The notes under the pieces were generated by a model, which searched no databases, was not told the DNA's origin, and was given only the letters and a program-made list of their open reading frames with translations. Of a stretch of 64,000 nt of DNA, positions 1 to 64,000 are shown piece by piece. The stretch lies in IMG/VR virus record IMGVR_UViG_3300005573_001011, positions 32,001-96,000 of that record. One strand, written 5' to 3'. This DNA comes from a virus. Each line of letters starts with the position of its first letter. Positions within the stretch are counted from its first letter, which is position 1. The position numbers and the translations under genes were made by a program.

Positions 1-2
1 TG

Positions 3-1295
3 CTTGAGCAAGGAAAAAATCCAGAGAATGTAATAGATAGTATTGTTGTCAGTGGCAAGAATAAGCAATTGCTGGACTTCCTCTACACAAAGCATACAGA
101 GGAACTTGGCGACTCAGCATTACTAGACAACATAAATCAGGTTAGGTTAAGAAGGAAGTTAATATTTTTGCTGTCAAACTTCGACAAGTTAAACGATCTC
201 GTAACGAGCATAAAAGATAGCTCGTTCGACTCATTAGATGAAGTTATCCAAGACTACGAAGAAGTAGTTAGATCTCTGTACTCAAACTTGATGGAGCAAA
301 GTCGTATCGTTTCTATAGAAGCTTCGTCATCTTTAGACTTAGGAAAAGACGACTACTCAGATGTTGTGGCTCTTATAAAGAAGAAGTACGAAACTGTTAA
401 CGTAACACCGACTGGTTTTAGTGTTCTTGATGGCGAAGTATTTAACGGTGGTTTCGAACCATCTAGACTCTATGTCTTCGCTGGAGGTACTGGATCTGGC
501 AAGTCGACTTTGCTAAATAACTTTATTATTAATTCCGCAACTTCAGACAAAGTTTTTCTAAAAAGTCCGAAAAGAGTTTATGTCTACGTCACGCTGGAAA
601 ATACAATAGAAGAAGCTCTGCTAAGAACTTACCAGTGCTTGTTTGACAAAACTCTTGTGGAAGTGCTACAAAGCCTTAGCAGCAAAGACCCAAGACAGGG
701 TGCTGCCGAGATTAGGGATAATATTGTAAATCACTTGAACAAGACTAATAGTACTATAGTTATGAAGTACTTCCCGCCGATGACAGTCAGTGTAGTTGAT
801 CTAATGATGGCTCTCGACGATGTAGTAATCGACTACGGAAAAGACTCGATTGCTGGTCTTTTTGTCGACTACTTAGACTTATTACGAACGAACGTCAAGT
901 TTGACATGTACAGGCTAGAACTGGGTTATATAACTCTGGCTTTAAAAGCGTTGGCTGTTAGCTACAATATTCCAGTTATAACTGCCACACAACTTAATAG
1001 AGACGTTTATAGAGTAAACGATGCTAGGTCCTTATTCTTAGACCACGTGTCTGAGTCGATAAAGAAGGTAGAACACGCGGATTGCGTTTGTCTCTTAAAT
1101 AAAGATCCATCTGACGACAAACTTATCCATATGAAAGTTGGTAAAAACAGAAGCGGCAGGTCGAACGTAGCTTTAGAGTTTAGAGTAGACTTTTCTAGAT
1201 TTAAGTTTCTAAATGGATACAAGTTAGAGAGGAGAGCTGATAAAGATGAAGTTGTGGCTACATTTACAGGTTTTAGAGAGATTTCGTCTTTCTAG
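3..1295 (+). CDS. DnaB/T4 gp41-like replicative helicase (5'-partial)
   Basis: Walker A GGTGSGKS, TLEN, VDYLDLL, TATQLNR and KNRSG SF4 motifs. The frame is open back to the window start. Confidence 0.9.
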   Translation, partial: LEQGKNPENVIDSIVVSGKNKQLLDFLYTKHTEELGDSALLDNINQVRLRRKLIFLLSNFDKLNDLVTSIKDSSFDSLDEVIQDYEEVVRSLYSNLMEQSRIVSIEASSSLDLGKDDYSDVVALIKKKYETVNVTPTGFSVLDGEVFNGGFEPSRLYVFAGGTGSGKSTLLNNFIINSATSDKVFLKSPKRVYVYVTLENTIEEALLRTYQCLFDKTLVEVLQSLSSKDPRQGAAEIRDNIVNHLNKTNSTIVMKYFPPMTVSVVDLMMALDDVVIDYGKDSIAGLFVDYLDLLRTNVKFDMYRLELGYITLALKALAVSYNIPVITATQLNRDVYRVNDARSLFLDHVSESIKKVEHADCVCLLNKDPSDDKLIHMKVGKNRSGRSNVALEFRVDFSRFKFLNGYKLERRADKDEVVATFTGFREISSF

Positions 1296-1334
1296 ATCAG
1301 ATCTGTTTTTTGCCTTCGAGAGTAGTTTAGCAAA

Positions 1335-1341
1335 GAACAAA
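1335..1341 (+). promoter_or_regulatory. GAACAAA putative late promoter motif
   Basis: Intergenic, about 60 nt upstream of ATG 1399. The motif recurs upstream of at least 11 other genes. Confidence 0.6.
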
Positions 1342-1398
1342 TAATAAACTCGAAAGAGCAGATCTCGCTTTTTTTCGTAAAAGTAGGAGGATAAAAAC

Positions 1399-2424
1399 AT
1401 GAAAAAAGTGTCTTATATTGACTTGCTAAAAGAAGCTATTGCGGAATATGATGCGAAGAGTTTAGATTATCGTGGTCCAATGATCGACTCTATCCTCACT
1501 TTCGATGGTAGTACCGAACTGAAAACTAACGAACCCTCAGACATAGCTTCTGTTCTCGAGAGATATTACTTTAGAGAAGAAAGTGAAGAAGGAGTTCCTG
1601 TTCCTGAAGAAGAGAAGAACGAAATCAAGACGGGAGAAGAGCCTGAAGATGTGGAAGCTACTAAGAAAGACATCGAAAAAGAGTTGACAGAAGACGAGCT
1701 TCCTGGAGCAGAAAAGCAGATAAGCGGTGGAACTGGAGCACAGGCTGGTGTTGAAGTGGGGGAAGACGAAGAGGAGGCAAAACCAGCTGATGTAGCTGGC
1801 GCTGTGGCAGAAGAAGCTGTCCTCGAGCGTCTTATAGCTGAAATGGAAGAAGAAGAAGAGAAAGAGAAAGAAAAGGAAGAAGAGAAAGAAAAGGAAGAGG
1901 AAGAAGAAGAAGGAGAAGAGAAAGAAGAAAAGAAAAAGAAAACTTCTGAGTCTAAACTTGGCCCACTGAAAACTCCGCGCGACGAAGAGTTAGAAGAAGC
2001 TTTCGAAATCTTCAAAGAACAGATTGAAGTTGAAGAGCCTGAAAAAGAAGAAGAGGAAGAAGAAGAGTTAGACGTAGATAAAGAAGTTGAGGCACCTGAA
2101 GAGGAAGAAGAGCCTGAGGAAGAAGAAGTAGAAGAGGATGAGGAACCTGAGGAAGAAGTAGAAGAGGATGAGGAACCTGAAGAGGAAGAAGAGCCTGAGG
2201 AAGAAGAGGAAGAAGAGAAGGAAGAAGAAGAAGTAGAAGAGGATGAGGAACCTGAGGAAGAAGTAGAAGAGGATGAGGAACCTGAAGAGGAAGAAGAGCC
2301 TGAGGAAGAAGAGGAAGAAGAGAAGGAAGAAGAAGTAGAAGAGGATGAGGAACCTGAAGAAGAGGAAGAAGAAGAGGAAGAAGAAGAGGAAGAAGAGCCT
2401 GAGGAAGAGGAAGAGGAAGAATAA
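1399..2424 (+). CDS. Highly acidic Glu-rich protein, putative prohead scaffold/core
   Basis: AGGAGG RBS, poly-Glu C-terminal half, position next to the head genes. Confidence 0.6.
   Translation: MKKVSYIDLLKEAIAEYDAKSLDYRGPMIDSILTFDGSTELKTNEPSDIASVLERYYFREESEEGVPVPEEEKNEIKTGEEPEDVEATKKDIEKELTEDELPGAEKQISGGTGAQAGVEVGEDEEEAKPADVAGAVAEEAVLERLIAEMEEEEEKEKEKEEEKEKEEEEEEGEEKEEKKKKTSESKLGPLKTPRDEELEEAFEIFKEQIEVEEPEKEEEEEEELDVDKEVEAPEEEEEPEEEEVEEDEEPEEEVEEDEEPEEEEEPEEEEEEEKEEEEVEEDEEPEEEVEEDEEPEEEEEPEEEEEEEKEEEVEEDEEPEEEEEEEEEEEEEEPEEEEEEE
2095..2421 (+). repeat. Tandem repeats encoding EEEVEEDEEP/EEEEEP
   Basis: gaagaagtagaagaggatgaggaacctga occurs 5 times within GAA/GAG runs. Confidence 0.9.
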
Positions 2425-2461
2425 CCTCTCAAGGTAGCTTCTTAGCAAAAAAAAGAGTTTC

Positions 2462-2500
2462 AAGTGGATTTCTGGTTTCTCAGGAATCCACTTTTTTTTT
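2462..2500 (+). terminator. Rho-independent terminator
   Basis: gtggatttctg...caggaatccac stem followed by T9. Confidence 0.8.
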
Positions 2501-2510
2501 CGAATCTTGT

Positions 2511-3089
2511 ATGAGCAACGATTTTGAGACGAAGTTCAAGATTAGAGTTACAAATGGCGGAACTATCTTCTTCAAGAACAAGCTTGTTCGTACTCCCTTC
2601 GAAGCAACAGTTTCTACTTCTGACTTAAACTCTCTTAAAGCTTTAGCGAGAGTAGAAATACAACACACGGAAGTTTACCAAGCGAAAGTGCTGAAAGACG
2701 AAGATAGAGAGCCTAGTTTAATTATAGTACAGCCGAAAAAAGTTTTACATCGACCGCGAAAACGAGTGGATGTCAGATCTGGCAACGTTTTCAGAAAAGA
2801 ATCTTTCCATCTCACAGCAAAACAGAACAAAGAAGCACTAGCTGCTTTAAGAGCTCCCTTGAGGATAGTCGAGGAAAGCCAACCACTTGAAAACATTAGA
2901 GTTGAAGAACAGTTAAAGAACGTAGAAAGCAAGTACGAGGGTAATACACAAGAAAGAAGTCTAAAAGAACAAGCAAAGAATATAGAGAGTAAGCATAATT
3001 TACAAGAGAAAACTTTAGAAGTGAAAATAGAAGAGTTAGAAGAAATGTACAATCGTCTTGAAGAATTCTCTGGGAAGGAGATCTTATAG
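2511..3089 (+). CDS. Hypothetical protein
   Basis: 192-aa ORF whose stop overlaps the next start. Confidence 0.65.
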   Translation: MSNDFETKFKIRVTNGGTIFFKNKLVRTPFEATVSTSDLNSLKALARVEIQHTEVYQAKVLKDEDREPSLIIVQPKKVLHRPRKRVDVRSGNVFRKESFHLTAKQNKEALAALRAPLRIVEESQPLENIRVEEQLKNVESKYEGNTQERSLKEQAKNIESKHNLQEKTLEVKIEELEEMYNRLEEFSGKEIL

Positions 3090-3325
3090 TGAGAAAGATA
3101 ACGATTGCACAAGAAAACGGTTTAATCGAGATAGCAGACGAAGATAATACATCGTTAGAAGAGTGCATAAAAGAGTTGTCTAAGATCTTTTCTGCCCAGA
3201 ATGTGGTTCTATTAGAGTCAAGCGAAACCAGTGTGCTCCTAAGACCGTCAAAGGTTCTATGGATTAGCATCAAGAATGTAAAACCGAAACAAGAAGAAGA
3301 CATTGTTACAGATGAGGAAATTTAG
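3089..3325 (+). CDS. Hypothetical protein
   Basis: GTG start with GGAG RBS, operon packing. Confidence 0.7.
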   Translation: MRKITIAQENGLIEIADEDNTSLEECIKELSKIFSAQNVVLLESSETSVLLRPSKVLWISIKNVKPKQEEDIVTDEEI

Positions 3326-3327
3326 AA

Positions 3328-3786
3328 ATGCTTGAAGTATATATAGTAACTAGTTTTTCTGTTCTCGCTGCGTTAGCAGCTTTTCTAGTGAAGAGTGCTA
3401 TTTCTCAAAAAAGGCAACTAGAGATGGTTAAGAACTTTGATTCTTATGCTACTTTGCTAGAATACTACATGTCAAAAGCGTACGAGATTATCTATAAGGA
3501 AAGAATTCTCGTCTACTCACTCGAAGGAATGAAGATAGATGAGCAGACTTTCTCAGTGTGTTGTACGGATTTCGCTAACTTAGTGTTAAAGCTTATTGGT
3601 CCAAAGTTAACTAATGAACTTTCTTCGTTTTACGGAGATAGAAGTACTCTTTTCTTTAATATTTTGCAGTACTTTCAGTCTCGAATAGAAGATGATGCAG
3701 TTAGAGAGAAGATTAAAGAGCAGATTATGTCTTCCGAATTAGAAGTTGATTCACAATCTCAGCAGAGTGGAGCAGCAAAACAATGA
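3328..3786 (+). CDS. Hypothetical protein with N-terminal membrane anchor
   Basis: Hydrophobic N-terminus VYIVTSFSVLAALAAFLV. Confidence 0.7.
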   Translation: MLEVYIVTSFSVLAALAAFLVKSAISQKRQLEMVKNFDSYATLLEYYMSKAYEIIYKERILVYSLEGMKIDEQTFSVCCTDFANLVLKLIGPKLTNELSSFYGDRSTLFFNILQYFQSRIEDDAVREKIKEQIMSSELEVDSQSQQSGAAKQ

Positions 3787-4682
3787 GTGACCTTCTTTCG
3801 GATTACCTTTCTTACTTAAATGAGCAGGGTGTAGCTGGGCGGTTAGCTCGAGCTACTGCTACTTATGCTCGAGGAGCAGCCAGAAGAACAGCTGCATATT
3901 TCTCGCCTCGAACTGTGGGTAAAGAACTAGCGCCCAAAGCTGTGGCTACTACTGCTAAAGCCGCAGCAAAAGCAAGTATCAGTTGGTATCTGGCTCTCGT
4001 TCCAGGTGCATGGACAGCGTGGAGACTTGCTCAAGCGATGTTTAGTCAAGCTGCTAGAAAGTGCGGTGTTTTCTCAGCGGGACCAGGGAGAAAGCTGTGC
4101 ATTTTGAGAGAGAAAATTCGTGCTTTAGAACAGCAAATAAGATTGCTAAAAGCGGCTAGAACTCAGTGTTCTTCTAAAGCAGCTAATCCAGAGGTGTGTA
4201 GAAGTCAGCTTGATGCTAAAATACAAGAACTTGAGTCTAAATTACTAAGTTTGCAGATGCAAAAACAGTCTACTGAAGCTTTACCAGAGTCGACAACAGT
4301 TGTTGACGAAGGTATTGCAGCACTAGGTCTCTTTGTACTTTTCGGACTAGTTGTAGACAAAATTCTATTTCTTGCATGGAGAACTTTACGAGCAGCGTTC
4401 GACAAAGACTTGAGAAGATGCGGTATTTACAAAGACACAGACGAACATAAGTTATGCGTTTACACAGCGAGACTAAAGTTCTTAAGGAGTAAAGCTTCTT
4501 TCTTTATGAGATTAATGAGAGAATGTCCAAAGCAGAAAGATCCAGATAAATGCAGGGAGAAATTAAGGAAGAAGATACAAGAGTTGCAACCACAAATCCA
4601 GCGTCAACTTGATAATATCTCTGTCGTAAAGAGACAGATACAAGATAAAAAAGCAGCAGAAGCTATAACGGGAGGAGCTTAA
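3783..4682 (+). CDS. Putative internal head protein with two 4-Cys helical repeats
   Basis: Two copies of a hydrophobic segment plus a helical unit with four conserved Cys. N-terminus LSDYLSYLNEQ. Confidence 0.6.
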   Translation: MSDLLSDYLSYLNEQGVAGRLARATATYARGAARRTAAYFSPRTVGKELAPKAVATTAKAAAKASISWYLALVPGAWTAWRLAQAMFSQAARKCGVFSAGPGRKLCILREKIRALEQQIRLLKAARTQCSSKAANPEVCRSQLDAKIQELESKLLSLQMQKQSTEALPESTTVVDEGIAALGLFVLFGLVVDKILFLAWRTLRAAFDKDLRRCGIYKDTDEHKLCVYTARLKFLRSKASFFMRLMRECPKQKDPDKCREKLRKKIQELQPQIQRQLDNISVVKRQIQDKKAAEAITGGA

Positions 4683-4685
4683 AAA

Positions 4686-5276
4686 ATGAGATATGAGAGG
4701 CTTATTGAATTGTATCTAAAAGACCTCAAGCAAACCTATTTAAGAGAGCAAGGCGAACTGCAGAAGTTGCTATTCTTAAGGAACATGAGAAAAGTTATTA
4801 CATATATTCTTGCTTCAAGTGAAGACAGAGCAGTACTCTTAGAGAAGCATCCAGAGTTAAGCAAAATAATTAAAAGTTCATTGTTTAAGAGAATACGTGA
4901 CGAAGTAAGAGCTAAGGCTCTTACTACAGAACATGGTGTTAGAGACATTATCTTGAAACATTTGCAGAAAACGAAACAGTTTGCCATTGCGAAAAAGGGG
5001 TCACTAATTGTTGCTAGCGGAGCGATAGCAGCTGCGATTGCTATTTACAAAAAGTATTTCTCAGCCGTAGCTAGAGCATGTAGAGGAAAAACAGGGGCAG
5101 AGAAGGTAGAATGTCTAAAACAGTTTAGAATTAACGCTCTAAGAGCTAAACTATCTTATCTGAATGCATCACTTTCAAAGTGCTCTCAATCTGACGACCC
5201 AATGACGTGCAGAAAGAAAATTCAAGACTATATGGAAGGAGTGCAGAAGCAGATCAGAAAGTTAGAATCTAAGTGA
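4686..5276 (+). CDS. Paralogous 4-Cys helical-domain protein (putative internal head protein)
   Basis: ARACRGKTGAEKVEC...SKCSQSDDPMTC matches 3783 and 58940. Confidence 0.6.
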   Translation: MRYERLIELYLKDLKQTYLREQGELQKLLFLRNMRKVITYILASSEDRAVLLEKHPELSKIIKSSLFKRIRDEVRAKALTTEHGVRDIILKHLQKTKQFAIAKKGSLIVASGAIAAAIAIYKKYFSAVARACRGKTGAEKVECLKQFRINALRAKLSYLNASLSKCSQSDDPMTCRKKIQDYMEGVQKQIRKLESK

Positions 5277-5291
5277 GAGGGAGACTATTAA

Positions 5292-7187
5292 ATGCCACTG
5301 AAAGACATATTCTCTAAGCTTAAAACGTCGATTGTTGGAACGAAGACGAAAGACATAGACACGAAACTTGATAAAGCAATTAAAGATATTTCTGCGTACA
5401 GATCGCAAGCTAGTAGGAACGGATACATTGAGTTAGTAAGGTCTCTAATCGCTAAGACGAGTCAAGTTGATTTGCAACCTAGCTTCTTTGCTACAAGTAG
5501 TTCTCCAGCTGCTCTAGGGCAAGGCGGTAGATTAATGAGATATAAGAGTTATGAAGCTATCGTTGGTAACATAAATTATTGTCACAGAGCTCTAAATGTA
5601 CTTGCAGACAACATTCTTTCCCCAGACGATATTACTAAAACTTCTTTAGAAGTTAAGAGTAAGAAAGTTACACAAGACGACGTTCAAGCTGAAGCTAAAG
5701 TAAGTAGAGTACGAGACGTCATACGAGCTCTTAAACTAGAGGAACGCCTTGATATTATTGTAAAAAATACTTTAAAGTTTGGGGACTTTTTCTGTGAGAT
5801 AGCAGACACTAAGACAGCTCTTACTAGTAAGTCTTTACTAATGGAACACTATCGAGGCTACAGAGAATCTTTCGAAACTGGAACTAGAGAAAAGCTTAAT
5901 GTAGAAGTGAGCTTAAACAGTAAGGAAAAGCAACAAGTTAAGATTATATTAGACTACTCTTCGGATACAGATACAGAGGAAAAGAAAGTAGATATGAAAG
6001 ATCTCCATCTACTGTTCTACGAACCAAGGAGAGTCGTGAAATTACAAAGCGACATGTTTCCTTTATGCTTTGGATATCTCGTTTTTCCAGAAGCTGTAAT
6101 ATCTCCGCATTTAGCTATACAGAACCAAGTCGTAAACTCTATTTGCCAGTCTATTTTGAAGAGTCTAGAGAAAAAGATACCTCAAATTGAAGATGACATC
6201 TTTAACGACAAAGAACTTAGAGATATTATTTCTGCAGTAATAGCTGAGTCAGACTTTTCAAGAGCACTTTCGATCAGATTCGTTCCACCGCATAAAATGG
6301 TCCACTTTATGGTTCCATCTACTAAGTATTATCCATACGGGGAGTCAATTTTCGATGCAACCCAGTTTACTTCGAAAGTTCTTATAGCTCTTGAAACTGC
6401 ACTAACAATCCATAGGATAAACAGGTCTACAGAAAAGAGAAAGATTACGGTAGAAGTTGGTCTGCCAAGAGACGCAAAAACTGCTATCGAAAAACTGAAA
6501 GAAGAATTCAGAAAGAGAAAAGTTAGTATAGATTCTTTTGGAACTGTTGATACTATTCCTTCTACTATAACTACGTTCGAAGACGTTTACATACCGCAAA
6601 AAGACGGCAAACCATATGTAGACATTGCTACTTTTAACGAAGGTATGGTTGACGTAAGAAGCAAAGTCGATGAGCTGCGATTTATGCGTGACTCTATAGT
6701 GGCTTCTTTAGGTGTTCCTCCTGCGTTTCTTGGGTTGGAAGAGAACCTATCGAATAAGGCCGCTCTGGCTGAAGAAAATATTCTATTTGCCAGAACTATC
6801 GTCAATCACCAGAAGTACTTGGGCGCTCAGATTACTGAGTTACTTCGTAAGACTTTTGATTTAATCGATCCTGATAATTCTTCTACTATCTTCGAAGAAG
6901 TAGATGTCGCGTTTTCTATTCCACGTTCTTTGCAGTTTGAAAGAGAGAGTAAATATATGTCCGATTTGTCTAATCTGGTGCAGACACTCTCCACACTTGG
7001 TATTCCGACGGACTGGGCCAAGAAAAAGTACTTACCTAATATTGACTGGGCAGAGGTAAAGAAAGCTGAGATAGACTCGAAAATTGATCAGACATTGGGA
7101 ACTGAGCCACCTGAAGGAATGGGTGGTGGCGGAGGGATGGGCGGTCTAGGTGGTGCTTTACCTCCAACTGGTCCTGGACTAGTGTAA
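5292..7187 (+). CDS. Portal protein, T4 gp20-like
   Basis: YGESIF, 'ETALTIHRINRSTEKRKITVEVG', 'EDVYIPQKDG', 'LGVPPAFL' motifs; head-module context. Confidence 0.85.
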   Translation: MPLKDIFSKLKTSIVGTKTKDIDTKLDKAIKDISAYRSQASRNGYIELVRSLIAKTSQVDLQPSFFATSSSPAALGQGGRLMRYKSYEAIVGNINYCHRALNVLADNILSPDDITKTSLEVKSKKVTQDDVQAEAKVSRVRDVIRALKLEERLDIIVKNTLKFGDFFCEIADTKTALTSKSLLMEHYRGYRESFETGTREKLNVEVSLNSKEKQQVKIILDYSSDTDTEEKKVDMKDLHLLFYEPRRVVKLQSDMFPLCFGYLVFPEAVISPHLAIQNQVVNSICQSILKSLEKKIPQIEDDIFNDKELRDIISAVIAESDFSRALSIRFVPPHKMVHFMVPSTKYYPYGESIFDATQFTSKVLIALETALTIHRINRSTEKRKITVEVGLPRDAKTAIEKLKEEFRKRKVSIDSFGTVDTIPSTITTFEDVYIPQKDGKPYVDIATFNEGMVDVRSKVDELRFMRDSIVASLGVPPAFLGLEENLSNKAALAEENILFARTIVNHQKYLGAQITELLRKTFDLIDPDNSSTIFEEVDVAFSIPRSLQFERESKYMSDLSNLVQTLSTLGIPTDWAKKKYLPNIDWAEVKKAEIDSKIDQTLGTEPPEGMGGGGGMGGLGGALPPTGPGLV

Positions 7188-7828
7188 TGGTGCTCCTAAA
7201 TAAAGAATACGTCTCTAAAAAAATAAAAGAGCTTGGGTACTGGTATCAAACTATCGATATAAACGGAATAAAAACCACTACTCTAACATCTAGTGACGAA
7301 AATGTTTGGGGTCGAATTAGAACTTTTTTACCGAGCTCTTTGGAAGGAAAGCGAATACTAGATCTAGGATGTAATGCGGGACTGTATTCTATTAAATGTG
7401 CAGAGCTTGGAGCTGAGGTTATTGGCATAGAGGCATCGCCAAGGCACTATAGACAGGCTCTATTTGTCAAAGAATGTTTTGAGTCGTTATGGAACAAGCC
7501 GTTGAAAATAACGTATATTAATTCTGACATTTGTAAAGTCGATTTTTCGAAACTTGGAAAGTTCGATTACGTTTTAGCAATAGCTGTTTTATACCACATT
7601 GGTGTTTACAAAGGTTCTCCGCCAACGGAACGTTCTTATCAAGAACAGATAAGAGTTATTACAGAATTGTCTAAAATTACTAGTTATTTTATTTGTAGGT
7701 TTAAGTCTGCAAAACCGAAGTTTACGAAAGAATATTTCGACCCAATTTTTTCAAGAGTTGGCTTCTTCCAGAAGTCTTTTATAAATGAAGGGAAGAGGCA
7801 GTTAGTTCTTTATGGAAGAGGTAATTAA
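7187..7828 (+). CDS. Class I SAM-dependent methyltransferase
   Basis: ILDLGCNAG motif I and VLYH. Paralog of 55052..55675. Confidence 0.85.
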   Translation: MVLLNKEYVSKKIKELGYWYQTIDINGIKTTTLTSSDENVWGRIRTFLPSSLEGKRILDLGCNAGLYSIKCAELGAEVIGIEASPRHYRQALFVKECFESLWNKPLKITYINSDICKVDFSKLGKFDYVLAIAVLYHIGVYKGSPPTERSYQEQIRVITELSKITSYFICRFKSAKPKFTKEYFDPIFSRVGFFQKSFINEGKRQLVLYGRGN

Positions 7829-8417
7829 AAAGATCTTAGGAAAGAATGTTCTGAGTTTTAGAAAACTCCCTAGTAAGTCTAAGTTACTTTATTGCGTATC
7901 TCTTCCAGATAAAACTTTTAGGTTAGATTTACTGAACCCAAATCATTCTGAGTGGTATTTGAAGATAACTAACATCCAAAATTTTGCGAATGAGAATGGA
8001 ATTGAAGTTCCAAAAGTTCTTGAAACTGGGTTCGAAGGAAATTATTTTTATCGAGTTAGCGAGTGGATTTCAGGAGACATTGTATTTAATGTCCAGGAAT
8101 CTGACGAAGTAATCCTAAAATGTGGCGACGTTTTAGGAAGAATGAATAAAGTAAAAAATAGAGACAACTTGTTTGTAACGAACTCTGACTTTACAGGAAG
8201 AAACTTAGTTTGGACAAAAGATAAGAAAGTTTTTGCAGTTGACACGGACGCTATGAAGCTTGTTCCTGAGAAGAGTCTTGACATTACTGTTGTCAAATCT
8301 TTACTTACTTGGAAAATTAGTAAGAGACAGATTTTCCTATTTTTGTCTTCTTACTCTAAACATAGAGATGCTTCAAATATCTTAAAGATCGTAGAAGAAC
8401 GCAAGTGGAGATGGTAG
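7812..8417 (+). CDS. APH/choline-kinase-like phosphotransferase
   Basis: VPKV, SEWISG, NSDFTGRNL and AVD motifs. Confidence 0.7.
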   Translation: MEEVIKKILGKNVLSFRKLPSKSKLLYCVSLPDKTFRLDLLNPNHSEWYLKITNIQNFANENGIEVPKVLETGFEGNYFYRVSEWISGDIVFNVQESDEVILKCGDVLGRMNKVKNRDNLFVTNSDFTGRNLVWTKDKKVFAVDTDAMKLVPEKSLDITVVKSLLTWKISKRQIFLFLSSYSKHRDASNILKIVEERKWRW

Positions 8418-8550
8418 TGGTATGAGAATCTTAAAAAAAAGAGCCGAGAGGCGTTTTAGAACAAATACTTAGGATAGACAAGACTGTACCATCGTCTAAG
8501 TTGCGGTAATCTCAAGTTTTTCTTTACTAAATGAGGTAGCAAACTAAAAA

Positions 8551-9270
8551 ATGTTTATGGAAAAGAGCTTGTCACAAAAGTTAAGTGAGTACTACGGGCA
8601 TAGCAAGCTTGTAGGAAGGATCGGCGAACCCTGGGAAGACGTTCCCTTCACTTATACTGGCGACACTGATTTCGTTACTCATTTTCCTATAATTCTGCCA
8701 AGTGGCCCGGATTTCGGTGGGACTTTATCTACTACTGATGTTGTTAGTACGAAAGTAGATAAAATAGACGAAGAAGTAGCAGAACAGGAAGAAGCAGGAG
8801 AAGAGGGTGAGACAGGTGATGTTTCGGGTGGGGCAGAGCCAGACGTATCTATGCTTAAAACTTACGGTCCTGGCAGCAACCTTCCAATTCCGGCACTTGA
8901 AGAACCAATGTCGGCTAAAATTGTCGGGAGAATCTTTGAGTTAAAAAAGATCTACTCAAGACTGCTTGCTATAGAGTCACAACTAACTGGAACTACTGAA
9001 AAGTTGCTTATGAGGCTAAAAGAATACATATCTAGAGCAATCGAGCTATTTGAGACTCTAGTTTCTAATATAAACTACTTCAAAGACCAAGTCGATGATA
9101 TTATTGTTGTTTTCTACGAGTTTTTAGATGCTGTTTATGCAGTTCTTAGAAAATACTACAAGAAGAAGATGAAGAAAGAAAAAATAGCTGCTACAAAGAA
9201 GATAGAAGATATACCGATCACTCGGGGAGGCGAGATACAGAGAGGTTTTGTTAAGGTAAAGGAGGCCTAA
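8551..9270 (+). CDS. Hypothetical head-module protein
   Basis: GAACAAA at 8459 upstream; acidic middle region and helical C-terminus. Confidence 0.65.
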   Translation: MFMEKSLSQKLSEYYGHSKLVGRIGEPWEDVPFTYTGDTDFVTHFPIILPSGPDFGGTLSTTDVVSTKVDKIDEEVAEQEEAGEEGETGDVSGGAEPDVSMLKTYGPGSNLPIPALEEPMSAKIVGRIFELKKIYSRLLAIESQLTGTTEKLLMRLKEYISRAIELFETLVSNINYFKDQVDDIIVVFYEFLDAVYAVLRKYYKKKMKKEKIAATKKIEDIPITRGGEIQRGFVKVKEA

Positions 9271-9276
9271 AAACAG

Positions 9277-9942
9277 ATGCCTAAGTTCGTAATTGAGGGT
9301 GCTATTCTACAGGAAGCAGAAGTTGTAAAGAAAAAATACGACAAAGCTATATTTAGAATGGTCTTGCAAACTGCGGACGAAGTAAACCAAAATAAAAGAA
9401 TGTATCCCAAAGCCGTCCTCCAAGAAGCTATGCAAAAATGCGAAGAAAGGATTTCTCGAAGAGCAATGATTGGTGAACTTGACCATCCAGTTCCTAGTGG
9501 GAATGAAGATTTCGATAGTATTAGACAGACTACTGTCCTTCTAAAAGAAGCTTCTCACTTACTAAGAGCTTACGAGTGGAGAAACAATTTGCTAGTTGGG
9601 GAACTCGAAACTACTAATACACCAAATGGCAAGATTCTTCTTGGTTTATTGACGGACAGGTCCGGAATTGGTCTTTCTATGAGGGGTATGGCAGAGCTGC
9701 AGAGAAAGAACGATATAAGCATTGTGACTTCACCATTACTAATAATTACGTACGACGCAGTATCTTTGCCATCTCATAAGTCTGCTGTTGTCGACTTTAA
9801 CGAGTGCAAGTTTGAAGCTAGCATGATAACAGAAAGCGAGTGCGGAACTATATGTACGCCAGATGGTGTCTGCTATCTAGCTTCTTATTTTGACATGCTT
9901 GTAGAACGCAAGATGGTCCAGTTTTTTGACAGATGGGTGTAA
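9277..9942 (+). CDS. Prohead core protease, T4 gp21-like
   Basis: NQNKRMYP, GELDHP, GLSMRG and YDAVSLPS motifs. Confidence 0.9.
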   Translation: MPKFVIEGAILQEAEVVKKKYDKAIFRMVLQTADEVNQNKRMYPKAVLQEAMQKCEERISRRAMIGELDHPVPSGNEDFDSIRQTTVLLKEASHLLRAYEWRNNLLVGELETTNTPNGKILLGLLTDRSGIGLSMRGMAELQRKNDISIVTSPLLIITYDAVSLPSHKSAVVDFNECKFEASMITESECGTICTPDGVCYLASYFDMLVERKMVQFFDRWV

Positions 9943-9982
9943 GAGCAAGTCTGAGTTAGCAGATGCAGTCAGACAATAATAC

Positions 9983-10020
9983 AGATCCAGTCTATTTTTC
10001 CTTAGACTGGATCTTTTTTT
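9983..10020 (+). terminator. Rho-independent terminator
   Basis: 12-bp stem agatccagtcta/tagactggatct followed by a T-run. Confidence 0.8.
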
Positions 10021-10034
10021 GGTGAGGGTGAAGT

Positions 10035-10331
10035 ATGAAAGTAACAGAACTAGACGGCTCAATTAAGCTAGAACATATTCAAAAGAATGAAGATCTACTA
10101 CGAAGAATAGTTCCAAGACTTAAGCGGCTTAGTAGCAAGCTTTCTTTTTCTGCTTCGAGTCGTAAGCAAGAAGAGCGGTTAAGACAGCTTGAGCAAAAGC
10201 TAGTTAAGCAAAAAGAGTTACTCTCAGAAGCTCTTCGCTTGAAAAACGAGTTCGATAATCGTATCCAGTTTTTCGAAAACGAAAACAGAAGCGTTAAAGA
10301 GAAGCTGCTAGAAGAGATAGGTGAAGTATGA
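10035..10331 (+). CDS. Coiled-coil protein
   Basis: Heptad-rich ORF between protease and capsid genes. Confidence 0.65.
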   Translation: MKVTELDGSIKLEHIQKNEDLLRRIVPRLKRLSSKLSFSASSRKQEERLRQLEQKLVKQKELLSEALRLKNEFDNRIQFFENENRSVKEKLLEEIGEV

Positions 10332-10723
10332 AAATAGCGGAAACTTGTATACTAGACATCTCTGAAGATGTAGCTAAAGAAAAAGTAGCTCTTGCTAATG
10401 ACGTTATAAAGTTAGTTGGACCAATCTTAAGAGAAGATTTTTTACTTAGAAGCAAGAGAATACGAGAAGTTAAGAAAGAAATTGTCTCAGTCAAGAAACA
10501 ATTGCAAGAAACTAAAAATGCGTTAGAGACTATCGCAAAAGAGTACAAGAGAAGGAAGAAAGTTAGAGAAGTATTGCAGTGGATAGAAAAACTTCCGTTA
10601 AAGTCAGTAAGTAAGTCTTTAAGAAACGAACTTGTAGTTCTCTTAAAAGTAGTAGAGACTATGAGTGAAGATAAGTTAGATCGTTACTTAGCTAGGACAA
10701 GAAGCTTTGCAACAAAAAACTAA
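10328..10723 (+). CDS. Coiled-coil protein, possible prohead core component
   Basis: ATGA overlap; lies immediately upstream of the capsid gene. Confidence 0.6.
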   Translation: MKIAETCILDISEDVAKEKVALANDVIKLVGPILREDFLLRSKRIREVKKEIVSVKKQLQETKNALETIAKEYKRRKKVREVLQWIEKLPLKSVSKSLRNELVVLLKVVETMSEDKLDRYLARTRSFATKN

Positions 10724-10749
10724 AAAAAGAAAGGAGGGGAGAAAAAAGT

Positions 10750-12198
10750 ATGAAGGAAATTCTTATTGAGGCTTACAAGGCTACGAAGAAAGTTTCTGGT
10801 GTTGATCCTTCGAAACCCGGCAATTTAAAGCTCATCCTCACTGACGATGCTGCTTGGAATGCTTACGTCGCCAGTTTAGCGGAGAGCTTGCCGCAGAAGA
10901 GGGACAAAGAAATCTTCACGCAGCTGGCTGAGAATACTCGAGTAGCCTTAATGGAAAACTCGATGTTCCAGATCAATCCATACGAAACCTTGACTCTGCC
11001 TATTTTGAGAGTCTTCTATCCGAAGCTCGTTGCTAAAGAGGCGATCACGGTTTCTCCTATGGATAAACCCGAATGCGTGAAAGCTTTCATTAAGGCTTCG
11101 TTTATGCCAGCGAACAGTTCTACCGAATATGCCGCACCAGTTACTTCTACTGACATTTCTGGTGGGCCAGCTTTTGGAACTCCAGTAGCTGCTACTATTC
11201 CAGTTCCGTCTGATTCTTACGACATTCTGACAACTGCTGGTCTTACGTCCACAAGCACTCACTTAGAAAGAGACTTCGAAATTACTGCTGTTTCCGCTGA
11301 CGGGACAGCTTTCACCGAAGTTTCTATCGTTCCAGCAGTAGAAGGACACTTCTCATCTTCGGTTACTATTGGTGCGAACACGGACGTGATCTCTGGTCGT
11401 GTAGACTACTTGAATGGCACAGTGTCAATTTCTAGTGCGACTGGGGTAGTGACTGTTGTGAGATTTAGAGTGACTTGTTCTCTCGAAGAAAATAGGATCA
11501 ACCCAAGGGTGAAATTAACTGTAGACAAAGTTCGTCTGTATGCCAAAGATCGCCAGATCTCCGCTCATTGGAGCATCAATATGGAGCAAGATATGCGAGC
11601 TCTATTTGATGTTTCTATGCAGGCTGAGATCGTAAACCTGCTTGGGCAGCAGATTGCTTTGGACATTGACAGGGAATTAGTAAACGCTTTAATTACTGCG
11701 AACCAGAGATTAAACGCTGCTTCTCACACTGGTTCGTTCTCGAGAACTCCGCCTGGGACTTACGTCTGGGGAACCAAGTACTGGCATGAAAACATCATTC
11801 CGGTACTGAACACTCTGTCTGCTCAGATCTACACTGACACCAATATTGAGGCTGGTAATACCATCCTCTGCAATCCAATTGATGCTGCTATTCTGGAAGA
11901 CATCAATGGATTTGCTTATACTGGGACGTCAAGTGTGGATGGCGACTTGGGGTACAGAACTGCTACAGTGGCTGGTGGGAAATGGAGAGTGTTGACCTCT
12001 GCCGTTGTTCCTCAGAATACAATGGTAGTGGTGTATAAGCCAGTAGAAGAAATTAAGGCTATATTCTTCTATGCTCCGTATGTACCAGCCGTGTTGCACC
12101 CATATCCTTTAACTTACATTCCCACGCTGACGATTTTGTCCCGTTATGCTACTGCTTTGGTCCGGAATAACGGGATTGCTGTTCTGAACATAACATAA
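10750..12198 (+). CDS. Major capsid protein, T4 gp23-like
   Basis: 'WSINMEQDMRA', 'IALDIDRELV' and 'FFYAPYVP' motifs; strong RBS; terminator follows. Confidence 0.9.
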   Translation: MKEILIEAYKATKKVSGVDPSKPGNLKLILTDDAAWNAYVASLAESLPQKRDKEIFTQLAENTRVALMENSMFQINPYETLTLPILRVFYPKLVAKEAITVSPMDKPECVKAFIKASFMPANSSTEYAAPVTSTDISGGPAFGTPVAATIPVPSDSYDILTTAGLTSTSTHLERDFEITAVSADGTAFTEVSIVPAVEGHFSSSVTIGANTDVISGRVDYLNGTVSISSATGVVTVVRFRVTCSLEENRINPRVKLTVDKVRLYAKDRQISAHWSINMEQDMRALFDVSMQAEIVNLLGQQIALDIDRELVNALITANQRLNAASHTGSFSRTPPGTYVWGTKYWHENIIPVLNTLSAQIYTDTNIEAGNTILCNPIDAAILEDINGFAYTGTSSVDGDLGYRTATVAGGKWRVLTSAVVPQNTMVVVYKPVEEIKAIFFYAPYVPAVLHPYPLTYIPTLTILSRYATALVRNNGIAVLNIT

Positions 12199-12212
12199 TC
12201 GTCGGAAGTGGC

Positions 12213-12256
12213 AAAAAATAAAGACCCAGGGACTTAAATCCTTGGGTCTTTTTTTT
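12213..12256. terminator. Bidirectional terminator
   Basis: aagacccaggga/tccttgggtctt stem flanked by an A-run and a T-run, between convergent genes. Confidence 0.85.
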
Positions 12257-12269
12257 CGGCTCGTTTAAG

Positions 12270-14192
12270 CTATTCTTGTTTATCTACTTGCAAATCTTTA
12301 TTCTTAAGCACAAACTTTAGATTGCCACAATCCCAAATTATTTGGTAGCCTTCGTTTACTCGCAAAACACGTTCTGGGATATCTGCTGGTTCACCAGGCT
12401 TCTTTCTGAGATTGAAACGATGGACTCTTTGGTATCCCTTTACATACCAGTAGTTAAGTCTCGGTTTACCGTCTGTCTCAAAACCGAGATCTGTATACAA
12501 GTTTCCAGTAAACCATCTTAGGTCTGCGTAGCTATAGATTTCTCTCCAACTGTAGTTTTCTTTAAAGTAAGTTAGAAGTTTGCTCGCTACTCCTGGAGTT
12601 CTGTAGTTGTAGTCAGAACAGAACCGAGAGAGTTCCCAAATTCCTTCTTGTGCTGTAGTTCCCTTTGCTACGCTTCCTTTACTAAAAGTCATTACCGCTA
12701 CGAGTCTGTCTTTGTAGAGAGCACCGAGTCTGACGAGAGAAATGTCGCTTCCCTGTAAATGAAATTTTTCGAGGAATTCGTTCTTCGTTTTTGTGTCTAT
12801 CGGCCTTATCGTACACTCTCTTCCACTGGCTCTTTCGAGTGTTTCTTGTTTATTTAGTATCTGTCTTATTCTACTACAGACGATATCTCGTTTAAACATC
12901 CACTCGTCTTCGAAAAGAGTTATAAGTCGTATACCTTTTTCTTCGCATCTCTTTAACTTGTTATAGTGGTATACTTTTGGCTTTTTCTCTTCACTATGGA
13001 AGTACAGACCACAGTATTCGATTGCTACTGAAACACTTGGAATGAAGATGTCAATCTCAAAAGGTGGTATAGTACTCCTGTCTCTTGTAATTACTTGGAA
13101 GCCAAGGCTCTCTACGTAGTTAGCTACTTCTTTTTCTCCGGAAGTGTATCCCTGGTTTCTCGGGTAGCACGTTGGGCACAAGTACCCTTGTTGGATAGAG
13201 TTCCACGTCTGAGCAAATGCTGTGCCACACTTCTTACACTTAAAGTTGTGTCTAGTGTGTGCATTTACGTACTTTTCGTCAGCAAGTTCTAAGTTTAAGT
13301 ATTCGAGTTGCTTGTAGATGCTGGGCAAAAAATAATTTTGAGCTCTTTCTCTTAGCTTGTTTCTGTATTCTTCTTTATTCCACTTACTATTTGGGTCTTT
13401 CCATAGCTGCTTCATTTTTTCTTTGAACTCTTTGCTTTTTGTCTTCTGTCTGGGATGGCAAACTTCGCACTTGTATCCAAGATGTATAGCACGCCAACTT
13501 TTCACGAATGTAGTGCCACACTTCTTGCACTTGAACTGGTGTTTTGCAGATGCACCCAGAAACTCTTTATCTATAAGTTCTAGCTCTAAACTTTCTAGCT
13601 TCTGCATTAACTTTGGAATAAACTTCTTTATGTAAGAGTTTCTGTACTTTTTAGCGAACTCTTTCCTGTCTAAGTTTTCTAGCCTCTTTTCTCTAGACTT
13701 CTTAGCCACTTCTTCATTCATCATGGCAACAGGCACACCAAATCTCTTTAGAACTGTTTCTTTCCTTTTTTCTGCAATTATCCGTCTTTCTTCTTCTGTT
13801 TTCTGCAACCACCTTTGCCGTCTCTTTTCTACAACACTTGGATCGTGGCTTGGATTTAACTGTCCCTTTTCTGCTCGTTCTTTAGCTCTAGCTTGGTTAA
13901 GACTTAGCAAGCCCTTGCTCTTACACTCGTAGCAAGCGTTTCCAGAGTTAGAACAATTAATATTTACTTCAATATCTGCATTGCAATACATGCATTTTAC
14001 AATTTTAGTCGTGTTTTCTTTAGCTTTTTTGTCAGACTTTAGTTGTTCAATAACGAAGTCTGGTTTAGTCTTCCATCCTGGGAATTCGTCCTTCAGGTCG
14101 TCGATTGTTTTGTCATGCTTAGACAAGTGTTTGTGGTGTATAGTTTTAAGTCTCTCACCACAGTACGGACACGTTACGAAATCTTCTGGCAT
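12270..14192 (-). CDS. Free-standing homing-endonuclease-like protein (Zn ribbons + PD-(D/E)XK nuclease + GNAT-like C-terminal domain)
   Basis: Repeated CxxC pairs, 'EIDIFIP..VAIEYCGLYFH', 'FEDEW', 'WELSRFC', 'YSYADLRW', 'IWDCG'. Confidence 0.75.
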   Translation of the reverse strand: MPEDFVTCPYCGERLKTIHHKHLSKHDKTIDDLKDEFPGWKTKPDFVIEQLKSDKKAKENTTKIVKCMYCNADIEVNINCSNSGNACYECKSKGLLSLNQARAKERAEKGQLNPSHDPSVVEKRRQRWLQKTEEERRIIAEKRKETVLKRFGVPVAMMNEEVAKKSREKRLENLDRKEFAKKYRNSYIKKFIPKLMQKLESLELELIDKEFLGASAKHQFKCKKCGTTFVKSWRAIHLGYKCEVCHPRQKTKSKEFKEKMKQLWKDPNSKWNKEEYRNKLRERAQNYFLPSIYKQLEYLNLELADEKYVNAHTRHNFKCKKCGTAFAQTWNSIQQGYLCPTCYPRNQGYTSGEKEVANYVESLGFQVITRDRSTIPPFEIDIFIPSVSVAIEYCGLYFHSEEKKPKVYHYNKLKRCEEKGIRLITLFEDEWMFKRDIVCSRIRQILNKQETLERASGRECTIRPIDTKTKNEFLEKFHLQGSDISLVRLGALYKDRLVAVMTFSKGSVAKGTTAQEGIWELSRFCSDYNYRTPGVASKLLTYFKENYSWREIYSYADLRWFTGNLYTDLGFETDGKPRLNYWYVKGYQRVHRFNLRKKPGEPADIPERVLRVNEGYQIIWDCGNLKFVLKNKDLQVDKQE

Positions 14193-14300
14193 TCATTTTT
14201 CCTCAATTTTTTGTTCCTGTTTTTTGCCGTTATGCTTATGGCAGTTCTTCCAAATTGGTTTTGTGCTTGTTTTAACCTCACATAATAAAAAAAGAAAAAG

Positions 14301-14327
14301 AAAAACCCCGGGTTCGGGGTTTTTTTT
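14301..14327. terminator. Bidirectional terminator
   Basis: aaaaaccccg-ggtt-cggggttttttt. Confidence 0.8.
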
Positions 14328-14364
14328 AACTGTTCCAATCCGTCAATTTCACTAGTGGAAGAAC

Positions 14365-14547
14365 TTATTCCTTTTTCTCCTTTTCCTCCTTTTCTTTATT
14401 TCCAATATAGTCCCAGTCGCTAAAGCAACTAGGGCAGGTGATTGTTCCACGATCTTTCCACGGGATCTTTTCTGTATACTTATACAAGATCCCGTCCACA
14501 AAGGCGTGCTCTTGACTACCGCAGCACCAGAACTCAAACTTTCTCAT
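14365..14547 (-). CDS. Small Cys-containing hypothetical protein
   Basis: GGAGG RBS; CC...CPSC. Confidence 0.6.
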   Translation of the reverse strand: MRKFEFWCCGSQEHAFVDGILYKYTEKIPWKDRGTITCPSCFSDWDYIGNKEKEEKEKKE

Positions 14548-14878
14548 TTTTTCTTACCTCCTTTCTTATGAGCCTGGTCACAGCAACGATTCTCCCTTGA
14601 TCGTCCCGGATGCACGTCTTTCCTGTGTCCGGGGCAACCAGGTCCTCCCTTTCGCTCGCCTGGAATACAAGCGAGCTCACCAGGAAGAAAGTCCCAGGTT
14701 CAGGATCAGGTAATCCCTGCACTTCGCCCAATCTCTGGGTAACGCAAGGGATTCCGTCAATCCCTTCCGCTGGAACCTCAATCGTTGCTACACGCGGGAT
14801 GATCCCGCTTGGAGGAAAAACTAATTCCTTTTCTCCTATCTTAATAATAATAGAATGTGGTGTACAATTTATCATCAT
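14534..14878 (-). CDS. Conserved phage hypothetical protein (INCTPH-type)
   Basis: 'INCTPHSI...GLPDPEPGTFFLVS...RDDQGRIV'; GGAGGCAG RBS. Confidence 0.8.
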   Translation of the reverse strand: MMINCTPHSIIIKIGEKELVFPPSGIIPRVATIEVPAEGIDGIPCVTQRLGEVQGLPDPEPGTFFLVSSLVFQASEREDLVAPDTGKTCIRDDQGRIVAVTRLIRKEVRKNEKV

Positions 14879-15058
14879 TTTCTGCCTCCTTTTCTTTTAT
14901 TTTTCTAAATAGAAATATAGCAAAACTCACTTTTTGTAAGAAGCTAACCATGATTTGTCAGTGGCACAAGGTTGCGCCCATTATTTTTGACCACCTTATA
15001 ACAGTATTTCGTTGTCATTTTCTGCCTCCTTTTTGCTTCTGATGTCTTTATTTGCTCC

Positions 15059-15397
15059 TCAATTTCTCTCTTGATTCTGTAATAATTCTATAAATTTACT
15101 TGCTGTTATGTTTATTTCTTTATAAGTGCTCCTACTTTCTTGTCTTAGTCTAATTCTTTCGACTGCACGGGGATTGCCCCCGACAACCGTGATTCCGAAC
15201 TTTCTATACTTCGGATTGGCAAAATCAAAGAACCACACATTGTTTTCGAATATATTGTTTGTAACTTCCTCCCCAGCGAATATCTCTGCAGCTTCTCTTG
15301 GAGAACCTGCTTCGATTTCACTGAAGCAAAGGGGATATGTATACTGACCAACTTGACTGTGCTAACAACACATATTTAACTCTACAATATATTTCAT
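15059..15397 (-). pseudogene. Accessory gene interrupted by an in-frame TAG at codon 12
   Basis: GGAGG RBS + ATG; MKYIVELNMCC*HSQVGQY... then about 100 open codons. Confidence 0.55.
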
Positions 15398-15494
15398 TTT
15401 TTGCCTCCTTATTTACATGCAACTTTTTGTGCCAACAGTTGTGCTTGTTTTAACCCTACACGCACCCCCAGGATTATCTTCGAAGCATCCAACA

Positions 15495-15740
15495 TTAGCT
15501 TGCTGACAATTCTTCATCAGCTGCTTTCGGTGTTTCTGCTGGGGTCACTGCGTTTGCTATATCTGTTGGATTTACGGCATTCCGGATATATTCTTGTTCG
15601 ACACCACTTGGATCCTTGTGGTATCGGACTAGTTCGTATGCAACTGTTCGGATATCCGTAAACACAACTTCTTGGCATCCGACAGTTACCAAGAACCCAT
15701 TTAGTACCGGCTTTATTGTTATTCTTTTTATTCTGTTCAT
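15495..15740 (-). CDS. Hypothetical protein
   Basis: AAGGAG RBS, 81 aa. Confidence 0.65.
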   Translation of the reverse strand: MNRIKRITIKPVLNGFLVTVGCQEVVFTDIRTVAYELVRYHKDPSGVEQEYIRNAVNPTDIANAVTPAETPKAADEELSAS

Positions 15741-15829
15741 TTAATTATTATCTCCTTTCTTGGTTTTTGGCATTTATTTTTCTCTTAGACATCCTTTCCA
15801 GACTTTAAAGGGAGGGGCAAACTTCTTCG

Positions 15830-16021
15830 TTATCTCTGCCCTCCTTCCAATTGGTTAGTCAGCTTGTTCCGTGATTTACAATACTGCTTTATCCTCATTT
15901 CTACTTTTTTTCGACATCTATCACACATTCCGTACGTTATTGCGGGTCCGTCATGGTTTTCCCATACGCTCGCTTCGACGACTTTATTGCAGTGAACGCA
16001 TCTTTTTACTTTAGTCTCCAT
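15830..16021 (-). CDS. Small Zn-finger protein
   Basis: CVHC...GMCDRC; GGAGG RBS. Confidence 0.7.
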   Translation of the reverse strand: METKVKRCVHCNKVVEASVWENHDGPAITYGMCDRCRKKVEMRIKQYCKSRNKLTNQLEGGQR

Positions 16022-16023
16022 TT

Positions 16024-16323
16024 TTAACTCCTCCTTTCGCTGTAAGTAAATTCTTGATTTTTTAGAGGCTGAACCTCATAGTAGACTATCTCTAAGGTGC
16101 TTCTTCCGCACTTTGGGCAAACTCGTGATGTAGGTGCCTCATGAAGCGATTTTTCGAAAGTACATGTGCGGCACAATACTACGAAGACTTGTTTCTGCTT
16201 TTTCTCCTGTTCCTCTAACTCGCGTATTGCATCGCTTAGAGTTTCTTTCGCAAGTTTGACGTTGCCTTTTTCCAGCAGGAATAGTAGCAGCCGGAACAAT
16301 GAAAGCATAGGTGTCTTAGGCAT
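16024..16323 (-). CDS. Zn-ribbon protein (start reassigned to 16323)
   Basis: GAAGGAG RBS before MPKTP; CRTC...CPKC. Confidence 0.65.
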   Translation of the reverse strand: MPKTPMLSLFRLLLFLLEKGNVKLAKETLSDAIRELEEQEKKQKQVFVVLCRTCTFEKSLHEAPTSRVCPKCGRSTLEIVYYEVQPLKNQEFTYSERRS

Positions 16324-16324
16324 C

Positions 16325-16576
16325 TTAGTCTCCTTCGTGGTGTTTGAGAGTGGCTGCCGAAGTTGGGTCGAGCTCAGCAAGCTGCTTTTTGAGTTTACGG
16401 ATACGAACTTCTTTCGACCCTTTGGAAATGATGTAGTATAATACACCAATGAAGCCGACAAGAAGCCCTACCGCAAGGGCAATCCACTCGTTTTTACCCT
16501 TGCTCTTAGCGATCCCAAAACAAATGAGACCGCATGCAACCCACGTTACCAAAAGTCCTACTGTCCCGTTGTCCAT
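16325..16576 (-). CDS. Small two-TM membrane protein
   Basis: Two hydrophobic helices flanking AKSKGKN; GGAGG RBS. Confidence 0.75.
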   Translation of the reverse strand: MDNGTVGLLVTWVACGLICFGIAKSKGKNEWIALAVGLLVGFIGVLYYIISKGSKEVRIRKLKKQLAELDPTSAATLKHHEGD

Positions 16577-16658
16577 TGTTTCCTCCTTTTTTAGTTTTTT
16601 TTGCCTTGCATATTTAAAACTAAAAGTTTACTTTTTCGTTTTTTTTACACTCGTTAAG

Positions 16659-16874
16659 TTAGTCAGTTTCACTGTCTTCGTATTCTTCACATTCTGACTC
16701 TTCGCATGAGAAATAGTTTTCTTCAAGAAGATTGTCATCGTCTCGTTCTACTTCTAGAGTAGTAAGCGGAAAGACATCCCAGTTCTCTTCTTCAACCGTA
16801 GTGCGAAGCTCACGTAAAACTCGTTGCTGGGCTTCGGGCTTCAGGTCGTCGAAGAATATTTCAACACTTCTCAT
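16659..16874 (-). CDS. Small acidic hypothetical protein
   Basis: GGAGGTG RBS; 'IFFDDLKPEAQ...NWDVFPL'. Confidence 0.7.
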   Translation of the reverse strand: MRSVEIFFDDLKPEAQQRVLRELRTTVEEENWDVFPLTTLEVERDDDNLLEENYFSCEESECEEYEDSETD

Positions 16875-17037
16875 TTCAATTCACCTCCTATAATAAAGAT
16901 AGAACTGCCCCTTGCTCGACGAGAAACAAGGAGGCAGAAAAACTCGTCTCTCTTTTTTGCAAGGGGCAGCAACTACACCAAGAATCTTTGATGAGAACAA
17001 ATACATAGAGTACTGTCGAAGAAAGGAGAAACTAACA

Positions 17038-17721
17038 ATGAATTATTACGACGAAACTACAGGCTTTGCGATATGTCAAGTTTGCGGAAAACCGTTTAAC
17101 AAGATAACTCCACTGCACCTTAAATCGCACAATATGACGATCGCTGAGTATAAAGAGAAGTTTCCGGAAGCCCCGATCACTGGTAAAAGTTACGGAGCTA
17201 TCCTCAAAGCTAAGCGTTCTTTGCTATTCACTACCAAAGCCAACGAAACCAACGAAACCAACGAAGTCAAAAAAGAGTGGCAAGAAGAAGTGTACGACGC
17301 ACCAGAACACGTTCCGACTCGCTTTCCCCAAATTGAAGAATTAGAAAAGCAAGTGAAAGAACTGGAGGTTCGTAGGAAACTAGTAGAAAGGCGTCCTACG
17401 AATCCTTTTGAGACATACTTTGCCGGTGATGCAAAAAAGAAGCTTTTCGAGCAGTTGCTAGCTAAGTTCCCAGACTTACGGAATAACTTCTTTGTCGAGA
17501 AAGTTACTCCTCTTGGTCATCTCGTCTACAGGTATGTTACTGACATGGCGGACCCAGTTCGAAAAATTGTTTTCGACTTTCCCAATACATTCTGGCACAA
17601 CTCAGATCCAACTGCTATTGGGCGTAATACAGTACTAGAAAAAGATGGGTGGACGGTGATAGAAGTTCGTTCACCCAATCCTTCCCTTGCGGAAGTACTA
17701 AGACTTCTGCGTTTGCGTTAG
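17038..17721 (+). CDS. Zn-finger + Vsr/DUF559-like nuclease-domain protein
   Basis: AAGGAG RBS before ATG 17038; CQVC...HLKSH; 'FDFPNTFWH...LEKDGWTVIEV'. Confidence 0.6.
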   Translation: MNYYDETTGFAICQVCGKPFNKITPLHLKSHNMTIAEYKEKFPEAPITGKSYGAILKAKRSLLFTTKANETNETNEVKKEWQEEVYDAPEHVPTRFPQIEELEKQVKELEVRRKLVERRPTNPFETYFAGDAKKKLFEQLLAKFPDLRNNFFVEKVTPLGHLVYRYVTDMADPVRKIVFDFPNTFWHNSDPTAIGRNTVLEKDGWTVIEVRSPNPSLAEVLRLLRLR

Positions 17722-17829
17722 GATCTCGTATTCTACAAGTTCGAGCTGCCCATTGCACTTCGGGCACTTTTCTCGGTATGGATAGCTACTACGCAACTTA
17801 TGTCCACACTTGCAAACGTATACAAACAT
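17698..17829 (-). CDS. 43-aa Zn-ribbon protein (not in the ORF track)
   Basis: MFVYVCKCGHKLRSSYPYREKCPKCNGQLELVEYEILTQTQKS; GGAGG RBS and CTATATATATTT upstream. Confidence 0.7.
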   Translation of the reverse strand: MFVYVCKCGHKLRSSYPYREKCPKCNGQLELVEYEILTQTQKS

Positions 17830-17985
17830 TTTTTTACCTCCTTTTTTCTTTTTTTACTTTAGTTGTAAAGAAATATATATAGAACTGTTCTGTTCTATAT
17901 GGCTCTTAACACGAAACTTAAGAGAACAAAAATAAAAGGCTTTTCCTGGCACGAATGGAAAAAATCGTAAGGAGATCGATTAAAA

Positions 17986-19203
17986 ATGGCAAACATTTAT
18001 CCTACCCAGACTAGAACTGTAGACCCTTACTCAGAGTATAATTCGAACATTGTAAATCGTTTAACTCGAATTGCTTCACTCGCTTATGACTCTCTACACG
18101 AAATAAGGGCACTCGATGTAGAAAAAGCTTCAGATACATCTGTAACTGTCAAGACTGGCACTTGCTATAAAGATGACGTCCTTATCCAAATCACTGATGA
18201 TTTTTCTGTAGACATGACTGACGAAGATTTCTACGTCTCTGGGCCGGCATGGAGTGAAGAAGGCTACTATCTAATAGTGTTAGATTACGTTTATGCAAAA
18301 GCAATGCCTCCTCCCAAAGCTTCTATAAAAATACTAAAACCAACTCAACACGCTCTCTTGACGGAACAGTACCTTTTCTTGAAGTGTGTAGAAGTAGAAT
18401 TTGTTGGTCCCTCTTTTAGGATAGTAGACGTCCATGACTACGTCCCGTCGAACGAGACTATTAGAAGAAACTATATACGCGTTTACGCTGGAGGTGAAGT
18501 TACTCTACCCAGTTTCGTGCTTGCTAGAGACGAAGGAAGATTTGTCTACGCAAAAAACAAGAAAGACTTGTACTTTGGGACTGACTCTGGTTGGGAATTT
18601 CTAGGTACAGTTAGAGATGCTATTGACACAACTTCATGCCAACTAGGTGATTTAGCTTATATAGCTTCTGACGGGAAAGCATATCCGGCGATTGCTACAA
18701 GTGCTACTACTTTAGCAAATTGTGCAGTTACATCAGTTGGACTAAAAAGTGATGGAACTGGCAGAGTGAGAATTCTCGGAAGACTAAGTAATGTAAGGGT
18801 AGAGACAGGAATCTCACTTTCTGTTGGTGACGATGTCTTCTTGTCTTCTAGTGAAGAAGGACGTATTACAAATGTAGCTCCTGCTCTTTTCCCTCAGTTT
18901 GTGGGTACTGTTATCGAAGTTTCTGGAAGTGACATAACAATATGGTTTACTCCTGACTTCGGTTTTTCTAGACCAAAATCAGTAAGAGCAACTCTGTTGA
19001 ATTGGTCTTCTTCTGGAGGATACTACTACTCAGATGTAGACGTCTCTGCAATAGGCAATAGTAATTCAGTGTGTTGTAAGTGCTTCGATAGCTCTACAAA
19101 AACTGAAATAATTCCTTACAAAGTAGAAATTGTAGATAAAAATACTTTGAGAGTGTGGATGCCAATAAATACGAAAACTCTAAATGTTCTTGTATCTGGT
19201 TAA
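17986..19203 (+). CDS. Virion structural protein (tail/baseplate-associated)
   Basis: Beta-rich, preceded by GAACAAA, first gene of the fibre operon. Confidence 0.55.
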   Translation: MANIYPTQTRTVDPYSEYNSNIVNRLTRIASLAYDSLHEIRALDVEKASDTSVTVKTGTCYKDDVLIQITDDFSVDMTDEDFYVSGPAWSEEGYYLIVLDYVYAKAMPPPKASIKILKPTQHALLTEQYLFLKCVEVEFVGPSFRIVDVHDYVPSNETIRRNYIRVYAGGEVTLPSFVLARDEGRFVYAKNKKDLYFGTDSGWEFLGTVRDAIDTTSCQLGDLAYIASDGKAYPAIATSATTLANCAVTSVGLKSDGTGRVRILGRLSNVRVETGISLSVGDDVFLSSSEEGRITNVAPALFPQFVGTVIEVSGSDITIWFTPDFGFSRPKSVRATLLNWSSSGGYYYSDVDVSAIGNSNSVCCKCFDSSTKTEIIPYKVEIVDKNTLRVWMPINTKTLNVLVSG

Positions 19204-19221
19204 TTTTAGTGGGGATCTTAC

Positions 19222-21441
19222 ATGTCAATACAAACAACCACTTTGCGGGGGGAATCAGGGTACTCTGGTCTTTCTGGTTATTCTGGTACTGTTGGGCCTT
19301 ACGGTCTTAGTGGTTACTCTGGTATTTCCGGATTCTCTGGAATAAGTGGATTTTCAGGAACTTCAGGCTTAAGCGGGTATTCCGGTGTATCTGGTTATTC
19401 TGGTGTGGAAGGTGCTTACAGTGCTAGTGGGTACAGCGGAATCTCTGGTTACTCAGGAGCGACAGGTTCACAAGGAATCCAAGGACTTTCTGGGTACTCC
19501 GGTATTTCCGGTGCTTCCGGATACTCTGGCATTTCTGGTTATAGTGGCACTTACGGTCCGCCGGGTTCGTCTGGATATTCAGGAAGAAGCGGATATTCGG
19601 GAATCTCTGGATACTCAGGAATGGAAGGTGCTTATAGCGCATCTGGTTATTCCGGTATAAGTGGTTATTCTGGTCTAGAAGGACTTAGTGGATACTCAGG
19701 TATTTCCGGTTACTCTGGTCTTAGTGGTTATAGCGGAATAGAAGGATTATCTGGATACTCAGGAATGGAAGGTGCTTATAGCGCATCTGGTTATTCTGGA
19801 ATTTCTGGTTATTCTGGTCTAGAAGGCATTAGTGGGTACTCAGGATTAGAAGGACTTAGTGGCTATTCAGGAATTTCTGGATACTCAGGTCTAGAAGGAC
19901 TTAGCGGATATTCAGGATTAGAAGGTGCTTATAGCGCATCTGGTTATTCTGGAATTTCTGGTTATTCTGGTCTAGAAGGCATTAGTGGATACTCAGGTCT
20001 AGAAGGACTTAGTGGTTACTCTGGAATAAGTGGATATTCAGGAATTTCTGGTTACAGTGGTATAAGTGGCTACTCTGGCATTGAAGGAGCTCAAGGGTTA
20101 TCTGGCTATTCCGGTATAAGTGGTTATTCTGGTCTAGAAGGACTTAGTGGTTACTCCGGAATAAGCGGATATTCAGGAATTTCTGGTTACAGTGGTATAA
20201 GTGGTTATTCAGGAATTTCTGGATACTCAGGTCTAGAAGGACTTAGTGGTTACTCCGGAATAAGCGGATATTCAGGGACTAGTGGTTATTCTGGAATAAG
20301 CGGATACAGTGGTGCTCGTGGTCCTGATGGGCTTTCTGGGTACTCTGGAAGGAGCGGTTACTCAGGAATTTCTGGTTATTCTGGAATGGTTGGTTTCGAT
20401 GGTCTATCAGGATACTCTGGTGTTTCTGGATACTCTGGAATTGAAGGGTATAGTGGTTATTCAGGAATTTCTGGTTATAGTGGGGAAAGTGGAATAAGCG
20501 GTTACTCTGGAAAAACTGGTGCTTATAGTGCTTCTGGATACTCTGGTATTTCCGGTTACTCTGGTTTAGAAGGATTAAGTGGTTATAGTGGATATTCTGG
20601 TGCCCAAGGATATTCTGGTTATTCTGGTATGGAAGGTGCTTATAGTGCTAGTGGATATTCTGGAATAAGTGGATATTCAGGAATTTCAGGTCTATCTGGC
20701 TATTCTGGAATAAGTGGATACAGTGGTATCTCTGGATACTCTGGTATAAGTGGATACTCTGGAATACAGGGATATGTGGGGCAAGATGGAGCTTCTGGAT
20801 ACTCTGGTATTTCCGGTTACTCTGGTTTAGAAGGAGTCGAAGGTTTAAGTGGTTATAGCGGTATAAGTGGATACTCAGGCTTAGAAGGAGCTCAAGGATT
20901 ATCTGGTTACTCTGGAATTTCTGGTTACTCAGGGATAGAAGGTGCTTATAGTGCTAGTGGTTACTCTGGAATAAGTGGATATTCAGGAATTTCTGGTTAC
21001 AGTGGTATAAGTGGTTATTCAGGAATTTCTGGATACTCAGGTCTAGAAGGACTTAGCGGATACTCTGGGATTTCTGGTTATTCTGGTATAAGCGGCTATT
21101 CTGGATACCAGTCAAACGCACTAGACGGAACTGACTATTCTGCAGGAAATTCTGGGAGTAGTAAGACCATCGACTGGTCAAATGGTGCTACTCAATATAT
21201 GACTTTGACTGCTAACTGTACTATTACGTTGTCGAATGGTTCTAACGGTAAAGTGTACAGGCTATTTATATTGAACGACGAAACTGGTGGGTACACAGTT
21301 ACTTGGTCAACTACTATAAACTGGAGAGGAGGAACTACGCCAACTCAAACTACAACAGCTAGTCATGGAGACTGGTATACATTTGTATACTCCAATGGCA
21401 AATGGTTCGGCGACCAAGCTGCGGACTTTACTAATTCGTAA
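19222..21441 (+). CDS. Collagen-like (SGY/SGI)n fibre protein with C-terminal beta domain
   Basis: About 620 aa of G-x-S triplets; C-terminal 'TIDWSNG...TLTANCT' domain. Confidence 0.8.
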   Translation: MSIQTTTLRGESGYSGLSGYSGTVGPYGLSGYSGISGFSGISGFSGTSGLSGYSGVSGYSGVEGAYSASGYSGISGYSGATGSQGIQGLSGYSGISGASGYSGISGYSGTYGPPGSSGYSGRSGYSGISGYSGMEGAYSASGYSGISGYSGLEGLSGYSGISGYSGLSGYSGIEGLSGYSGMEGAYSASGYSGISGYSGLEGISGYSGLEGLSGYSGISGYSGLEGLSGYSGLEGAYSASGYSGISGYSGLEGISGYSGLEGLSGYSGISGYSGISGYSGISGYSGIEGAQGLSGYSGISGYSGLEGLSGYSGISGYSGISGYSGISGYSGISGYSGLEGLSGYSGISGYSGTSGYSGISGYSGARGPDGLSGYSGRSGYSGISGYSGMVGFDGLSGYSGVSGYSGIEGYSGYSGISGYSGESGISGYSGKTGAYSASGYSGISGYSGLEGLSGYSGYSGAQGYSGYSGMEGAYSASGYSGISGYSGISGLSGYSGISGYSGISGYSGISGYSGIQGYVGQDGASGYSGISGYSGLEGVEGLSGYSGISGYSGLEGAQGLSGYSGISGYSGIEGAYSASGYSGISGYSGISGYSGISGYSGISGYSGLEGLSGYSGISGYSGISGYSGYQSNALDGTDYSAGNSGSSKTIDWSNGATQYMTLTANCTITLSNGSNGKVYRLFILNDETGGYTVTWSTTINWRGGTTPTQTTTASHGDWYTFVYSNGKWFGDQAADFTNS

Positions 21442-21456
21442 AGGACTTCTTACGAT

Positions 21457-22671
21457 ATGGCGGTAGACACATATACCAAAGTTTTGTTGCATTTCGATGG
21501 TGAGGATGGTTCGCATAGTTTTACAGATGAATCTGGAAAGACTTGGAGCACTTATGGCTCTGGGTCTATTCCAGAACTTGATACTGACTACAAGAAATTT
21601 GGTTCTGCTTCAGGAAGGTTTTTTGGTGGGACTAATGGTATTATTTACACACCATGGCATACTGATTTTGAAAATATTGGACCATTTACCATCGATTTTT
21701 GGATAAGATTTAATTCACTTTCAGGGACTCAGAAAATATTTAATGTAGTGCAAAGTAGTACTTCTTTCTTCCAGTTCTATTGGGAGTCAAACACATTTAA
21801 GGTCTGGATTTACGATCATAGTGTCCAATTCTCGACTTCGACTTTGTCACTGTCTACAGGCCAGTGGTATCATGTGGCTTTAACTAGACTTAGTGGCACT
21901 TGGAGAATTTTTGTGGACGGTGAAATGAAAGCTGATTATACTGGCTATTCTGGAACACTGGCGAACTGGAACAGTAATGTCTGTATAGGCGGGCAGTACT
22001 ACAGTGGGCCTACCGAGTGCGTCAATGGCTGGATTGATGAGTTTCGATTTTCGAGGCTTTGTAGGTGGGTTGTGGGTGGATTTCCTTTACCAGATAGAGA
22101 TTACAGTAAGATATTTTACCCTTACGCTTACGCAAATAGAGATGGAGATTTTTTTACTGACTGTACTTACTTCAACAATTCTAATGAATATTTTGATATA
22201 GGTGATTCTTACAATTGTTTTATTGTATTTGATAATGTTGCTATACCAAAGAATGCCACATTAACGGAAGCATATATCGAACTGTGTGCGTGGTCTTATA
22301 GTGCAGATGACACCGTTAAAGTAAAAATACACTTTGCTGATGAAGACGATCCCAGCATACCAACAAGTTGTAGTGATATTAATAGTAGGTCTAGAACCAC
22401 AGGAGTAGAATGGAATAATGTTCCTCACACTGAAGAAAATGGGTGGATTACCACACCAGACATAAAAACAGCGTTGCAACCTGTTGTCAATAGAAGTGGT
22501 TGGTCTAGTGGAAACAAAGTAATGGCTATTATTCTAGACAATGGTGGTGATCCTGGAGCTTACAGAGATATTTGGGAAGCATATTCACTAAGATTTCCTG
22601 AGTTAAGAGTTGATTGGACAGAAGGAGGACCCTCACCCCAGCAAGGTTCGCTATTCACTTTCCAGTGGTAG
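21457..22671 (+). CDS. LamG/concanavalin-A-like lectin-domain virion protein
   Basis: 'LLHFDG', 'FTIDFW', 'WYHVALTR', 'GWIDEFRFS'. Confidence 0.8.
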   Translation: MAVDTYTKVLLHFDGEDGSHSFTDESGKTWSTYGSGSIPELDTDYKKFGSASGRFFGGTNGIIYTPWHTDFENIGPFTIDFWIRFNSLSGTQKIFNVVQSSTSFFQFYWESNTFKVWIYDHSVQFSTSTLSLSTGQWYHVALTRLSGTWRIFVDGEMKADYTGYSGTLANWNSNVCIGGQYYSGPTECVNGWIDEFRFSRLCRWVVGGFPLPDRDYSKIFYPYAYANRDGDFFTDCTYFNNSNEYFDIGDSYNCFIVFDNVAIPKNATLTEAYIELCAWSYSADDTVKVKIHFADEDDPSIPTSCSDINSRSRTTGVEWNNVPHTEENGWITTPDIKTALQPVVNRSGWSSGNKVMAIILDNGGDPGAYRDIWEAYSLRFPELRVDWTEGGPSPQQGSLFTFQW

Positions 22672-22726
22672 TTATAATTTAACTCGTTAATTTTTTTAGA
22701 GAAAAGCCTGTAAGAGAGGTTTACTT

Positions 22727-23107
22727 ATGGAGATTTATGGTGCAGAAGTAAAAGCCACTTTAAAGATGGCTAAAGAAGCGGTTTTCGAACAAGAGTACGA
22801 CAACGGAAACAGTGGTGCAAACAAGACGATTGACTGGAGACATGGAAACAAGCAAAAACTTACTCTCACGGCAAACTGTACGTTAACTTTTACTAATCCG
22901 AGTGGTTGCACTGGTGGTCTTAGTCTCAGAATAGTCCAAGGAGGTGCTGGTAGCTATACTATTGCTTGGCCTAGTAATACTAGATGGCCGGGAGGTCAAG
23001 CCCCAACTTTGACTTCTGGTGTCGGAAGTGTAGATATTGTTGGGTTTTACTTCGATGGTAGTTACTATTATGGTATAGCAAGCACGAACTTCCTACCAGC
23101 AACATGA
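22727..23107 (+). CDS. Stand-alone paralog of the 19222 C-terminal fibre domain
   Basis: GNSGANKTIDWRHG..LTLTANCTLTF vs GNSGSSKTIDWSNG..MTLTANCTITL. Confidence 0.75.
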   Translation: MEIYGAEVKATLKMAKEAVFEQEYDNGNSGANKTIDWRHGNKQKLTLTANCTLTFTNPSGCTGGLSLRIVQGGAGSYTIAWPSNTRWPGGQAPTLTSGVGSVDIVGFYFDGSYYYGIASTNFLPAT

Positions 23108-23108
23108 G

Positions 23109-23702
23109 GTGAGAATAGTTATGGAAACTCAGTATAATCCTGAGTATCTTGAAAGTGTAAGAAAGTGGAAAACACCACAAGACGTACTTAAATATATCGA
23201 AACGTTTTCGTATGCTTCTGAGTTTTTGCCAGATACGAAAAGGAATCTACAACTCTATAAGATCTACCATCCTAAAATGCTTGATTTAGACACTCTATAT
23301 AAAACAAGACGTGGAACATGTACTAACGTTTATTACTTCTTTGTAAAGACAGTAAATACGATTGACCCTTCCTATGCTGCTTTTGCTATAACTATGACGT
23401 GGAGGGGTCCTTGGTCTGGTGTAAATAAGATTTGCTTCTGGTTTGAAGATTTTAAAGTCAAGAGTTTTCGTTGGACACCACAAGACGGTGGCAAACTCGT
23501 TTTAGATGAACCCTTCTCTTCTTTGGAGAGTGCTAGAGATTTCTACATAAGTATGGCAAAAGAGAGCTTAAAACCAAAAGAGATACCTATAAAATACGGT
23601 ATTTCGATTTTAGACATAAGAGTACTACGAGACCTAAAAATACAGCATGCATTAGAAGTTTTTGGTATAGACGATGGATATAGTATATACAGAAAGTTCT
23701 AA
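23109..23702 (+). CDS. Transglutaminase-like (papain-fold) protein, copy 1
   Basis: 'TPQDVLKYI', 'RRGTCT'; shares PFSSLES..DFY with 34357. Confidence 0.5.
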   Translation: MRIVMETQYNPEYLESVRKWKTPQDVLKYIETFSYASEFLPDTKRNLQLYKIYHPKMLDLDTLYKTRRGTCTNVYYFFVKTVNTIDPSYAAFAITMTWRGPWSGVNKICFWFEDFKVKSFRWTPQDGGKLVLDEPFSSLESARDFYISMAKESLKPKEIPIKYGISILDIRVLRDLKIQHALEVFGIDDGYSIYRKF

Positions 23703-24543
23703 GTTTTATGTGGTTACCAATGAAGAAAGAGAAGAGGTAAAAAACTACCTGAAGAACAGTGGCAAGACCGTAGGCAGAGTTGGAATTAGCGGTACTGTTC
23801 ATGAAGGACATAAGTTTATTATAGAGACAGTTAAAAAATTGTACGATGTCGTTATTGTAGACTATGCTTCTTGGGTTCGTTTAGTTTCTTCTCGCTTGTT
23901 TTCCAGTTTCGCACTTCCAAGTGCAGTCACTCCTCCTGATAAGGTAGTGGAGAGCCTTAAAAGGAATAACGTTAGCTTTGACTACTTTTTTTGTACTAAT
24001 ATAACTGAAAAAATTTCGAGAGAAACTAGTTTCTTTAGAAGTTACGAAAGTGAGTTTCGTAACGTGTTAAAAAAGCTTGGATTTACGAGAACTAGCTTAG
24101 TAACACTATTGTGGCAAATTATAGTTGAAGAAGTAACCGGAGACACTGAAGAAGTTGGTCAGTCGTTTCTAGGTCCAAAAAATATTTTGATTGACCTTGT
24201 TTCGAAAGCTGTCGTTGGCCAGAATGCTAAGTATTTTCCAAACTATATTTGGAAATCCTATAGAGATCCGTCTACTTTCACTCTTGAGTCAAGAACATCT
24301 TCATCTATCTTGCTCGGGAAAGTTGCTAGAGAAGCCTATTCCGAACTACTTCGTGGTAAGACTGATGCTAAATATTTTGCTAACCTTGGGTCTGAGTTTT
24401 ATAGACAGGAACCAGGGTTTACTATAATAGACTACAAACGTCTGGAAAAAGTAGACCACGTAACAGATAATTGCGTTCTTGTTTTTTCTGAAGAAAACAA
24501 GTTCGACTACATTTTTATTAAAGACGGAATGATAATTTCCTGA
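23674..24543 (+). CDS. Divergent pantoate-beta-alanine ligase (PanC)-like HxGH enzyme, copy 1
   Basis: 'GKTVGRVGISGTVHEGH', 'GPKN', 'RDPSTFTLESR'. Confidence 0.6.
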   Translation: MDIVYTESSKFYVVTNEEREEVKNYLKNSGKTVGRVGISGTVHEGHKFIIETVKKLYDVVIVDYASWVRLVSSRLFSSFALPSAVTPPDKVVESLKRNNVSFDYFFCTNITEKISRETSFFRSYESEFRNVLKKLGFTRTSLVTLLWQIIVEEVTGDTEEVGQSFLGPKNILIDLVSKAVVGQNAKYFPNYIWKSYRDPSTFTLESRTSSSILLGKVAREAYSELLRGKTDAKYFANLGSEFYRQEPGFTIIDYKRLEKVDHVTDNCVLVFSEENKFDYIFIKDGMIIS

Positions 24544-24559
24544 GTTATGGAGAAACTTC

Positions 24560-25102
24560 ATGCAAAAAACTGGGTGTACTTGCGACTCTACATGCTATAA
24601 TTTTTCCTGCTCTTGTAACACTACTTGCTATGGTTATCAAGCATGTCAGTACGGATGCGATAGTGGTTCGTACGGAGTGTCCTGTCCTTGTAATACTTCT
24701 TGCTATTCTTTTTCGTGTAGCTGTGATGCTAGGTGCCATAATTATGGTTGCACTTGCAATACGCTTTGCCATGGTTACCAAACATGTATGTACGGGTGCG
24801 ATAGTTCTTGCTATAATTATGGCAAAGCATGCGAATGTGATACGACGTGTTATGGATATGTCCCATGTTCGTGCGACAATACGCGTTACGGGTATACATG
24901 CACATGCGATGGCTGGTGCGACTCGTATACTCCTTGCTCATGCTACGGCCCAGGATATACTGTATGCACTTGCTATACGACATGTTATGGCTATTCCCCG
25001 TGCTCGTGCAATAATACGTGTTACGGATTTGTATGTACGTGCAATGCAACTTGTTACCAAGAAAGATTTGGTGCAGATGCTTTATCGTTCGAACTGTTCT
25101 AG
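24560..25102 (+). CDS. Cys/Tyr-rich repeat protein (39 Cys; about 14 CxCxxxCY-type units)
   Basis: GGAG RBS 7 nt upstream; 10 exact CxCxxxC units plus 4 variants. Confidence 0.8.
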   Translation: MQKTGCTCDSTCYNFSCSCNTTCYGYQACQYGCDSGSYGVSCPCNTSCYSFSCSCDARCHNYGCTCNTLCHGYQTCMYGCDSSCYNYGKACECDTTCYGYVPCSCDNTRYGYTCTCDGWCDSYTPCSCYGPGYTVCTCYTTCYGYSPCSCNNTCYGFVCTCNATCYQERFGADALSFELF

Positions 25103-25225
25103 CGGAAGGCAGATCTTAAAATGGGTCGAAGTACTTGCCAGTAATGCAGAAGTTCTAACGGAAGATCTTTGAAAATTTTAGTAGACGAATACACGTTGGA
25201 ATCTTAGTGATAAGGATTTATGGGC

Positions 25226-25465
25226 AAAAAAAAAGAGAAGCTTCTTTTAGCTTCTCTCTCTTGTCTCTACTCACGACGAACCCACAACACATTGTTAGAG
25301 TCGATCGTGAACTTCCTATCGCTAGTCTCGATGATAACCTGCCCAGGTAGACTGAGCATTCTTACGACGTTCTTAAATCTTCTCGTAACTCCCGTCACAT
25401 ACTCAATTATTACGTTCATTTTCTGCCTCCTTTATTTTATTTTTCTAAATAGAAATATATATAGC
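25226..25465 (-). repeat. Mini-gene cassette copy A (promoter-RBS-ORF-terminator), inverted relative to copy B
   Basis: Highly similar to the reverse complement of 30721..30961. Confidence 0.9.
25267..25419 (-). CDS. 50-aa hypothetical protein, copy A
   Basis: MNVIIEYVTGVTRRFKNVVRMLSLPGQVIIETSDRKFTIDSNNVLWVRRE; GGAGGCAG RBS. Confidence 0.8.
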   Translation of the reverse strand: MNVIIEYVTGVTRRFKNVVRMLSLPGQVIIETSDRKFTIDSNNVLWVRRE

Positions 25466-25537
25466 AAACTCATTTTTTATAAGAAGCTAAAATATTGCAA
25501 GTGAACAAATTGAAAAGAAGACGAAAAGGAGTGAAGT

Positions 25538-28500
25538 ATGAGAATCACTTGGACGGCGTTTTTGCACCCTTTTACTGCTATGGGTGTAATTGCTGTAAAC
25601 GTGGTTAGAGAACTTTCTAAGCTTGGTATAGACGTAGGAATAAATGTTTTAAACCCTTCTGAGTACTCTCCAACAGATTATCCAACCGAGATCCAAAAAG
25701 CGGTAGAAAAAGGCTATAGAGAAGATTCTATTAACATCTTCTTTTCTTACCCAGACATCTATGGCAACGTTAGATGCAGAGTTAACGTTGGATTTACGGG
25801 TGCAGACTCTACAGAATGGTATCAAACAGGAGCTGACAAGCCTCCAGCACAGATCTGTAACGAACTAATGGATTACATGTTAACTCCATCTGAGTACAGT
25901 AAACGAATAATGCAAAACTGTGGTGTAGCTGTTCCAATAATAGTTTTCCCACATGGTGTAGATACTGATATATTTAAACCAGCAAATAAAACTTCGTCTG
26001 GGTTTAGATTTCTTTACATTGGTGAGTTATCTAGAAGAAAAGGAACGTTCGACTTAATTTCATGTTTCGATAAATTTAGCTTCGTTTATCCAGAAGCTAC
26101 TCTTGTGCTTAGGGCTAATACTCATATGAAGTATTACGATGGCCAAGAGATAGAACGACAATGCCAGCAAAATAAGCAGATTACAGTAGTATACGAGAAC
26201 AGAGGCCAAGAAGACATTGCTAAATATATGCAGAATTCTGATGTTCTTGTCCATCCAACTAGAGCAGATTGGTTTGGAATGCCTCCACTTGAAGCTTTAG
26301 CTTGCGGTATTCCAGTTATTGCTACAGCTTCTAACGGATACTACGAATTCCTAAAAGACTTTATAGTTCCAGTTAATTTTAGTTTACGAGAAGTTGGAAA
26401 CGAGCACCCTTACTTAAAAGGTAAGTGGAATGTTATAGATAGAGAAGATTTACTTGCGAAAATGGTTTTTGCGTACAATAATATAGAAAAGTTGACACAA
26501 AAGAGCAGGGAAGTATCTGAACGAATTAGAGAAGAATTTAGTTGGAAGAAAGTAGTAGAGAAGTACTTAGTACCATTTTTAGAAGAAGTTCACGAAAAGC
26601 ATTTTAAGCGAGAATTAGTAAAAGTAGCGAAACAAGACAACTACAGAATTACAGTTGGGATCCCGACTAAAGACCGTCTTCTAGAACTCTCACTTCTCCT
26701 CATGTCTCTGCTAAACCAAACTTATAAAGATTTCGAAGTAATTATTGTTAACGACTGGTTCGGAAACATCTATGGCAATACTACTCTAAATTCGATTATT
26801 AGAATGCTCAACGAAAATGGCAATACTGTTACGATTATCGAAGGTGAGAGAAGGGGCCCCCATATCGCTGGACAGAAGATTTTAGATAATGCTAAAACTG
26901 AGCTAATCTTAAGACTTGACGACGATGTAGTTCTGCAGCCAAACTTTATAGAAGAGCTAGTTAACGCATACAAGGAACTAACAAGTAAAGGAAAGAATGT
27001 TGCTGCTATTGGACCGATTTATCTTAATCCACATGAAGAGCTCCGCAAACAAGTCTTGCCTCAAAACATGACAAAGGAAGAGATGGAAAACTACGGAAAA
27101 GTCGTATGGGATGGAAGAAACTTATTTTTAACTGGGTGGATACAGATTAACATGCATCCTCGCAACGAACTAGTTAAAGTAGAGCACTTAAACTCTGGCT
27201 TCATGTATAGAAAGAGTGTTGGCAAACAGATCGGAGGGTTGAGAAAAGACTTGTCAATAGTCGGTCATAGGGAAGAAAGTGATTTCTCTTGGAGAATGCA
27301 TAAAGCTGGCTACGAACTGTTCGTTTGCCCAACTGCTATCGCTTATCATTTTCATCCGATGATCGGTGGAATAAGAGAGACAATGGGCAAAGCAATTGAG
27401 AAAGAGAACTGGGATAGAGACGAAACCCTCTTCTTGCAAACTATAGCAGGTGAACTTGGGGCTAAAGATCAGGTTGCGGTTGTGGTTCTCACTCATGGAT
27501 CTGACCACATGAATTTGCGGATGCTCCTTGGAGATATACTTAAATTTACTAGTCACTCTCACGAACTTATTGTTGTCAACAATGACTCAACGCCAGAATC
27601 TCATAGTGACATAGTACGTATAGAACAAGACGTAAAGTCTAGAATTACGAACTCGAAATTCTTTAATTTGCAGAAAGAAGTGTCGGTAAGCGAAGCTAGA
27701 AATTTCGGTGCAAAACAAAGAAGTGAGAAAAGCAAGTACATTTGCTTTATAGATGACGATGCCAGAATTCTTGGAAGATTTAGCCAAGAAGAAGATTGGC
27801 TAGACTTTTTGTGCAGAAAATTCAACGAACAACCCGATATAGCAGCAGTAGCACCAATTTACACGTGGTTCGACGACTTGAAATGCGACTGCGTTTCGGT
27901 GGCTTGCATGCTTACTTCAGTAAAAGTCTGGGAAGTTGTAGGAGGATTCGATCCAGTCTTCGGGAACTTGAAAAAGGGGACATGGGGATATGAAGACGTA
28001 GACTGGAGTTATAGGGCACAGATACTTGGTTACAAACTAAAGTCAGTAGAGACGAACGCTTTTCCTTTTTACCATGGTGACACCACATTTAAACCTAAGT
28101 CTGAGTTAATCCAAGCTGGACTAATTAAAGCTCGAGAACTGTTGCTAGCTAAATGGTCAAAACATGATACTGAGAAATTCTGCAGGACAACTTATCCTCT
28201 TACTCGAGAGCAGTTAGAACTTAGAGGAACGAAACTGAACTTAGGGTGCTACTTTATGCATTTGGATAACTTTATAAATGTAGACGTAAATCCAGACTGC
28301 GGTGCGGATCTTGTCCTCGATATAAGAGACTTAAAGAAGAACTTCCAGCCAAATTCAGTGTCTCTTGTTTTAGCATCTCACGTTATAGAGCACTTCACTA
28401 AAGAAGAGGCTAAACAAATTCTACGCGACATTTACGACATCTTGCTACCTGGAGGTTTCTTAATTGTAGAAGTTCCAAACTGTAAAAACTTAGATGAACG

Positions 28501-28705
28501 ATTAGCTAAAGGAGAGATTGACAAGTGGACGTATGACATTTTCAAGGACGGATGCCCAAAGGGAGTAGCCCAGAAACATAAGGCTATGTACGAAGAAGAC
28601 AGTTTGCGTGAACTTTTACAGAGTTGTGGTTTTACGAACTTAGTTAGAAATCCAATCGTTAGTAATAAAGAATCTGACTGTTTAAGAATAGATGCAAGAA
28701 AATAA
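25538..28705 (+). CDS. Multidomain glycosyltransferase (GT4 + GT2 + GT2 + methyltransferase)
   Basis: HGVD, RKG and FGMPPLEALACG (GT-B); two DDD motifs (GT-A); LNLGC and SHVIEH (methyltransferase). Confidence 0.85.
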   Translation: MRITWTAFLHPFTAMGVIAVNVVRELSKLGIDVGINVLNPSEYSPTDYPTEIQKAVEKGYREDSINIFFSYPDIYGNVRCRVNVGFTGADSTEWYQTGADKPPAQICNELMDYMLTPSEYSKRIMQNCGVAVPIIVFPHGVDTDIFKPANKTSSGFRFLYIGELSRRKGTFDLISCFDKFSFVYPEATLVLRANTHMKYYDGQEIERQCQQNKQITVVYENRGQEDIAKYMQNSDVLVHPTRADWFGMPPLEALACGIPVIATASNGYYEFLKDFIVPVNFSLREVGNEHPYLKGKWNVIDREDLLAKMVFAYNNIEKLTQKSREVSERIREEFSWKKVVEKYLVPFLEEVHEKHFKRELVKVAKQDNYRITVGIPTKDRLLELSLLLMSLLNQTYKDFEVIIVNDWFGNIYGNTTLNSIIRMLNENGNTVTIIEGERRGPHIAGQKILDNAKTELILRLDDDVVLQPNFIEELVNAYKELTSKGKNVAAIGPIYLNPHEELRKQVLPQNMTKEEMENYGKVVWDGRNLFLTGWIQINMHPRNELVKVEHLNSGFMYRKSVGKQIGGLRKDLSIVGHREESDFSWRMHKAGYELFVCPTAIAYHFHPMIGGIRETMGKAIEKENWDRDETLFLQTIAGELGAKDQVAVVVLTHGSDHMNLRMLLGDILKFTSHSHELIVVNNDSTPESHSDIVRIEQDVKSRITNSKFFNLQKEVSVSEARNFGAKQRSEKSKYICFIDDDARILGRFSQEEDWLDFLCRKFNEQPDIAAVAPIYTWFDDLKCDCVSVACMLTSVKVWEVVGGFDPVFGNLKKGTWGYEDVDWSYRAQILGYKLKSVETNAFPFYHGDTTFKPKSELIQAGLIKARELLLAKWSKHDTEKFCRTTYPLTREQLELRGTKLNLGCYFMHLDNFINVDVNPDCGADLVLDIRDLKKNFQPNSVSLVLASHVIEHFTKEEAKQILRDIYDILLPGGFLIVEVPNCKNLDERLAKGEIDKWTYDIFKDGCPKGVAQKHKAMYEEDSLRELLQSCGFTNLVRNPIVSNKESDCLRIDARK

Positions 28706-28850
28706 GGAATAATTTTAGTTGGTGAAGAGGCCTTAGTGATTAACAGACAAGATTTATGGACTATGAGAACTTATGCAGGAGACTGTTAAACCAAAGAAAG
28801 CGCAGTGGTGCGATTAGAAGAAGACCTGGGTCAAGGGAGGCATTAGACAA

Positions 28851-29633
28851 ATGAAAATTCCAGGAGTTTTGGTGGTTATTCCATTTAAGGGTAGAATCGA
28901 CTTGTTGCAGGAAACGATAAAGAGTCTTACAGATATCTACGTTTCTGGGATGTGGTGGTCTCTAATACTTTGGGATGACGGAAGTACGGATGAAGAACTC
29001 AATACTTTGTGGAACTTAGCAAAGAGATTCTTAATAGTGAAACATGAAAACGTTGGCTACACGAACTCAGTGTATAATATAGTAGAACTAGCCAAAAGAG
29101 ATGCGTCTTTCGACTTCTTATTACTCTGTAATAGCGATGTCAAGCTTCACTTAAATACAATGTATTCATTATTAAATCGAGCTTTAAAGAACCCTAATGT
29201 AGCGGTAGTTGGCTGTAAAGTTCTTCACTATGGCAAAGACATTATCCAGCACACCGGAACAAGACTAGTAGATGGAGCAGTTACTGATCCTTACGTTGGT
29301 TTGCACAAGGACGACCCAAGCACTAAGTTTGTCGAAAGAAGGTTGTGGGTAAACGGATGTTGTGCTCTATACAGTCTAGATATTCTTAGAAAAGAAAACT
29401 TAAATTTCAGCCTAGAATTTGCTCCGGCTTACTTTGAAGAAGCAGACTTAATGACACAGCTAAACCTAATGGGTTACTCGGTTCTTTACGAACCAAAAGC
29501 CATTGTAGAACATTTCGTTGGTGGAACAATGCATTTGCAAAAAGACAAGTTCGAGCCAGTGTTTTGGCAAAATTGGGAGAAGTACCAGAAAAAGTGGAAA
29601 AAATACTTTAATAGTAAGCAACTTCAATTTTAG
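28851..29633 (+). CDS. GT2 glycosyltransferase
   Basis: DDGSTD, NSD, YFEEAD, HFVGGT. Confidence 0.85.
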   Translation: MKIPGVLVVIPFKGRIDLLQETIKSLTDIYVSGMWWSLILWDDGSTDEELNTLWNLAKRFLIVKHENVGYTNSVYNIVELAKRDASFDFLLLCNSDVKLHLNTMYSLLNRALKNPNVAVVGCKVLHYGKDIIQHTGTRLVDGAVTDPYVGLHKDDPSTKFVERRLWVNGCCALYSLDILRKENLNFSLEFAPAYFEEADLMTQLNLMGYSVLYEPKAIVEHFVGGTMHLQKDKFEPVFWQNWEKYQKKWKKYFNSKQLQF

Positions 29634-29642
29634 GAGACAAGA

Positions 29643-30707
29643 ATGCTGAGAGTAGCTTTCTATTCGAATAGAGTAAGATTCGACGGAGATTTCTTAGAAA
29701 AACGTGGTTTGGGAGGGTCTGAGAGTGCTCTTATAAACTTGACTACAGTATGGAAGCAAACGTTTCCAGAAGATTGTATCGTGGTATACAATTCACTTGA
29801 AAGAGAGACAAAAGAATTTAGTGGAGTTACTTACAAGAGTGTGCTAGACTTTAAGAGCGAGTGCAAAACATTCGATATAGATGTCTTCATAACTCTCAGA
29901 GACACTGAACCACTTTTCGAACCTTTTATTGACACAAAGTTGCTACTTTTTTGGAGTCAGGACGATAGTAACGAAGCTGGAATTAAGACGATAGCAACAA
30001 ACAAGTATTTGCAGGAGCGTTTGGACACGATCTTAGTAGTTAGTAACCATTCGTATAACGACATTAAACGTATTATTCCTACAACTCCCTTAGTTTTACT
30101 GAGAAATGGGTATAGGGAAGACTGGGCTGACGATAGCAACATGCGCAGAGATCCAATAGCTGCTTATAATTCCACACCGTTTCGTGGCTTAAGCATTTTA
30201 GCGGAAGTATGGTCAGAAATTTATTGGAAGTGCATGCAGTTAGGAGTTAACCCAGAACTCAGGGTTTTTACTGGCATGTCGCTTTATCAGCTTCCAGATA
30301 GGCCTCAAGAAGAGCAGATCTATAACACTCTTAAGCAATTGCCGAAAGTCACGTTTTGTGGTGCAATACCTCAGCGAAATCTTTACGAAGAACTGAAAAA
30401 AGTTAAAGTATTGCTTTACCCAAATACTTTTCTAGAAACAAGCTGTATGGCAGTGTTAGAAGCTTTAGCAAATGGAGTATGGGTTGTAACAAGTAATTTT
30501 GGTGCTTTGCCAGAGCAAGTCGTAGATAAACGAAATGGTTTCTTAATTAGTGGTGACCCTAACTCAAGTGAGTATAAAAAAGAGTTCGTAGAAAAAGCAG
30601 TATACAGTCTTGTGCATAAACTCGAACCAGATAGTGTTGGATTAATCTTTAGCTGGCAAGAACAAGTCTGTTTTCTTCGAGACTACATATGCAAAATGCT
30701 TTCTTAG
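29643..30707 (+). CDS. GT4/GT-B glycosyltransferase
   Basis: GLGGSE, STPFRGL, ETSCMAVLEALANG. Confidence 0.85.
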   Translation: MLRVAFYSNRVRFDGDFLEKRGLGGSESALINLTTVWKQTFPEDCIVVYNSLERETKEFSGVTYKSVLDFKSECKTFDIDVFITLRDTEPLFEPFIDTKLLLFWSQDDSNEAGIKTIATNKYLQERLDTILVVSNHSYNDIKRIIPTTPLVLLRNGYREDWADDSNMRRDPIAAYNSTPFRGLSILAEVWSEIYWKCMQLGVNPELRVFTGMSLYQLPDRPQEEQIYNTLKQLPKVTFCGAIPQRNLYEELKKVKVLLYPNTFLETSCMAVLEALANGVWVVTSNFGALPEQVVDKRNGFLISGDPNSSEYKKEFVEKAVYSLVHKLEPDSVGLIFSWQEQVCFLRDYICKMLS

Positions 30708-30720
30708 AAAAAACTTGCAA

Positions 30721-30961
30721 GCTATATATATTTATTATTGAAAAAATAAAGAAAGGAGGCAGTAAAAATGAACGTGGTAATTGAATACATAACTGGTGTT
30801 AGTAGGAGATTTAGTAATGTCGTAAGAATGCTCAGTCTACCTGGGCAGGTTATCATCGAGACGAGTGATGGTAGAAAATTCACGATCGACTCTAACAATG
30901 TGTTGTGGGTTCGTCGTGGGTAGAGACAAGAGAGAGAAGCTAAAGAAGCTTCTCTTTTTTT
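30721..30961 (+). repeat. Mini-gene cassette copy B
   Basis: ctatatatattt...ggaggcag...ORF...agagaagctaaagaagcttctcttttttt. Confidence 0.9.
30768..30923 (+). CDS. 51-aa hypothetical protein, copy B
   Basis: MNVVIEYITGVSRRFSNVVRMLSLPGQVIIETSDGRKFTIDSNNVLWVRRG. Confidence 0.8.
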   Translation: MNVVIEYITGVSRRFSNVVRMLSLPGQVIIETSDGRKFTIDSNNVLWVRRG

Positions 30962-30997
30962 ATCTTTTTTAAGAAAGAACGGGAGGAGACAGTATAA

Positions 30998-32032
30998 ATG
31001 AGTGAAACGAAAGAGCAATTTGGCGAAAAAATTGACGTTTCTATTACTATTGACGAAGTAATGGGTAGAGCTAGGCCGTCAGAAGACAAGGCTTTCGTAA
31101 TTATTCAAGATGGCGGTGTTGGTGACGCTATCTGTGCTACACCAATGATTGAGTCTGCTAGAAAAACTTACCCAAACAAGAAGATTATTGTTGGTTCTTC
31201 ACATCACGAAATCTTAATTGGCAACCCGAATATTGACGTACTGTATAATTTAGCGTTTCCAGGAGACTTGTTTGAGAAGTGGGTCAAACCACTTAGGCAC
31301 TTTGGGTCAGTCATAAAGAGAGATATCTATAACGAATGTGCTCACAAGTTATTTCCAGGACGATTAAGTAAAGTATGGTGCTGGTTGTATAACGTTCCCT
31401 ATCCCGGGGATAACATTAGAGTTTATCTGTCAGACCAAGAAGATGCAGAAGCTAAGTATTTCTTAAAGTCATTTCCTAAACCCGTTATTATTATTCATCC
31501 ATTTGGAGCTAGACTAACGTTTAATCCTGAAGTTCAGATAACTGAAAATAAAGATTGGTTTGTAGACCGCTGGACTGAGTTAGTTAAAGTACTGAGCAAA
31601 GACTTCGACATAATACAAGTTGGGGGTCAAAAAGAGCAGCAAATACCAGGTGTTTCTTGCTATCTTTTGGGGTCGACTTCTTTAAGACAGACAGCTGCTC
31701 TACTGAAAAACTGCTTAACTTTCGTTTCTATAGATAGCTTTGTGGGTCACTGTGGTCCAGCTGTTGGTAAGAGGGGAGTTGTACTATTTGGAAGAAGCAA
31801 TCCTTGGATCGCTGGTCATGAAGTAAACGAAAACGTATTTGTACCCAACTCGTGTGAGTTTAATGACCTCTTTTGTGGTCGTCCGCAAGGCTACTTTGGG
31901 GACTCAGAATTATATAAAGGGTCACTGAGACCATGGGCGTGCCCGCACCGTAGTTGTATGAGAGCAATTACGACAAATCTCGTTCTCAAACACTTATATA
32001 AGATAATAGATGTAGAGTTAAAGAAAAAGTAA
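30998..32032 (+). CDS. GT9 (heptosyltransferase-like) glycosyltransferase
   Basis: GGVGDAICATP, K.W...W, SIDSFVGH, VVLFG, C...CM..I. Confidence 0.85.
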   Translation: MSETKEQFGEKIDVSITIDEVMGRARPSEDKAFVIIQDGGVGDAICATPMIESARKTYPNKKIIVGSSHHEILIGNPNIDVLYNLAFPGDLFEKWVKPLRHFGSVIKRDIYNECAHKLFPGRLSKVWCWLYNVPYPGDNIRVYLSDQEDAEAKYFLKSFPKPVIIIHPFGARLTFNPEVQITENKDWFVDRWTELVKVLSKDFDIIQVGGQKEQQIPGVSCYLLGSTSLRQTAALLKNCLTFVSIDSFVGHCGPAVGKRGVVLFGRSNPWIAGHEVNENVFVPNSCEFNDLFCGRPQGYFGDSELYKGSLRPWACPHRSCMRAITTNLVLKHLYKIIDVELKKK

Positions 32033-32211
32033 ACTGTTAGTATAGAGTCACGAGTAGACAAGAAGTGTGCAGAGCTACACACGGCTGCTTAGTGGTAGGA
32101 GGCGTCAGACTACCAGCTTCTTGTCTCTTTTTCATTTTTTTTTGCTTATTTCAGTAGAACAAACTATTGGGAGACGTGCAGCTTGCTTAACAGTTTTTTT
32201 GGAGGGAAAAC

Positions 32212-32679
32212 ATGGCTGATGAAGAAAGAGGCCAATATTTAAAGAAACCAGACCTAGATCTACTATTAGGAGCTTACAAGAACCAAATAGAATTAAATAG
32301 CGTTATTTTAGAAAGACAGAACCAATTATTGATGCAACAGCAACAAATTGTAGACAAAATAAAAATCGTTTGTGAGTCGATAGAGAAAGTAGTCCAAAAA
32401 GTAGATGCATCGTCTAGCAAAGCTATTGAAGTTCAGGAAAAATTGTTCGAAAAGACTACAGATGAGGTTAAAGAAGTTAAAGAAAAGCTTGCAAATTTCG
32501 AAATCTCTACCACGAAAGCTTACGGGAATTTGAAGTACTTGCTCTACGTAGGCTTTATTGGTCTGTCTGGTATTGCAGTCTCTTTAGTTAATCTTCTCTG
32601 GTCTACATACAATAAGTTTGATACTATTGAAAAAGTTTTTAATATTGTTAAAGAAATAGCAAAGAAAATTAACATTTAG
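32212..32679 (+). CDS. Coiled-coil protein with C-terminal TM helix
   Basis: Heptads followed by YLLYVGFIGLSGIAVSLV. Confidence 0.65.
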   Translation: MADEERGQYLKKPDLDLLLGAYKNQIELNSVILERQNQLLMQQQQIVDKIKIVCESIEKVVQKVDASSSKAIEVQEKLFEKTTDEVKEVKEKLANFEISTTKAYGNLKYLLYVGFIGLSGIAVSLVNLLWSTYNKFDTIEKVFNIVKEIAKKINI

Positions 32680-32692
32680 AGGAGCTATTGAG

Positions 32693-33511
32693 ATGCGGAA
32701 AGTTGTGTTGTTTTGTGGTGATGAAGTATCGAAGAATCTAAAAGAGATTCTTAGCAAAAAGGGTGATATAACGTTTGCAGAAGACGTTAATTTAGCTGAC
32801 CTAATAATTGTGCAGGAAGAGTTTCTGACAAAAATGCCTGATATTAGCAATCTACCTTTTACGCCTTTGCTTATTGTTTGCGACTATGACTACCAGACCT
32901 CTCTCCCAGAGTTACTTTGCAAGAACGGAATCTATTCTCTTTTGTCGAAAGACTCTAGTAAAAGGGAAGTGTTAGACAAAGTCGACTTTTCATTAAGAGT
33001 CCGTAGTAAGCTGCTTGAAATTCAAGATGACTTACGTAAAGCAGAAAGCGAACGAACACGTTTCGAAGAAAACATATGGGAGCTAATCGATTACGCGAAG
33101 TTCTTCTTAGTTGTTTTGGACAAAGACTTAAATATAAGAGTGTGTAATGATTCCCTTGCTAGTACCTTAGGACTGCGAGATGGAAAAGAAGCTGTCGGAA
33201 TGAATTGGCTAAGCTTTACCCCAGAAGAGTCTAGAGAGTCTCTAAAGAGAGTGTACTCTTACTTGTTTAGTGGTGATGAAACTCACAAAGAGTTTGTCGA
33301 AGAAATTGCAACCGCTACTAATGAAGTCATTTTCATTAAGTGGTTCAATAGGTTAGCTAATGGAAGCTTACTCTTAAGAGTTGGCGTAGCAACTAGTAGT
33401 GAAAATAACTCGAGAAAGACAATAGACGACGTAAGACTTTACTTCAAGAACGTAATAGAAAAAGATAGGACAATGATCGAAGTACTGAAGAAGTCTATTA
33501 ATGTGTGTTAG
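32693..33511 (+). CDS. PAS-domain protein with degenerate receiver-like N-terminus
   Basis: 'LVVLDKDLNIRVCN...LG....EAVGMNWLSFTPEE' PAS signature. Confidence 0.7.
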   Translation: MRKVVLFCGDEVSKNLKEILSKKGDITFAEDVNLADLIIVQEEFLTKMPDISNLPFTPLLIVCDYDYQTSLPELLCKNGIYSLLSKDSSKREVLDKVDFSLRVRSKLLEIQDDLRKAESERTRFEENIWELIDYAKFFLVVLDKDLNIRVCNDSLASTLGLRDGKEAVGMNWLSFTPEESRESLKRVYSYLFSGDETHKEFVEEIATATNEVIFIKWFNRLANGSLLLRVGVATSSENNSRKTIDDVRLYFKNVIEKDRTMIEVLKKSINVC

Positions 33512-33538
33512 AGTAAGCTTGCCTAGAGGAGGAAAACT

Positions 33539-34357
33539 ATGGCTATAAAAACTAAGTACACTGACGGAGCCATTCCCGACGTATCTATACAAAGCTTAGT
33601 AGACTCTTATAAATTTACTGCAGCGGAGCTCCCGTTCGAAGAATTTTGCAAAATGATAACAGTTCCTAAGTATGTAGAAACACTAGCACCCGACTTTATA
33701 GACTTAGGTCCGTTTACAGCGACTAAACTAACTGACAAAACGGAAGATGAAGAAATAAGAAGCTTTAAATCTGAGTGGGAAAATGGTGTAGCTGAAACTG
33801 TTAAGAAAACGTTCGATATAGATTTCCACTTTTATTGCGAGCCAGATGGTGATCTTGAAAGTTATTTTGAAGACCTTTACATGGTTGCATACGTTATTAA
33901 GCTAAAAAGTAGCAACAAGATGACTTCAATGTTGGGTCTAATAAGAAAGTCGAGAAATCTGTCTTTTTGCTCCGCTAATGGAAGACTAGAATGGTCTACT
34001 AAGTCGTTTATTGGCAGCAGGCTTTTTTATGCTTATGTCTTACTGCACCCTAGAGAGTTCGGAGTAACTTCGGTGCAAAGCACTAAAACTCAAAAAGTAC
34101 ATAATCTTATTGTTAATTTTATAAAGAAAGACTACGACGCTAGTAGTGAGTCGATAAAGCAACTTTTTGACGAACTAAGTCCTACCTTTGTGGAAGAAGA
34201 CTTTAAGGAACTGTATAAAAACTTGTGGTACAATATCGAACAGATCAGATCTGAAAAGCTGATAGTATGGAGATGGGACCGAGATACAATGTTATCTAAG
34301 TTCCAAAATTTCGAAGCAGTTGTCGAAATGGCTAATTCCTTGTGGAGAGAGCTTTAA
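33539..34357 (+). CDS. Hypothetical protein, possible GNAT-like fold
   Basis: GGAGG RBS; weak 'FIGSRLFYAYVLLHPREFGVTSV' resemblance only. Confidence 0.45.
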   Translation: MAIKTKYTDGAIPDVSIQSLVDSYKFTAAELPFEEFCKMITVPKYVETLAPDFIDLGPFTATKLTDKTEDEEIRSFKSEWENGVAETVKKTFDIDFHFYCEPDGDLESYFEDLYMVAYVIKLKSSNKMTSMLGLIRKSRNLSFCSANGRLEWSTKSFIGSRLFYAYVLLHPREFGVTSVQSTKTQKVHNLIVNFIKKDYDASSESIKQLFDELSPTFVEEDFKELYKNLWYNIEQIRSEKLIVWRWDRDTMLSKFQNFEAVVEMANSLWREL

Positions 34358-34881
34358 TGAATATTGAAGAGCAAAAGTTTCTCTACAACCAGTGGATCAC
34401 TAGTTGTAAGAGCTTTCACGATGTAGATTCTTGGTTTAAACAAGGGTTCAGGTTTTCTGCCGAGCGTGAAGAAGAGTGCTGGAGAGAAATAAGAAGTGGC
34501 ACGTTGCCTCCGCGGGTCCTTAAGCCGTACGAAGTGTTTTCACTAAAGTCTGGGTGCTGTCTCGACATCACTTGGTTTACTGGAAAGTCTTTAAGCCTCA
34601 TTAACAGTTCTTACAATATAAGGTACAATACAATCGTTACTATTAGATTCAAGCTGATCCATACTCTTGTCACTTTTACATATAATTCTAAGCTCTATAC
34701 TATTGACTATTCTTTTCCGGAGACGATACCTGCTTTTAAGGCAATGTGTGGTCTCTGGGGGCCATTTGATAGCTTAGATTCTATCGTAAAAGATTTTTAC
34801 TTAAAAATGAATCCCAAGTATAAAAATGTGGACTACTATCACGAAGGGTGGCCTGACCTGCGTGATTATGTAGCTTCGTAA
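34357..34881 (+). CDS. Transglutaminase-like cysteine peptidase, copy 2
   Basis: SGCCLD, IHTLV and TIDY form a putative Cys-His-Asp triad; TAATG coupling to the upstream gene. Confidence 0.65.
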   Translation: MNIEEQKFLYNQWITSCKSFHDVDSWFKQGFRFSAEREEECWREIRSGTLPPRVLKPYEVFSLKSGCCLDITWFTGKSLSLINSSYNIRYNTIVTIRFKLIHTLVTFTYNSKLYTIDYSFPETIPAFKAMCGLWGPFDSLDSIVKDFYLKMNPKYKNVDYYHEGWPDLRDYVAS

Positions 34882-34892
34882 GAGGAAAACGA

Positions 34893-35777
34893 ATGGAAAT
34901 CTTAGCAAACTATGACGAGCTAAAAAAAGTTGTCAGTGGACTAAAGAGCCAAGGAAAAGTAATAGGTCGCTTCGGAACTTGCGGTGGTATTCACCAAGGT
35001 CATTTAGCTGGCATAGACTTTGTTCGAGACAAAGCAGACGTTGTCATTGTGACGTTTAACGACTGGATTAATCCAGCTATCTACTCGATGTCTGGACTCC
35101 CAGACTTCATGTTTCCACCATATACTAGACAAAGACCAGACGATATAGAGAAACTTGAACAAACTAGTAAAGTAGACTACCTTATTAAAGTTCCTTTTTC
35201 AGAAAAGATTTGGAACGAAGTAACTGAAGCTCGGTCAGTTCTAGTGAAGGAAGACGAATTCTTTAGAAAGCACAACTTGCTTACTAATCCAAATGCACAG
35301 TGGTTTGGCTTAATAGCTGCTATAGCAGCACAGTGGTATTGTCCGGAACACGACCTTGCAGACATAGTAGGATACGGAGCGAAAGACGCTGTTTATGTCT
35401 TGCTGGCTGAAGCAATTCTCAGGAAGTACGACAAAGGAGTGTTAGGAAAAGTTATAGAGTTTTACCCAGTTGTAAGAAGTAAAGACTTGTTTCCACTTTC
35501 TTCTTCTGAGCTACTTAGTACTGATGTAGAAAAGGTTACTAAAGAGAAACAACTCTTCGAATATTTTAAGCACTGCTATCTAGAGTTGAGGAAGACAGGG
35601 AGGGTTCCCGAATATAATTTGGAAGAAAAATGGAGACTTTATCTGATTGAGAAAGATACTCTGCAATTTGTAGAGGTTTTAGAGTCTGGTAAACCTTACT
35701 TTTTTGTTTGCTTAAAACCGTACAAAGTCGGAAATCGTACTTTAGTTTTTAGAGATTGTTTTGATTTTGTTGCTTAA
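34893..35777 (+). CDS. Divergent PanC-like HxGH adenylating enzyme, copy 2
   Basis: 'GKVIGRFGTCGGIHQGH...ADVVIVT', 'YGAKD' and 'PVVRSKDLFPLSSS' parallel the PanC motifs. Confidence 0.7.
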   Translation: MEILANYDELKKVVSGLKSQGKVIGRFGTCGGIHQGHLAGIDFVRDKADVVIVTFNDWINPAIYSMSGLPDFMFPPYTRQRPDDIEKLEQTSKVDYLIKVPFSEKIWNEVTEARSVLVKEDEFFRKHNLLTNPNAQWFGLIAAIAAQWYCPEHDLADIVGYGAKDAVYVLLAEAILRKYDKGVLGKVIEFYPVVRSKDLFPLSSSELLSTDVEKVTKEKQLFEYFKHCYLELRKTGRVPEYNLEEKWRLYLIEKDTLQFVEVLESGKPYFFVCLKPYKVGNRTLVFRDCFDFVA

Positions 35778-35791
35778 AGAGGTGGAGAAAA

Positions 35792-38700
35792 ATGCTTATC
35801 CAAACTTTTGCCAGAGGGCTTTCTGGTTATAGTGGTTATTCTGGAATAGCTGGTACGGCAGCTAGCTCAGGTTACTCTGGAATTTCTGGATATAGCGGGT
35901 ACTACGGATATTCTGGATATTCTGGCATAAGTGGTTATAGTGGTATTGAAGGAGCGGAAGGCTTAAGTGGATACAGTGGTTTCTCTGGGTATTCAGGAGT
36001 TTCTGGTTACTCGGGTATCGAGGGCTTAGAGGGTCTGTCAGGCTATTCTGGTGTCTCTGGATATTCAGGTATTAGCGGATACTCTGGTATCTCTGGGTAT
36101 TCTGGAATAGAAGGTGCAGAAGGCTTAAGTGGATATTCAGGTATTAGCGGATACTCTGGAATCTCTGGCATAAGCGGTTATAGTGGATATTCTGGTTTAG
36201 AGGGAATCGAAGGCTTATCTGGTTATAGCGGTATTTCTGGATATTCAGGAATTTCGGGTTATTCTGGTCTTGAAGGAGCGGAAGGCTTAAGTGGTTATTC
36301 AGGAATAAGCGGTTACAGTGGTATTTCTGGCTACTCTGGGCTTGAAGGTGTAGAGGGTTTAAGTGGCTATTCTGGGATTTCTGGCTACAGTGGCTTATTT
36401 GGAATAAGTGGTTATTCGGGAATTAGCGGATACAGTGGTATCGAAGGCACTGAAGGATATTCTGGCTACAGTGGCGTAAGCGGATACTCTGGAATCTCTG
36501 GCATAAGTGGTTATAGTGGTGTTGAAGGAGCGGAAGGCTTAAGTGGATACTCTGGCATTGAAGGAGCCCAAGGATTATCTGGATATTCAGGCATTAGTGG
36601 ATACTCTGGCATTGAAGGAGCCCAAGGATTATCTGGTTATTCAGGCATTAGTGGATACTCTGGTATTGAAGGAGCTCAAGGATTATCTGGTTATTCAGGC
36701 ATTAGCGGTATCTCTGGATACTCTGGAATAAGCGGATATAGTGGAATAAGTGGTATTTCTGGATATTCTGGAGCTCAATTTGTTGGTTCTTCTGGTTATT
36801 CAGGTATTTCTGGATATTCTGGTATAAGCGGTTACTCTGGAATAAGTGGTTATAGTGGTATCTCTGGATATTCTGGAATAACTGGTATTTCTGGTTACTC
36901 AGGAATAAGTGGTATTAGTGGAATAAGTGGATACTCTGGAATAAGTGGATACAGTGGTATTTCTGGATACTCCGGAATAGAAGGTACTGAAGGGTTATCG
37001 GGTTACTCTGGTATAAGTGGGTACAGTGGAATTTCTGGCTACTCAGGAATAAGTGGTTACTCAGGGTTAGAAGGTGCTTATAGTGCTAGTGGGTATTCTG
37101 GTATAAGTGGATACAGCGGAATATCGGGTTATTCTGGGCTATCTGGTTATAAAGGTCTTAACTGGACTGGGAACTGGGACTCTACAACTACGTACTATGT
37201 AAATGACGTAGTCTATCATGAAGGCTCGTCTTACGTATGCGTGCAAGAAAATATAAATCAAGAACCGCCTAACGAAGATTATTGGCAACTTCTAGCTTTA
37301 GCTGGTGTTCCAGGTTATACTTCTCAGCAAGCCAGTATGTATCGTTCGGGGGCTAACCAACCTATTCCAAACGTTACTTGGACTAAGGTACAGCTTAACG
37401 CAATTAGTTTTGACCCTTACAATATTTGTAATGTTTCAAATTATAGAATTAAACCAACGGAAGCAGGATATTATTTAGTTGTTGGATATGGAAGTATTGA
37501 TTTAGGTAGTGGAAATGTTTTTGTTGTAGCTATTTATAAGAATGGTAGTCTATTGGTCTACGGAACGGATGTAGCTTTACAATCTGGGATAGGTTATACG
37601 AGAAGTATTGCATCGCAGATTGTTTACATGAATGGTAGCACTGACTATTTAGAACTGTGGTGTTACCAGCAGAGTGGAACTACAAGGTCACTGTTATCAG
37701 GAAGTGAAAATACATATCTATCAATAGTAAGCATTGCAGGTCCACAGGGTTCAAGCGGATACTCTGGATTAAGTGGATATAGCGGAATAAGTGGTTATAG
37801 TGGCATACAAGGATTATCTGGTTACTCTGGAATTTCTGGAATAAGCGGTTTCAGTGGATATTCTGGCTTAGAGGGAACTGAAGGTTTATCTGGTTATAGC
37901 GGTGTCTCTGGATATTCAGGTATTAGCGGTTACTCTGGAATAAGTGGTATCTCTGGATATTCTGGAGCTCAATTTGTTGGTTCTTCTGGTTACTCAGGTA
38001 TTTCTGGATACTCTGGAATAGAAGGAGTCGAAGGCTTAAGTGGATACTCTGGAATAAGTGGCTATAGTGGTATTGAAGGAGCAGAGGGCTTAAGTGGTTA
38101 TTCAGGAATTTCTGGTTACTCTGGAATAAGTGGTTACTCTGGAATTTCTGGTTACTCTGGAATAGAAGGAGTAGAAGGCTTAAGTGGCTATAGCGGTCGT
38201 TCTGGATACTCTGGCATTAGTGGCTATAGTGGTATTGAAGGCGTAGAAGGCTTAAGCGGTTACTCTGGAATAAGTGGATATAGCGGCGTCTCTGGTTACT
38301 CCGGAATAGAAGGCTTATCTGGCTACTCTGGCATAAGCGGTTACTCTGGAATAAGTGGATATAGCGGCGTCTCTGGTTACTCTGGAATAGAAGGTACAGA
38401 AGGCTTAAGTGGTTATTCCGGCATAAGCGGATATTCAGGAATTTCAGGCCTATCTGGCTATTCTGGAATAAGTGGTTACAGTGGTATTTCTGGTTACTCT
38501 GGTCTTGAAGGTGTGGAAGGCTTAAGCGGTTATTCTGGGATTTCTGGATACTCTGGAATCTCTGGATACTCTGGGATAGAAGGAGTCGAAGGCTTAAGTG
38601 GATATTCAGGTATTAGCGGATATTCTGGATATTCTGGCATAAGTGGTTATAGTGGTGTTGAAGGAGCGGAAGGCTTAAGTGGTTACTCTGGTGCAAGTGG

Positions 38701-41700
38701 ATATAGTGGTATTTCTGGTTACTCTGGAATAGAAGGCTTATCTGGGTATTCTGGTATCTCTGGTTACTCTGGGGTTTCTGGATACTCTGGTATCTCTGGA
38801 ATAAGTGGATACAGCGGAATATCGGGTTATTCTGGGCTATCTGGTTATAAAGGTCTTAACTGGACTGGGTACTGGGACTCTACAACTACGTACTATGTAA
38901 ATGACGTAGTCTATCACGAAGGCTCATCTTACGTATGCATACAAGAAAACATAAACCAAGAACCGCCTAACGAAGATTATTGGCAACTGCTGGCCCTTGG
39001 TGGGACTTCAGGTTATAGTGGGATCTCTGGGTATTCTGGTATAAGTGGATATTCAGGTATTAGCGGATACTCTGGAATAGAAGGCGCAGAGGGCTTAAGC
39101 GGATACTCTGGTGTAAGTGGATATAGTGGGGTCTCTGGATATTCAGGCATTAGTGGATACTCTGGCATTGAAGGAGCCCAAGGATTATCTGGTTACTCTG
39201 GAAGAAGTGGTTATAGTGGTATTTCTGGATACTCTGGAATTTCTGGATACTCTGGGATAGAAGGAGTCGAAGGCTTAAGTGGTTACAGTGGTATTTCTGG
39301 ATATTCTGGAATAAGCGGATATAGTGGTATTAGTGGAACTTCTGGTTACTCTGGAATAAGTGGTATTAGTGGTTATAGTGGTATTGAAGGTGTAGGAGGC
39401 TTAAGCGGTTATTCAGGAATAAGCGGTTACAGTGGTATATCTGGTTACTCTGGCATTGAAGGAGGCCAAGGATTATCTGGTTATTCAGGCATTAGCGGCA
39501 TTTCTGGGTACTCTGGAATAAGCGGTTATTCTGGTGTTTCAGGTTACTCTGGGATTTCGGGTATAAGTGGATATTCTGGGAGAAGTGGGTATAGCGGTGT
39601 AAGTGGATATTCTGGTACTTCTGGAATAAGTGGTTATTCTGGCATTAGCGGTATCTCTGGATATTCTGGAGCTCAATTTGTCGGTTCTTCTGGCTACTCA
39701 GGAATAAGCGGTTATAGTGGATGTTCTGGCATTTCTGGAATAAGCGGATATAGTGGTATTAGTGGAATAAGCGGATACTCTGGTAGAAGTGGTTATAGTG
39801 GTATTTCTGGCTACTCAGGAATAAGTGGTTATAGTGGAATAAGTGGTATATCTGGATACTCTGGTGTTTTGCCTCCTGGTTCATCAGGCCAAACATTAAG
39901 GCATGACGGCTCAAATTGGGTAGCTAACAGTTTAATTTTCAACGATGGTACTAACGTCGGTATTGGGACAACGAATCCAGGAGCAAAATTAGATGTAGAT
40001 GGCACAATTTACGGCCAGTCGATTCGCCTGAATCGTCCTGGAGACGCCTCGTATATTTATCGGGACATATCAGAAACAGGAAATATTTCTATAGAAAACT
40101 ATTGTGGTGGCATTAATTTAGAAACAGGAACTGTTGGTACTGATAGAGCAAGTCGTATTTATATCCAAAGCACCGGCAACGTTGGGATCGGGACAACTAC
40201 AGCTACTGGTAAGTTTACTATTAAGGCGAAGGACGAAACTTACACAGGCTTGTTGTATATGGAGGCAAGTGGAAGCACAAATGCTTGGAATATGGCATTC
40301 GATAGTGCAACCGCTCCTAATCTTTGGCTTCAGTACAACGGAAGCTCAACGCCAATAATGCTTTGGAGAAATGACGGTAGTGTCGGTATTGGGACGACGA
40401 GCCCAAGTAATCTTCTGCATGTCTACGGAACATCAAATATAGTCGCAAGGTTTGAAAGATTTACGAGTGGAATTGCAAATGAGGGGGCCATTGAGGTAGT
40501 TGGTAACGATGCTTCTAATAATAAATACTCTTTGTATATAGGTTCGTCTCCTTCTAAGGGGCTTATTAGGACTCTTCAAAGTGTACCATTGCATTTTGGT
40601 GTAAATAGTGGGATAAATGTAACAATAGATACCAGCGGCAACGTCGGCATCGGTACGACGGGACCAGTTGCAAATTTACATATTCAGCAGACTACAGGTA
40701 CGGGTATTTCTTTAAGACGAACGGGGGGCGAAGCAATTTTTCAGATTGTGGGAGATGGAGGTGCCAACTATTTGGCAATGGATACCGCCACGAGTAATCT
40801 TTATATTGGTGGCACTCCTACTGGAGCTGGTGGTCAGTATCCAACGATGACAGTAGGAGCAAACAATGGCAACGTCGGTATTGGGACGACGAGTCCACTA
40901 GGGAAATTGCATATAGTATATCCTGAAGTATGCATTCCCATATTTGAGAATAACTATGGTTCAGGTCTTGGTTTAAATAGAATTTTGATGAAGACTTATC
41001 TTCAAGGCTATACCTATATTGAGATGAATAGTAATAATCAAGGAACTCCTTTCTCTTGGAAAATAGGATTAACAGATAGTGCAGATAGATTCCGCATATT
41101 GAGAGAAAGTTCAGAATTTTTGTCGATATTAAATACCGGCAATGTCGGCATCGGGACGACAGAACCGGTTGGAAATCTTGATATAGAAGCTACAGCAGTA
41201 AACACTATTGGTCATTTGGTTGTTAATAGAGCAAATTATGGCGGTTTGGGTGGAGAATTAACTATTAGAAATTCAGCGGGAGGAGCTAATGCCGCAGGAG
41301 CTATTGCTTTTGAGTTAGATGGATCTACAGCTTTTGGTTCAGATGAGAGTAATGCGAGCAATGCGGAAATCAGAGCAGTTAACAATGGAATTTTAAGCAA
41401 CTCGACTGACTTGTTATTCTCTAATTGGTCTGGGAGCGCAGAAAACGTAAATATGATTATAAGATATAACGGCAACGTCGGCATTGGGACGACAGATCCA
41501 CAAGCGAAGTTGCACATAGAGGGAGGAGGTAGCGGTTATGTTTTGCGTATTGGGAGTTCGGGAGCAAGTGGAATAGTCAACTATGCTGCTGGAGGAGGAG
41601 GAACATCGACAGTTTCAGTTTTTGGGCGAGGAGGATTAGATTTTAACTGGGGTGATGCATCAGTACGAGTTTACGATACTGGAGCTACAAGATTATTAAA

Positions 41701-44700
41701 GCTTGGTGAAAATGCTGGGTCAGGACAAAATGTCCATGTAATAATGGGAATAAATGGAAATGTCGGCATTGGAACAACAATTCCAGGTGCAAAATTAGAA
41801 GTTTCTGGTGGAAATATATTAGTAACCGCAACGAGTCCAACTGTTCAGCTTAGCGGTAGTATAACGAGTGGTAGATTTGGGCAAGATAGTGTCGGTAGTT
41901 TTATTGCATCGGACACAAACAGTGCAGCATTACGTTTTCTAACCAATAATGGTTCTCTAAATGAGTGGGTGAGAATAACAGCAAATGGCAGAGTCGGCAT
42001 TGGAACGACTGGACCAACTAATACATTACATGTTGCTGGCACTTCAACCTACAATGTAGATAGTGGAATAGCTTTAAGAGTATCGGATGCAACGACAACA
42101 ACGAAAGGGATAAATATTGGTTATGACACAAATCTTGATAGGGGCTTCTTACAGGCAGGAAACTTTGGACAATATTACAGTGACTTATTATTGAATCCAA
42201 ATGCAGGCAATGTAGGTGTCGGAACGACGGCACCAAATGCTAAATTAGAAGTTGCAGGCACAATTAGAGCGACATCGTTTGCTAGTCCTCCAAGTGGTAG
42301 CGGGTCTAGCCTTGAGTTGGGTTGGAATGGAACATATGGCATAATTCAAGCCTACGATAGAACCGCAGATAGTGTAAAGCCATTGGTGCTTAATTACAAT
42401 GGCGGAAATATAATAATGATTCCTACTGGTACTGGTAACGTCGGCATTGGGGCAACGAATCCAGGAGCAAGAGTAGATATTGTTCCTTCGTCTTCGAGTG
42501 ACGTAGTTTTCAGAACCAAATCTTTGCAGTCCACCGCTCCGCTTGGAACTGAACTTGTCTCAAATGGTAACTTTTCCACGGTTCCTGACACTTCTTGGAC
42601 ATGGGGCAGTGGGTGGACACATGATACGACAAATTTAGAAGCTGACCATACGCCTGGAAATACTGCTGCTTTAACGCAAAACATTAATGTGGTTAATGGG
42701 CAGACTTATCACGTACAACTAACCATAAAAAATAGAACGGCGGGTTCAGTTACTCTTGACATAAATGGGGTTTATATTTACCTCTATAGTTCAATCACTA
42801 CTTTCGTTACTAACGGTACTTTTAGCCGCTCTCTCGTTGCTAACACGACAGGGTCGGCAACCTTGCGTATTACCCCAAGTTCCGATTTTAATGGTAGTGT
42901 AGATGATATTTCGGTCAAGCAAATTACTGGAGTTTCTCAACCCAATTTTAGTTTAGTGGATGATGCGAGTAGTGTGGTAGCTGAGTTGAGGGGGAAAAAC
43001 TCTCTTAGTAATATCGGCTTGGGAACAGATTCTCTTCGCTACAACACGACTGGTTATAGTAATTGTGCGGTAGGTACGAGTGCTCTTTATAGTAATACTA
43101 CTGGTTATGAGAATACTGCAGTAGGTACGAGTGCTCTTTATAATAACACTACTGGTTTTTTTAATACTGCGCTAGGTGCAAAAGCTCTTTATACTAATAC
43201 TACTGGTATAGGGAACTTAGCATTAGGCAGAGAGGCTCTTTTTAGTAACACTACTGGTTATTATAATACTGCAGTAGGTATGAGTGCTCTTTATAATAAC
43301 ACTACTGGTTATTATAATACTGCAGTAGGTATGAGTGCTCTTTATAATAACACTACTGGTTATTATAATACTGCGCTAGGTATAGGTGCTGGGCAGTACA
43401 TTGCAGACGGATCATCCCCTAACCAAACTTCATATAATTCTGTCTATTTGGGTTATAATACAAAAGCATCGGCTAATGGGGATACTAATGAGATAGTAAT
43501 TGGATATAATGCTACAGGAGCAGGAAGTAATTCTGTTGTTCTTGGAAACGACTCTATTACAAAGACTATATTAAAAGGCAAAGTCGGCATTGGAACGGCG
43601 GACCCCCCAGAGAAATTGACTGTCTATTCGCCATCTTCAACCGATGCTTTTATTCGTGTCTCCTCTCCAGATGGTTGTAAAGCAGGGATCAAGTTTGGTG
43701 AAGACCAGAATTCATCACAAACATGGGGACACAGAATTTTATACGATGGATATAACGATCTTGTTTTATTCCAAAATATTCGTAATACAGTAGTGAATGA
43801 GGTAATGGCTTTCGATAGTAGCAACAGGGTCGGCATTGGGACGACGAGTATGAATGTAAAGCTTGCTGTCAATGGAGCAATAGAGTCACTTACAACACCT
43901 AGCAGTGACATGAATACAGCCGGACTTATTCTAAAAGACGAAACTACCAGCGGAAGATGGCAGGTACATTCGCATGGAGACATACTTAGGATGTACAATG
44001 GTTCTATCGAAACCATTGTAGGGGAACAAACTTCAACAATACTTCTTAAGGAAAACATTGTCCCCTTAACTGGTGCCTTAGATAAAATCAAGCAATTACA
44101 CGCCATCTCCTTCAAGTTTAAGCCTGAAATTTATGGCGGAAAACAGAGTATCGGTTTTAGTGCCGAAGAGGTGAGGAACATTATACCAGAAGTCGTCACC
44201 ATGGATAAAGATGGCGTCTATCCGATTTCTATTAACTACGGGTTGTTAAGCACAGTTGCAATTCAAGGTATTAAGGAGCTTTATGGAAAAGTCAGGGGTA
44301 TTGAGACAACGGGACAAGGGAATCTAGTAATAAACCAAGGCAACGTCGGTATTGGAACGACTACTCCAGGTGGTTCATCCACAGTTGGAACGAAAGTATT
44401 GTCTATTTCCGCCGGCACAGAACCAAGTGGCGGTGTAGATGGTCAGGTAAGTCTGTTTAGCAAGGATGTTTCTAATTCTGCAGAACTCTTCGTTATGGAC
44501 GAAGCAGGAAACAAGACTCAATTAAGCCCACACCCTGGAGACTTCTTAGATAATCTACCAGTTGACGATAGGCCATATCCTTGGGCATACTTGGCTGAAA
44601 ATGAGTATCTTGGAAAGAGGATAAAAGTAGATTTAGCGGGTTTGGTGGCCGCCATAGAGAAGTTGACTGGCGAGAAGTTCATGTATATTGAAGACATTCC

Positions 44701-44941
44701 GCGACGGAATTGGGACGAAGATCAAGAAGCTCAAAGACTTGCTCGTGAGAAAGAAATACAAGCTGTCTTGCAACAGATAGCCGATCTTGAGCAGAAAATT
44801 GAATCTGAAGCAGACGCAGAAAAGAAGCAGGAATTAATCAAGCAGAAAGAGGAGATTGTCGTTCCAGAGCCTTATGTGAAGAAGAACCTGCCCAAGTGGA
44901 TAGCTGCAAGACTAAGACAGGAGCAGATGTCTGAAGCCTAA
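35792..44941 (+). CDS. Giant (3049 aa) fibre/adhesin: SGY collagen-like stalk, 2 CBM5/12-like modules, C1q-like domain, 14 GNVGIGT modules, NTTG repeats, S74-like chaperone
   Basis: Domain motifs are visible in the translation (W..TTTY...DVV...GSSYVC; Y.I.PTEAGYY; LKENI..L..AL.KI..L...GFSAEEV...INY). Confidence 0.85.
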   Translation: MLIQTFARGLSGYSGYSGIAGTAASSGYSGISGYSGYYGYSGYSGISGYSGIEGAEGLSGYSGFSGYSGVSGYSGIEGLEGLSGYSGVSGYSGISGYSGISGYSGIEGAEGLSGYSGISGYSGISGISGYSGYSGLEGIEGLSGYSGISGYSGISGYSGLEGAEGLSGYSGISGYSGISGYSGLEGVEGLSGYSGISGYSGLFGISGYSGISGYSGIEGTEGYSGYSGVSGYSGISGISGYSGVEGAEGLSGYSGIEGAQGLSGYSGISGYSGIEGAQGLSGYSGISGYSGIEGAQGLSGYSGISGISGYSGISGYSGISGISGYSGAQFVGSSGYSGISGYSGISGYSGISGYSGISGYSGITGISGYSGISGISGISGYSGISGYSGISGYSGIEGTEGLSGYSGISGYSGISGYSGISGYSGLEGAYSASGYSGISGYSGISGYSGLSGYKGLNWTGNWDSTTTYYVNDVVYHEGSSYVCVQENINQEPPNEDYWQLLALAGVPGYTSQQASMYRSGANQPIPNVTWTKVQLNAISFDPYNICNVSNYRIKPTEAGYYLVVGYGSIDLGSGNVFVVAIYKNGSLLVYGTDVALQSGIGYTRSIASQIVYMNGSTDYLELWCYQQSGTTRSLLSGSENTYLSIVSIAGPQGSSGYSGLSGYSGISGYSGIQGLSGYSGISGISGFSGYSGLEGTEGLSGYSGVSGYSGISGYSGISGISGYSGAQFVGSSGYSGISGYSGIEGVEGLSGYSGISGYSGIEGAEGLSGYSGISGYSGISGYSGISGYSGIEGVEGLSGYSGRSGYSGISGYSGIEGVEGLSGYSGISGYSGVSGYSGIEGLSGYSGISGYSGISGYSGVSGYSGIEGTEGLSGYSGISGYSGISGLSGYSGISGYSGISGYSGLEGVEGLSGYSGISGYSGISGYSGIEGVEGLSGYSGISGYSGYSGISGYSGVEGAEGLSGYSGASGYSGISGYSGIEGLSGYSGISGYSGVSGYSGISGISGYSGISGYSGLSGYKGLNWTGYWDSTTTYYVNDVVYHEGSSYVCIQENINQEPPNEDYWQLLALGGTSGYSGISGYSGISGYSGISGYSGIEGAEGLSGYSGVSGYSGVSGYSGISGYSGIEGAQGLSGYSGRSGYSGISGYSGISGYSGIEGVEGLSGYSGISGYSGISGYSGISGTSGYSGISGISGYSGIEGVGGLSGYSGISGYSGISGYSGIEGGQGLSGYSGISGISGYSGISGYSGVSGYSGISGISGYSGRSGYSGVSGYSGTSGISGYSGISGISGYSGAQFVGSSGYSGISGYSGCSGISGISGYSGISGISGYSGRSGYSGISGYSGISGYSGISGISGYSGVLPPGSSGQTLRHDGSNWVANSLIFNDGTNVGIGTTNPGAKLDVDGTIYGQSIRLNRPGDASYIYRDISETGNISIENYCGGINLETGTVGTDRASRIYIQSTGNVGIGTTTATGKFTIKAKDETYTGLLYMEASGSTNAWNMAFDSATAPNLWLQYNGSSTPIMLWRNDGSVGIGTTSPSNLLHVYGTSNIVARFERFTSGIANEGAIEVVGNDASNNKYSLYIGSSPSKGLIRTLQSVPLHFGVNSGINVTIDTSGNVGIGTTGPVANLHIQQTTGTGISLRRTGGEAIFQIVGDGGANYLAMDTATSNLYIGGTPTGAGGQYPTMTVGANNGNVGIGTTSPLGKLHIVYPEVCIPIFENNYGSGLGLNRILMKTYLQGYTYIEMNSNNQGTPFSWKIGLTDSADRFRILRESSEFLSILNTGNVGIGTTEPVGNLDIEATAVNTIGHLVVNRANYGGLGGELTIRNSAGGANAAGAIAFELDGSTAFGSDESNASNAEIRAVNNGILSNSTDLLFSNWSGSAENVNMIIRYNGNVGIGTTDPQAKLHIEGGGSGYVLRIGSSGASGIVNYAAGGGGTSTVSVFGRGGLDFNWGDASVRVYDTGATRLLKLGENAGSGQNVHVIMGINGNVGIGTTIPGAKLEVSGGNILVTATSPTVQLSGSITSGRFGQDSVGSFIASDTNSAALRFLTNNGSLNEWVRITANGRVGIGTTGPTNTLHVAGTSTYNVDSGIALRVSDATTTTKGINIGYDTNLDRGFLQAGNFGQYYSDLLLNPNAGNVGVGTTAPNAKLEVAGTIRATSFASPPSGSGSSLELGWNGTYGIIQAYDRTADSVKPLVLNYNGGNIIMIPTGTGNVGIGATNPGARVDIVPSSSSDVVFRTKSLQSTAPLGTELVSNGNFSTVPDTSWTWGSGWTHDTTNLEADHTPGNTAALTQNINVVNGQTYHVQLTIKNRTAGSVTLDINGVYIYLYSSITTFVTNGTFSRSLVANTTGSATLRITPSSDFNGSVDDISVKQITGVSQPNFSLVDDASSVVAELRGKNSLSNIGLGTDSLRYNTTGYSNCAVGTSALYSNTTGYENTAVGTSALYNNTTGFFNTALGAKALYTNTTGIGNLALGREALFSNTTGYYNTAVGMSALYNNTTGYYNTAVGMSALYNNTTGYYNTALGIGAGQYIADGSSPNQTSYNSVYLGYNTKASANGDTNEIVIGYNATGAGSNSVVLGNDSITKTILKGKVGIGTADPPEKLTVYSPSSTDAFIRVSSPDGCKAGIKFGEDQNSSQTWGHRILYDGYNDLVLFQNIRNTVVNEVMAFDSSNRVGIGTTSMNVKLAVNGAIESLTTPSSDMNTAGLILKDETTSGRWQVHSHGDILRMYNGSIETIVGEQTSTILLKENIVPLTGALDKIKQLHAISFKFKPEIYGGKQSIGFSAEEVRNIIPEVVTMDKDGVYPISINYGLLSTVAIQGIKELYGKVRGIETTGQGNLVINQGNVGIGTTTPGGSSTVGTKVLSISAGTEPSGGVDGQVSLFSKDVSNSAELFVMDEAGNKTQLSPHPGDFLDNLPVDDRPYPWAYLAENEYLGKRIKVDLAGLVAAIEKLTGEKFMYIEDIPRRNWDEDQEAQRLAREKEIQAVLQQIADLEQKIESEADAEKKQELIKQKEEIVVPEPYVKKNLPKWIAARLRQEQMSEA
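37108..38990 (+). repeat. About 185-bp near-identical direct repeat (about 37108-37290 and 38806-38990) encoding the CBM-like module
   Basis: gtggatacagcggaatatcggg...gaagattattggcaact occurs twice with few substitutions. Confidence 0.85.
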
Positions 44942-45191
44942 TGGAACCTGTAGAACAAACTTCTGGAATAGAATACTTATCCTAAATGTTTATCTCACAA
45001 AATTTAAGGGATGACCAGTAAATTAGTCCAAGAATAAATTTAGTTAGACCATTCCGCAACTACTATTTTTCAGTTTGGTTGCGGAATTTTATTCGATAGA
45101 AGAGAACTTAGTTCTAAACTAAGATTTAGTGAAACTGAACCCGGGGGTGTAGAAGATGAAATAAGGGTTCAGTATAATAAAAGGAGGAAAT

Positions 45192-45380
45192 ATGACAATG
45201 ACGACGAAAATTAAAGACAGAATCGAGGAGTTAAGGAAAGAGAATGATGCAGACAACCAGAAGCTAATTGAGTTAGAACAGAGGAAGAGTTTACTAATCC
45301 AGGAAATTTTGGTAAGGAATGGAAGAATTTTGGAACTAGAAAAACTATTGGATGAGACAGACCGAAAAGAAGCGGACTAA
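45192..45380 (+). CDS. Small coiled-coil protein
   Basis: AAGGAGG RBS. Confidence 0.75.
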   Translation: MTMTTKIKDRIEELRKENDADNQKLIELEQRKSLLIQEILVRNGRILELEKLLDETDRKEAD

Positions 45381-45554
45381 ATATAGCTAGAACAGCTATC
45401 GAACTTCCACCAAAAATTTGACTCTTTTACACTACAATGGAATAAGGTGTTTACGCTGCTATAGCATAATATTGAGGAAAGAGTGAATGACTTCTAGATC
45501 TGAGTTGGAGGTAAGAAGAGGAACAAATAAATAAAAGTCTAGGGAGGACAAAAG

Positions 45555-46028
45555 ATGGGAATAAAAGTTCTTAGGGAAATATTAGACGAAGAGATAGCTG
45601 ATTTCGTCAATAAATTAAACGAGTTTTCGTTTCTACAAACAAGGTCATCTTGCTCAGGATACGGAGACCCAGAAACAGAAAACTCTAGGTCAGATGGAGT
45701 TAATAGAGTGTGGCGAGGACGACCATATATTTCGTTTTGGGTGCTCGAACCAGAAGCGTACCAGTTTGTCGAACATGTTATGAGAGAACTAGTTTTCGAC
45801 CACCGCGCTGCAGATGCTCCAGAAAAGCAGCCAGCATATGCAGAAAAACTAAGCAAGTTTGAAATACAAGACGATGGAAAGCAGCTTATCCACGCTACAT
45901 TAGAGTGGAGAAACGACAAAATGGTAGTTAGTATCTATATAGATGACAGAGACCGAAACCCAGAAACAATAATGAAGATATGGAAACTATTTGAGAGTGC
46001 TGTAGACTCTTACAAGACAAAAGGGTGA
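45555..46028 (+). CDS. Tyw3-like N-terminal fold hypothetical protein
   Basis: 'LDEEIADFVNKLN...TRSSCSG'. Confidence 0.55.
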   Translation: MGIKVLREILDEEIADFVNKLNEFSFLQTRSSCSGYGDPETENSRSDGVNRVWRGRPYISFWVLEPEAYQFVEHVMRELVFDHRAADAPEKQPAYAEKLSKFEIQDDGKQLIHATLEWRNDKMVVSIYIDDRDRNPETIMKIWKLFESAVDSYKTKG

Positions 46029-46072
46029 GAGTGTTAGATTGCTAAGTACAGTTAGAAAAAGGTGCGAGAAAA

Positions 46073-46966
46073 ATGAAATTTGTTTTTATCTTAACTTTGC
46101 TTGTCTTGCTTTTGGCGCCAGGTTACACTGCATCTTATGACAAATTTCACTCTCAGTTTCCAGGAGTTACTGATGAAAGAGATTTTGTCAATTTCGAAAA
46201 CTGGATTGTAGAAGTTAAGACAGTCGGTTATGCGTTGGGTATTCTTCCTGAGAAGTTTAGAGGGAAAGAGAAGAGTTGTCTGAGCATCGGAACGTTTGAG
46301 TTACAAGCGAGTGGTTTCGTTGTGCAAGGCGGGTTTATAGTGGCAGCGAACCATGTAGTCTCACCTCACTACGTTCTTATAAAGACAGATTACCACGTAG
46401 TTTGGAAAGTCCCAGTTACTAGTGTTCTTTCGAAAACTATAATTATTAATGAGTATATACCAGCTACTGTTATTTGGCAAGACGAAAAAGCGGATATAGC
46501 TGTCCTTCTCCCAGTGTACGACCGTAATATGACTCTAGAAGGAGTGTCCTTTAAGATGGAGAGTGCGGCCGTTGAGGAGGGTGATGCAGTTTCAATAGTA
46601 GTTAGAGAAGTGTTCGAAAATGGGGAGCGTGGCTCTTGGCACGAGATCAGACAAGGACGTGTTATATCGCCATATCCTCTTTCTGTATTTACTCCTGAGT
46701 TTGGAGACTTACACCTCTTAACTCAAGCTGAGTTAGAGCCAACGGACATAACTCATTCTACTACTCTCTACCCTGGAGATAGTGGCTCGCCATTAATTGC
46801 TTACAAAGAAGGCGAACCCGTAATAGTTGGTGTTGTAACTAAAATGATAGCACTTCGTGTAACTCTAACTGATGTTGTAGTCTTTTACTATGCAACAAGA
46901 ATAGACAAGGCAAAAAGATTTATTGAAGCATATATAGATTTACAGAGAAGGGAGAAAATAAATTGA
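46073..46966 (+). CDS. Secreted trypsin-like serine protease
   Basis: Signal peptide; AANHV, DIAVL and GDSGSP triad motifs. Confidence 0.85.
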   Translation: MKFVFILTLLVLLLAPGYTASYDKFHSQFPGVTDERDFVNFENWIVEVKTVGYALGILPEKFRGKEKSCLSIGTFELQASGFVVQGGFIVAANHVVSPHYVLIKTDYHVVWKVPVTSVLSKTIIINEYIPATVIWQDEKADIAVLLPVYDRNMTLEGVSFKMESAAVEEGDAVSIVVREVFENGERGSWHEIRQGRVISPYPLSVFTPEFGDLHLLTQAELEPTDITHSTTLYPGDSGSPLIAYKEGEPVIVGVVTKMIALRVTLTDVVVFYYATRIDKAKRFIEAYIDLQRREKIN

Positions 46967-48417
46967 AGTTAGATTTTCCAATTAGGTCCTGTACTATTGA
47001 CTTAACTGAAAGATGCAACCTACGATGTAAGTACTGCTTTACTTATGGAGTGGGCAAGCGAGATTTAACTTTCGAACAAGGAAAAAAGACTATCGATTGG
47101 TTATTCCGCGATGAAGTAAGTCAAGCCGACGACATTAGTATAGATTGGTGGGGGGGTGAGCCTTTCTTAAAGTTTGACTTGATGAGACGCTTGAGTGACT
47201 ATGTTTTAGAGAAAGCACATAAGACTAGGAAAAGAGTAATGATGGGTGGGACATCTAACGTTACTCTGTGGACACCAAAAGTAATCGATTGGATGAATAA
47301 CCATAACATCTATTTCCTAATGTCTATAGACGGCGTTGGCGCAGCACAAGATACATTTAGACCGATGGCAGGGAAGAAAAAGAGCAGTTGGAACGTAATA
47401 AAGAGAAGATTGCCGTATATCGTTAGTAAGATTCCGTTTATAAAGTCTAGATCATCCCCTGCACCAGCAACGATACATCTTTTTGCAGATTCAGTAAAAG
47501 AGCTCTATAATACTTACAAGCTAAAAGACCAAACGTTTTCTCCAGTCTTCGAGATGGAGTGGACTGACGATAAACTCAAGATAGCGAAAGAGCAGTTATT
47601 TGCACTAGCTGATTTCATGATTGAGTTAGCGAAGAAGAGTGAAAGACTAGCAGTTAAGCATTTTGACGATGGAGCAGCAAAGCTTGAAACGGGATCAATA
47701 AAACCAGAATGGCCATGTGGAGCTGGGAGGTTCTACGTTGGTATCGGTGTCGATGGATACATTTATCCATGTCATCGGTTTAATAAGTATGATCGGCCTG
47801 TAAGTGAGAAGTACTGTATTGGTAGTATAGACGAAGGAATTACTAGACCAGACTTAAGAGAACCGTTCTTAAAATTCTTAGACTTGGCACCTCCAGAGAA
47901 GTGCAAAAACTGTAAGTGGTACGGTAGAACGTGCAATATCGGCTGCTATGCTATTAACTTTGACTTAACTGGAAGCATCTTCACTCCTGGAGAAAATCAT
48001 TGCAGATGGATGGAAGTGCAAGGTGAAGCTATTGAATACTTTTACAAGAAAATTAAAGAAAATAATCTACCGCTTCCAAAACCGGCTTTTCCACAGCCAC
48101 AAATAGGAGGAATGAGAATGGCAGGGTCATGTATATGCAACAATATGTGTTACTTAGAGGGAACTGAGAGAGAAGTAAAGACAGTAGACTGGTCTACAGG
48201 ATTCGCTTGTCAGTGCTATAACACGAACTACGCTGGTGGTTTAGCAGACCAAGCAAGGCAATTAACTCAAGAAGAGATGCTAAAGATTTCACCTCGTCCA
48301 GCTAGTCAGTATGAGCTATTACAGAAGTTGGTAAACAGACTAGACGAAATGCAAGAGACTAACAAGCAGCTTCTTGATGTGATTACGAAGCTCGCAAGTT
48401 CGTTAGCAGAAAAGTAA
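46963..48417 (+). CDS. Radical SAM/SPASM maturase with Cys-motif C-terminal extension
   Basis: CNLRCKYC, GGEP, SIDG; SPASM CGAG...YPCHRF...CKNC.....CNIGC...C; tail CICNNMCY and CQCYNTNY. Confidence 0.9.
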   Translation: MKLDFPIRSCTIDLTERCNLRCKYCFTYGVGKRDLTFEQGKKTIDWLFRDEVSQADDISIDWWGGEPFLKFDLMRRLSDYVLEKAHKTRKRVMMGGTSNVTLWTPKVIDWMNNHNIYFLMSIDGVGAAQDTFRPMAGKKKSSWNVIKRRLPYIVSKIPFIKSRSSPAPATIHLFADSVKELYNTYKLKDQTFSPVFEMEWTDDKLKIAKEQLFALADFMIELAKKSERLAVKHFDDGAAKLETGSIKPEWPCGAGRFYVGIGVDGYIYPCHRFNKYDRPVSEKYCIGSIDEGITRPDLREPFLKFLDLAPPEKCKNCKWYGRTCNIGCYAINFDLTGSIFTPGENHCRWMEVQGEAIEYFYKKIKENNLPLPKPAFPQPQIGGMRMAGSCICNNMCYLEGTEREVKTVDWSTGFACQCYNTNYAGGLADQARQLTQEEMLKISPRPASQYELLQKLVNRLDEMQETNKQLLDVITKLASSLAEK

Positions 48418-48442
48418 GACTAAAAAAGAGAGGTAGAAGTAC

Positions 48443-49204
48443 ATGAAAGTGAAATTACTCGTACTAGCAGCTATCTTCTTAGCTGTTAGTCCTTTCCAAG
48501 TAGAAGGACAGGATAAAATCCCAGCACAAAAGCCATGTCCGAAAACTACAATGGTCACCGATTGCTTGAAATGTCATGCTGTCGGTACATTTAAAGTTAT
48601 CAGACCCCCGTCTGCTTTTTCTCACGTTGAGTTTCCTGTTGCTATGGAGTTAAGGCAGAGTGAAGACGGGAAAGTATACGGAATTTACAGACTACGAGAC
48701 GTTAATGCAGACGAAGTAGATCGGTTCCTCTATTTCCTGAAGAGTGCAGGCATCAAGCATGCTGTAATCGAAATTTTCAGTCCCGGAGGTAGTCTCTTCG
48801 GTGCTCAAAAGATAGTTGCTCACATGGAAGAGTTCCAAAATTCTGGAGGAATTGTAGAAACTAGAATATATGGAGCTGCCTTGTCAGCTGGTTTCTACAT
48901 ATTTGTAGCAGGAACTAAAGGGTACAGATTTGTCCACCCGGATGCTGAGCTGATGTGGCATGAGCTAATATCTTTAGAAGGAGTTGGATTTGTCTTTAAA
49001 ACTCCATCGGACTCCGAAGAGAGATCTAGGATCTTAAGACATCTTCAAGACGTTAGAAATTCGTATTTAGCTGCGAGGTCGAAAATAACTAAAGAAAAGC
49101 TTGACGAAATGGTTAGAAAAAGAGAGTGGTGGATGACGGGAAAAGATGCTATAAAGTATGGCTTTGCCGACGGCTACATTGGCATTAGCTCTAATAAAAA
49201 GTAA
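48443..49204 (+). CDS. ClpP-like (S14) peptidase with signal peptide and CxxCH motif
   Basis: SPGG, ALSAG, MWH and 'WMTGKDAIKYGFAD'; N-terminal CLKCH. Confidence 0.8.
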   Translation: MKVKLLVLAAIFLAVSPFQVEGQDKIPAQKPCPKTTMVTDCLKCHAVGTFKVIRPPSAFSHVEFPVAMELRQSEDGKVYGIYRLRDVNADEVDRFLYFLKSAGIKHAVIEIFSPGGSLFGAQKIVAHMEEFQNSGGIVETRIYGAALSAGFYIFVAGTKGYRFVHPDAELMWHELISLEGVGFVFKTPSDSEERSRILRHLQDVRNSYLAARSKITKEKLDEMVRKREWWMTGKDAIKYGFADGYIGISSNKK

Positions 49205-49215
49205 GGAGAATACTA

Positions 49216-49788
49216 GTGCTTATTGTTTCTTCAGTCTTTGACAATGAAAACAATCCAGTCGTTGGTGAGTCAGATAGCACAAGCTTAAAAATCATGAGAG
49301 AATCTGACGGATTTTTTTACGACTGGCATGACTCTACTTTCAAGAGTTCTGGATGGTTGGAAGTAGAGACTACAATGGAAGAGACGAGCCCAACGGTAGC
49401 TCCAGGATACTACCAGAAAAACGTCAACGAGAGTAGTTGGCAAGACGACGTTTACTTGTTAATCTTTAACTTTAACAATGGTTCGGTAATTGTAAATGGG
49501 TCTCAAGAAGCAGAAGTAGTAGATGGAAAGATAGTCAGTTTCTCAACGAGCGACAACGTAAAAGTTATTGCAGAAGACCAGAAAAGGTTGTTAGGGTTAG
49601 TGCATGAGAACATATTTATTGATAATACAGAGTACGACGCAACAGGAAATTTAATAGCAGCGAGAGTTAGAATTTACTCAGATGCAAGCTCTGTCGGAAC
49701 AGACTTGAACGTTATAGGAACTTACACGATTCAAGTAGTTACATCTGGAGCTGGAAAGTTCGTTTCGTGGAGTCAGAGAAGAGAATAA
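49216..49788 (+). CDS. Putative virion structural protein
   Basis: Beta-rich and acidic; AAGGAG RBS. Confidence 0.55.
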   Translation: MLIVSSVFDNENNPVVGESDSTSLKIMRESDGFFYDWHDSTFKSSGWLEVETTMEETSPTVAPGYYQKNVNESSWQDDVYLLIFNFNNGSVIVNGSQEAEVVDGKIVSFSTSDNVKVIAEDQKRLLGLVHENIFIDNTEYDATGNLIAARVRIYSDASSVGTDLNVIGTYTIQVVTSGAGKFVSWSQRRE

Positions 49789-49803
49789 AGGAGACATTTT
49801 TAA

Positions 49804-49995
49804 GTGCAACCAGTAGCAATAGCAACATTAGGAATGTTTTCCGGGGTTGGTATAGGAGTTGGCAGTAGTGGTCCTGTGCTAATTCCAGAAGAAAAGAAAA
49901 AACCAGTACTCCGAGTCTTGAATGTAGAAGTCTCCACTTCTGAGAGTTCGAATCAAGAATCTATTGTAATTCGGGGAGTTATTAATGGAGACTAA
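49804..49995 (+). CDS. Small hypothetical protein
   Basis: AAGGAG RBS, GTG start. Confidence 0.6.
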   Translation: MQPVAIATLGMFSGVGIGVGSSGPVLIPEEKKKPVLRVLNVEVSTSESSNQESIVIRGVINGD

Positions 49996-50000
49996 AGTAC

Positions 50001-50669
50001 ATGCTGGAAATAAGCAGTTCAAAAAATAAGACTATAAAGTTTCAGATCGAGCTGTCTGGAGCAAACGTAGCAGAACTCGACGGAAAGTTAAGGCTTATAA
50101 TCGACAATGTTGAGTACGGCTTTCCTGTCCAGATCAGTTCTGAAACTATTGTAGCAGAACTACCAGCTTTAAATCAAGTAGTAAAGAAGTCTCTCAAAGA
50201 GGGAGACGAAATCGAAGGGAGACTTGACGTAGTAAGTGGTGACACGATTATAGTTCCCTGGACTGGTAAGTTCGTAATCAGGAATCCTTTAAAGTTAGAA
50301 GTAAAGTCAGTTGTGGGTGACGTAAAAGAAGTAAAGAAGCCTGCTCTAAGAGTAAAAGAAGCAGAGTCGTCTCCAGAGGAACCTAAGAAAGAAAGAGTGA
50401 AGAAGAGTAAAAAACTAGACTCAGAAAAAAGTAAAAAGCTAAGCTCAGAAAAAGAAGAGAAGCTATTAGAAAATGTAAAAGTCACTAAAGAAATGGTGAT
50501 GAGATTTATAGAGCTAAAAGGAACGAAGAACCCGAAGATGAAAGAAGTCATCTATAACAGAGCTTTGCAAGAAGCTAAAAGTGACGACCCAAAAGACGTC
50601 TTAATGAAGGTAGTAAACTTCTACAAGTCATTGAGGAAAAATAGTGAGCAAAAAAGTTTTGGAACTTAG
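50001..50669 (+). CDS. Hypothetical protein
   Basis: Operon-packed ORF. Confidence 0.7.
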   Translation: MLEISSSKNKTIKFQIELSGANVAELDGKLRLIIDNVEYGFPVQISSETIVAELPALNQVVKKSLKEGDEIEGRLDVVSGDTIIVPWTGKFVIRNPLKLEVKSVVGDVKEVKKPALRVKEAESSPEEPKKERVKKSKKLDSEKSKKLSSEKEEKLLENVKVTKEMVMRFIELKGTKNPKMKEVIYNRALQEAKSDDPKDVLMKVVNFYKSLRKNSEQKSFGT

Positions 50670-50836
50670 TATTGGGTCTATCTCTTTAGTTAAAAAGCAA
50701 GAAGTTAGTGAGCCAGACAAGTCTTATATAAATGAAGAAGCTACACAGAAATTTAAAACTTTGCAAGCACCCGTAAGAAGTAGGGAACTTGCAATTACTA
50801 TTTGTAGAGAGAACAGAAAACTAGGGAGAGGATAGT

Positions 50837-51073
50837 ATGCCAGTGCCTAGTCTCAAGACAGCTATTGAAATCTTAAGAGATTTCGACGTCGAGTCAGACT
50901 CCACCAGTGAACTTCGAAGAGCTGCTTCAATAGTTTTAGCAAACAATATAAGACCTAAGGACATCATGATTGCAATAGACTTAATCGAAGATGAAGATTA
51001 CGATGAAGCAGAAGAGCATATTGACAAAGCTATCGAAGATCTCGAAGAGATCTATAAAAAACGTGGTTATTAG
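50837..51073 (+). CDS. Small acidic protein
   Basis: GAGG RBS; AACA-N6-TA upstream. Confidence 0.65.
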   Translation: MPVPSLKTAIEILRDFDVESDSTSELRRAASIVLANNIRPKDIMIAIDLIEDEDYDEAEEHIDKAIEDLEEIYKKRGY

Positions 51074-51085
51074 AGGAGAAAAAAC

Positions 51086-51379
51086 ATGGCAACTGAGTTA
51101 GAACTAGTGGCCACAAAGTTCTTGAACGAGTTAGCTTCTGACTCTGCTTTTAAGACTCTGCTTTACTTTGGGGAACTGATCGAAAACAAGCAAGATCCGG
51201 AAGCAGTCGAAGTTCGTTTGTATGAACAAATAGCTAATCTAGTAGAAGAGTTAAAGAGACTAGAAGCAAACGTAAGGAGCTACGTTCGAGAATGTAGAGG
51301 GACTCCCCTTGGCGACAAACTGAGTCAACTCTACGAAGAGGCATCTTTCGACGGAAGCGGCTCGCTTCTAAAAGACTAA
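51086..51379 (+). CDS. Hypothetical protein
   Basis: GAGGAG RBS. Confidence 0.7.
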   Translation: MATELELVATKFLNELASDSAFKTLLYFGELIENKQDPEAVEVRLYEQIANLVEELKRLEANVRSYVRECRGTPLGDKLSQLYEEASFDGSGSLLKD

Positions 51380-51532
51380 CGACACTTTTCTTAAACACAC
51401 CTGCATTAAGAAACTTCTACATTTTTTCCAGAATATTTTCAATATGTTACAAGAGTGAAAATCGTCTTTTTTAGTGGTTCGTTAGTATTACAAAGACTTC
51501 TTTCTGGTTAATCCAAGAGGGGAGATAACTCT

Positions 51533-51793
51533 ATGGAATCTAAGTGTTCTTTTTGTAAGATGATAAAAGAGAAAAAAGCCTGGGAGGAAGACGGATTTGT
51601 CGGTTTGTCGTGCACTCCCTGCAAGAATGTCTTTGTCACTTGCAGAGAACATAAGCCGAAACTGACGGAGCAAGAGCTAGAAAAGGCTAAAAAGATAGTA
51701 CAAAAGCATCATCCAGATTTCGAAATAATTACTTTAAATGCGAATAGGAATCTGTGGCATTGGTACTGTTATGCTAGGAAGAAAGACAAATGA
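51533..51793 (+). CDS. HIT-like/Zn-binding small protein
   Basis: CSFC, CTPC, EH, HW. Confidence 0.5.
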   Translation: MESKCSFCKMIKEKKAWEEDGFVGLSCTPCKNVFVTCREHKPKLTEQELEKAKKIVQKHHPDFEIITLNANRNLWHWYCYARKKDK

Positions 51794-52512
51794 AAGTTAC
51801 AGTTCTTGGAACATGCTGTTCTGTGCACTTTCCTCGCCCAGGATGCACTTGCAAATCGTGTAGAGATCCCATTTTTCACAGAAGAGTGCACTCGTCTATT
51901 CTCATAGACAATATAATGATTGACTGTGGAAAAGATTGGGTCGAAGTTCCAGATGTCGTTAAACATATCATTATAACTCACTCCCATCCAGACCACGCCG
52001 GTGGCTTAAAATACAATCTAGACAAAGAACTTTACTTTTCTCCTGCTACGTTTAAAACTTTAAGAAACGTAGTAAAAATTCCTGACGAGAAACCTGTAGT
52101 TTTCTTAGAGTACGGTAACACTATCTTATTAAGACACAAAAGAGTTACTTTATTTCCAGTTTTACATTCCACTGTTGCACCAGCTTCTGCAGTTAAAATA
52201 GAGAACCTTCTCTACTGCCCAGACGTTAGAGAGTTACTAGATAAGAGTGCTAGTCTGCATAAAGTAGATGTTTACATAGGTGACGGGTCGTCTTTAAAAA
52301 AGAACTTGTACTTCAAAGAAGGTATTGGTCATAAGTCTATGCTAAATCAGATGGAGATAGTAAAGGGAAGAGTCAAAAGGGTATACTTCACTCACGTAGG
52401 TCATATCGGGCTATCTCACGATGAAATTAATGACGAACTGCAAAAAGCTAATAAAAAATTTGGCTTTGTAGAAGTGAAACTCTTGAAAGAAGGAGATATC
52501 CTGCTTGTATGA
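51790..52512 (+). CDS. Metallo-beta-lactamase-fold hydrolase (PhnP-like)
   Basis: VLGT, CTCKSC, THSHPDHAGG, THVGH. Confidence 0.85.
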   Translation: MKVTVLGTCCSVHFPRPGCTCKSCRDPIFHRRVHSSILIDNIMIDCGKDWVEVPDVVKHIIITHSHPDHAGGLKYNLDKELYFSPATFKTLRNVVKIPDEKPVVFLEYGNTILLRHKRVTLFPVLHSTVAPASAVKIENLLYCPDVRELLDKSASLHKVDVYIGDGSSLKKNLYFKEGIGHKSMLNQMEIVKGRVKRVYFTHVGHIGLSHDEINDELQKANKKFGFVEVKLLKEGDILLV

Positions 52513-53198
52513 TGGATATAACGATGACTGCTACTGTGCGGCCAAACATTGTAGCACAAACTTTAGACTCGTTCTGTAAGAACCTCTTTAAAGATACTTC
52601 TAACTTTAGACTGATTATAAATATAGATCCAGTTGGTGAAAGAGACAAGACACAAGCAGACGTCTTGAATGTAGCTAAAAACTTCTTTACACATGTGGTT
52701 TATAATTTTCCTCTTAAGCCAAGCTTTCCTAAAGCAGTAATGTGGTGTTGGCACCAAGTCAATCCAGACACAGATTTCTTCTTCCATTTAGAAGACGACT
52801 GGATTATCCTTCGAGAAACTAGAATAGACCACATGGTAAAAATAATGGAAAAACATCCGCACCTTGCAGCATTAAGGCTCAATAAGTTTAGTAGTCATCC
52901 AACTGCTAAAGATAATGAACGATGTTATTTTTACGATGCAAAACTTTCTCTAAACCCTAGCCTTATGAGAGTTTCGTTCGTAAAAGGTGTTCTTCCTCTC
53001 ATGACGGAGAAAGAAAATCCGGAAAAGCAGCTTCGTAAAGGCCCGACAGAAAGAGGACAATTTGTAGCTAAGTGGAACTTTGGAGTTTATCTTGGAAGTG
53101 GTAGGTCTGCTCTTGTTCAAGACATTGGTAGACCTTGGTTAGAAAGAAGTCCCTTCCAAAGACAAACAGGGTTTCTGGTATGGCAAAAGAAAGTTTGA
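52509..53198 (+). CDS. GT-A glycosyltransferase
   Basis: HLEDDW, SLNPSL. Confidence 0.7.
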   Translation: MMDITMTATVRPNIVAQTLDSFCKNLFKDTSNFRLIINIDPVGERDKTQADVLNVAKNFFTHVVYNFPLKPSFPKAVMWCWHQVNPDTDFFFHLEDDWIILRETRIDHMVKIMEKHPHLAALRLNKFSSHPTAKDNERCYFYDAKLSLNPSLMRVSFVKGVLPLMTEKENPEKQLRKGPTERGQFVAKWNFGVYLGSGRSALVQDIGRPWLERSPFQRQTGFLVWQKKV

Positions 53199-53875
53199 CT
53201 GTAGTTATTCCAACGTACGAACCTTTACTTTCAGATACAGCAGAATTGTGCACGCAGATTTCTAGAAATACTCTTTTGCCAGAGAAAGTCGTCATAATCG
53301 ACAACACCGCTTCAAAGCAATTCGTCTGCCCGAAGTTAGACTTAGACTTAGAAGTAGTTTGGTTCGGCAAAAATATTGGAGTTAATAGATCTTGGAACTA
53401 CGGACTTAGCATAGCAAAAACCACTTTAGTGTCAGTACTTAATGCTGATATCTTTCTACCACAGCGATTCTTTGAGAAGATAGTCCAACCCTTTAGTGAC
53501 CAGAGCGTTGGTATTGTAGTTCCACTTAGTACTACTAAAAGAGAAGCATTCAGCTTTTCTGAAGAATGTAGTGAAGCGATAGCAACAGACTTTTTGGGTC
53601 GGCAGGGATGGGCATGGACAATTAGAAGAGCAGTTCTGGAAAAAGTTTCACCCATTCCAGAAGAGTTGCAAATGTTTTTTGGGGACGATTTTATTTTTGC
53701 TTGCGTGAGAGAACTTGGTTATAAAGTTGTTCTAGTTACGAACACTCTGGTTTTGCATAAAGTTGGTGTTAGTTCTAGTGTTGGTAGAAATACCGAAGTA
53801 GACAAGATCTATAAAAAAGAAAAACAAGAATGGAATAGAATTAAGCAAAATATAGGAGAGTATGTACGAAGATGA
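53180..53875 (+). CDS. GT2 glycosyltransferase
   Basis: VVIPT, IIDN, NIGVNRSWN, LNAD, FGDD. Confidence 0.8.
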   Translation: MAKESLTVVIPTYEPLLSDTAELCTQISRNTLLPEKVVIIDNTASKQFVCPKLDLDLEVVWFGKNIGVNRSWNYGLSIAKTTLVSVLNADIFLPQRFFEKIVQPFSDQSVGIVVPLSTTKREAFSFSEECSEAIATDFLGRQGWAWTIRRAVLEKVSPIPEELQMFFGDDFIFACVRELGYKVVLVTNTLVLHKVGVSSSVGRNTEVDKIYKKEKQEWNRIKQNIGEYVRR

Positions 53876-54414
53876 CATCTTTTCAAGAAGCACTAAAAGC
53901 GAACAAATTCAATGAGTTTTCTCTATTTCTAGTTGAGCTTGTTAAAGTTATGAAAGTTCATACGTATGTAGAGCTTGGTGTCTCAAGGGGCTACACTTTT
54001 AATAAGATTTCCCCGCACGTGGAAAAAGCTATTGCCGTAGACATTACACCAATGCCGTATGTAGCAAGATTGCCAAACGTAAGAGTATACACGATGTCTA
54101 CGCAAGATTTCAGTAAGGTATGGAAAGATCCGATTGACTTCTTATTTATAGATGCAGACCATAGAAAGGAAGCTGTCTTAAGAGACTTCTACCTTTTCTT
54201 ACCCTATGTCAAGACAAATACTGGCTTAATTGCTTTGCATGACACTTTACCAGCTTATAGAGAACTGCTTGACGATAAGTACTGTAGTAACGCATGGGAA
54301 GCAGTTAAGGAAATAAAAGAAGACCTGGGGAATACTATTGAAATGCTTTCTATTCCGAGTGGTTGGGCTGGATTAACTTTAGTAAGGAAAGTTTCAAAAC
54401 CACTACTTTTTTAG
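53872..54414 (+). CDS. Class I methyltransferase (Methyltransf_24-like)
   Basis: VELGVSRG, FIDADH, LHD. Confidence 0.85.
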   Translation: MTSFQEALKANKFNEFSLFLVELVKVMKVHTYVELGVSRGYTFNKISPHVEKAIAVDITPMPYVARLPNVRVYTMSTQDFSKVWKDPIDFLFIDADHRKEAVLRDFYLFLPYVKTNTGLIALHDTLPAYRELLDDKYCSNAWEAVKEIKEDLGNTIEMLSIPSGWAGLTLVRKVSKPLLF

Positions 54415-54430
54415 CATGGAAGTGCGTTAA

Positions 54431-55091
54431 ATGGTAGAATGCGACTATGTGAAGACCGAGTCATTTCTAAGAAGCATTCTGGGGGGAAGAAACTTACATA
54501 GTAGCGACTGTCTCTAGAAGCAGAAGTTCTTTCTATGTGGTCGAGACACCTGCCGCAAGATTGAGACTTGATATTGTAGATAATAACGACAGAACGGAAG
54601 AGAATATTCGACTAAGGAAAATAGCGGAAAGGAACAACGTTAACTTATCGAAACTATTAGTGTATTTTGAAATTGAAGGTAAAGTCTGTATTCTTACTGA
54701 GTGGATTGAAGGACAGACTCTTCTAGAGATCAGTTCTGCTGGTAAGGATACTCCTGACATGTATATCGAGTTTGGACGCGTAGTGGGAAAACTAAATTCT
54801 ATAAAGGAAGGTGAATTAGTTTTAGCAAACCCAGATATAAGACTTTCGAACGTTGTTGTAAACAGTGTTGGAGATATCTTTTTAGTAGACCATGAAATGC
54901 TGCAACTCCTACGACTAGAGGAATTATGGGATTACCTGGCTAGAGCTATGTTGTGGAAGAAGTGTATGGGTGGCATTAAAGAAAGAGTTGAAGCTTTCCT
55001 ATCTGGGTACTCTCAGTTTCACGACATAAAGCCGGTAACGGAGAAAATGCAATGGACAGAAACTATATCGTTAGAAAAGTACAAGAGCTAG
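54431..55091 (+). pseudogene. Kinase/phosphotransferase paralog split by a frameshift at a G6 tract
   Basis: ATG 54431 joins the 54537 ORF if the G run at 54481-54486 were G5; the joined protein aligns with the N-terminus of 7812. Confidence 0.65.
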
Positions 55092-55675
55092 CCCCGTGGT
55101 ACCAGACAATCGACTTTGACGGAGTAGTAAGTAACAATAAAAATAAGAGTTCCATAGATGTGTGGAACAAAATTAAAACTTTTCTGCCAGAATCTCTCGA
55201 AGGTATGCGAGTTCTTGACTTGGGTTCTAATGCTGGATTATACAGCGTATGTGCTGCTCTATTAGGTGCGGAAGTCGTTAGCATAGAAGCTGTCGAAAAG
55301 TATTGTAAACAAGCTCTTTTTGTGCAAGAATTCTTCGAAAATAAGTACAAGAAAAAGCTAAAGATTACTAATATTATTTCTGACATCTTAGTTATAGACT
55401 TTAGCAAGCTTGGGAAGTTCGACTACATTTTTGCAATAGCTATATTGTATCATATAGGTTCGAACTTAAAAGATTCGAAGAAAACTTTAGATGAGCAAGT
55501 TAGAGTTATAGGAGAGCTGTGCAAGATAAGCAATAATATAATTGTGCGTTCCAGGGTTAGTGGTTATAGAGACGAGAAGTTCTTTATCGATGTGTTTTCT
55601 AAGTTTGGTTTCGAAGCTGTTAAATCGATTCCAGAAGTTGGTCGAACGTTAACGCTTTTTCAGAGGTTACAATGA
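55052..55675 (+). CDS. SAM methyltransferase, paralog of 7187
   Basis: WYQTID, LPESLEG.RVLDLGSNAG, DFSKLGKFDY. Confidence 0.85.
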   Translation: MDRNYIVRKVQELAPWYQTIDFDGVVSNNKNKSSIDVWNKIKTFLPESLEGMRVLDLGSNAGLYSVCAALLGAEVVSIEAVEKYCKQALFVQEFFENKYKKKLKITNIISDILVIDFSKLGKFDYIFAIAILYHIGSNLKDSKKTLDEQVRVIGELCKISNNIIVRSRVSGYRDEKFFIDVFSKFGFEAVKSIPEVGRTLTLFQRLQ

Positions 55676-56238
55676 GACATTCTATTAGGGCGTTTGTGAA
55701 AATAGTTTCCGAAGAAATTCCACTCTCAGAACCAATTTATGAGTTTGGCTCATTGCAAGTTCCTGGTCAAGAAAAATTTGCGGATGTGAGAGTGTTCTTT
55801 CCAGGAAAAGAGTACGTTGGTTTCGATTTAAGAAGTGGTCCTGGTGTTGACAAAGTTTTAGACGTTTACCATATAACTGAAGACTATTATGGGAAAGCTG
55901 GAACAATTCTTTGTCTTGATACAATTGAGCATTTTAGCGACCCTCTAAGGGCATTCGATATTTTCTTCAACGTTCTAAAAGACGACGGAATTCTCGTCGT
56001 TAGTTCGGTAATGGCGTTCCCAATACATAACTATCCTTGCGATTATTGGAGGTTTACCCCGCAAGGATTTCATCTTCTGCTCTCGAGATTTAAAGCTAGA
56101 GTAGTAGAGTCTGCTGGAAAAGAAGATTTTCCCCATACGGTAGTCGGCATTGGATTCAAGAAGACAACTCCAGACTTAAGTCGTTTTATCGAAAGATTGA
56201 AAACTTGGAAAGAAAGCTTGAAGAACACACACAAATGA
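55672..56238 (+). CDS. Methyltransferase (type 11-like)
   Basis: EFGS, GPGVD, EH, HNYPCDYWRFTPQG. Confidence 0.75.
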   Translation: MRHSIRAFVKIVSEEIPLSEPIYEFGSLQVPGQEKFADVRVFFPGKEYVGFDLRSGPGVDKVLDVYHITEDYYGKAGTILCLDTIEHFSDPLRAFDIFFNVLKDDGILVVSSVMAFPIHNYPCDYWRFTPQGFHLLLSRFKARVVESAGKEDFPHTVVGIGFKKTTPDLSRFIERLKTWKESLKNTHK

Positions 56239-56337
56239 CTTTAAGCAAAAGAGGTTACTTAATCTGTAGAAATGCGAGCAAAGTAACTGAAAAAATTATT
56301 GAAACCAGTAGGAAAAGACGTTAGACAGGAGAAGAGT

Positions 56338-56679
56338 ATGAGAATGTGGAATGTAGATCCAAAACTCCTTTGCAGGCAGCACTTGTTAGGCGAACACTTA
56401 GAGATGCACATGTTTTTGGGTTGTCTGAAGAAGGGTATAAGCTTGAAGGGTTATGTGGAAAAAGGGCTAGTTGAATTAGACAAAATAGTAGCTAGACACG
56501 ACGAGCTAGCCGCGGAGATGAGAGCAAGGGGATTTTGTCATAAGAGTGAAATAAGCTGCCAGCAAGATCCACTTTGGTTTGGAGGTTGCATTGATATTGC
56601 TAGAAGTTTGCAAGATCTCTCTGACCGTTGCGTTGTGTGTAAAAAAAGAATAGAACGAGAGTTAGTCCTGCTACACTAG
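56338..56679 (+). CDS. Pyrimidine-dimer DNA glycosylase (T4 endonuclease V-like)
   Basis: MRMW.VDP..LCRQHLLGEH.E.H...RHDELAAEM..RG. Confidence 0.75.
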   Translation: MRMWNVDPKLLCRQHLLGEHLEMHMFLGCLKKGISLKGYVEKGLVELDKIVARHDELAAEMRARGFCHKSEISCQQDPLWFGGCIDIARSLQDLSDRCVVCKKRIERELVLLH

Positions 56680-56803
56680 ACTGATGGAAAATAGTAGAAT
56701 GTTATGGGCATTTTAGAGTGTGAGTCTGCTAAAAAGTAAAGACCTTAGAAAAGATACTTGTCACTAAGGTTGACAAAATCATTATCCAAAAGAGGTAAAA
56801 AAA

Positions 56804-57691
56804 GTGTTCACTCAGCTCTGGCGTAATCCAAACTGTAGGTTATGTTCGCTTTATAAGAATGCAGAACACGTCTGTTTAATGGGTGTCGGGGCTATCCCAG
56901 CTGAAATTGCTATCTACGGAGAAGGACCAGGTAGAGACGAAGATAAAAAGGGAGAGCCCTTTGTCGGGATGTCTGGGAGAGTCATAACTAAAATCCTCGA
57001 AGACCTTGGCATTAGACGAGAAGATATTTTCATGTCTAATGTCGTTAAATGCAAAGTCACGGCACAAACTGGAAAGCCTACTGAAGAACAGATTCATACA
57101 TGTACTGAGGTGTACACTACTTGGGAACTTAGAAGAGTTAGACCAAAACTAATAATTTGTCTTGGTAAAGCCGCGTTATATGGGATTACGAGACAGAAAG
57201 ATAGTATCGAAAAGCTCCGTAGAACAGTTCTGAAGTCTGATGGAGAAAGGCGTATTCCGACAGTTGTAACTTACCACCCTGCTTTGAGTTTTCACAAAGG
57301 GAAAAAGATTGTTGAAGCAATACGAGACGACATAAGGTGGGCTATAGAAACAGTCTTAGGAAGGAAGATAACAATGAAAGTACGTGAGCAAAAAATGCCA
57401 AAACGTATTCCGCCGGGGAAATCGTTGTACGATAAGTATGTAAAAATGACCCCGACACAGTTAGATAAATCTATAAAAGACTATGAGAAAGAAGCCGGAA
57501 TCTCTCAAAAAGATTTACAGAGAACTCAGGCTCTACTGAAGTCTAGACCAAAACCAGAAATCGCTAAACCTATAACGAAACTAAAACTAAGTGAAACTAT
57601 TTCGCACTTGGTAGACTCATACTTGGAACAAGCTTGTCCTGGAAGCAAGGTCAGATCTGTGCGAAGAAGTTCTAAAGAAAGGAAAAAGTGA
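56804..57691 (+). CDS. Family-4-like uracil-DNA glycosylase with a basic C-terminal extension
   Basis: C..C.L, GEGPG..ED..G.PFVG, SNVVKC, TYHPA. Confidence 0.85.
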   Translation: MFTQLWRNPNCRLCSLYKNAEHVCLMGVGAIPAEIAIYGEGPGRDEDKKGEPFVGMSGRVITKILEDLGIRREDIFMSNVVKCKVTAQTGKPTEEQIHTCTEVYTTWELRRVRPKLIICLGKAALYGITRQKDSIEKLRRTVLKSDGERRIPTVVTYHPALSFHKGKKIVEAIRDDIRWAIETVLGRKITMKVREQKMPKRIPPGKSLYDKYVKMTPTQLDKSIKDYEKEAGISQKDLQRTQALLKSRPKPEIAKPITKLKLSETISHLVDSYLEQACPGSKVRSVRRSSKERKK

Positions 57692-57694
57692 AAA

Positions 57695-58039
57695 ATGAAG
57701 TTTAGAACCGACTTCGTAACGAACAGTTCTTCAGCTAGTTTTATCTTGTTTGTGGAATCGACTGCCGCAAACAAGCAAGAGTTTGAAGAATCGCTAAAAA
57801 AACTTTTTGCAGAGTATAGTAGAGACTTTCAGAAAGAAGAGTCTCTTCCAAAAAGTGAGCAAATAAAGCACATTTTTGGAAGTCTCTATGCTATTAATGA
57901 CATGACAATCATGTTTAATGACTACGATGACGTCCCCCACTACATGCGGTACATGCTTCTGAGACATCATATAGACGATGACTTGCTAAAGTTTGGCATT
58001 AAGAGTTTAAAGTTGGAGATTGTCAGAAACCACATCTAG
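57695..58039 (+). CDS. Conserved phage protein (MKxRxDFVTNSSS type)
   Basis: N-terminus MKFRTDFVTNSSSASFI. Confidence 0.7.
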   Translation: MKFRTDFVTNSSSASFILFVESTAANKQEFEESLKKLFAEYSRDFQKEESLPKSEQIKHIFGSLYAINDMTIMFNDYDDVPHYMRYMLLRHHIDDDLLKFGIKSLKLEIVRNHI

Positions 58040-58112
58040 CTACATGTTGCTATGAGAACAAAAAATAAATAACGTGTGGCTTATCTTGTAGCAAAAAATA
58101 GGAGGAAAAAAG

Positions 58113-58889
58113 ATGGGGATTAGGAAAAAGTTAAACATACTGATAGCTCTTAGAGAAGCTCTGTCCGAGCAACTCACGAAAAAAGAGCATAAGAAGTTTG
58201 TGCTCGAAGAAGCTTCAGACTACGAAGTTGTGCACTTAGTAGCGACTGGAAAGTTTCCGAAAGCGATAGCTGACTTAAAAGAAGAGTGGAGAGTGTTTGA
58301 CGAAATTCGTCTTTATGTTTTAGAGAACTTCGGTAAATTCTGCGAGAAAGCTGGTGTCGAAGCTGCAGAAGAGTTTGTGCTTGAGTTCGATCCAGTTTCT
58401 CAGCTTGGTCTCTCTTCTTCGAAAAAATTCTTGGCTGAAAGTTACTTGATTGACGAGAACGGAAAGATAGTGTCTGAAGATGTTCTTCGAGAAGTTGTAA
58501 ATGTTGTAGAAAACTTGGAGGAAGGAGCAGCTGGTAAATTAATACGAGCGCCTTTAAAACTGATCAAAGGTGCCAAGAAGCCCGCTGCAACGAAAGCAGC
58601 TGCTACGCAAAAGTTGAGAAACGCGTTAGCAGATATTGGGCAAAGAATATCGAATGGGAAAAAAGCTCTGGCTCAGTTAGCCCAAAGGATAAAAACATCC
58701 TCTGGTACTGCAAAAGAGAGTTTAAAAGCTCAGCATAAGAAACAAGCAGAACACTTAAAGAAACTTAGAGCAAAACAAGCACAACTAAAAGCAGAACTCA
58801 TTAAGACAAGAGCCAGAAAAATAGCTCTTGGTGCTGGAGCAGCTGCTGGTGTCGCTGGTGCTTATGCCTACACGAAAAAGAAGAAGTAA
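58113..58889 (+). CDS. Putative internal head protein (acidic pro-region, basic mature part)
   Basis: LEEG junction, then K/A-rich helix and a hydrophobic tail; GAACAAA upstream. Confidence 0.55.
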   Translation: MGIRKKLNILIALREALSEQLTKKEHKKFVLEEASDYEVVHLVATGKFPKAIADLKEEWRVFDEIRLYVLENFGKFCEKAGVEAAEEFVLEFDPVSQLGLSSSKKFLAESYLIDENGKIVSEDVLREVVNVVENLEEGAAGKLIRAPLKLIKGAKKPAATKAAATQKLRNALADIGQRISNGKKALAQLAQRIKTSSGTAKESLKAQHKKQAEHLKKLRAKQAQLKAELIKTRARKIALGAGAAAGVAGAYAYTKKKK

Positions 58890-58939
58890 GTGAGGGTTGC
58901 CAAAAGTCTGTTTTCACTAACTTCTTTTTCAAATAAAAT

Positions 58940-59641
58940 ATGACAAGCAAAGCTTTTACAAATTCTTTAAGAGTTGCTGCGTCTTCTCTTTGCGAAGACA
59001 GACAGCTTGCACGATTCTTCATGAAGGAGGCTACTACACACGACCTCCTCTCTTTCTTGACCTGTGGTAAGCTCGTTAAACGGAGTAGTCTTTTCTCAGA
59101 ACTTTTCTTAGTGAGTGCTGTAAAAGAATCTGTTGCACAATGCTCGTGTTTGCTAGAGGGAATTGTTGAGAAAGATGTTGTCCAGGATTTTGTAGATGAG
59201 TTAGAGACACTTGAAAAGAGTGTGTTGCAAGAAGGCATTCGTTCGTGGCTTGCATCCAAACTTGGTTGGAAAATCGCTAAAAAAGCTGCTCTAGCTGGTG
59301 CTCTTGCAGCGGTTTTCCATACTACTGGAATTCCTATAGCGACGGGAATTCTTGTTGCTTTATTGATTTATGCAGCGTACAAGATCTTTACGAGATACTT
59401 CTCAAAAGCTGCTAGAGCGTGTTGGGGCAAGTCTGGAAAAGAAAGAGCTCTTTGTATATTGTCGTATAAAGTAAACGCTTTAAAAGCACAAGAAAGAGAA
59501 CTGCTCAGTTCTATGTCACTCTGTTCTAAAGCGAAACAGCCAGAGAAATGCAGGGAAGCGATACGAAAGAAGATTTCTAAAGTACGTGACAAAATAGACC
59601 GAGCGAGGAGTGAAGCAGCAGTTCTTAGACTCGAGTTCTGA
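58940..59641 (+). CDS. Putative internal head protein with the 4-Cys domain
   Basis: N-terminus paralogous to 58113; C-terminus paralogous to 4686 and 3783. Confidence 0.6.
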   Translation: MTSKAFTNSLRVAASSLCEDRQLARFFMKEATTHDLLSFLTCGKLVKRSSLFSELFLVSAVKESVAQCSCLLEGIVEKDVVQDFVDELETLEKSVLQEGIRSWLASKLGWKIAKKAALAGALAAVFHTTGIPIATGILVALLIYAAYKIFTRYFSKAARACWGKSGKERALCILSYKVNALKAQERELLSSMSLCSKAKQPEKCREAIRKKISKVRDKIDRARSEAAVLRLEF

Positions 59642-59642
59642 A

Positions 59643-59858
59643 ATGAGAATAGAAGACATAACACCACAGAATGTGTTTAGCATTTCTTCGAGTGAGCTTA
59701 GTAGTTTGCATAGAAAAGTCCACCAGCTCTACGGAATGTTTAAGAAGACAAAGACAGCAAGTACAATTCTTACTCTAAAAAACAAGCACGATCTTATATC
59801 TAAAGAATTAGAAAAAAGAAAGTTTCCACACTCTAAGTCAGATTTGGAGGAGAACTAG
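59643..59858 (+). CDS. Small hypothetical protein
   Basis: MRIEDIT...LHRKVHQLY. Confidence 0.6.
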   Translation: MRIEDITPQNVFSISSSELSSLHRKVHQLYGMFKKTKTASTILTLKNKHDLISKELEKRKFPHSKSDLEEN

Positions 59859-60289
59859 TGCAAGCGATTTTAACTCGGTTTAGAAGTTCTGAGCAGGGAA
59901 CTCTTGGCACTCTTTTTATCCCAGAAGTAAACTTCTCTTGTTACACTATAGAATTGCCATGGTTAGATAATAAACCACGTATAAGTTGCATTCCAATTGG
60001 TGAATATAAAGTAATTCCATATTCTTCTGCTAAGTTCGGGCAGACTTATCTATTGCTAGGAGTTCCGAACAGAACAGGAATACTAATACATACTGGTAAT
60101 CTAGCTGGAGACAAGTCCAAAGGTTATATAACTCATTCCCAAGGGTGCATTCTCGTTGGGAAAAAGACAGGACTAATTAGCGGCCAGAAAGCGGTTCTCT
60201 TTTCTGTTTCTGCTATGGTCGAACTAAGATTAGCTGTTGGAAAAAATCAGTTTAGTTTAGTAGTGAAGGAGGGTTTGAAAGAATGTTAG
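59858..60289 (+). CDS. DUF5675-like protein (candidate cell-wall enzyme)
   Basis: GTLG, TIELPW.DN, CIP.GEY, ILIH.GN, GCILVG. Confidence 0.75.
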   Translation: MQAILTRFRSSEQGTLGTLFIPEVNFSCYTIELPWLDNKPRISCIPIGEYKVIPYSSAKFGQTYLLLGVPNRTGILIHTGNLAGDKSKGYITHSQGCILVGKKTGLISGQKAVLFSVSAMVELRLAVGKNQFSLVVKEGLKEC

Positions 60290-60849
60290 AAATTCTAAGT
60301 GCGATTTTTGGTGGAGGTGCCACTGGTTTACTTGGTGGTGTTTTGACGAAAATTTTCGATTACTACACTAATAAGCAAAGATTGGAGCAACTTAGAGAAC
60401 AGTGGAAACATGAAGAAGCAATGCTAGAGAAAGAGTCTCAAAGAGACGTACTAATAGCTAAACAAGAAGCTGTAGCAAAAATAGAAGCTGCAGAAGCAGA
60501 AGCTATGGCAGAATCGTTCAGGTCAGATAAAGCTTCGTATTCAGCAAGTCTTCCTTTTGCGCAACTTCCCCCTAGTGTCCAGAAGTGGGTTGCGATAGCT
60601 CTCGTATTTGTAGACTTCGTAAGAGGAATTACAAGACCTGGTTTGACGATCTACTTGTGTGCTGTTTCTACTTACTTCTACATTAAGTTGCAGCAAATTC
60701 TAGCTCAAGCTGGGACTCCTATTTCTGCGGAACAGGCTTTCGAGTTGAGCAAAATGATTGTTGTAGCAATGCTTTACTTAACAACCACAGCCGTTGGTTG
60801 GTGGTTTGCAAGTAGGACAAAGCTAAACGATATTATTCAGAAAAAGTAG
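60283..60849 (+). CDS. Holin-like membrane protein
   Basis: TM segments, 'RP.LT' and 'WWFASR'. Confidence 0.6.
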   Translation: MLEILSAIFGGGATGLLGGVLTKIFDYYTNKQRLEQLREQWKHEEAMLEKESQRDVLIAKQEAVAKIEAAEAEAMAESFRSDKASYSASLPFAQLPPSVQKWVAIALVFVDFVRGITRPGLTIYLCAVSTYFYIKLQQILAQAGTPISAEQAFELSKMIVVAMLYLTTTAVGWWFASRTKLNDIIQKK

Positions 60850-60897
60850 TTTATACTACTTTTTTGCGAAATAAAAAAACGGAAGGAGAAAAAAACA

Positions 60898-61746
60898 ATG
60901 GAAAGAAAGGAATTAAGTAGAGAAGAACTGCATAAGAAGATTCTTTATCCAGTGGTTCGTGTACGGACAGAAAAAGCTGGCGGGTCGGGGACCATAATCT
61001 ACTCAAAGCCAGATGCGAAAAATCCAGAAGAGTACTTGAACTTCGTTATGACGTGCGAACACGTTATAGACGACGCTATTACCACGAAAGACGATTGGGA
61101 TAGTCTTCTTAAAAAGCAGATCAAGAAAGAGTTTACAAAGCAAGTTCTTGTAGAAGCATTCGACTACGTCTACCTTTCTCAAGTGAATAGCATTAATTCT
61201 CATAAAGCGGAGATAGTAGCATACGACAAGCACAAAGATATCGCTCTTTTAAGAGTACTGACACCGAAGAAGTTCGAACATGTAGCTGAAATAATTCCGA
61301 AAGAAAATATTCCGTCTATAAAATTGTTTACGAATGTTTACGCGTGCGGTTGTTCGCTAGGTCATGAACCGTTCGCTAACTGGGGCCAGATTACTTTCTT
61401 GAGAGAAGACATCGACAACCAGCCATATATAATGAACAATGCTTCAAGTATATTCGGAAACAGTGGGGGAGCTTTATTCTTGGCTGAGACTGGACAGCAG
61501 GTTGGAATTTCGGCAAGAATTACTGGGTTACAACTGGGCTTCGGGTTTGACGTTATAACTTGGATGGGCTTTGCTATCCACCCAGAAACGATCTATAAGT
61601 TCTTTGAAGAACAAGAACTGAGATTTATATTCGATCCGAACGACACTTACTGGGATGCCTTAGAGAGACGAAAAGAAAAACAAGAGAAAGCACTAATGAC
61701 GATGAGAGACGATAGCAAAGCAGAAACTCCTTTGACACCAAGGTAA
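60898..61746 (+). CDS. Trypsin-like serine protease
   Basis: GSG, TCEHV, DIALL, GNSGG. Confidence 0.85.
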   Translation: MERKELSREELHKKILYPVVRVRTEKAGGSGTIIYSKPDAKNPEEYLNFVMTCEHVIDDAITTKDDWDSLLKKQIKKEFTKQVLVEAFDYVYLSQVNSINSHKAEIVAYDKHKDIALLRVLTPKKFEHVAEIIPKENIPSIKLFTNVYACGCSLGHEPFANWGQITFLREDIDNQPYIMNNASSIFGNSGGALFLAETGQQVGISARITGLQLGFGFDVITWMGFAIHPETIYKFFEEQELRFIFDPNDTYWDALERRKEKQEKALMTMRDDSKAETPLTPR

Positions 61747-61801
61747 AAGATTACAGCTTAGTTAGTGTTGTAGAACAAAATAATGGAGGGTACAATAGAA
61801 A

Positions 61802-62092
61802 ATGGATAGTCAGACTTTTGCGCTTGTGCTAGCTGGATTAGTCTCACCGTTTGTTACGTGGCTAGTGAAAAAAGTCTTTAGTAATCCCCAGAGTTACGGA
61901 GCTCTTTGGTTAGCTTTTGTCGTTTCAGTTGTTTTAGCTTTTATAGCTGAAGCTTACACAAAGGGCTTCACGGGTTTTCCGTCCATTCTTGAACCAGCTG
62001 CTATTGTTTCGTGGTTCGTCGATAAAGCACTTGTGGTTTTTGGCATTAGCCAAGTTGTTTACCAAAATTTAAAGTCTAAGTTAAGCTTATAA
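61802..62092 (+). CDS. Small 3-TM holin-like protein
   Basis: Three hydrophobic segments; GAACAAA upstream. Confidence 0.55.
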   Translation: MDSQTFALVLAGLVSPFVTWLVKKVFSNPQSYGALWLAFVVSVVLAFIAEAYTKGFTGFPSILEPAAIVSWFVDKALVVFGISQVVYQNLKSKLSL

Positions 62093-62111
62093 GTAGCGGA
62101 GGTATAAAAAG

Positions 62112-62351
62112 ATGTCTATACTTGACGAGTATTTAAGCTATGTAGAAGAAGCTAAGAAAAAGAGGAAGTTCTGGATTCAAAAAGCTATTGAGAAACCAGG
62201 TGCATTGCATAGAGCGCTTGGTGTTCCTCCTGGCGAAAAGATCCCGGCTAAAATGTTAAAAGTTAAACCGAGTGATTCACCACGTCTAAAGAAAATGAAG
62301 ATTCTGGCTCAAACTTTAAGGAAGATAGCAAAAAGACGAAAGAAAGGTTAA
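62112..62351 (+). CDS. Small basic protein with an acidic propeptide (putative DNA-binding head protein)
   Basis: ILDEYLSYVEE followed by WIQKAIEKPGALH..LGVP.GEKIP. Confidence 0.65.
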   Translation: MSILDEYLSYVEEAKKKRKFWIQKAIEKPGALHRALGVPPGEKIPAKMLKVKPSDSPRLKKMKILAQTLRKIAKRRKKG

Positions 62352-62809
62352 TGCATAAAGCTCTTTCTCTAACTTTTTTTTTGCTTTTCTCGCTAGTTTT
62401 TCAGTGCTCTGCTAGTTCTACACAAGAAACCAAAACTATCTTTTTCGAAAATGCTGGTTACTCGATTACAGTACCAGCTTGGGTTCCAGACTTCAGCAAG
62501 TGGTACGGTTCAGTTGTTTCAAAGAGAGTAGAGGGATCTCAAAGAATACTTATCTTCTGGCGTGCTAGCAACCCTCAAGATAGTAGTCAAACTGTTTTCG
62601 CTCTCTCGATTGTAGACTTGAATAGTGAAACACCATGGAAAATCTTCCATATAGGTGTTAAAGATAGACAAAGGACAAAGCATTGCACAGATTTGCAGTT
62701 TCTTTCTACCTCACGCCAGTCTTTCTTCTTTACAGAAACCAAAGATTTTCCACCCTATGAAAGTGTTCTTAACTTACTCTTGTCGTTTTTGCCGTGTGTC
62801 TCCTTGTAA
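62351..62809 (+). CDS. Secreted hypothetical protein
   Basis: Signal-peptide-like N-terminus. Confidence 0.55.
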   Translation: MHKALSLTFFLLFSLVFQCSASSTQETKTIFFENAGYSITVPAWVPDFSKWYGSVVSKRVEGSQRILIFWRASNPQDSSQTVFALSIVDLNSETPWKIFHIGVKDRQRTKHCTDLQFLSTSRQSFFFTETKDFPPYESVLNLLLSFLPCVSL

Positions 62810-62830
62810 AACATTACTTGTAGCTAGAGT

Positions 62831-62858
62831 GGGGCTCTCTTGAGCCCCAGTTTTTTTT
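62831..62858 (+). terminator. Rho-independent terminator
   Basis: ggggctc-tctt-gagcccc followed by T8. Confidence 0.8.
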
Positions 62859-63097
62859 CGGCCAATGCACAAGGTCAGCTTAGAACAAACTTTAAATGAA
62901 GTTCCTAAAACAACAGTTCAAGATAAGAAAGCTCGATAAAAGGAGAGCTCGGAAACCTAGACTACGTATGCCTGTGCCAAAGCCAGGCTGGGCTTTTAAA
63001 GACAGAAAAAAGTACGATCGAAACGAAAACAAAGAGATAGAAAGAGAAGCTCTTCGTCTAGCTCTCAGCTCAGACAATGGAGTGGAGGAGTAGCTGT

Positions 63098-63943
63098 ATG
63101 CAAAACCAAGACATTCTTCTTGAGTCGTACTTGCGGTTTTTGGACACGGAAGAAAAGTTTTTCATAGTGAACGAAGACTTGTTAACTAAGTCTAAAGAAT
63201 GGTTAGAAAAGAAGAAAGAAGAGGTAGAACGAGGCTTTAGAAAGAATCTTGAATTACTCAAAAGATTTTTACTAAAGTACGGTGTAGACGTAGAAAGAGT
63301 GTCTAGAAAAGCTAGACACTTGACACATACGATAAAGAGTGACTTAAAAGCTAGAAGAGATCCGAAAGACGTAGCTGCTAAAATTACTAAAGGAATGAAG
63401 AAGATAGTTCTCACGGAACTCAAATCTATTAAAGAGAGAAGTGGTGAACTAACTTTAGGAGAAAAAGTTATCGGAGCTATTGTTTTAATGATAGGGCTAC
63501 TAGTGGCACTGTTCGTTGTAGACCAACTAGTTGCACCATTAATTGGACTTGGAGCTGCCTCTCCTCTAGCTATTGCTTCTGCACCACTAGCTTCTTTTAT
63601 TAGAATGTGCGTTATTGCACCACTTCTTGAAGAAACCTTTAAGAGAATTGCTGTCTTAAAAGATTATCCCTTCGTTTATACGACAGTTTTCGGGCTGACA
63701 GAACTTGCACAGTACGTTGTAAGTGCTTCTGCTTTTGGTATGTCTCTTCCAGCTATGGTAACAGCAAGAGTACTATCGCTATCTTTTCACTATCTAACGA
63801 CACTAATTCAGTATCGTTTCCACAAGAAAGCCGAAGAAATAGGAGAAAAAGAGAAGAGCTATCTTGGATACATTATTGCTGTGGCTATTCACGCATCATG
63901 GAATAGCTTAGCTACTCTGTGCTTTCTTTTAGCACGACGATAA
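63098..63943 (+). CDS. PrsW/CPBP-like intramembrane glutamic metalloprotease with a soluble N-terminal region
   Basis: APLLEETFKR, E, FH and IHASWN motifs in TM helices; GGAGG RBS before ATG 63098. Confidence 0.75.
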   Translation: MQNQDILLESYLRFLDTEEKFFIVNEDLLTKSKEWLEKKKEEVERGFRKNLELLKRFLLKYGVDVERVSRKARHLTHTIKSDLKARRDPKDVAAKITKGMKKIVLTELKSIKERSGELTLGEKVIGAIVLMIGLLVALFVVDQLVAPLIGLGAASPLAIASAPLASFIRMCVIAPLLEETFKRIAVLKDYPFVYTTVFGLTELAQYVVSASAFGMSLPAMVTARVLSLSFHYLTTLIQYRFHKKAEEIGEKEKSYLGYIIAVAIHASWNSLATLCFLLARR

Positions 63944-64000
63944 GATTAAGTCTGGAGACTAAACTATGCCTTTGTCGTCAACTGTTCTTGTTCCAGACCT

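What the first reader, a model, noticed from the sequence alone, without database searches (positions are those of the whole stretch)
24560..25102. 39-Cys CxCxxxCY repeat protein at the end of the tail-fibre operon
Seen: 180 aa with about 14 tandem units (CTCDSTCY, CSCNTTCY, CPCNTSCY, CECDTTCY, CTCNATCY...), Tyr/Gly linkers, almost no leader and a short Cys-free C-terminal follower (QERFGADALSFELF). The units are diverged at DNA level while the Cys spacing is kept, which suggests protein-level selection. Inference: a multi-core RiPP precursor, or a crosslinked or metal-loaded virion appendage matured by the rSAM enzyme and/or the adjacent peptidase-ligase pair.
Basis: partly seen in the sequence, partly recalled or inferred. 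Interest (0 to 1): 0.85.

Follow-up and report, generated by a model that had tools for sequence, protein, structure and literature searches.

The report
Radical-SAM-linked cysteine-repeat module of phage fibres
A small phage protein made almost entirely of repeated cysteine-tyrosine units belongs to a rare family that nearly always sits beside a cross-linking enzyme in phage tail-fibre gene clusters, which suggests that some phages chemically staple part of their fibres.

Summary
ORF 24560-25102 (+) encodes 180 aa with 39 Cys and 23 Tyr: 12 CxC-type units plus 2 variant units, a 5-residue N-terminus and a 14-residue Cys-free tail. The units are old at DNA level.

It belongs to a rare, so far phage-only family. 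Only 22 credible clusters were found among 1.84 billion representatives. The consensus unit is C-[ST]-C-[ND]-x-T-C-[YH]-G-Y-[ST]-A. Arrays stand alone at the end of tail-fibre modules, or are fused to or inserted into larger phage proteins, one of them with a C1q-like head.

In 37 of 44 non-redundant loci a radical SAM/SPASM gene lies in the same locus, at a median gap of 132 bp. The main type ("rSAM-A") is closest to PapB/CteB thioether-forming maturases. It lacks their N-terminal extension and carries a conserved substrate-like CxCxNxCY...CxCYNTNY tail.

The window's rSAM-A (46963-48417) is an ortholog lying 22 kb downstream.

Best reading: a leaderless repeat module of the fibre apparatus, cross-linked through its cysteines by rSAM-A. 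The chemistry is inferred, not shown.

This is a new variant of a known kind; the nearest precedent is CrpA/CrpC (2026). Other first-stage notes of this scan cover this same stretch; none is on other DNA.

The parts
24560..25102 (+). Cys-repeat protein, 180 aa. Residues 6-166 hold 12 CxC-type and 2 variant units. Residues 167-180 form a Cys-free C-terminal tail that ends in ...F-E-L-F.
   Evidence: Family membership.
25058..25099 (+). C-terminal tail (14 residues). Its type is conserved in the window's clade: tails end in F[ED]LF, ATLF, VDVF or IDIF.
   Evidence: window, L070, L047, L017, two L056 proteins. A role as a docking or ligation handle is inferred.
46963..48417 (+). rSAM-A, a radical SAM/SPASM enzyme of 484 aa and the presumed maturase of the Cys-repeat protein. 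It lies 22 kb downstream.
   Evidence: Pfam Radical_SAM, Fer4_12 and SPASM. NCBIfam best match is the PapB family, 208 bits against a cut-off of 340. PDB best match is 5wgg/5why, E 1.7e-24. Orthologs lie next to Cys-repeat genes.
48130..48237 (+). Substrate-like tail motif of rSAM-A (residues 390-425): one CxCxNxCY unit and one CxCYNTNY unit.
   Evidence: C390, N394, C416, C418, Y423 and G425 are invariant in 10 rSAM-A sequences of 31-51% identity.
45555..46028 (+). Conserved 157-aa companion with an RSSCSGY motif. TYW3-like, but only weakly.
   Evidence: Homologs lie beside Cys-repeat genes in L056, L047, L017 and L070. Pfam TYW3 E 7.6e-4, below cut-off. PDB 2drv E 0.0048.
45192..45380 (+). 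Small Cys-free protein that also lies upstream of rSAM-A in L001 (58% identity over 48 aa).
   Evidence: No Pfam family.
46073..46966 (+). Trypsin-like peptidase directly upstream of rSAM-A. It is not conserved in the related loci.
   Evidence: Pfam Trypsin_2 E 1.1e-8. No homolog in any fetched locus.
23109..23702 (+). Transglutaminase-like protein (197 aa), copy 1.
   Evidence: No Pfam hit of its own. It matches the C-terminal DUF553 domain of the L047 rSAM::transglutaminase fusion, E 1.3e-7.
23674..24543 (+). PanC-like (HxGH nucleotidyltransferase-type) protein (289 aa), copy 1, directly upstream of the Cys-repeat gene.
   Evidence: Pfam Pantoate_ligase E 7.2e-4, below cut-off. Homologs in L047 (E 2.5e-42) and L017. 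Weak PDB matches to pantothenate synthetases over residues 13-63 only.
19222..23107 (+). Fibre genes upstream in the same operon: collagen-like tail fibre (19222-21441), Laminin_G_3 protein (21457-22671) and a small tail-fibre protein (22727-23107).
33539..35777 (+). Second set: a 272-aa protein, a DUF553 transglutaminase-like protein and a PanC-like protein, directly upstream of the 3049-aa collagen-like fibre (35792-44941).
   Evidence: The 272-aa protein matches L047 1598-2353.

Best explanation
The 180-aa protein is a stand-alone copy of a phage-specific, leaderless Cys/Tyr repeat module. Its 11-12-residue unit is C-[ST]-C-[ND]-x-T-C-[YH]-G-Y-[ST]-A, and it belongs to the tail-fibre apparatus.

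After translation, its cysteines are cross-linked inside the infected cell by the phage's own radical SAM/SPASM enzyme, rSAM-A (46963-48417). The most likely products are thioether (ranthionine-type) bridges from Cys sulfur to a nearby side-chain carbon. Candidate acceptors are the conserved residues three positions after each Cys: N/D at unit position 4, T at position 6, and Y/Q/E/D at position 10. The result would be a redox-insensitive, protease-resistant rod or knot.

The enzyme has no leader-binding N-terminal domain. I infer that it finds its substrate through its own conserved substrate-like tail, or by direct recognition of the repeated unit.

The short C-terminal tail of the 180-aa protein probably docks it to, or lets it be ligated to, another fibre component.

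Shown: the gene, the family, the phage tail-fibre context, the gene linkage to rSAM-A/B, the enzyme's family resemblance and its tail motif.

Inferred: that the enzyme acts on this protein, the thioether chemistry, the acceptor residues, the virion location and the role of the tail.
For: (1) Linkage. Of 44 non-redundant loci with arrays of at least 4 units, 37 hold an rSAM-A or rSAM-B gene, at a median gap of 132 bp. In 29 of them rSAM-A lies directly downstream on the same strand. None of the 23 pattern-matched loci without an array has such a gene.

(2) Reciprocal test. Of 15 viral loci anchored on strong rSAM-A relatives, 11 hold a Cys-repeat ORF on the same strand within 6 kb.

(3) Orthology. 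The window's enzyme matches the rSAM-A of L001 (E 5e-74), L003 (E 6e-42) and L041/L017 (49% identity).

(4) Enzyme family. NCBIfam best match is the PapB-family ranthipeptide maturase (E 1.6e-61, model positions 2-329 of 330). Next come the nif11, CXXX-repeat, QhpD and SCIFF maturases. The best PDB match is 5wgg/5why (E 1.7e-24); the Crp paper names PDB 5WHY as CteB. The SPASM domain passes its cut-off (TIGR04085, 42.5 bits against 27).

(5) Tail motif. The enzyme's C-terminal extension carries units that look like the substrate, and they are invariant across 10 diverse orthologs.

(6) Structural context. The window gene closes a collagen-fibre / Laminin_G / small-tail-fibre operon. L002 and L003, two phages whose gene sets otherwise show almost no similarity, place it at the end of their tail-fibre modules. 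In L001, L005 and P0006/19/22/24 the array is inserted into a protein whose array-less paralogs lie next to it. The globular part of that protein models as a C1q/TNF jelly roll, TM 0.80 to C1QL3 normalised to the target, and matches BFVD C1q-domain phage proteins and tail fibres.

(7) Precedent. CrpC, a SPASM radical SAM enzyme, installs ranthionine cross-links on the Cys-rich repeat protein CrpA, which carries C-X-X-Q/D motifs (PMC13692751: abstract and sections 8, 12 and 14 read). NxxcB makes a beta-thioether from Cys to the Asn of an NxxC motif and tolerates Asp (PMC9389541, passages).
Against: No chemistry was measured.

In this window the enzyme is 22 kb from the substrate gene. Three relatives that share window genes or gene order (L036, L070, L024) also lack an adjacent rSAM in the DNA available.

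The NCBIfam score is below the PapB equivalog cut-off (208 against 340), so the reaction type is not assured. Alpha-thioether, C-C or C-O cross-links, or another Cys oxidation, remain possible.

The +3 acceptor pattern is not discriminating. N/D/T/Y/Q/E fill 78% of +3 positions but also 69% of +1 positions.

The AlphaFold2 model of the protein is of low confidence (mean pLDDT 52.4), so there is no structural support.

Virion location rests on gene order and on fusions. PHROG annotation of the fused partners is sparse: of 10 scanned, 1 hit a 'host range and adsorption' family, 4 hit only families of unknown function and 5 hit nothing.

A second enzyme type (rSAM-B, with a ~245-aa partner) replaces or accompanies rSAM-A in some loci and is absent from this genome record, so the pathway is not uniform.
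Confidence: 0.55

Rival explanations
1. rSAM-A does modify the repeat protein, but by a chemistry other than side-chain thioethers. Examples are sactionine (S to C-alpha), Tyr-centred C-C or C-O cyclophanes, or Cys-to-formylglycine-type oxidation.
For: The score is below the PapB equivalog cut-off. Cyclophane-forming maturases (YhhB, GrrM, FxsB, XyeB), sactisynthases and anaerobic sulfatase maturase also match at E 1e-10 to 1e-25. Tyr/His at unit position 8 (about 99%) and Tyr at position 10 (89%) are as conserved as the Cys residues.
Against: The five best NCBIfam matches (PapB, nif11, CXXX-repeat, QhpD, SCIFF) include the thioether formers PapB, QhpD and SCIFF, and the best PDB match is CteB. 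Three near-invariant Cys per unit are most simply the reactive groups.
Confidence: 0.17
2. The protein is an unmodified structural or metal-binding repeat: metallothionein-like, a disulfide ladder, or axial metal sites in a fibre. The rSAM next to it serves another substrate.
For: CxC motifs and 22% Cys resemble metal-binding proteins. The precedent protein CrpA is itself suspected of binding metal (PMC13692751, sections 8 and 14). The enzyme tail's four invariant Cys could form a metal or cluster site rather than a substrate mimic.
Against: The gene linkage is very tight (37 of 44 loci; 11 of 15 in the reciprocal test). No Pfam, NCBIfam or PHROG family, metallothioneins included, matches. The protein has 13% Tyr; that this is unusual for metallothioneins is recalled knowledge. 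Metal binding after partial cross-linking is not excluded and would be compatible with the main reading.
Confidence: 0.13
3. It is a multi-core RiPP precursor. After modification the array is cut into many small cyclic peptides, which are released at lysis as bioactive or signalling molecules.
For: Tandem near-identical cores are typical of multi-core precursors. A trypsin-like peptidase lies directly upstream of rSAM-A in the window.
Against: There is no leader and no RRE-like extension on the enzyme; matches to SCIFF, nif11 and QhpD models start at model positions 75-96, and the 5wgg match starts at chain residue 96. The peptidase is not conserved in any related locus. No exporter was seen among the 30 window ORFs scanned. 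The linkers ([ST]-A or a single residue) carry no conserved cleavage motif. In about 20 clusters the array is part of a 340-1200-aa protein.
Confidence: 0.08

Closest known systems
CrpA/CrpC of Methanococcus voltae (PMC13692751, 2026; abstract and sections 8, 12 and 14 read)
   Same: A Cys-rich tandem-repeat protein, not a short peptide, is encoded with a SPASM radical SAM enzyme. Ranthionine cross-links were shown there. CrpA has C-X-X-Q/D motifs; here the motif is C-x-x-[N/D].
   Different: CrpC belongs to TIGR04463; rSAM-A scores 44 bits against a cut-off of 525. CrpC has a predicted RRE and CrpA has a 47-residue leader-like N-terminus; here there is neither. The Crp unit is 17 residues, here 11-12. 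Crp is archaeal and cellular, this family is phage tail-fibre-associated. The paper's main text does not mention phages; its supplementary data set of related clusters could not be read.
PapA/PapB (freyrasin) ranthipeptide system (NF047865; PMC12373016 passages)
   Same: This is the best NCBIfam match of rSAM-A, covering the whole model. Its substrate holds repeated Cys-to-acidic-residue thioethers, with the acceptor C-terminal to the donor Cys.
   Different: The score is below the equivalog cut-off (208 against 340). According to the paper, PapB recognition is dominated by leader-RRE binding; here there is no leader. The acceptor would mostly be Asn rather than Asp. The array has up to about 46 units, compared with six motifs in freyrasin (that number is recalled).
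CteA/CteB (SCIFF) thioether maturase, PDB 5wgg/5why
   Same: It is the best solved-structure match (E 1.7e-24) and is a radical SAM enzyme with a SPASM domain and two auxiliary clusters.
   Different: The match starts at residue 96 of the chain, so the N-terminal domain of CteB has no counterpart here. The SCIFF substrate is a ~45-residue peptide with six Cys (recalled).
NxxcA/NxxcB of streptococci (PMC9389541 passages)
   Same: Positions 4-7 of the unit read [N/D]-x-x-C, the NxxC motif in which NxxcB links Cys to the beta-carbon of Asn and tolerates Asp.
   Different: NxxcB does not appear among the listed family matches. It makes a quorum-regulated small RiPP with a leader. The donor-acceptor order is the reverse of PapB's and CrpC's.
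QhpC/QhpD (quinohemoprotein amine dehydrogenase gamma subunit)
   Same: rSAM-A matches the QhpD model at E 5.9e-41. That system installs thioethers in a protein subunit that stays part of a larger assembly.
   Different: The score is far below cut-off (141 against 453). QhpC is not repetitive and is an enzyme subunit.
Metal-stabilised or Cys-laddered fibrous repeats (T4 gp37 HxH iron sites; Tenebrio antifreeze 12-residue Cys beta-helix), both recalled from memory
   Same: They have short periodic units with metal-ligand or Cys residues at fixed spacing in an elongated fold. gp37 is a phage fibre.
   Different: No sequence or fold match was obtained here; the model was too uncertain to search. 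Neither is linked to a radical SAM enzyme.

Membership tests
PapB-family radical SAM/SPASM ranthipeptide maturase (NF047865), for the enzyme rSAM-A | Score at or above the curated equivalog cut-off (340 bits) | tested here: not met
   208.4 bits, E 1.6e-61, model positions 2-329 of 330. It is a related family, not an equivalog.
Radical SAM/SPASM peptide or protein maturases (general) | CxxxCxxC radical SAM motif plus a SPASM domain with its cysteine set | tested here: met
   C18, C22 and C25 are invariant. Pfam Radical_SAM 34.1 bits (cut-off 29.5) and SPASM 22.4 bits (21.5). TIGR04085 42.5 bits (cut-off 27). C252, C270, C314, C324, C328 and C347 are invariant and C317 nearly so.
Canonical RiPP system | Leader (or follower) peptide on the substrate and an RRE domain or protein that binds it | tested here: not met
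   Five residues precede the first Cys. Stand-alone relatives start with 2-5 residues before the first unit. The enzyme aligns from its residue 7 to position 96 of the SCIFF model and chain residue 96 of 5wgg. No PqqD-like family appears among the 30 window ORFs scanned. A follower role for the C-terminal tail is untested.
Canonical RiPP system | Precursor gene adjacent to the maturase | tested here: inconclusive
   Not adjacent in the window (22 kb apart). Adjacent in most relatives: 29 of 44 groups have rSAM-A directly downstream.
Ranthipeptide / thioether-cross-linked protein | Cys sulfur to side-chain carbon thioether bonds in the mature product | not testable with these tools
   Needs mass spectrometry or NMR of the modified protein.
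Crp-type Cys-rich protein system (TIGR04463) | The enzyme is a member of TIGR04463 | tested here: not met
   44.3 bits against a cut-off of 525.
CXXX-repeat peptide system (TIGR04115 / TIGR04119) | Enzyme score above cut-off; target with Cys at every fourth residue | tested here: not met
   142 bits against 350, and 45 against 150. Cys spacings here are 2, 4 and 5-6.
Metallothionein | A Pfam metallothionein family match; Cys-rich with few or no aromatic residues (the second feature is recalled) | tested here: not met
   0 Pfam families at E <= 0.01. 23 Tyr, 6 Phe, 2 His and 1 Trp in 180 residues.
Phage tail-fibre-associated protein | Encoded within a tail-fibre module; physically present in the virion | tested here: inconclusive
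   Gene position is met in the window, L002 and L003, and fusion to a C1q-like head was found. Virion presence is not testable here.

The most novel reading that the evidence does not exclude
Some phages build part of their host-recognition fibres from a leaderless polymer in which every 11-12-residue unit is stapled by up to three short Cys-to-(i+3) thioether rings.

The rings are made by an RRE-less PapB/CteB-like radical SAM enzyme that recognises the polymer through a built-in copy of the unit in its own tail (homotypic docking instead of leader recognition).

In the window's clade the stand-alone rod is then fixed to the fibre through its conserved ...F[E/D]LF carboxy-terminus by the neighbouring PanC-like adenylating ligase and transglutaminase-like protein.

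This would be the first radical-SAM-cross-linked virion component and a new, leader-free way of recognising substrates for RiPP-type enzymes.
Probability: 0.2. Interest if true: 0.92.

Novelty: new variant of a known kind. Interest (0 to 1): 0.8.

Why it matters
Radical SAM thioether chemistry is known mainly from small secreted peptides. Its use on whole proteins was shown only recently (CrpA/CrpC, 2026) and without a known function.

Here the same logic appears in phages, tied to tail-fibre genes and to receptor-binding-type (C1q-like) heads. That gives the chemistry a concrete biological setting: a redox-proof, protease-proof fibre element.

It also offers a natural leaderless substrate, with a simple 11-12-residue unit, that could be exploited for enzymatic stapling of proteins. 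The enzyme's conserved substrate-like tail is a testable new recognition principle.

For phage annotation, it names a hitherto unannotated gene pair found in at least 44 non-redundant metagenomic loci.

Tried and rejected
- **Public phage genomes.** megablast of 17000-32000 and tblastn of the protein found no match.
- **The search for related loci.** With the single protein in viral contigs, 11 pattern matches were found and none was confirmed. I replaced this search with a degenerate DNA pattern.
- **Family libraries.** Pfam, PHROGs and NCBIfam gave 0 families for the protein. The ESM Atlas gave no usable hit.
- **AlphaFold2 of the 180-aa protein.** With a 15-row alignment, mean pLDDT was 52.4 and only short strands appeared. 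This was too uncertain for a fold search, so none was run on it.
- **Complex prediction.** Three copies of the protein, testing a trimeric fibre: no verdict, score 0.00 against a mark of 0.42, controls not run. I draw nothing from it.
- **The look-up of sequencing runs.** No RNA holder is listed, so nothing follows about expression. No reads were laid.
- **rSAM-B in this genome.** The genome record has no match. A second radical SAM gene, outside the window near the record's end, is unrelated to rSAM-A and rSAM-B.
- **Genome contigs.** The pattern scan gave 7 matches, none with an array. No cellular or prophage copy was found at this pattern's sensitivity.
- **Spurious arrays.** L004, L007, L010, L011, L033, L050 and L067 had out-of-frame or low-complexity Cys/Trp strings, judged by eye. 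L010 and L011 were excluded before the count; the others fell below its 4-unit threshold. P0012 and P0025 are unrelated repeats and were dropped.
- **Internal start in the rSAM-A tail.** GGAGG at 48106-48110 and an in-frame ATG at 48118 exist, but the Met is not conserved in orthologs. I do not adopt a separate 99-aa product.
- **Trypsin-like peptidase as part of the system.** It has no homolog in any related locus.
- **Literature.** Seven answered searches found no paper on a phage Cys-repeat protein with a radical SAM partner. Subscription journals and supplements, including Supplemental Data set 1 of PMC13692751, were not visible.
Full report
**The observation**

ORF 24560-25102 (+) encodes 180 residues. 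A GGAG lies 7 nt before its ATG, and only 16 nt separate it from the stop of the upstream gene.

It has 39 Cys, 23 Tyr and 22 Thr. There are ten exact CxCxxxC matches and twelve segments that begin with CxC. Five residues precede the first Cys, and a 14-residue Cys-free tail follows the last unit.

Tandem Repeats Finder sees no DNA repeat. The twelve unit cores are 61% identical in DNA on average. Where residues are identical, the third codon base agrees in only 130 of 289 cases. The periodicity is therefore ancient and maintained at protein level.

A 96%-identical relative (L036) differs by 9 synonymous and 6 non-synonymous codons.

**Setting in the window**

The window lies in a 119,080-bp IMG/VR virus record that CheckV rates 38% complete. 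The record has a T4-type major capsid protein (Pfam Gp23, E 4.4e-33).

The gene closes an operon made of:
- a collagen-like tail fibre (19222-21441);
- a Laminin_G_3 protein (21457-22671);
- a small tail-fibre protein (22727-23107; phrog_9017);
- a 197-aa protein (23109-23702);
- a PanC-like protein (23674-24543).

Glycosyltransferase genes follow downstream.

A diverged second copy of the transglutaminase-like and PanC-like pair lies at 34342-35777, directly before a 3049-aa collagen-like fibre.

The only radical SAM gene in the window is at 46963-48417. It is not adjacent to the repeat gene; it lies 22 kb downstream.

**The family**

The protein matches no Pfam, PHROG or NCBIfam family and nothing in 50,697 phage records.

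A word-indexed search of 5.8 billion proteins gave 5 relatives. A full phmmer scan of 1.84 billion cluster representatives gave 24 hits at E <= 0.001. Two of these are unrelated repeats.

A degenerate DNA pattern for one unit gave the following:
- viral contigs: 8 stretches, 4 true;
- metagenome contigs: 82 stretches;
- 185,579 species genomes: 7 stretches, none true.

From 951 units in 79 distinct proteins the consensus is C-[ST]-C-[ND]-x-T-C-[YH]-G-Y-[ST]-A for the 12-mer (454 units), with an 11-mer variant (377 units).

Anchored on [YH]G[YHF] rather than on Cys, unit positions 1, 3 and 7 are Cys in 99%, 99% and 91% of 391 units. Position 4 is N/D in 84%.

**Architectures**

Stand-alone forms begin with 2-5 residues before the first unit.

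Other members carry the array at the C-terminus of 340-1200-aa proteins or inside them.

In L001 a 736-aa protein with 87 Cys has two array-less paralogs directly upstream.

Its shorter relative P0019 modelled with mean pLDDT 53, but with pLDDT 70-89 in the globular parts. Foldseek matched those parts to C1q/TNF jelly rolls (C1QL3, TM 0.80 normalised to the target). It also matched C1q-domain phage proteins and tail fibres in BFVD. In that type the array is therefore an insertion in a C1q-like head domain.

In L002 the stand-alone gene lies between a collagen-like tail fibre and a tail-assembly-chaperone gene. In L003 it follows baseplate, tail-collar-fibre and tail-fibre-assembly genes.

**Linkage to radical SAM enzymes**

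Two enzyme families recur.

rSAM-A comprises the window's 46963-48417, L001 5051-6313 (E 5e-74) and L003 1-699 (E 6e-42).

rSAM-B comprises L001 7829-8833, L002 1154-2155 and L005 2526-3545. These are about 50% identical to each other and are always accompanied by a ~245-aa partner.

I merged near-identical loci. That turned 64 loci with arrays of at least 4 units into 44 groups. Of these, 37 hold an rSAM-A or rSAM-B gene in the same locus. The median gap is 132 bp, and in 29 groups rSAM-A lies directly downstream on the same strand.

The seven negatives are as follows:
- six have under 1.4 kb of downstream sequence, among them L036 and L070;
- L024 has 4.8 kb of downstream sequence and no rSAM;
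- L036, L070 and L024 all share genes or gene order with the window.

None of the 23 pattern-matched loci without an array has such a gene.

In the reciprocal test, 19 viral loci were fetched with an rSAM-A alignment. Of the 15 strong relatives, 11 hold a Cys-repeat ORF on the same strand within 6 kb.

**What the enzyme is**

rSAM-A has the CxxxCxxC motif and a SPASM domain.

Its best NCBIfam match is the PapB-family ranthipeptide maturase (E 1.6e-61, 208 bits, whole model). This is below the 340-bit equivalog cut-off. The next matches are the nif11, CXXX-repeat, QhpD and SCIFF maturases.

The best solved structure is 5wgg/5why (E 1.7e-24). PMC13692751 names PDB 5WHY as CteB.

Matches to the SCIFF, nif11 and QhpD models begin at model positions 75-96, and the match to the 5wgg chain begins at residue 96. 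The N-terminal domain of those enzymes is therefore missing here; that their RRE lies in this domain is recalled knowledge.

Instead the enzyme has a C-terminal extension with one CxCxNxCY unit and one CxCYNTNY unit:
- by a simple pattern this is present in 17 of 21 rSAM-A sequences;
- three more carry a CMCNNATYY variant, and one is cut by its contig end;
- C390, N394, C416, C418, Y423 and G425 are invariant in ten sequences of 31-51% identity.

An earlier first-stage note (e1-6141390) had seen this motif in the window's enzyme. Its conservation across the family is new here.

**Accessory genes**

A 157-aa protein (window 45555-46028, motif RSSCSGY, weak TYW3 resemblance) lies beside Cys-repeat genes in L056, L047, L017 and L070.

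The PanC-like protein has homologs in L047 and L017.

In L047 the genes lie in one row: small tail-fibre protein, rSAM-B, a 251-aa protein (similar to window 33539-34357), the PanC-like protein, a Radical_SAM::DUF553 transglutaminase-like fusion, the TYW3-like protein and the Cys-repeat protein.

In this clade the Cys-repeat proteins end in similar hydrophobic-acidic-hydrophobic-Phe carboxy-termini: FELF, FDLF, ATLF, VDVF and IDIF. Other clades end in ...SWIGWE or ...YEYPWT.

The sample is small, so any role for these tails is only a hypothesis.

**How it most likely works**

Shown: the linkage, the enzyme's family resemblance, the phage fibre context, and the absence of a leader or RRE.

Inferred: rSAM-A cross-links the cysteines of the array.

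Thioethers are the most likely product for three reasons. The nearest enzyme families make them. PMC13692751 showed that a SPASM radical SAM enzyme installs ranthionine links on a Cys-rich repeat protein with C-X-X-Q/D motifs. And each Cys in the unit is followed at +3 by a conserved possible acceptor: N/D at position 4, T at position 6 and Y/Q/E/D at position 10.

Positions 4-7 also read as the NxxC motif of NxxcB (PMC9389541). The +3 pattern is weak evidence on its own, because +1 positions are similarly enriched.

**Rivals and limits**

The rivals are a different radical chemistry, an unmodified metal or disulfide repeat, and a multi-core RiPP. They are set out in their own section.

The monomer model was uninformative. 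The trimer job gave no verdict.

**Novelty**

Seven answered literature searches found no description of a phage Cys-repeat protein paired with a radical SAM enzyme. One cyanophage paper lists a 'radical SAM superfamily maturase' among 'antibiotic synthesis genes' without naming a substrate (PMC12801897, passages).

The general principle, a SPASM enzyme acting on a Cys-rich repeat protein, is known since 2026. New here are the phage fibre setting, the leaderless unit, the RRE-less enzyme with a substrate-like tail, and the accessory genes.

I rate it a new variant of a known kind, with interest 0.8.

Noticed in passing
L020 332-1471 (+); L025 1084-2121 (-), also L060: Some relatives have in-frame TAG codons in both the Cys-repeat gene (3 in L020, including the terminal one) and the rSAM-A gene (4 in L025). 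This suggests phages that read TAG as a residue.
   Followed up: partly
L077 1-2382 (-); L063 3-2123 (-): Two rSAM-A genes are interrupted by an intein with a LAGLIDADG homing-endonuclease domain. In L077 it sits just before the conserved CHRF motif of the SPASM region (Pfam LAGLIDADG_3; also Intein_splicing in L077).
   Followed up: partly
L116 9379-10254 (+); L117 9672-10385 (+): Two viral loci with a more distant radical SAM enzyme (25% identity to rSAM-A) carry, about 1.5 kb downstream, a different Cys-repeat protein built of roughly six-residue C-x-C-N-Y-C-type units (59 Cys in 292 aa in L116). This is a second phage rSAM plus Cys-repeat type.
   Followed up: no
window 33539-35777 and 35792-44941: A second, diverged transglutaminase-like and PanC-like pair, preceded by a 272-aa protein that also occurs in the L047 cassette, lies directly upstream of a 3049-aa collagen-like fibre that carries a Peptidase_S74 chaperone domain near its C-terminus.
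   Followed up: partly
The Met is not conserved in orthologs.
   Followed up: partly
G000 contig 1, about 117.1-118.1 kb (outside the window; L100 919-1908, minus strand): A second radical SAM gene (330-aa frame) in the same virus record. It is unrelated to rSAM-A and rSAM-B by BLASTP.
   Followed up: partly
L029 3-5651 (+): An 1883-aa open frame with 100 Cys carries a variant unit (C-x-x-C-D-N-T-C-Y type). No rSAM was found in the 6.4-kb locus.
   Followed up: no
window 25538-28705: A 1055-aa fusion of GT4, two GT2 domains and a methyltransferase domain follows the Cys-repeat gene. L036 and L070 keep the same downstream neighbour.
   Followed up: no
window 25234-25257: A terminator-like hairpin (9 pairs) lies about 130 nt after the Cys-repeat gene. 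It is consistent with the end of the fibre operon, but the count of such sites is not above the shuffles.
   Followed up: no
window 23000-26000: Three public DNA runs, from three studies, hold at least half of the sampled words of this stretch. They are labelled hot-spring (2) and sediment (1) metagenomes, and one may be the source sample.
   Followed up: no

What the first reader, a model, noticed from the sequence alone, without database searches (positions are those of the whole stretch)
46963..48417. Viral radical SAM/SPASM maturase carrying its own CxCxxxCY substrate-like tail with an internal start
Seen: after a complete SPASM domain and a Pro-rich linker, the ORF continues with CICNNMCY and CQCYNTNY. 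This is the motif repeated about 14 times in the Cys-rich protein at 24560, some 22 kb away. A perfect AGGAGG (48105-48110) lies 7 nt before an in-frame ATG (48118), so the 99-aa tail (MAGSCICNNMCY... plus a coiled coil) could be translated separately or be a fused former precursor gene. Known: rSAM/SPASM enzymes install thioether (sacti/ranthipeptide) or aromatic crosslinks on Cys-rich peptides. Inference: this is a phage RiPP-like maturation system with one cis substrate and one trans substrate.
Basis: partly seen in the sequence, partly recalled or inferred. Interest (0 to 1): 0.9.

Follow-up and report, generated by a model that had tools for sequence, protein, structure and literature searches.

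The report
Phage cysteine-stapling enzyme with substrate-like tail
A phage enzyme of the kind that staples cysteine-rich peptides carries a small look-alike of its probable target, a cysteine-repeat tail-fibre protein, at its own end; this look-alike is an old, conserved part of the enzyme family, and its job is still unknown.

Summary
ORF 46963-48417 is a radical SAM/SPASM enzyme. Its nearest relatives are thioether-forming maturases (CteB, PapB), but it has no RRE and falls below every curated family cut-off. After a Pro-rich linker it carries CICNNMCY and CQCYNTNY, then a helix.

In the 119-kb phage the strict motif occurs only there and in the 14-unit protein at 24560. AGGAGG lies 7 nt before the in-frame ATG at 48118.

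- **Trans substrate: well supported by association.** 14 of 16 non-redundant related viral loci have a Cys-array protein within 10 kb. Some arrays sit inside tail-fibre J or collar-fibre proteins. None of 62 control loci has one.
- **Recent fusion: not supported.** 116 of the 120 best homologues carry at least one unit, and 94 carry both. The tail has its own invariant residues and does not follow the partner's motif. It was cut down or lost repeatedly while the partnership remained.
- **Self-modification, metal binding or docking:** not resolved here.
- **Internal start:** the SD+ATG is seen only in the window and its one close relative with DNA, and in 0 of 10 distinct distant relatives.

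This scan has already reported phage rSAM plus Cys-repeat-fibre pairs on other DNA.

The parts
46963..48417 (+). radical SAM/SPASM enzyme, 484 aa, CteB/PapB-like core without an RRE, plus a C-terminal tail
47014..47037 (+). CNLRCKYC, the CxxxCxxC radical SAM cluster motif (C18, C22, C25)
   Evidence: (invariant in 30 of 30 rows)
47716..48003 (+). SPASM region with seven conserved Cys (C252, C270, C314, C317, C324, C328, C347)
48067..48111 (+). Pro-rich, variable linker (LPLPKPAFPQPQIGG)
   Evidence: low pLDDT from residue 377
48105..48110 (+). AGGAGG inside the ORF, encoding part of Ile-Gly-Gly
   Evidence: an equivalent AGGAGG is present in L081
48118..48120 (+). in-frame ATG (Met386), a candidate internal start for a 99-aa product
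   Evidence: A Met lies within 8 aa before the first tail Cys in 11 of the 13 rows P0001-P0015 that are in A2
48130..48153 (+). tail unit 1, CICNNMCY (C390, C392, N394, C396, Y397)
48154..48207 (+). conserved spacer LEGTEREVKTVDWSTGFA (E399 and E404 nearly invariant)
48208..48231 (+). tail unit 2, CQCYNTNY (C416, C418, Y423)
48307..48411 (+). C-terminal amphipathic helix (residues 449-483)
   Evidence: pLDDT 81-93. A helix-like end is kept in tail-less relatives
24560..25102 (+). 180-aa protein of 14 CxCxxxCY-type units, the probable trans substrate, at the end of the fibre-gene block
   Evidence: The neighbouring ORF 21457-22671 matches baseplate and fibre PHROGs

Best explanation
ORF 46963-48417 is the enzyme half of a two-gene phage module. 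One gene is a CteB/PapB-like radical SAM/SPASM enzyme without a leader-binding RRE. The other encodes proteins that carry arrays of CxCxxxCY-type units. In relatives these arrays are built into tail-fibre proteins. Here the array is the 180-aa protein at 24560.

The enzyme most likely installs thioether (ranthionine-type) cross-links in these arrays in the reducing cytoplasm, where disulfides cannot hold a virion part together. I put this at about 0.75.

The C-terminal tail is an integral, ancient module of the enzyme family. It has two array-like units, a conserved acidic spacer and a terminal helix. It is flexible, usually kept, and repeatedly trimmed or lost. This much is shown by the sequences.

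My preferred mechanism for the tail is a tethered, substrate-like segment that reaches the enzyme's own catalytic pocket. There it would be cross-linked itself, or would occupy the pocket and the open iron of auxiliary cluster I until a fibre array displaces it. I put this at about 0.35, ahead of each single rival.

In the window's own sub-clade an internal SD+ATG may also yield a free 99-aa tail protein. I put this at about 0.35.
For: Enzyme type:
- Pfam Radical_SAM and SPASM match above their cut-offs.
- The best NCBIfam match is PapB ranthipeptide maturase, 208 bits, model positions 2-329 of 330.
- A family profile matches CteB at E 9e-63 and the fold matches CteB at TM 0.62-0.71.
- There are seven SPASM Cys. 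The CrpC paper reads the same count as leaving one iron of AuxI free for a substrate Cys.

Partnership:
- Of the window's ORFs, only the rSAM (18 of 18) and the Cys-repeat protein (9 of 18 by blastp) recur in the 18 related viral loci.
- By motif count and by reading the ORFs, 14 of 16 non-redundant loci hold a Cys-array protein within 10 kb. The two without one are fragments rated 14% and 27% complete.
- None of 62 loci around distant rSAMs has an ORF with 2 or more motifs.
- Arrays lie inside central tail fibre J homologues (E 4e-35 and 5e-40) and inside a tail collar fibre protein.

Tail is integral:
- C390, C392, N394, C416, C418 and Y423 are invariant in 30 rows at 31-57% identity. The same six positions are conserved in 90 or 91 of 92 rows.
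- Of 120 homologues, 94 have the two-unit tail and 22 others have at least one unit.
- On a core-only tree the full tail lies on both sides of the deepest split.

Substrate-like and flexible:
- Both units out-score all 165 control CxC 10-mers on a partner-unit matrix.
- Unit number varies from 0 to 3.
- Residues 377-430 have pLDDT 33-59 despite their conservation, much like the array protein itself at 33.
- C396-x-x-E399 resembles the C-X-X-Q/D donor-acceptor spacing noted for CrpA. This link is my inference.

Internal start:
- AGGAGG followed by an in-frame ATG 3-4 codons before the first tail Cys is present in both DNAs of the near clade.
- A Met there is the only conserved residue of a variable linker in 11 of 13 near-clade proteins.
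Against: - No chemistry was tested. Thioether formation is inferred from family resemblance, and every curated family cut-off is missed.
- The tail motif does not follow the partner's motif. Partners of CxCxxxCN or CxxCDxxC type go with an unchanged CxCxNxCY tail. A co-evolving cis substrate would not be expected to behave this way.
- Its own invariant non-Cys residues (N394, E399, E404, R432) fit a small folded or metal-binding element equally well.
- Enzymes without tail Cys still sit next to Cys-array proteins (L011, L013, L015, L017). The tail is therefore not required for the partnership.
- AlphaFold gave no docked pose for the tail.
- The internal SD+ATG is absent from all 10 distinct distant relatives whose DNA I could read, shown in 12 rows that include two duplicate pairs. 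It is not significant within this genome alone.
- Here the partner gene is 22 kb away, not adjacent.
Confidence: 0.5

Rival explanations
1. The tail cysteines bind a metal: a fourth Fe-S cluster or a zinc site. The site would stabilise the enzyme or pass electrons, and the likeness to the array units would reflect only a shared metal-binding Cys spacing.
For: Five conserved Cys (C390, C392, C396, C416, C418) sit with conserved non-Cys residues in a segment of about 45 aa. The motif stays the same while partner motifs vary. That CxC pairs are typical of metallothionein-type sites is recalled, not tested.
Against: Unit number varies from 0 to 3, and several relatives keep only two Cys. Starred branches on the core tree force at least 8 changes of tail state, which is odd for a needed cofactor site. 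AlphaFold gives pLDDT 33-59 with 92 aligned sequences. No Pfam, NCBIfam or Atlas match to a known metal domain was found.
Confidence: 0.25
2. The tail is a docking or assembly adaptor. It would replace the missing RRE, with the array-like units and the terminal helix pairing with the fibre array or holding the enzyme on the nascent fibre. The tail itself would not be modified.
For: There is no RRE: the profile match starts at CteB residue 96. The terminal helix is kept even where the Cys units are lost. One partner (L013, 136 aa) ends in a similar helix. The CrpC paper argues for domain-domain engagement of a protein substrate.
Against: Tail-less enzymes keep their partners. Partner proteins have unrelated N- and C-terminal domains. 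There is no direct evidence of binding.
Confidence: 0.2
3. The tail is a recently fused precursor gene that is still translated on its own, within a RiPP pathway. The flanking exported peptidases would process the product, and the pathway would yield modified peptides.
For: A perfect SD lies 7 nt before ATG 48118, and the same is seen in L081. Short tail-only protein calls exist in public data, some on contigs of 8-40 kb. The ORF is flanked by a Trypsin_2 and a ClpP-like gene, both with signal-peptide-like N-termini.
Against: The tail is family-wide and old. No SD+start is present in the 10 distinct distant relatives. The peptidase genes recur in 0 of 18 related loci, and the ClpP-like one matches head maturation proteases. 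Partners are fibre proteins of up to 781 aa without a common leader. Several of the short calls are plainly truncated calls; for example P0129 is identical to the end of P0009.
Confidence: 0.1
4. The likeness of the tail to the array units is a coincidence of Cys-rich sequence and means nothing.
For: The motif is short, and the internal AGGAGG+ATG is within chance for this genome.
Against: The strict motif occurs in only two ORFs of a 119-kb genome. It is conserved in 94 of 120 homologues. Both units beat all 165 control 10-mers. The enzyme clade and the arrays travel together.
Confidence: 0.02

Closest known systems
CteB / CteA (SCIFF, thermocellin) of Clostridium thermocellum, PDB 5WGG and 5WHY
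   Same: It is the closest solved structure, with profile E 9e-63 over query 9-364 and Foldseek TM 0.62-0.71. Both are rSAM plus SPASM enzymes that form thioethers. That a substrate Cys ligates AuxI in the CteB structure is recalled, not read here.
   Different: CteB has an N-terminal RRE (residues 1-95 lie outside the match), and the phage enzyme has none. The TIGR03974 score is 135 against a cut-off of 425. CteB has no CxCxNxCY tail and acts on a short leader-core peptide.
PapB / PapA (freyrasin) ranthipeptide maturase family, NF047865
   Same: It is the best curated family match, at 208 bits across nearly the whole model (2-329 of 330). That it acts on repeated Cys motifs with Cys-X3-Asp thioethers is recalled; only the listing and abstract of PMC12373016 were seen.
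   Different: The match is below the cut-off of 340. The target is a small peptide rather than a fibre protein. There is no tail.
CrpC / CrpA of Methanococcus voltae (TIGR04463; Dieter et al. 2026, PMC13692751; abstract and sections 8 and 14 read)
   Same: An rSAM/SPASM enzyme with seven SPASM Cys installs ranthionine links in a repeat-rich, Cys-rich protein rather than a peptide. The structure of that repeat region is also poorly predicted.
   Different: CrpC has an RRE, and CrpA has a leader-like N-terminus and 17-residue repeats. It is archaeal and cellular. The phage enzyme scores only 44 bits against a cut-off of 525 on TIGR04463. No substrate-like tail on CrpC is mentioned in the parts I read.
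Phage rSAM plus Cys-repeat fibre pairs reported earlier in this scan (e1-5379291, e1-5846371 and others)
   Same: The logic is the same: a thioether-type rSAM beside cysteine-repeat virion fibre proteins, recurring in unrelated phages.
   Different: These are unpublished AI notes on other genomes. None of the eight summaries shown mentions a tail on the enzyme. A look-up with the tail sequence returned only notes on this genome.
Anaerobic sulfatase maturase (anSME), PDB 4K36-4K39
   Same: It is the second-best structural match. It is an rSAM/SPASM enzyme without an RRE that acts on a whole protein.
   Different: That it oxidises Cys or Ser to formylglycine and makes no cross-link is recalled. 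TIGR03942 scores 53 against a cut-off of 349. It has no tail.

Membership tests
Radical SAM superfamily (PF04055) | CxxxCxxC cluster motif and a core-domain match above the gathering score | tested here: met
   C18, C22 and C25 are present. The score is 34.1 bits against a cut-off of 29.5. The motif is invariant in 30 of 30 rows.
SPASM domain (PF13186 / TIGR04085) | C-terminal seven-Cys motif for two auxiliary 4Fe-4S clusters | tested here: met
   PF13186 scores 22.4 against 21.5. TIGR04085 scores 42.5 against 27. The seven Cys are conserved. Actual cluster binding cannot be tested here.
PapB family ranthipeptide maturase (NF047865) | Whole-protein score at or above the curated cut-off | tested here: not met
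   208.4 bits against a cut-off of 340.
SCIFF maturase (TIGR03974, CteB) | Score above the cut-off, and an N-terminal RRE that binds the leader | tested here: not met
   135 bits against 425. The match starts at CteB residue 96, and the radical SAM motif starts at residue 18 of the phage protein, so no RRE is present.
TIGR04463 (CrpC-type rSAM beside Cys-rich proteins) | Score above the cut-off | tested here: not met
   44.3 bits against 525, over the N-terminal part only.
CXXX-repeat maturase (TIGR04115) | Score above the cut-off | tested here: not met
   142 bits against 350.
Thioether (sactionine or ranthionine) synthase, by function | Forms a Cys-S to carbon bond, seen as -2 Da per link and loss of a free thiol | not testable with these tools
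   Inferred only from the nearest families.
RiPP pathway | A short precursor with leader and core, leader recognition, and leader removal by a cluster peptidase | tested here: not met
   The partner here is all array with almost no leader. Partners elsewhere are proteins of 136-781 aa, some of them fibre J or collar-fibre proteins. There is no RRE. The flanking peptidases are not conserved with the enzyme.
Enzyme-partner module (rSAM clade plus Cys-array protein) | Co-occurrence across otherwise unrelated genomes, and absence around unrelated rSAMs | tested here: met
   14 of 16 non-redundant loci have a partner, against 0 of 62 control loci.

The most novel reading that the evidence does not exclude
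The maturase carries a built-in two-unit copy of its fibre substrate that it cross-links on itself, and in the window's sub-clade it also makes this copy as a free 99-aa protein from an internal start. That would make it an enzyme that is also its own first substrate. The modified tail, or the free tail protein, would then act as a primer, cap or adaptor that joins the cysteine array of the tail fibre, giving a covalently stapled, redox-independent fibre part.
Probability: 0.2. Interest if true: 0.85.

Novelty: new variant of a known kind. Interest (0 to 1): 0.6.

Why it matters
Enzymatic thioether stapling is known for small antibiotic-like peptides and, since 2026, for one archaeal protein. 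I found no paper on viruses using it on their own particle proteins. If phages do, that would be a new way to harden host-binding fibres made in the reducing cytoplasm.

The conserved substrate-like tail adds a separate question that can be tested directly: how do RRE-less rSAM/SPASM enzymes find, gate or prime protein substrates? A tethered pseudo-substrate or self-substrate would be a new regulatory principle for this large enzyme class. It would also give a compact two-part system (enzyme plus a 12-residue repeat) for protein engineering.

Tried and rejected
- **Complex prediction** on the rSAM (alignment A2) with the 24560 protein gave 'no answer': score 0.00 against a mark of 0.32, and the controls were not folded. 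It counts neither way.
- **AlphaFold on the 24560 protein** gave pLDDT 33 with no usable fold, so I did no fold search on it.
- **ESM Atlas** gave no usable hit for the tail or for the array protein.
- **NCBIfam and PHROGs** found nothing for the array protein. NCBIfam found nothing for the tail either.
- **GenBank phages (tblastn)** returned only 5 distant, unannotated records at no more than 27.5% identity.
- **GTDB genomes** returned only a few short MAG contigs at 30-38% identity in scattered taxa. These look like mis-binned phage and gave no host clue.
- **The metagenome scan** returned one close relative, L081.
- **Standalone tail genes.** P0127, P0128 and P0150 were not found in IMG/VR. 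So I could not decide whether the short tail-only proteins are split genes, interrupted ORFs or truncated calls.
- **An eighth SPASM Cys in tail-less enzymes.** I read the sequences for one that might compensate for the missing tail and saw no consistent pattern.
- **Eukaryotic 'cysteine-rich repeats' linked to phage attP** (PMC7379824, abstract and section 5; bioRxiv 10.64898/2026.06.07.730663, abstract and section 11). Their HMM logo runs to at least 31 positions and the preprint's search returned no viral hits, so I dropped them as unrelated.
- **The flanking peptidases as pathway members** were rejected: they recur in 0 of 18 related loci.
- **Papers.** Four full-text searches found no paper on a phage rSAM acting on fibre cysteine repeats or on a substrate-like tail. 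The library lacks most subscription journals, and supplementary files (for example the CrpA homologue list of PMC13692751) were not opened.
- **Rows left out of the tree**: P0005, P0009, P0068 and P0118 (long or fused forms), P0069 and P0093 (end soon after SPASM), and L012 (motif not found by my script). L007, L016, L017 and L018 were not entered.
Full report
**What is there**

The window is part of a 119,080-bp virus record. ORF 46963..48417 on the + strand encodes 484 aa from a TTG start that overlaps the stop of the upstream gene. Homologues begin MKKLDFP at the same place, which supports this start.

Residues 14-150 match Radical_SAM and residues 252-318 match SPASM, both above Pfam's cut-offs. 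The CxxxCxxC motif (C18, C22, C25) starts at residue 18, so there is no room for an N-terminal RRE.

After the last SPASM cysteine (C347) and a helix comes a Pro-rich linker, then CICNNMCY (C390-Y397). An 18-residue spacer rich in Glu follows, then CQCYNTNY (C416-Y423), then a helix to the end. AGGAGG at 48105-48110 lies 7 nt before the in-frame ATG at 48118 (Met386), and 99 codons remain.

The protein at 24560..25102 has 39 Cys in 180 aa. It has 9 strict C.C...C[YFH] motifs and 14 units counting degenerate ones. All the coordinates and sequence features in the finding are correct.

**Is it more than chance?**

In the whole genome the strict motif occurs only in these two ORFs. I built a position matrix from 157 units of partner arrays and scored only the positions other than the CxC anchor.
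- Tail unit 1 scores 11.2 and unit 2 scores 1.1.
- Array units average 17.7 (sd 7.3).
- The 165 CxC-anchored 10-mers from other ORFs of the window and of 18 related loci reach at most 0.5.

The AGGAGG+ATG is a different matter. The genome has 46 AGGAGG on the + strand. Of these, 19 sit at real starts, 20 have no start codon behind them, and this is the only one followed by an in-frame ATG deep inside a long ORF. My rough estimate is that one to three such cases would arise by chance, so it is not significant on its own.

**What kind of enzyme**

- The best curated match is the PapB ranthipeptide maturase family, at 208 bits over model positions 2-329 of 330. Next come the nif11, CXXX-repeat, QhpD and SCIFF maturases. 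All are far below their cut-offs.
- A profile of 92 family members matches CteB (5WGG/5WHY) at E 9e-63, aligning query 9-364 with CteB 96-447. This leaves out CteB's N-terminal domain.
- The AlphaFold model of the core is confident (pLDDT above 90 for most of residues 1-372). It superposes best on CteB (TM 0.62-0.71) and then on anSME.
- Seven SPASM cysteines are conserved.

So it works like a thioether-forming SPASM maturase, but it is not a member of any curated family.

**The partner**

I fetched relatives from IMG/VR. L001-L018 are true relatives at 31-37% identity. L019-L080 surround distant rSAMs and serve as controls.

When every window ORF was compared with every ORF of the 18 loci, only two recurred widely: the rSAM (18 of 18) and the Cys-repeat protein (9 of 18). 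Two other window ORFs each matched one locus (L012). The trypsin-like and ClpP-like neighbours matched none.

By motif count and by reading the ORFs, a Cys-array protein lies within 10 kb in L001, L003, L004, L005, L006, L008, L009, L011, L012, L013, L014, L015, L017 and L018. That is 14 of 16 non-redundant loci, since L016 duplicates L003 and L007 duplicates L006. The two without one, L002 and L010, are fragments rated 27% and 14% complete. None of the 62 control loci has an ORF with two or more motifs.

The arrays vary in form: CxCxxxCY, CxCxxxCN, and CxxCDxD in an 88-Cys protein in L015. In L006 and L011 they sit inside homologues of central tail fibre J (E 4e-35 and 5e-40). In the L004 phage one sits in a tail collar fibre protein.

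In the window the array protein follows genes that match baseplate and fibre families. Other first-reader notes also place it at the end of the fibre block.

The targets are therefore virion fibre-type proteins, not leader-core peptides. This agrees with earlier follow-ups of this scan on other genomes. I treat those as leads only. The counts given here are my own.

**The tail is old and belongs to the enzyme**

- In 30 homologues at 31-57% identity, C390, C392, N394, C416, C418 and Y423 are invariant. C396, Y397, E399, E404, G425 and R432 are nearly so.
- In 92 rows the six invariant positions hold in 90 or 91 rows.
- Of the 120 best homologues, 94 have both units, 22 have another arrangement with at least one CxC....Y unit, and 4 have none. 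One sub-group carries three CxC-type units.
- Among the viral loci there are full tails (L001-L004, L009), single-unit tails (L005-L008, L014) and tails without Cys (L010, L011, L013, L015, L017). All keep a helical end.
- On a FastTree tree built from core columns only (127 rows), the full tail is found on both sides of the deepest split. Starred branches force at least 8 changes of tail state. The window sits in a 13-row clade (support 100) in which every member has the full tail. The root, placed on the long L015 branch, is uncertain.

The tail is thus ancestral or nearly so, mostly kept, and repeatedly reduced. It is not a recent gene fusion.

**What the tail might do**

*For a substrate-like role:*
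- The units resemble array units beyond the cysteines.
- Their number varies as repeats do.
- The segment is conserved yet modelled as disordered (pLDDT 33-59). The array protein behaves the same way (pLDDT 33).
- C396-x-x-E399 has the spacing that the CrpC paper reads as a thioether donor-acceptor motif.
- A seven-Cys SPASM leaves an iron on AuxI that could take a cysteine.

*Against it:*
- The tail consensus (CxCxNMCY.EGT) differs from the array consensus (CxC[ND]x[TS]CYG[YF]) and stays the same whatever the partner's motif.
- It has invariant non-Cys residues, as a small folded or metal-binding element would.
- Enzymes with no tail Cys still have array partners.

Repeated loss argues against an indispensable cofactor site but fits a regulatory, priming or docking accessory. 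I therefore rank the readings as follows:
- tethered self-substrate or pseudo-substrate, about 0.35;
- metal site, 0.25;
- docking adaptor, 0.2.

None of these was tested.

**The internal start**

The one close relative with DNA (L081, 61% identity) also has AGGAGG, 10 nt and then an in-frame ATG three codons before the first tail Cys.

In the near clade (P0001-P0015), 11 of the 13 rows in A2 have a Met within 8 residues before that Cys. It is often preceded by Gly-Gly, and the linker around it is otherwise variable. Among more distant homologues a Met there is uncommon. No SD+start is present in the 10 distinct distant relatives whose tail DNA I could read. These are L001-L006, L008, L009, L014 and L083, shown as 12 rows with the duplicates L007 and L016.

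A phmmer search of 1.84 billion representatives with the 99-aa tail gave 26 hits, mostly rSAM C-termini. It also returned short proteins that begin at the same Met (P0127 and P0128; P0150 came from the cluster look-up). Some lie on contigs of 8-33 kb. Others are clearly truncated calls; for example P0129 is identical to the end of P0009.

The internal start is a reasonable hypothesis specific to this clade, at about 0.35. It is not a property of the family.

**Comparison with what is known**

The closest published system is CrpC/CrpA (PMC13692751). There an rSAM/SPASM enzyme with seven SPASM Cys installs ranthionine links in a repeat-rich, Cys-rich protein. That enzyme has an RRE, is archaeal and, in the parts I read, has no tail.

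CteB and PapB are the closest in structure and sequence, but they act on peptides. Four full-text searches found nothing on phage fibre stapling or on a substrate-like tail of a maturase. The eukaryotic 'cysteine-rich repeats' papers concern different, longer modules.

**Verdict**

The enzyme-array partnership is strong, but this scan has seen it before on other DNA. The new element is the conserved substrate-like tail, whose function is open. I class it as a new variant of a known kind, with interest 0.6.

Noticed in passing
window 48443-49204 (+): A ClpP-family protein that matches phage head maturation proteases (phrog_94, E 2.5e-20). It has a signal-peptide-like N-terminus and a CLKCH (CxxCH) motif. 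It is not conserved next to the rSAM in related loci.
   Followed up: partly
window 46073-46966 (+): A Trypsin_2 peptidase with a signal-peptide-like N-terminus. Its stop overlaps the rSAM TTG start (TTGA), which suggests translational coupling. It is absent from all 18 related loci.
   Followed up: partly
P0005, P0118; L017:1449-3119: Some homologues of this rSAM carry intein-type insertions. P0005 and P0118 have Pfam PF14890, and P0118 also has PF07591. The L017 ORF, 557 aa, has an inserted block just before the PCHRF motif.
   Followed up: no
L004 and L167 (one IMG/VR contig of 254,910 bp): One phage holds two rSAM paralogues with tails (L004:9926-11497 and L004:13629-15134). The second has CxxC in unit 1. 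The same phage holds at least three Cys-array proteins of 646, 781 and 471 aa, and the last of these is a tail collar fibre.
   Followed up: partly
L015:8530-9978: A 483-aa protein with 88 Cys in CxxCDxD-type repeats lies directly upstream of a tail-less rSAM. It shares the N-terminal ...WT.P...ELR.A.N.W... domain with several CxCxxxCY proteins.
   Followed up: no
L013:484-891: A 136-aa array protein ends in a helix (..LVDLLKKLRKN..) that resembles the terminal helix of rSAM tails. The rSAM of that locus has lost its Cys units.
   Followed up: no
own genome 117089-118078 (-), outside the window: A second ORF with a CxxxCxxC motif (330 aa), possibly another radical SAM enzyme.
   Followed up: no
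window 35792-44941 (+): A 3049-aa ORF. Its only match among the related loci is a long ORF in L012 (38% identity over the aligned part), just upstream of that locus's rSAM.
   Followed up: no
P0123, P0125, P0126; L003, L004, L009 partner ORFs: Many array proteins end in a special last unit, CxxCxxxxY.YPW[TS], and begin with a shared non-Cys domain of about 120 aa (MAQQTWT...AINAWE...).
   Followed up: no
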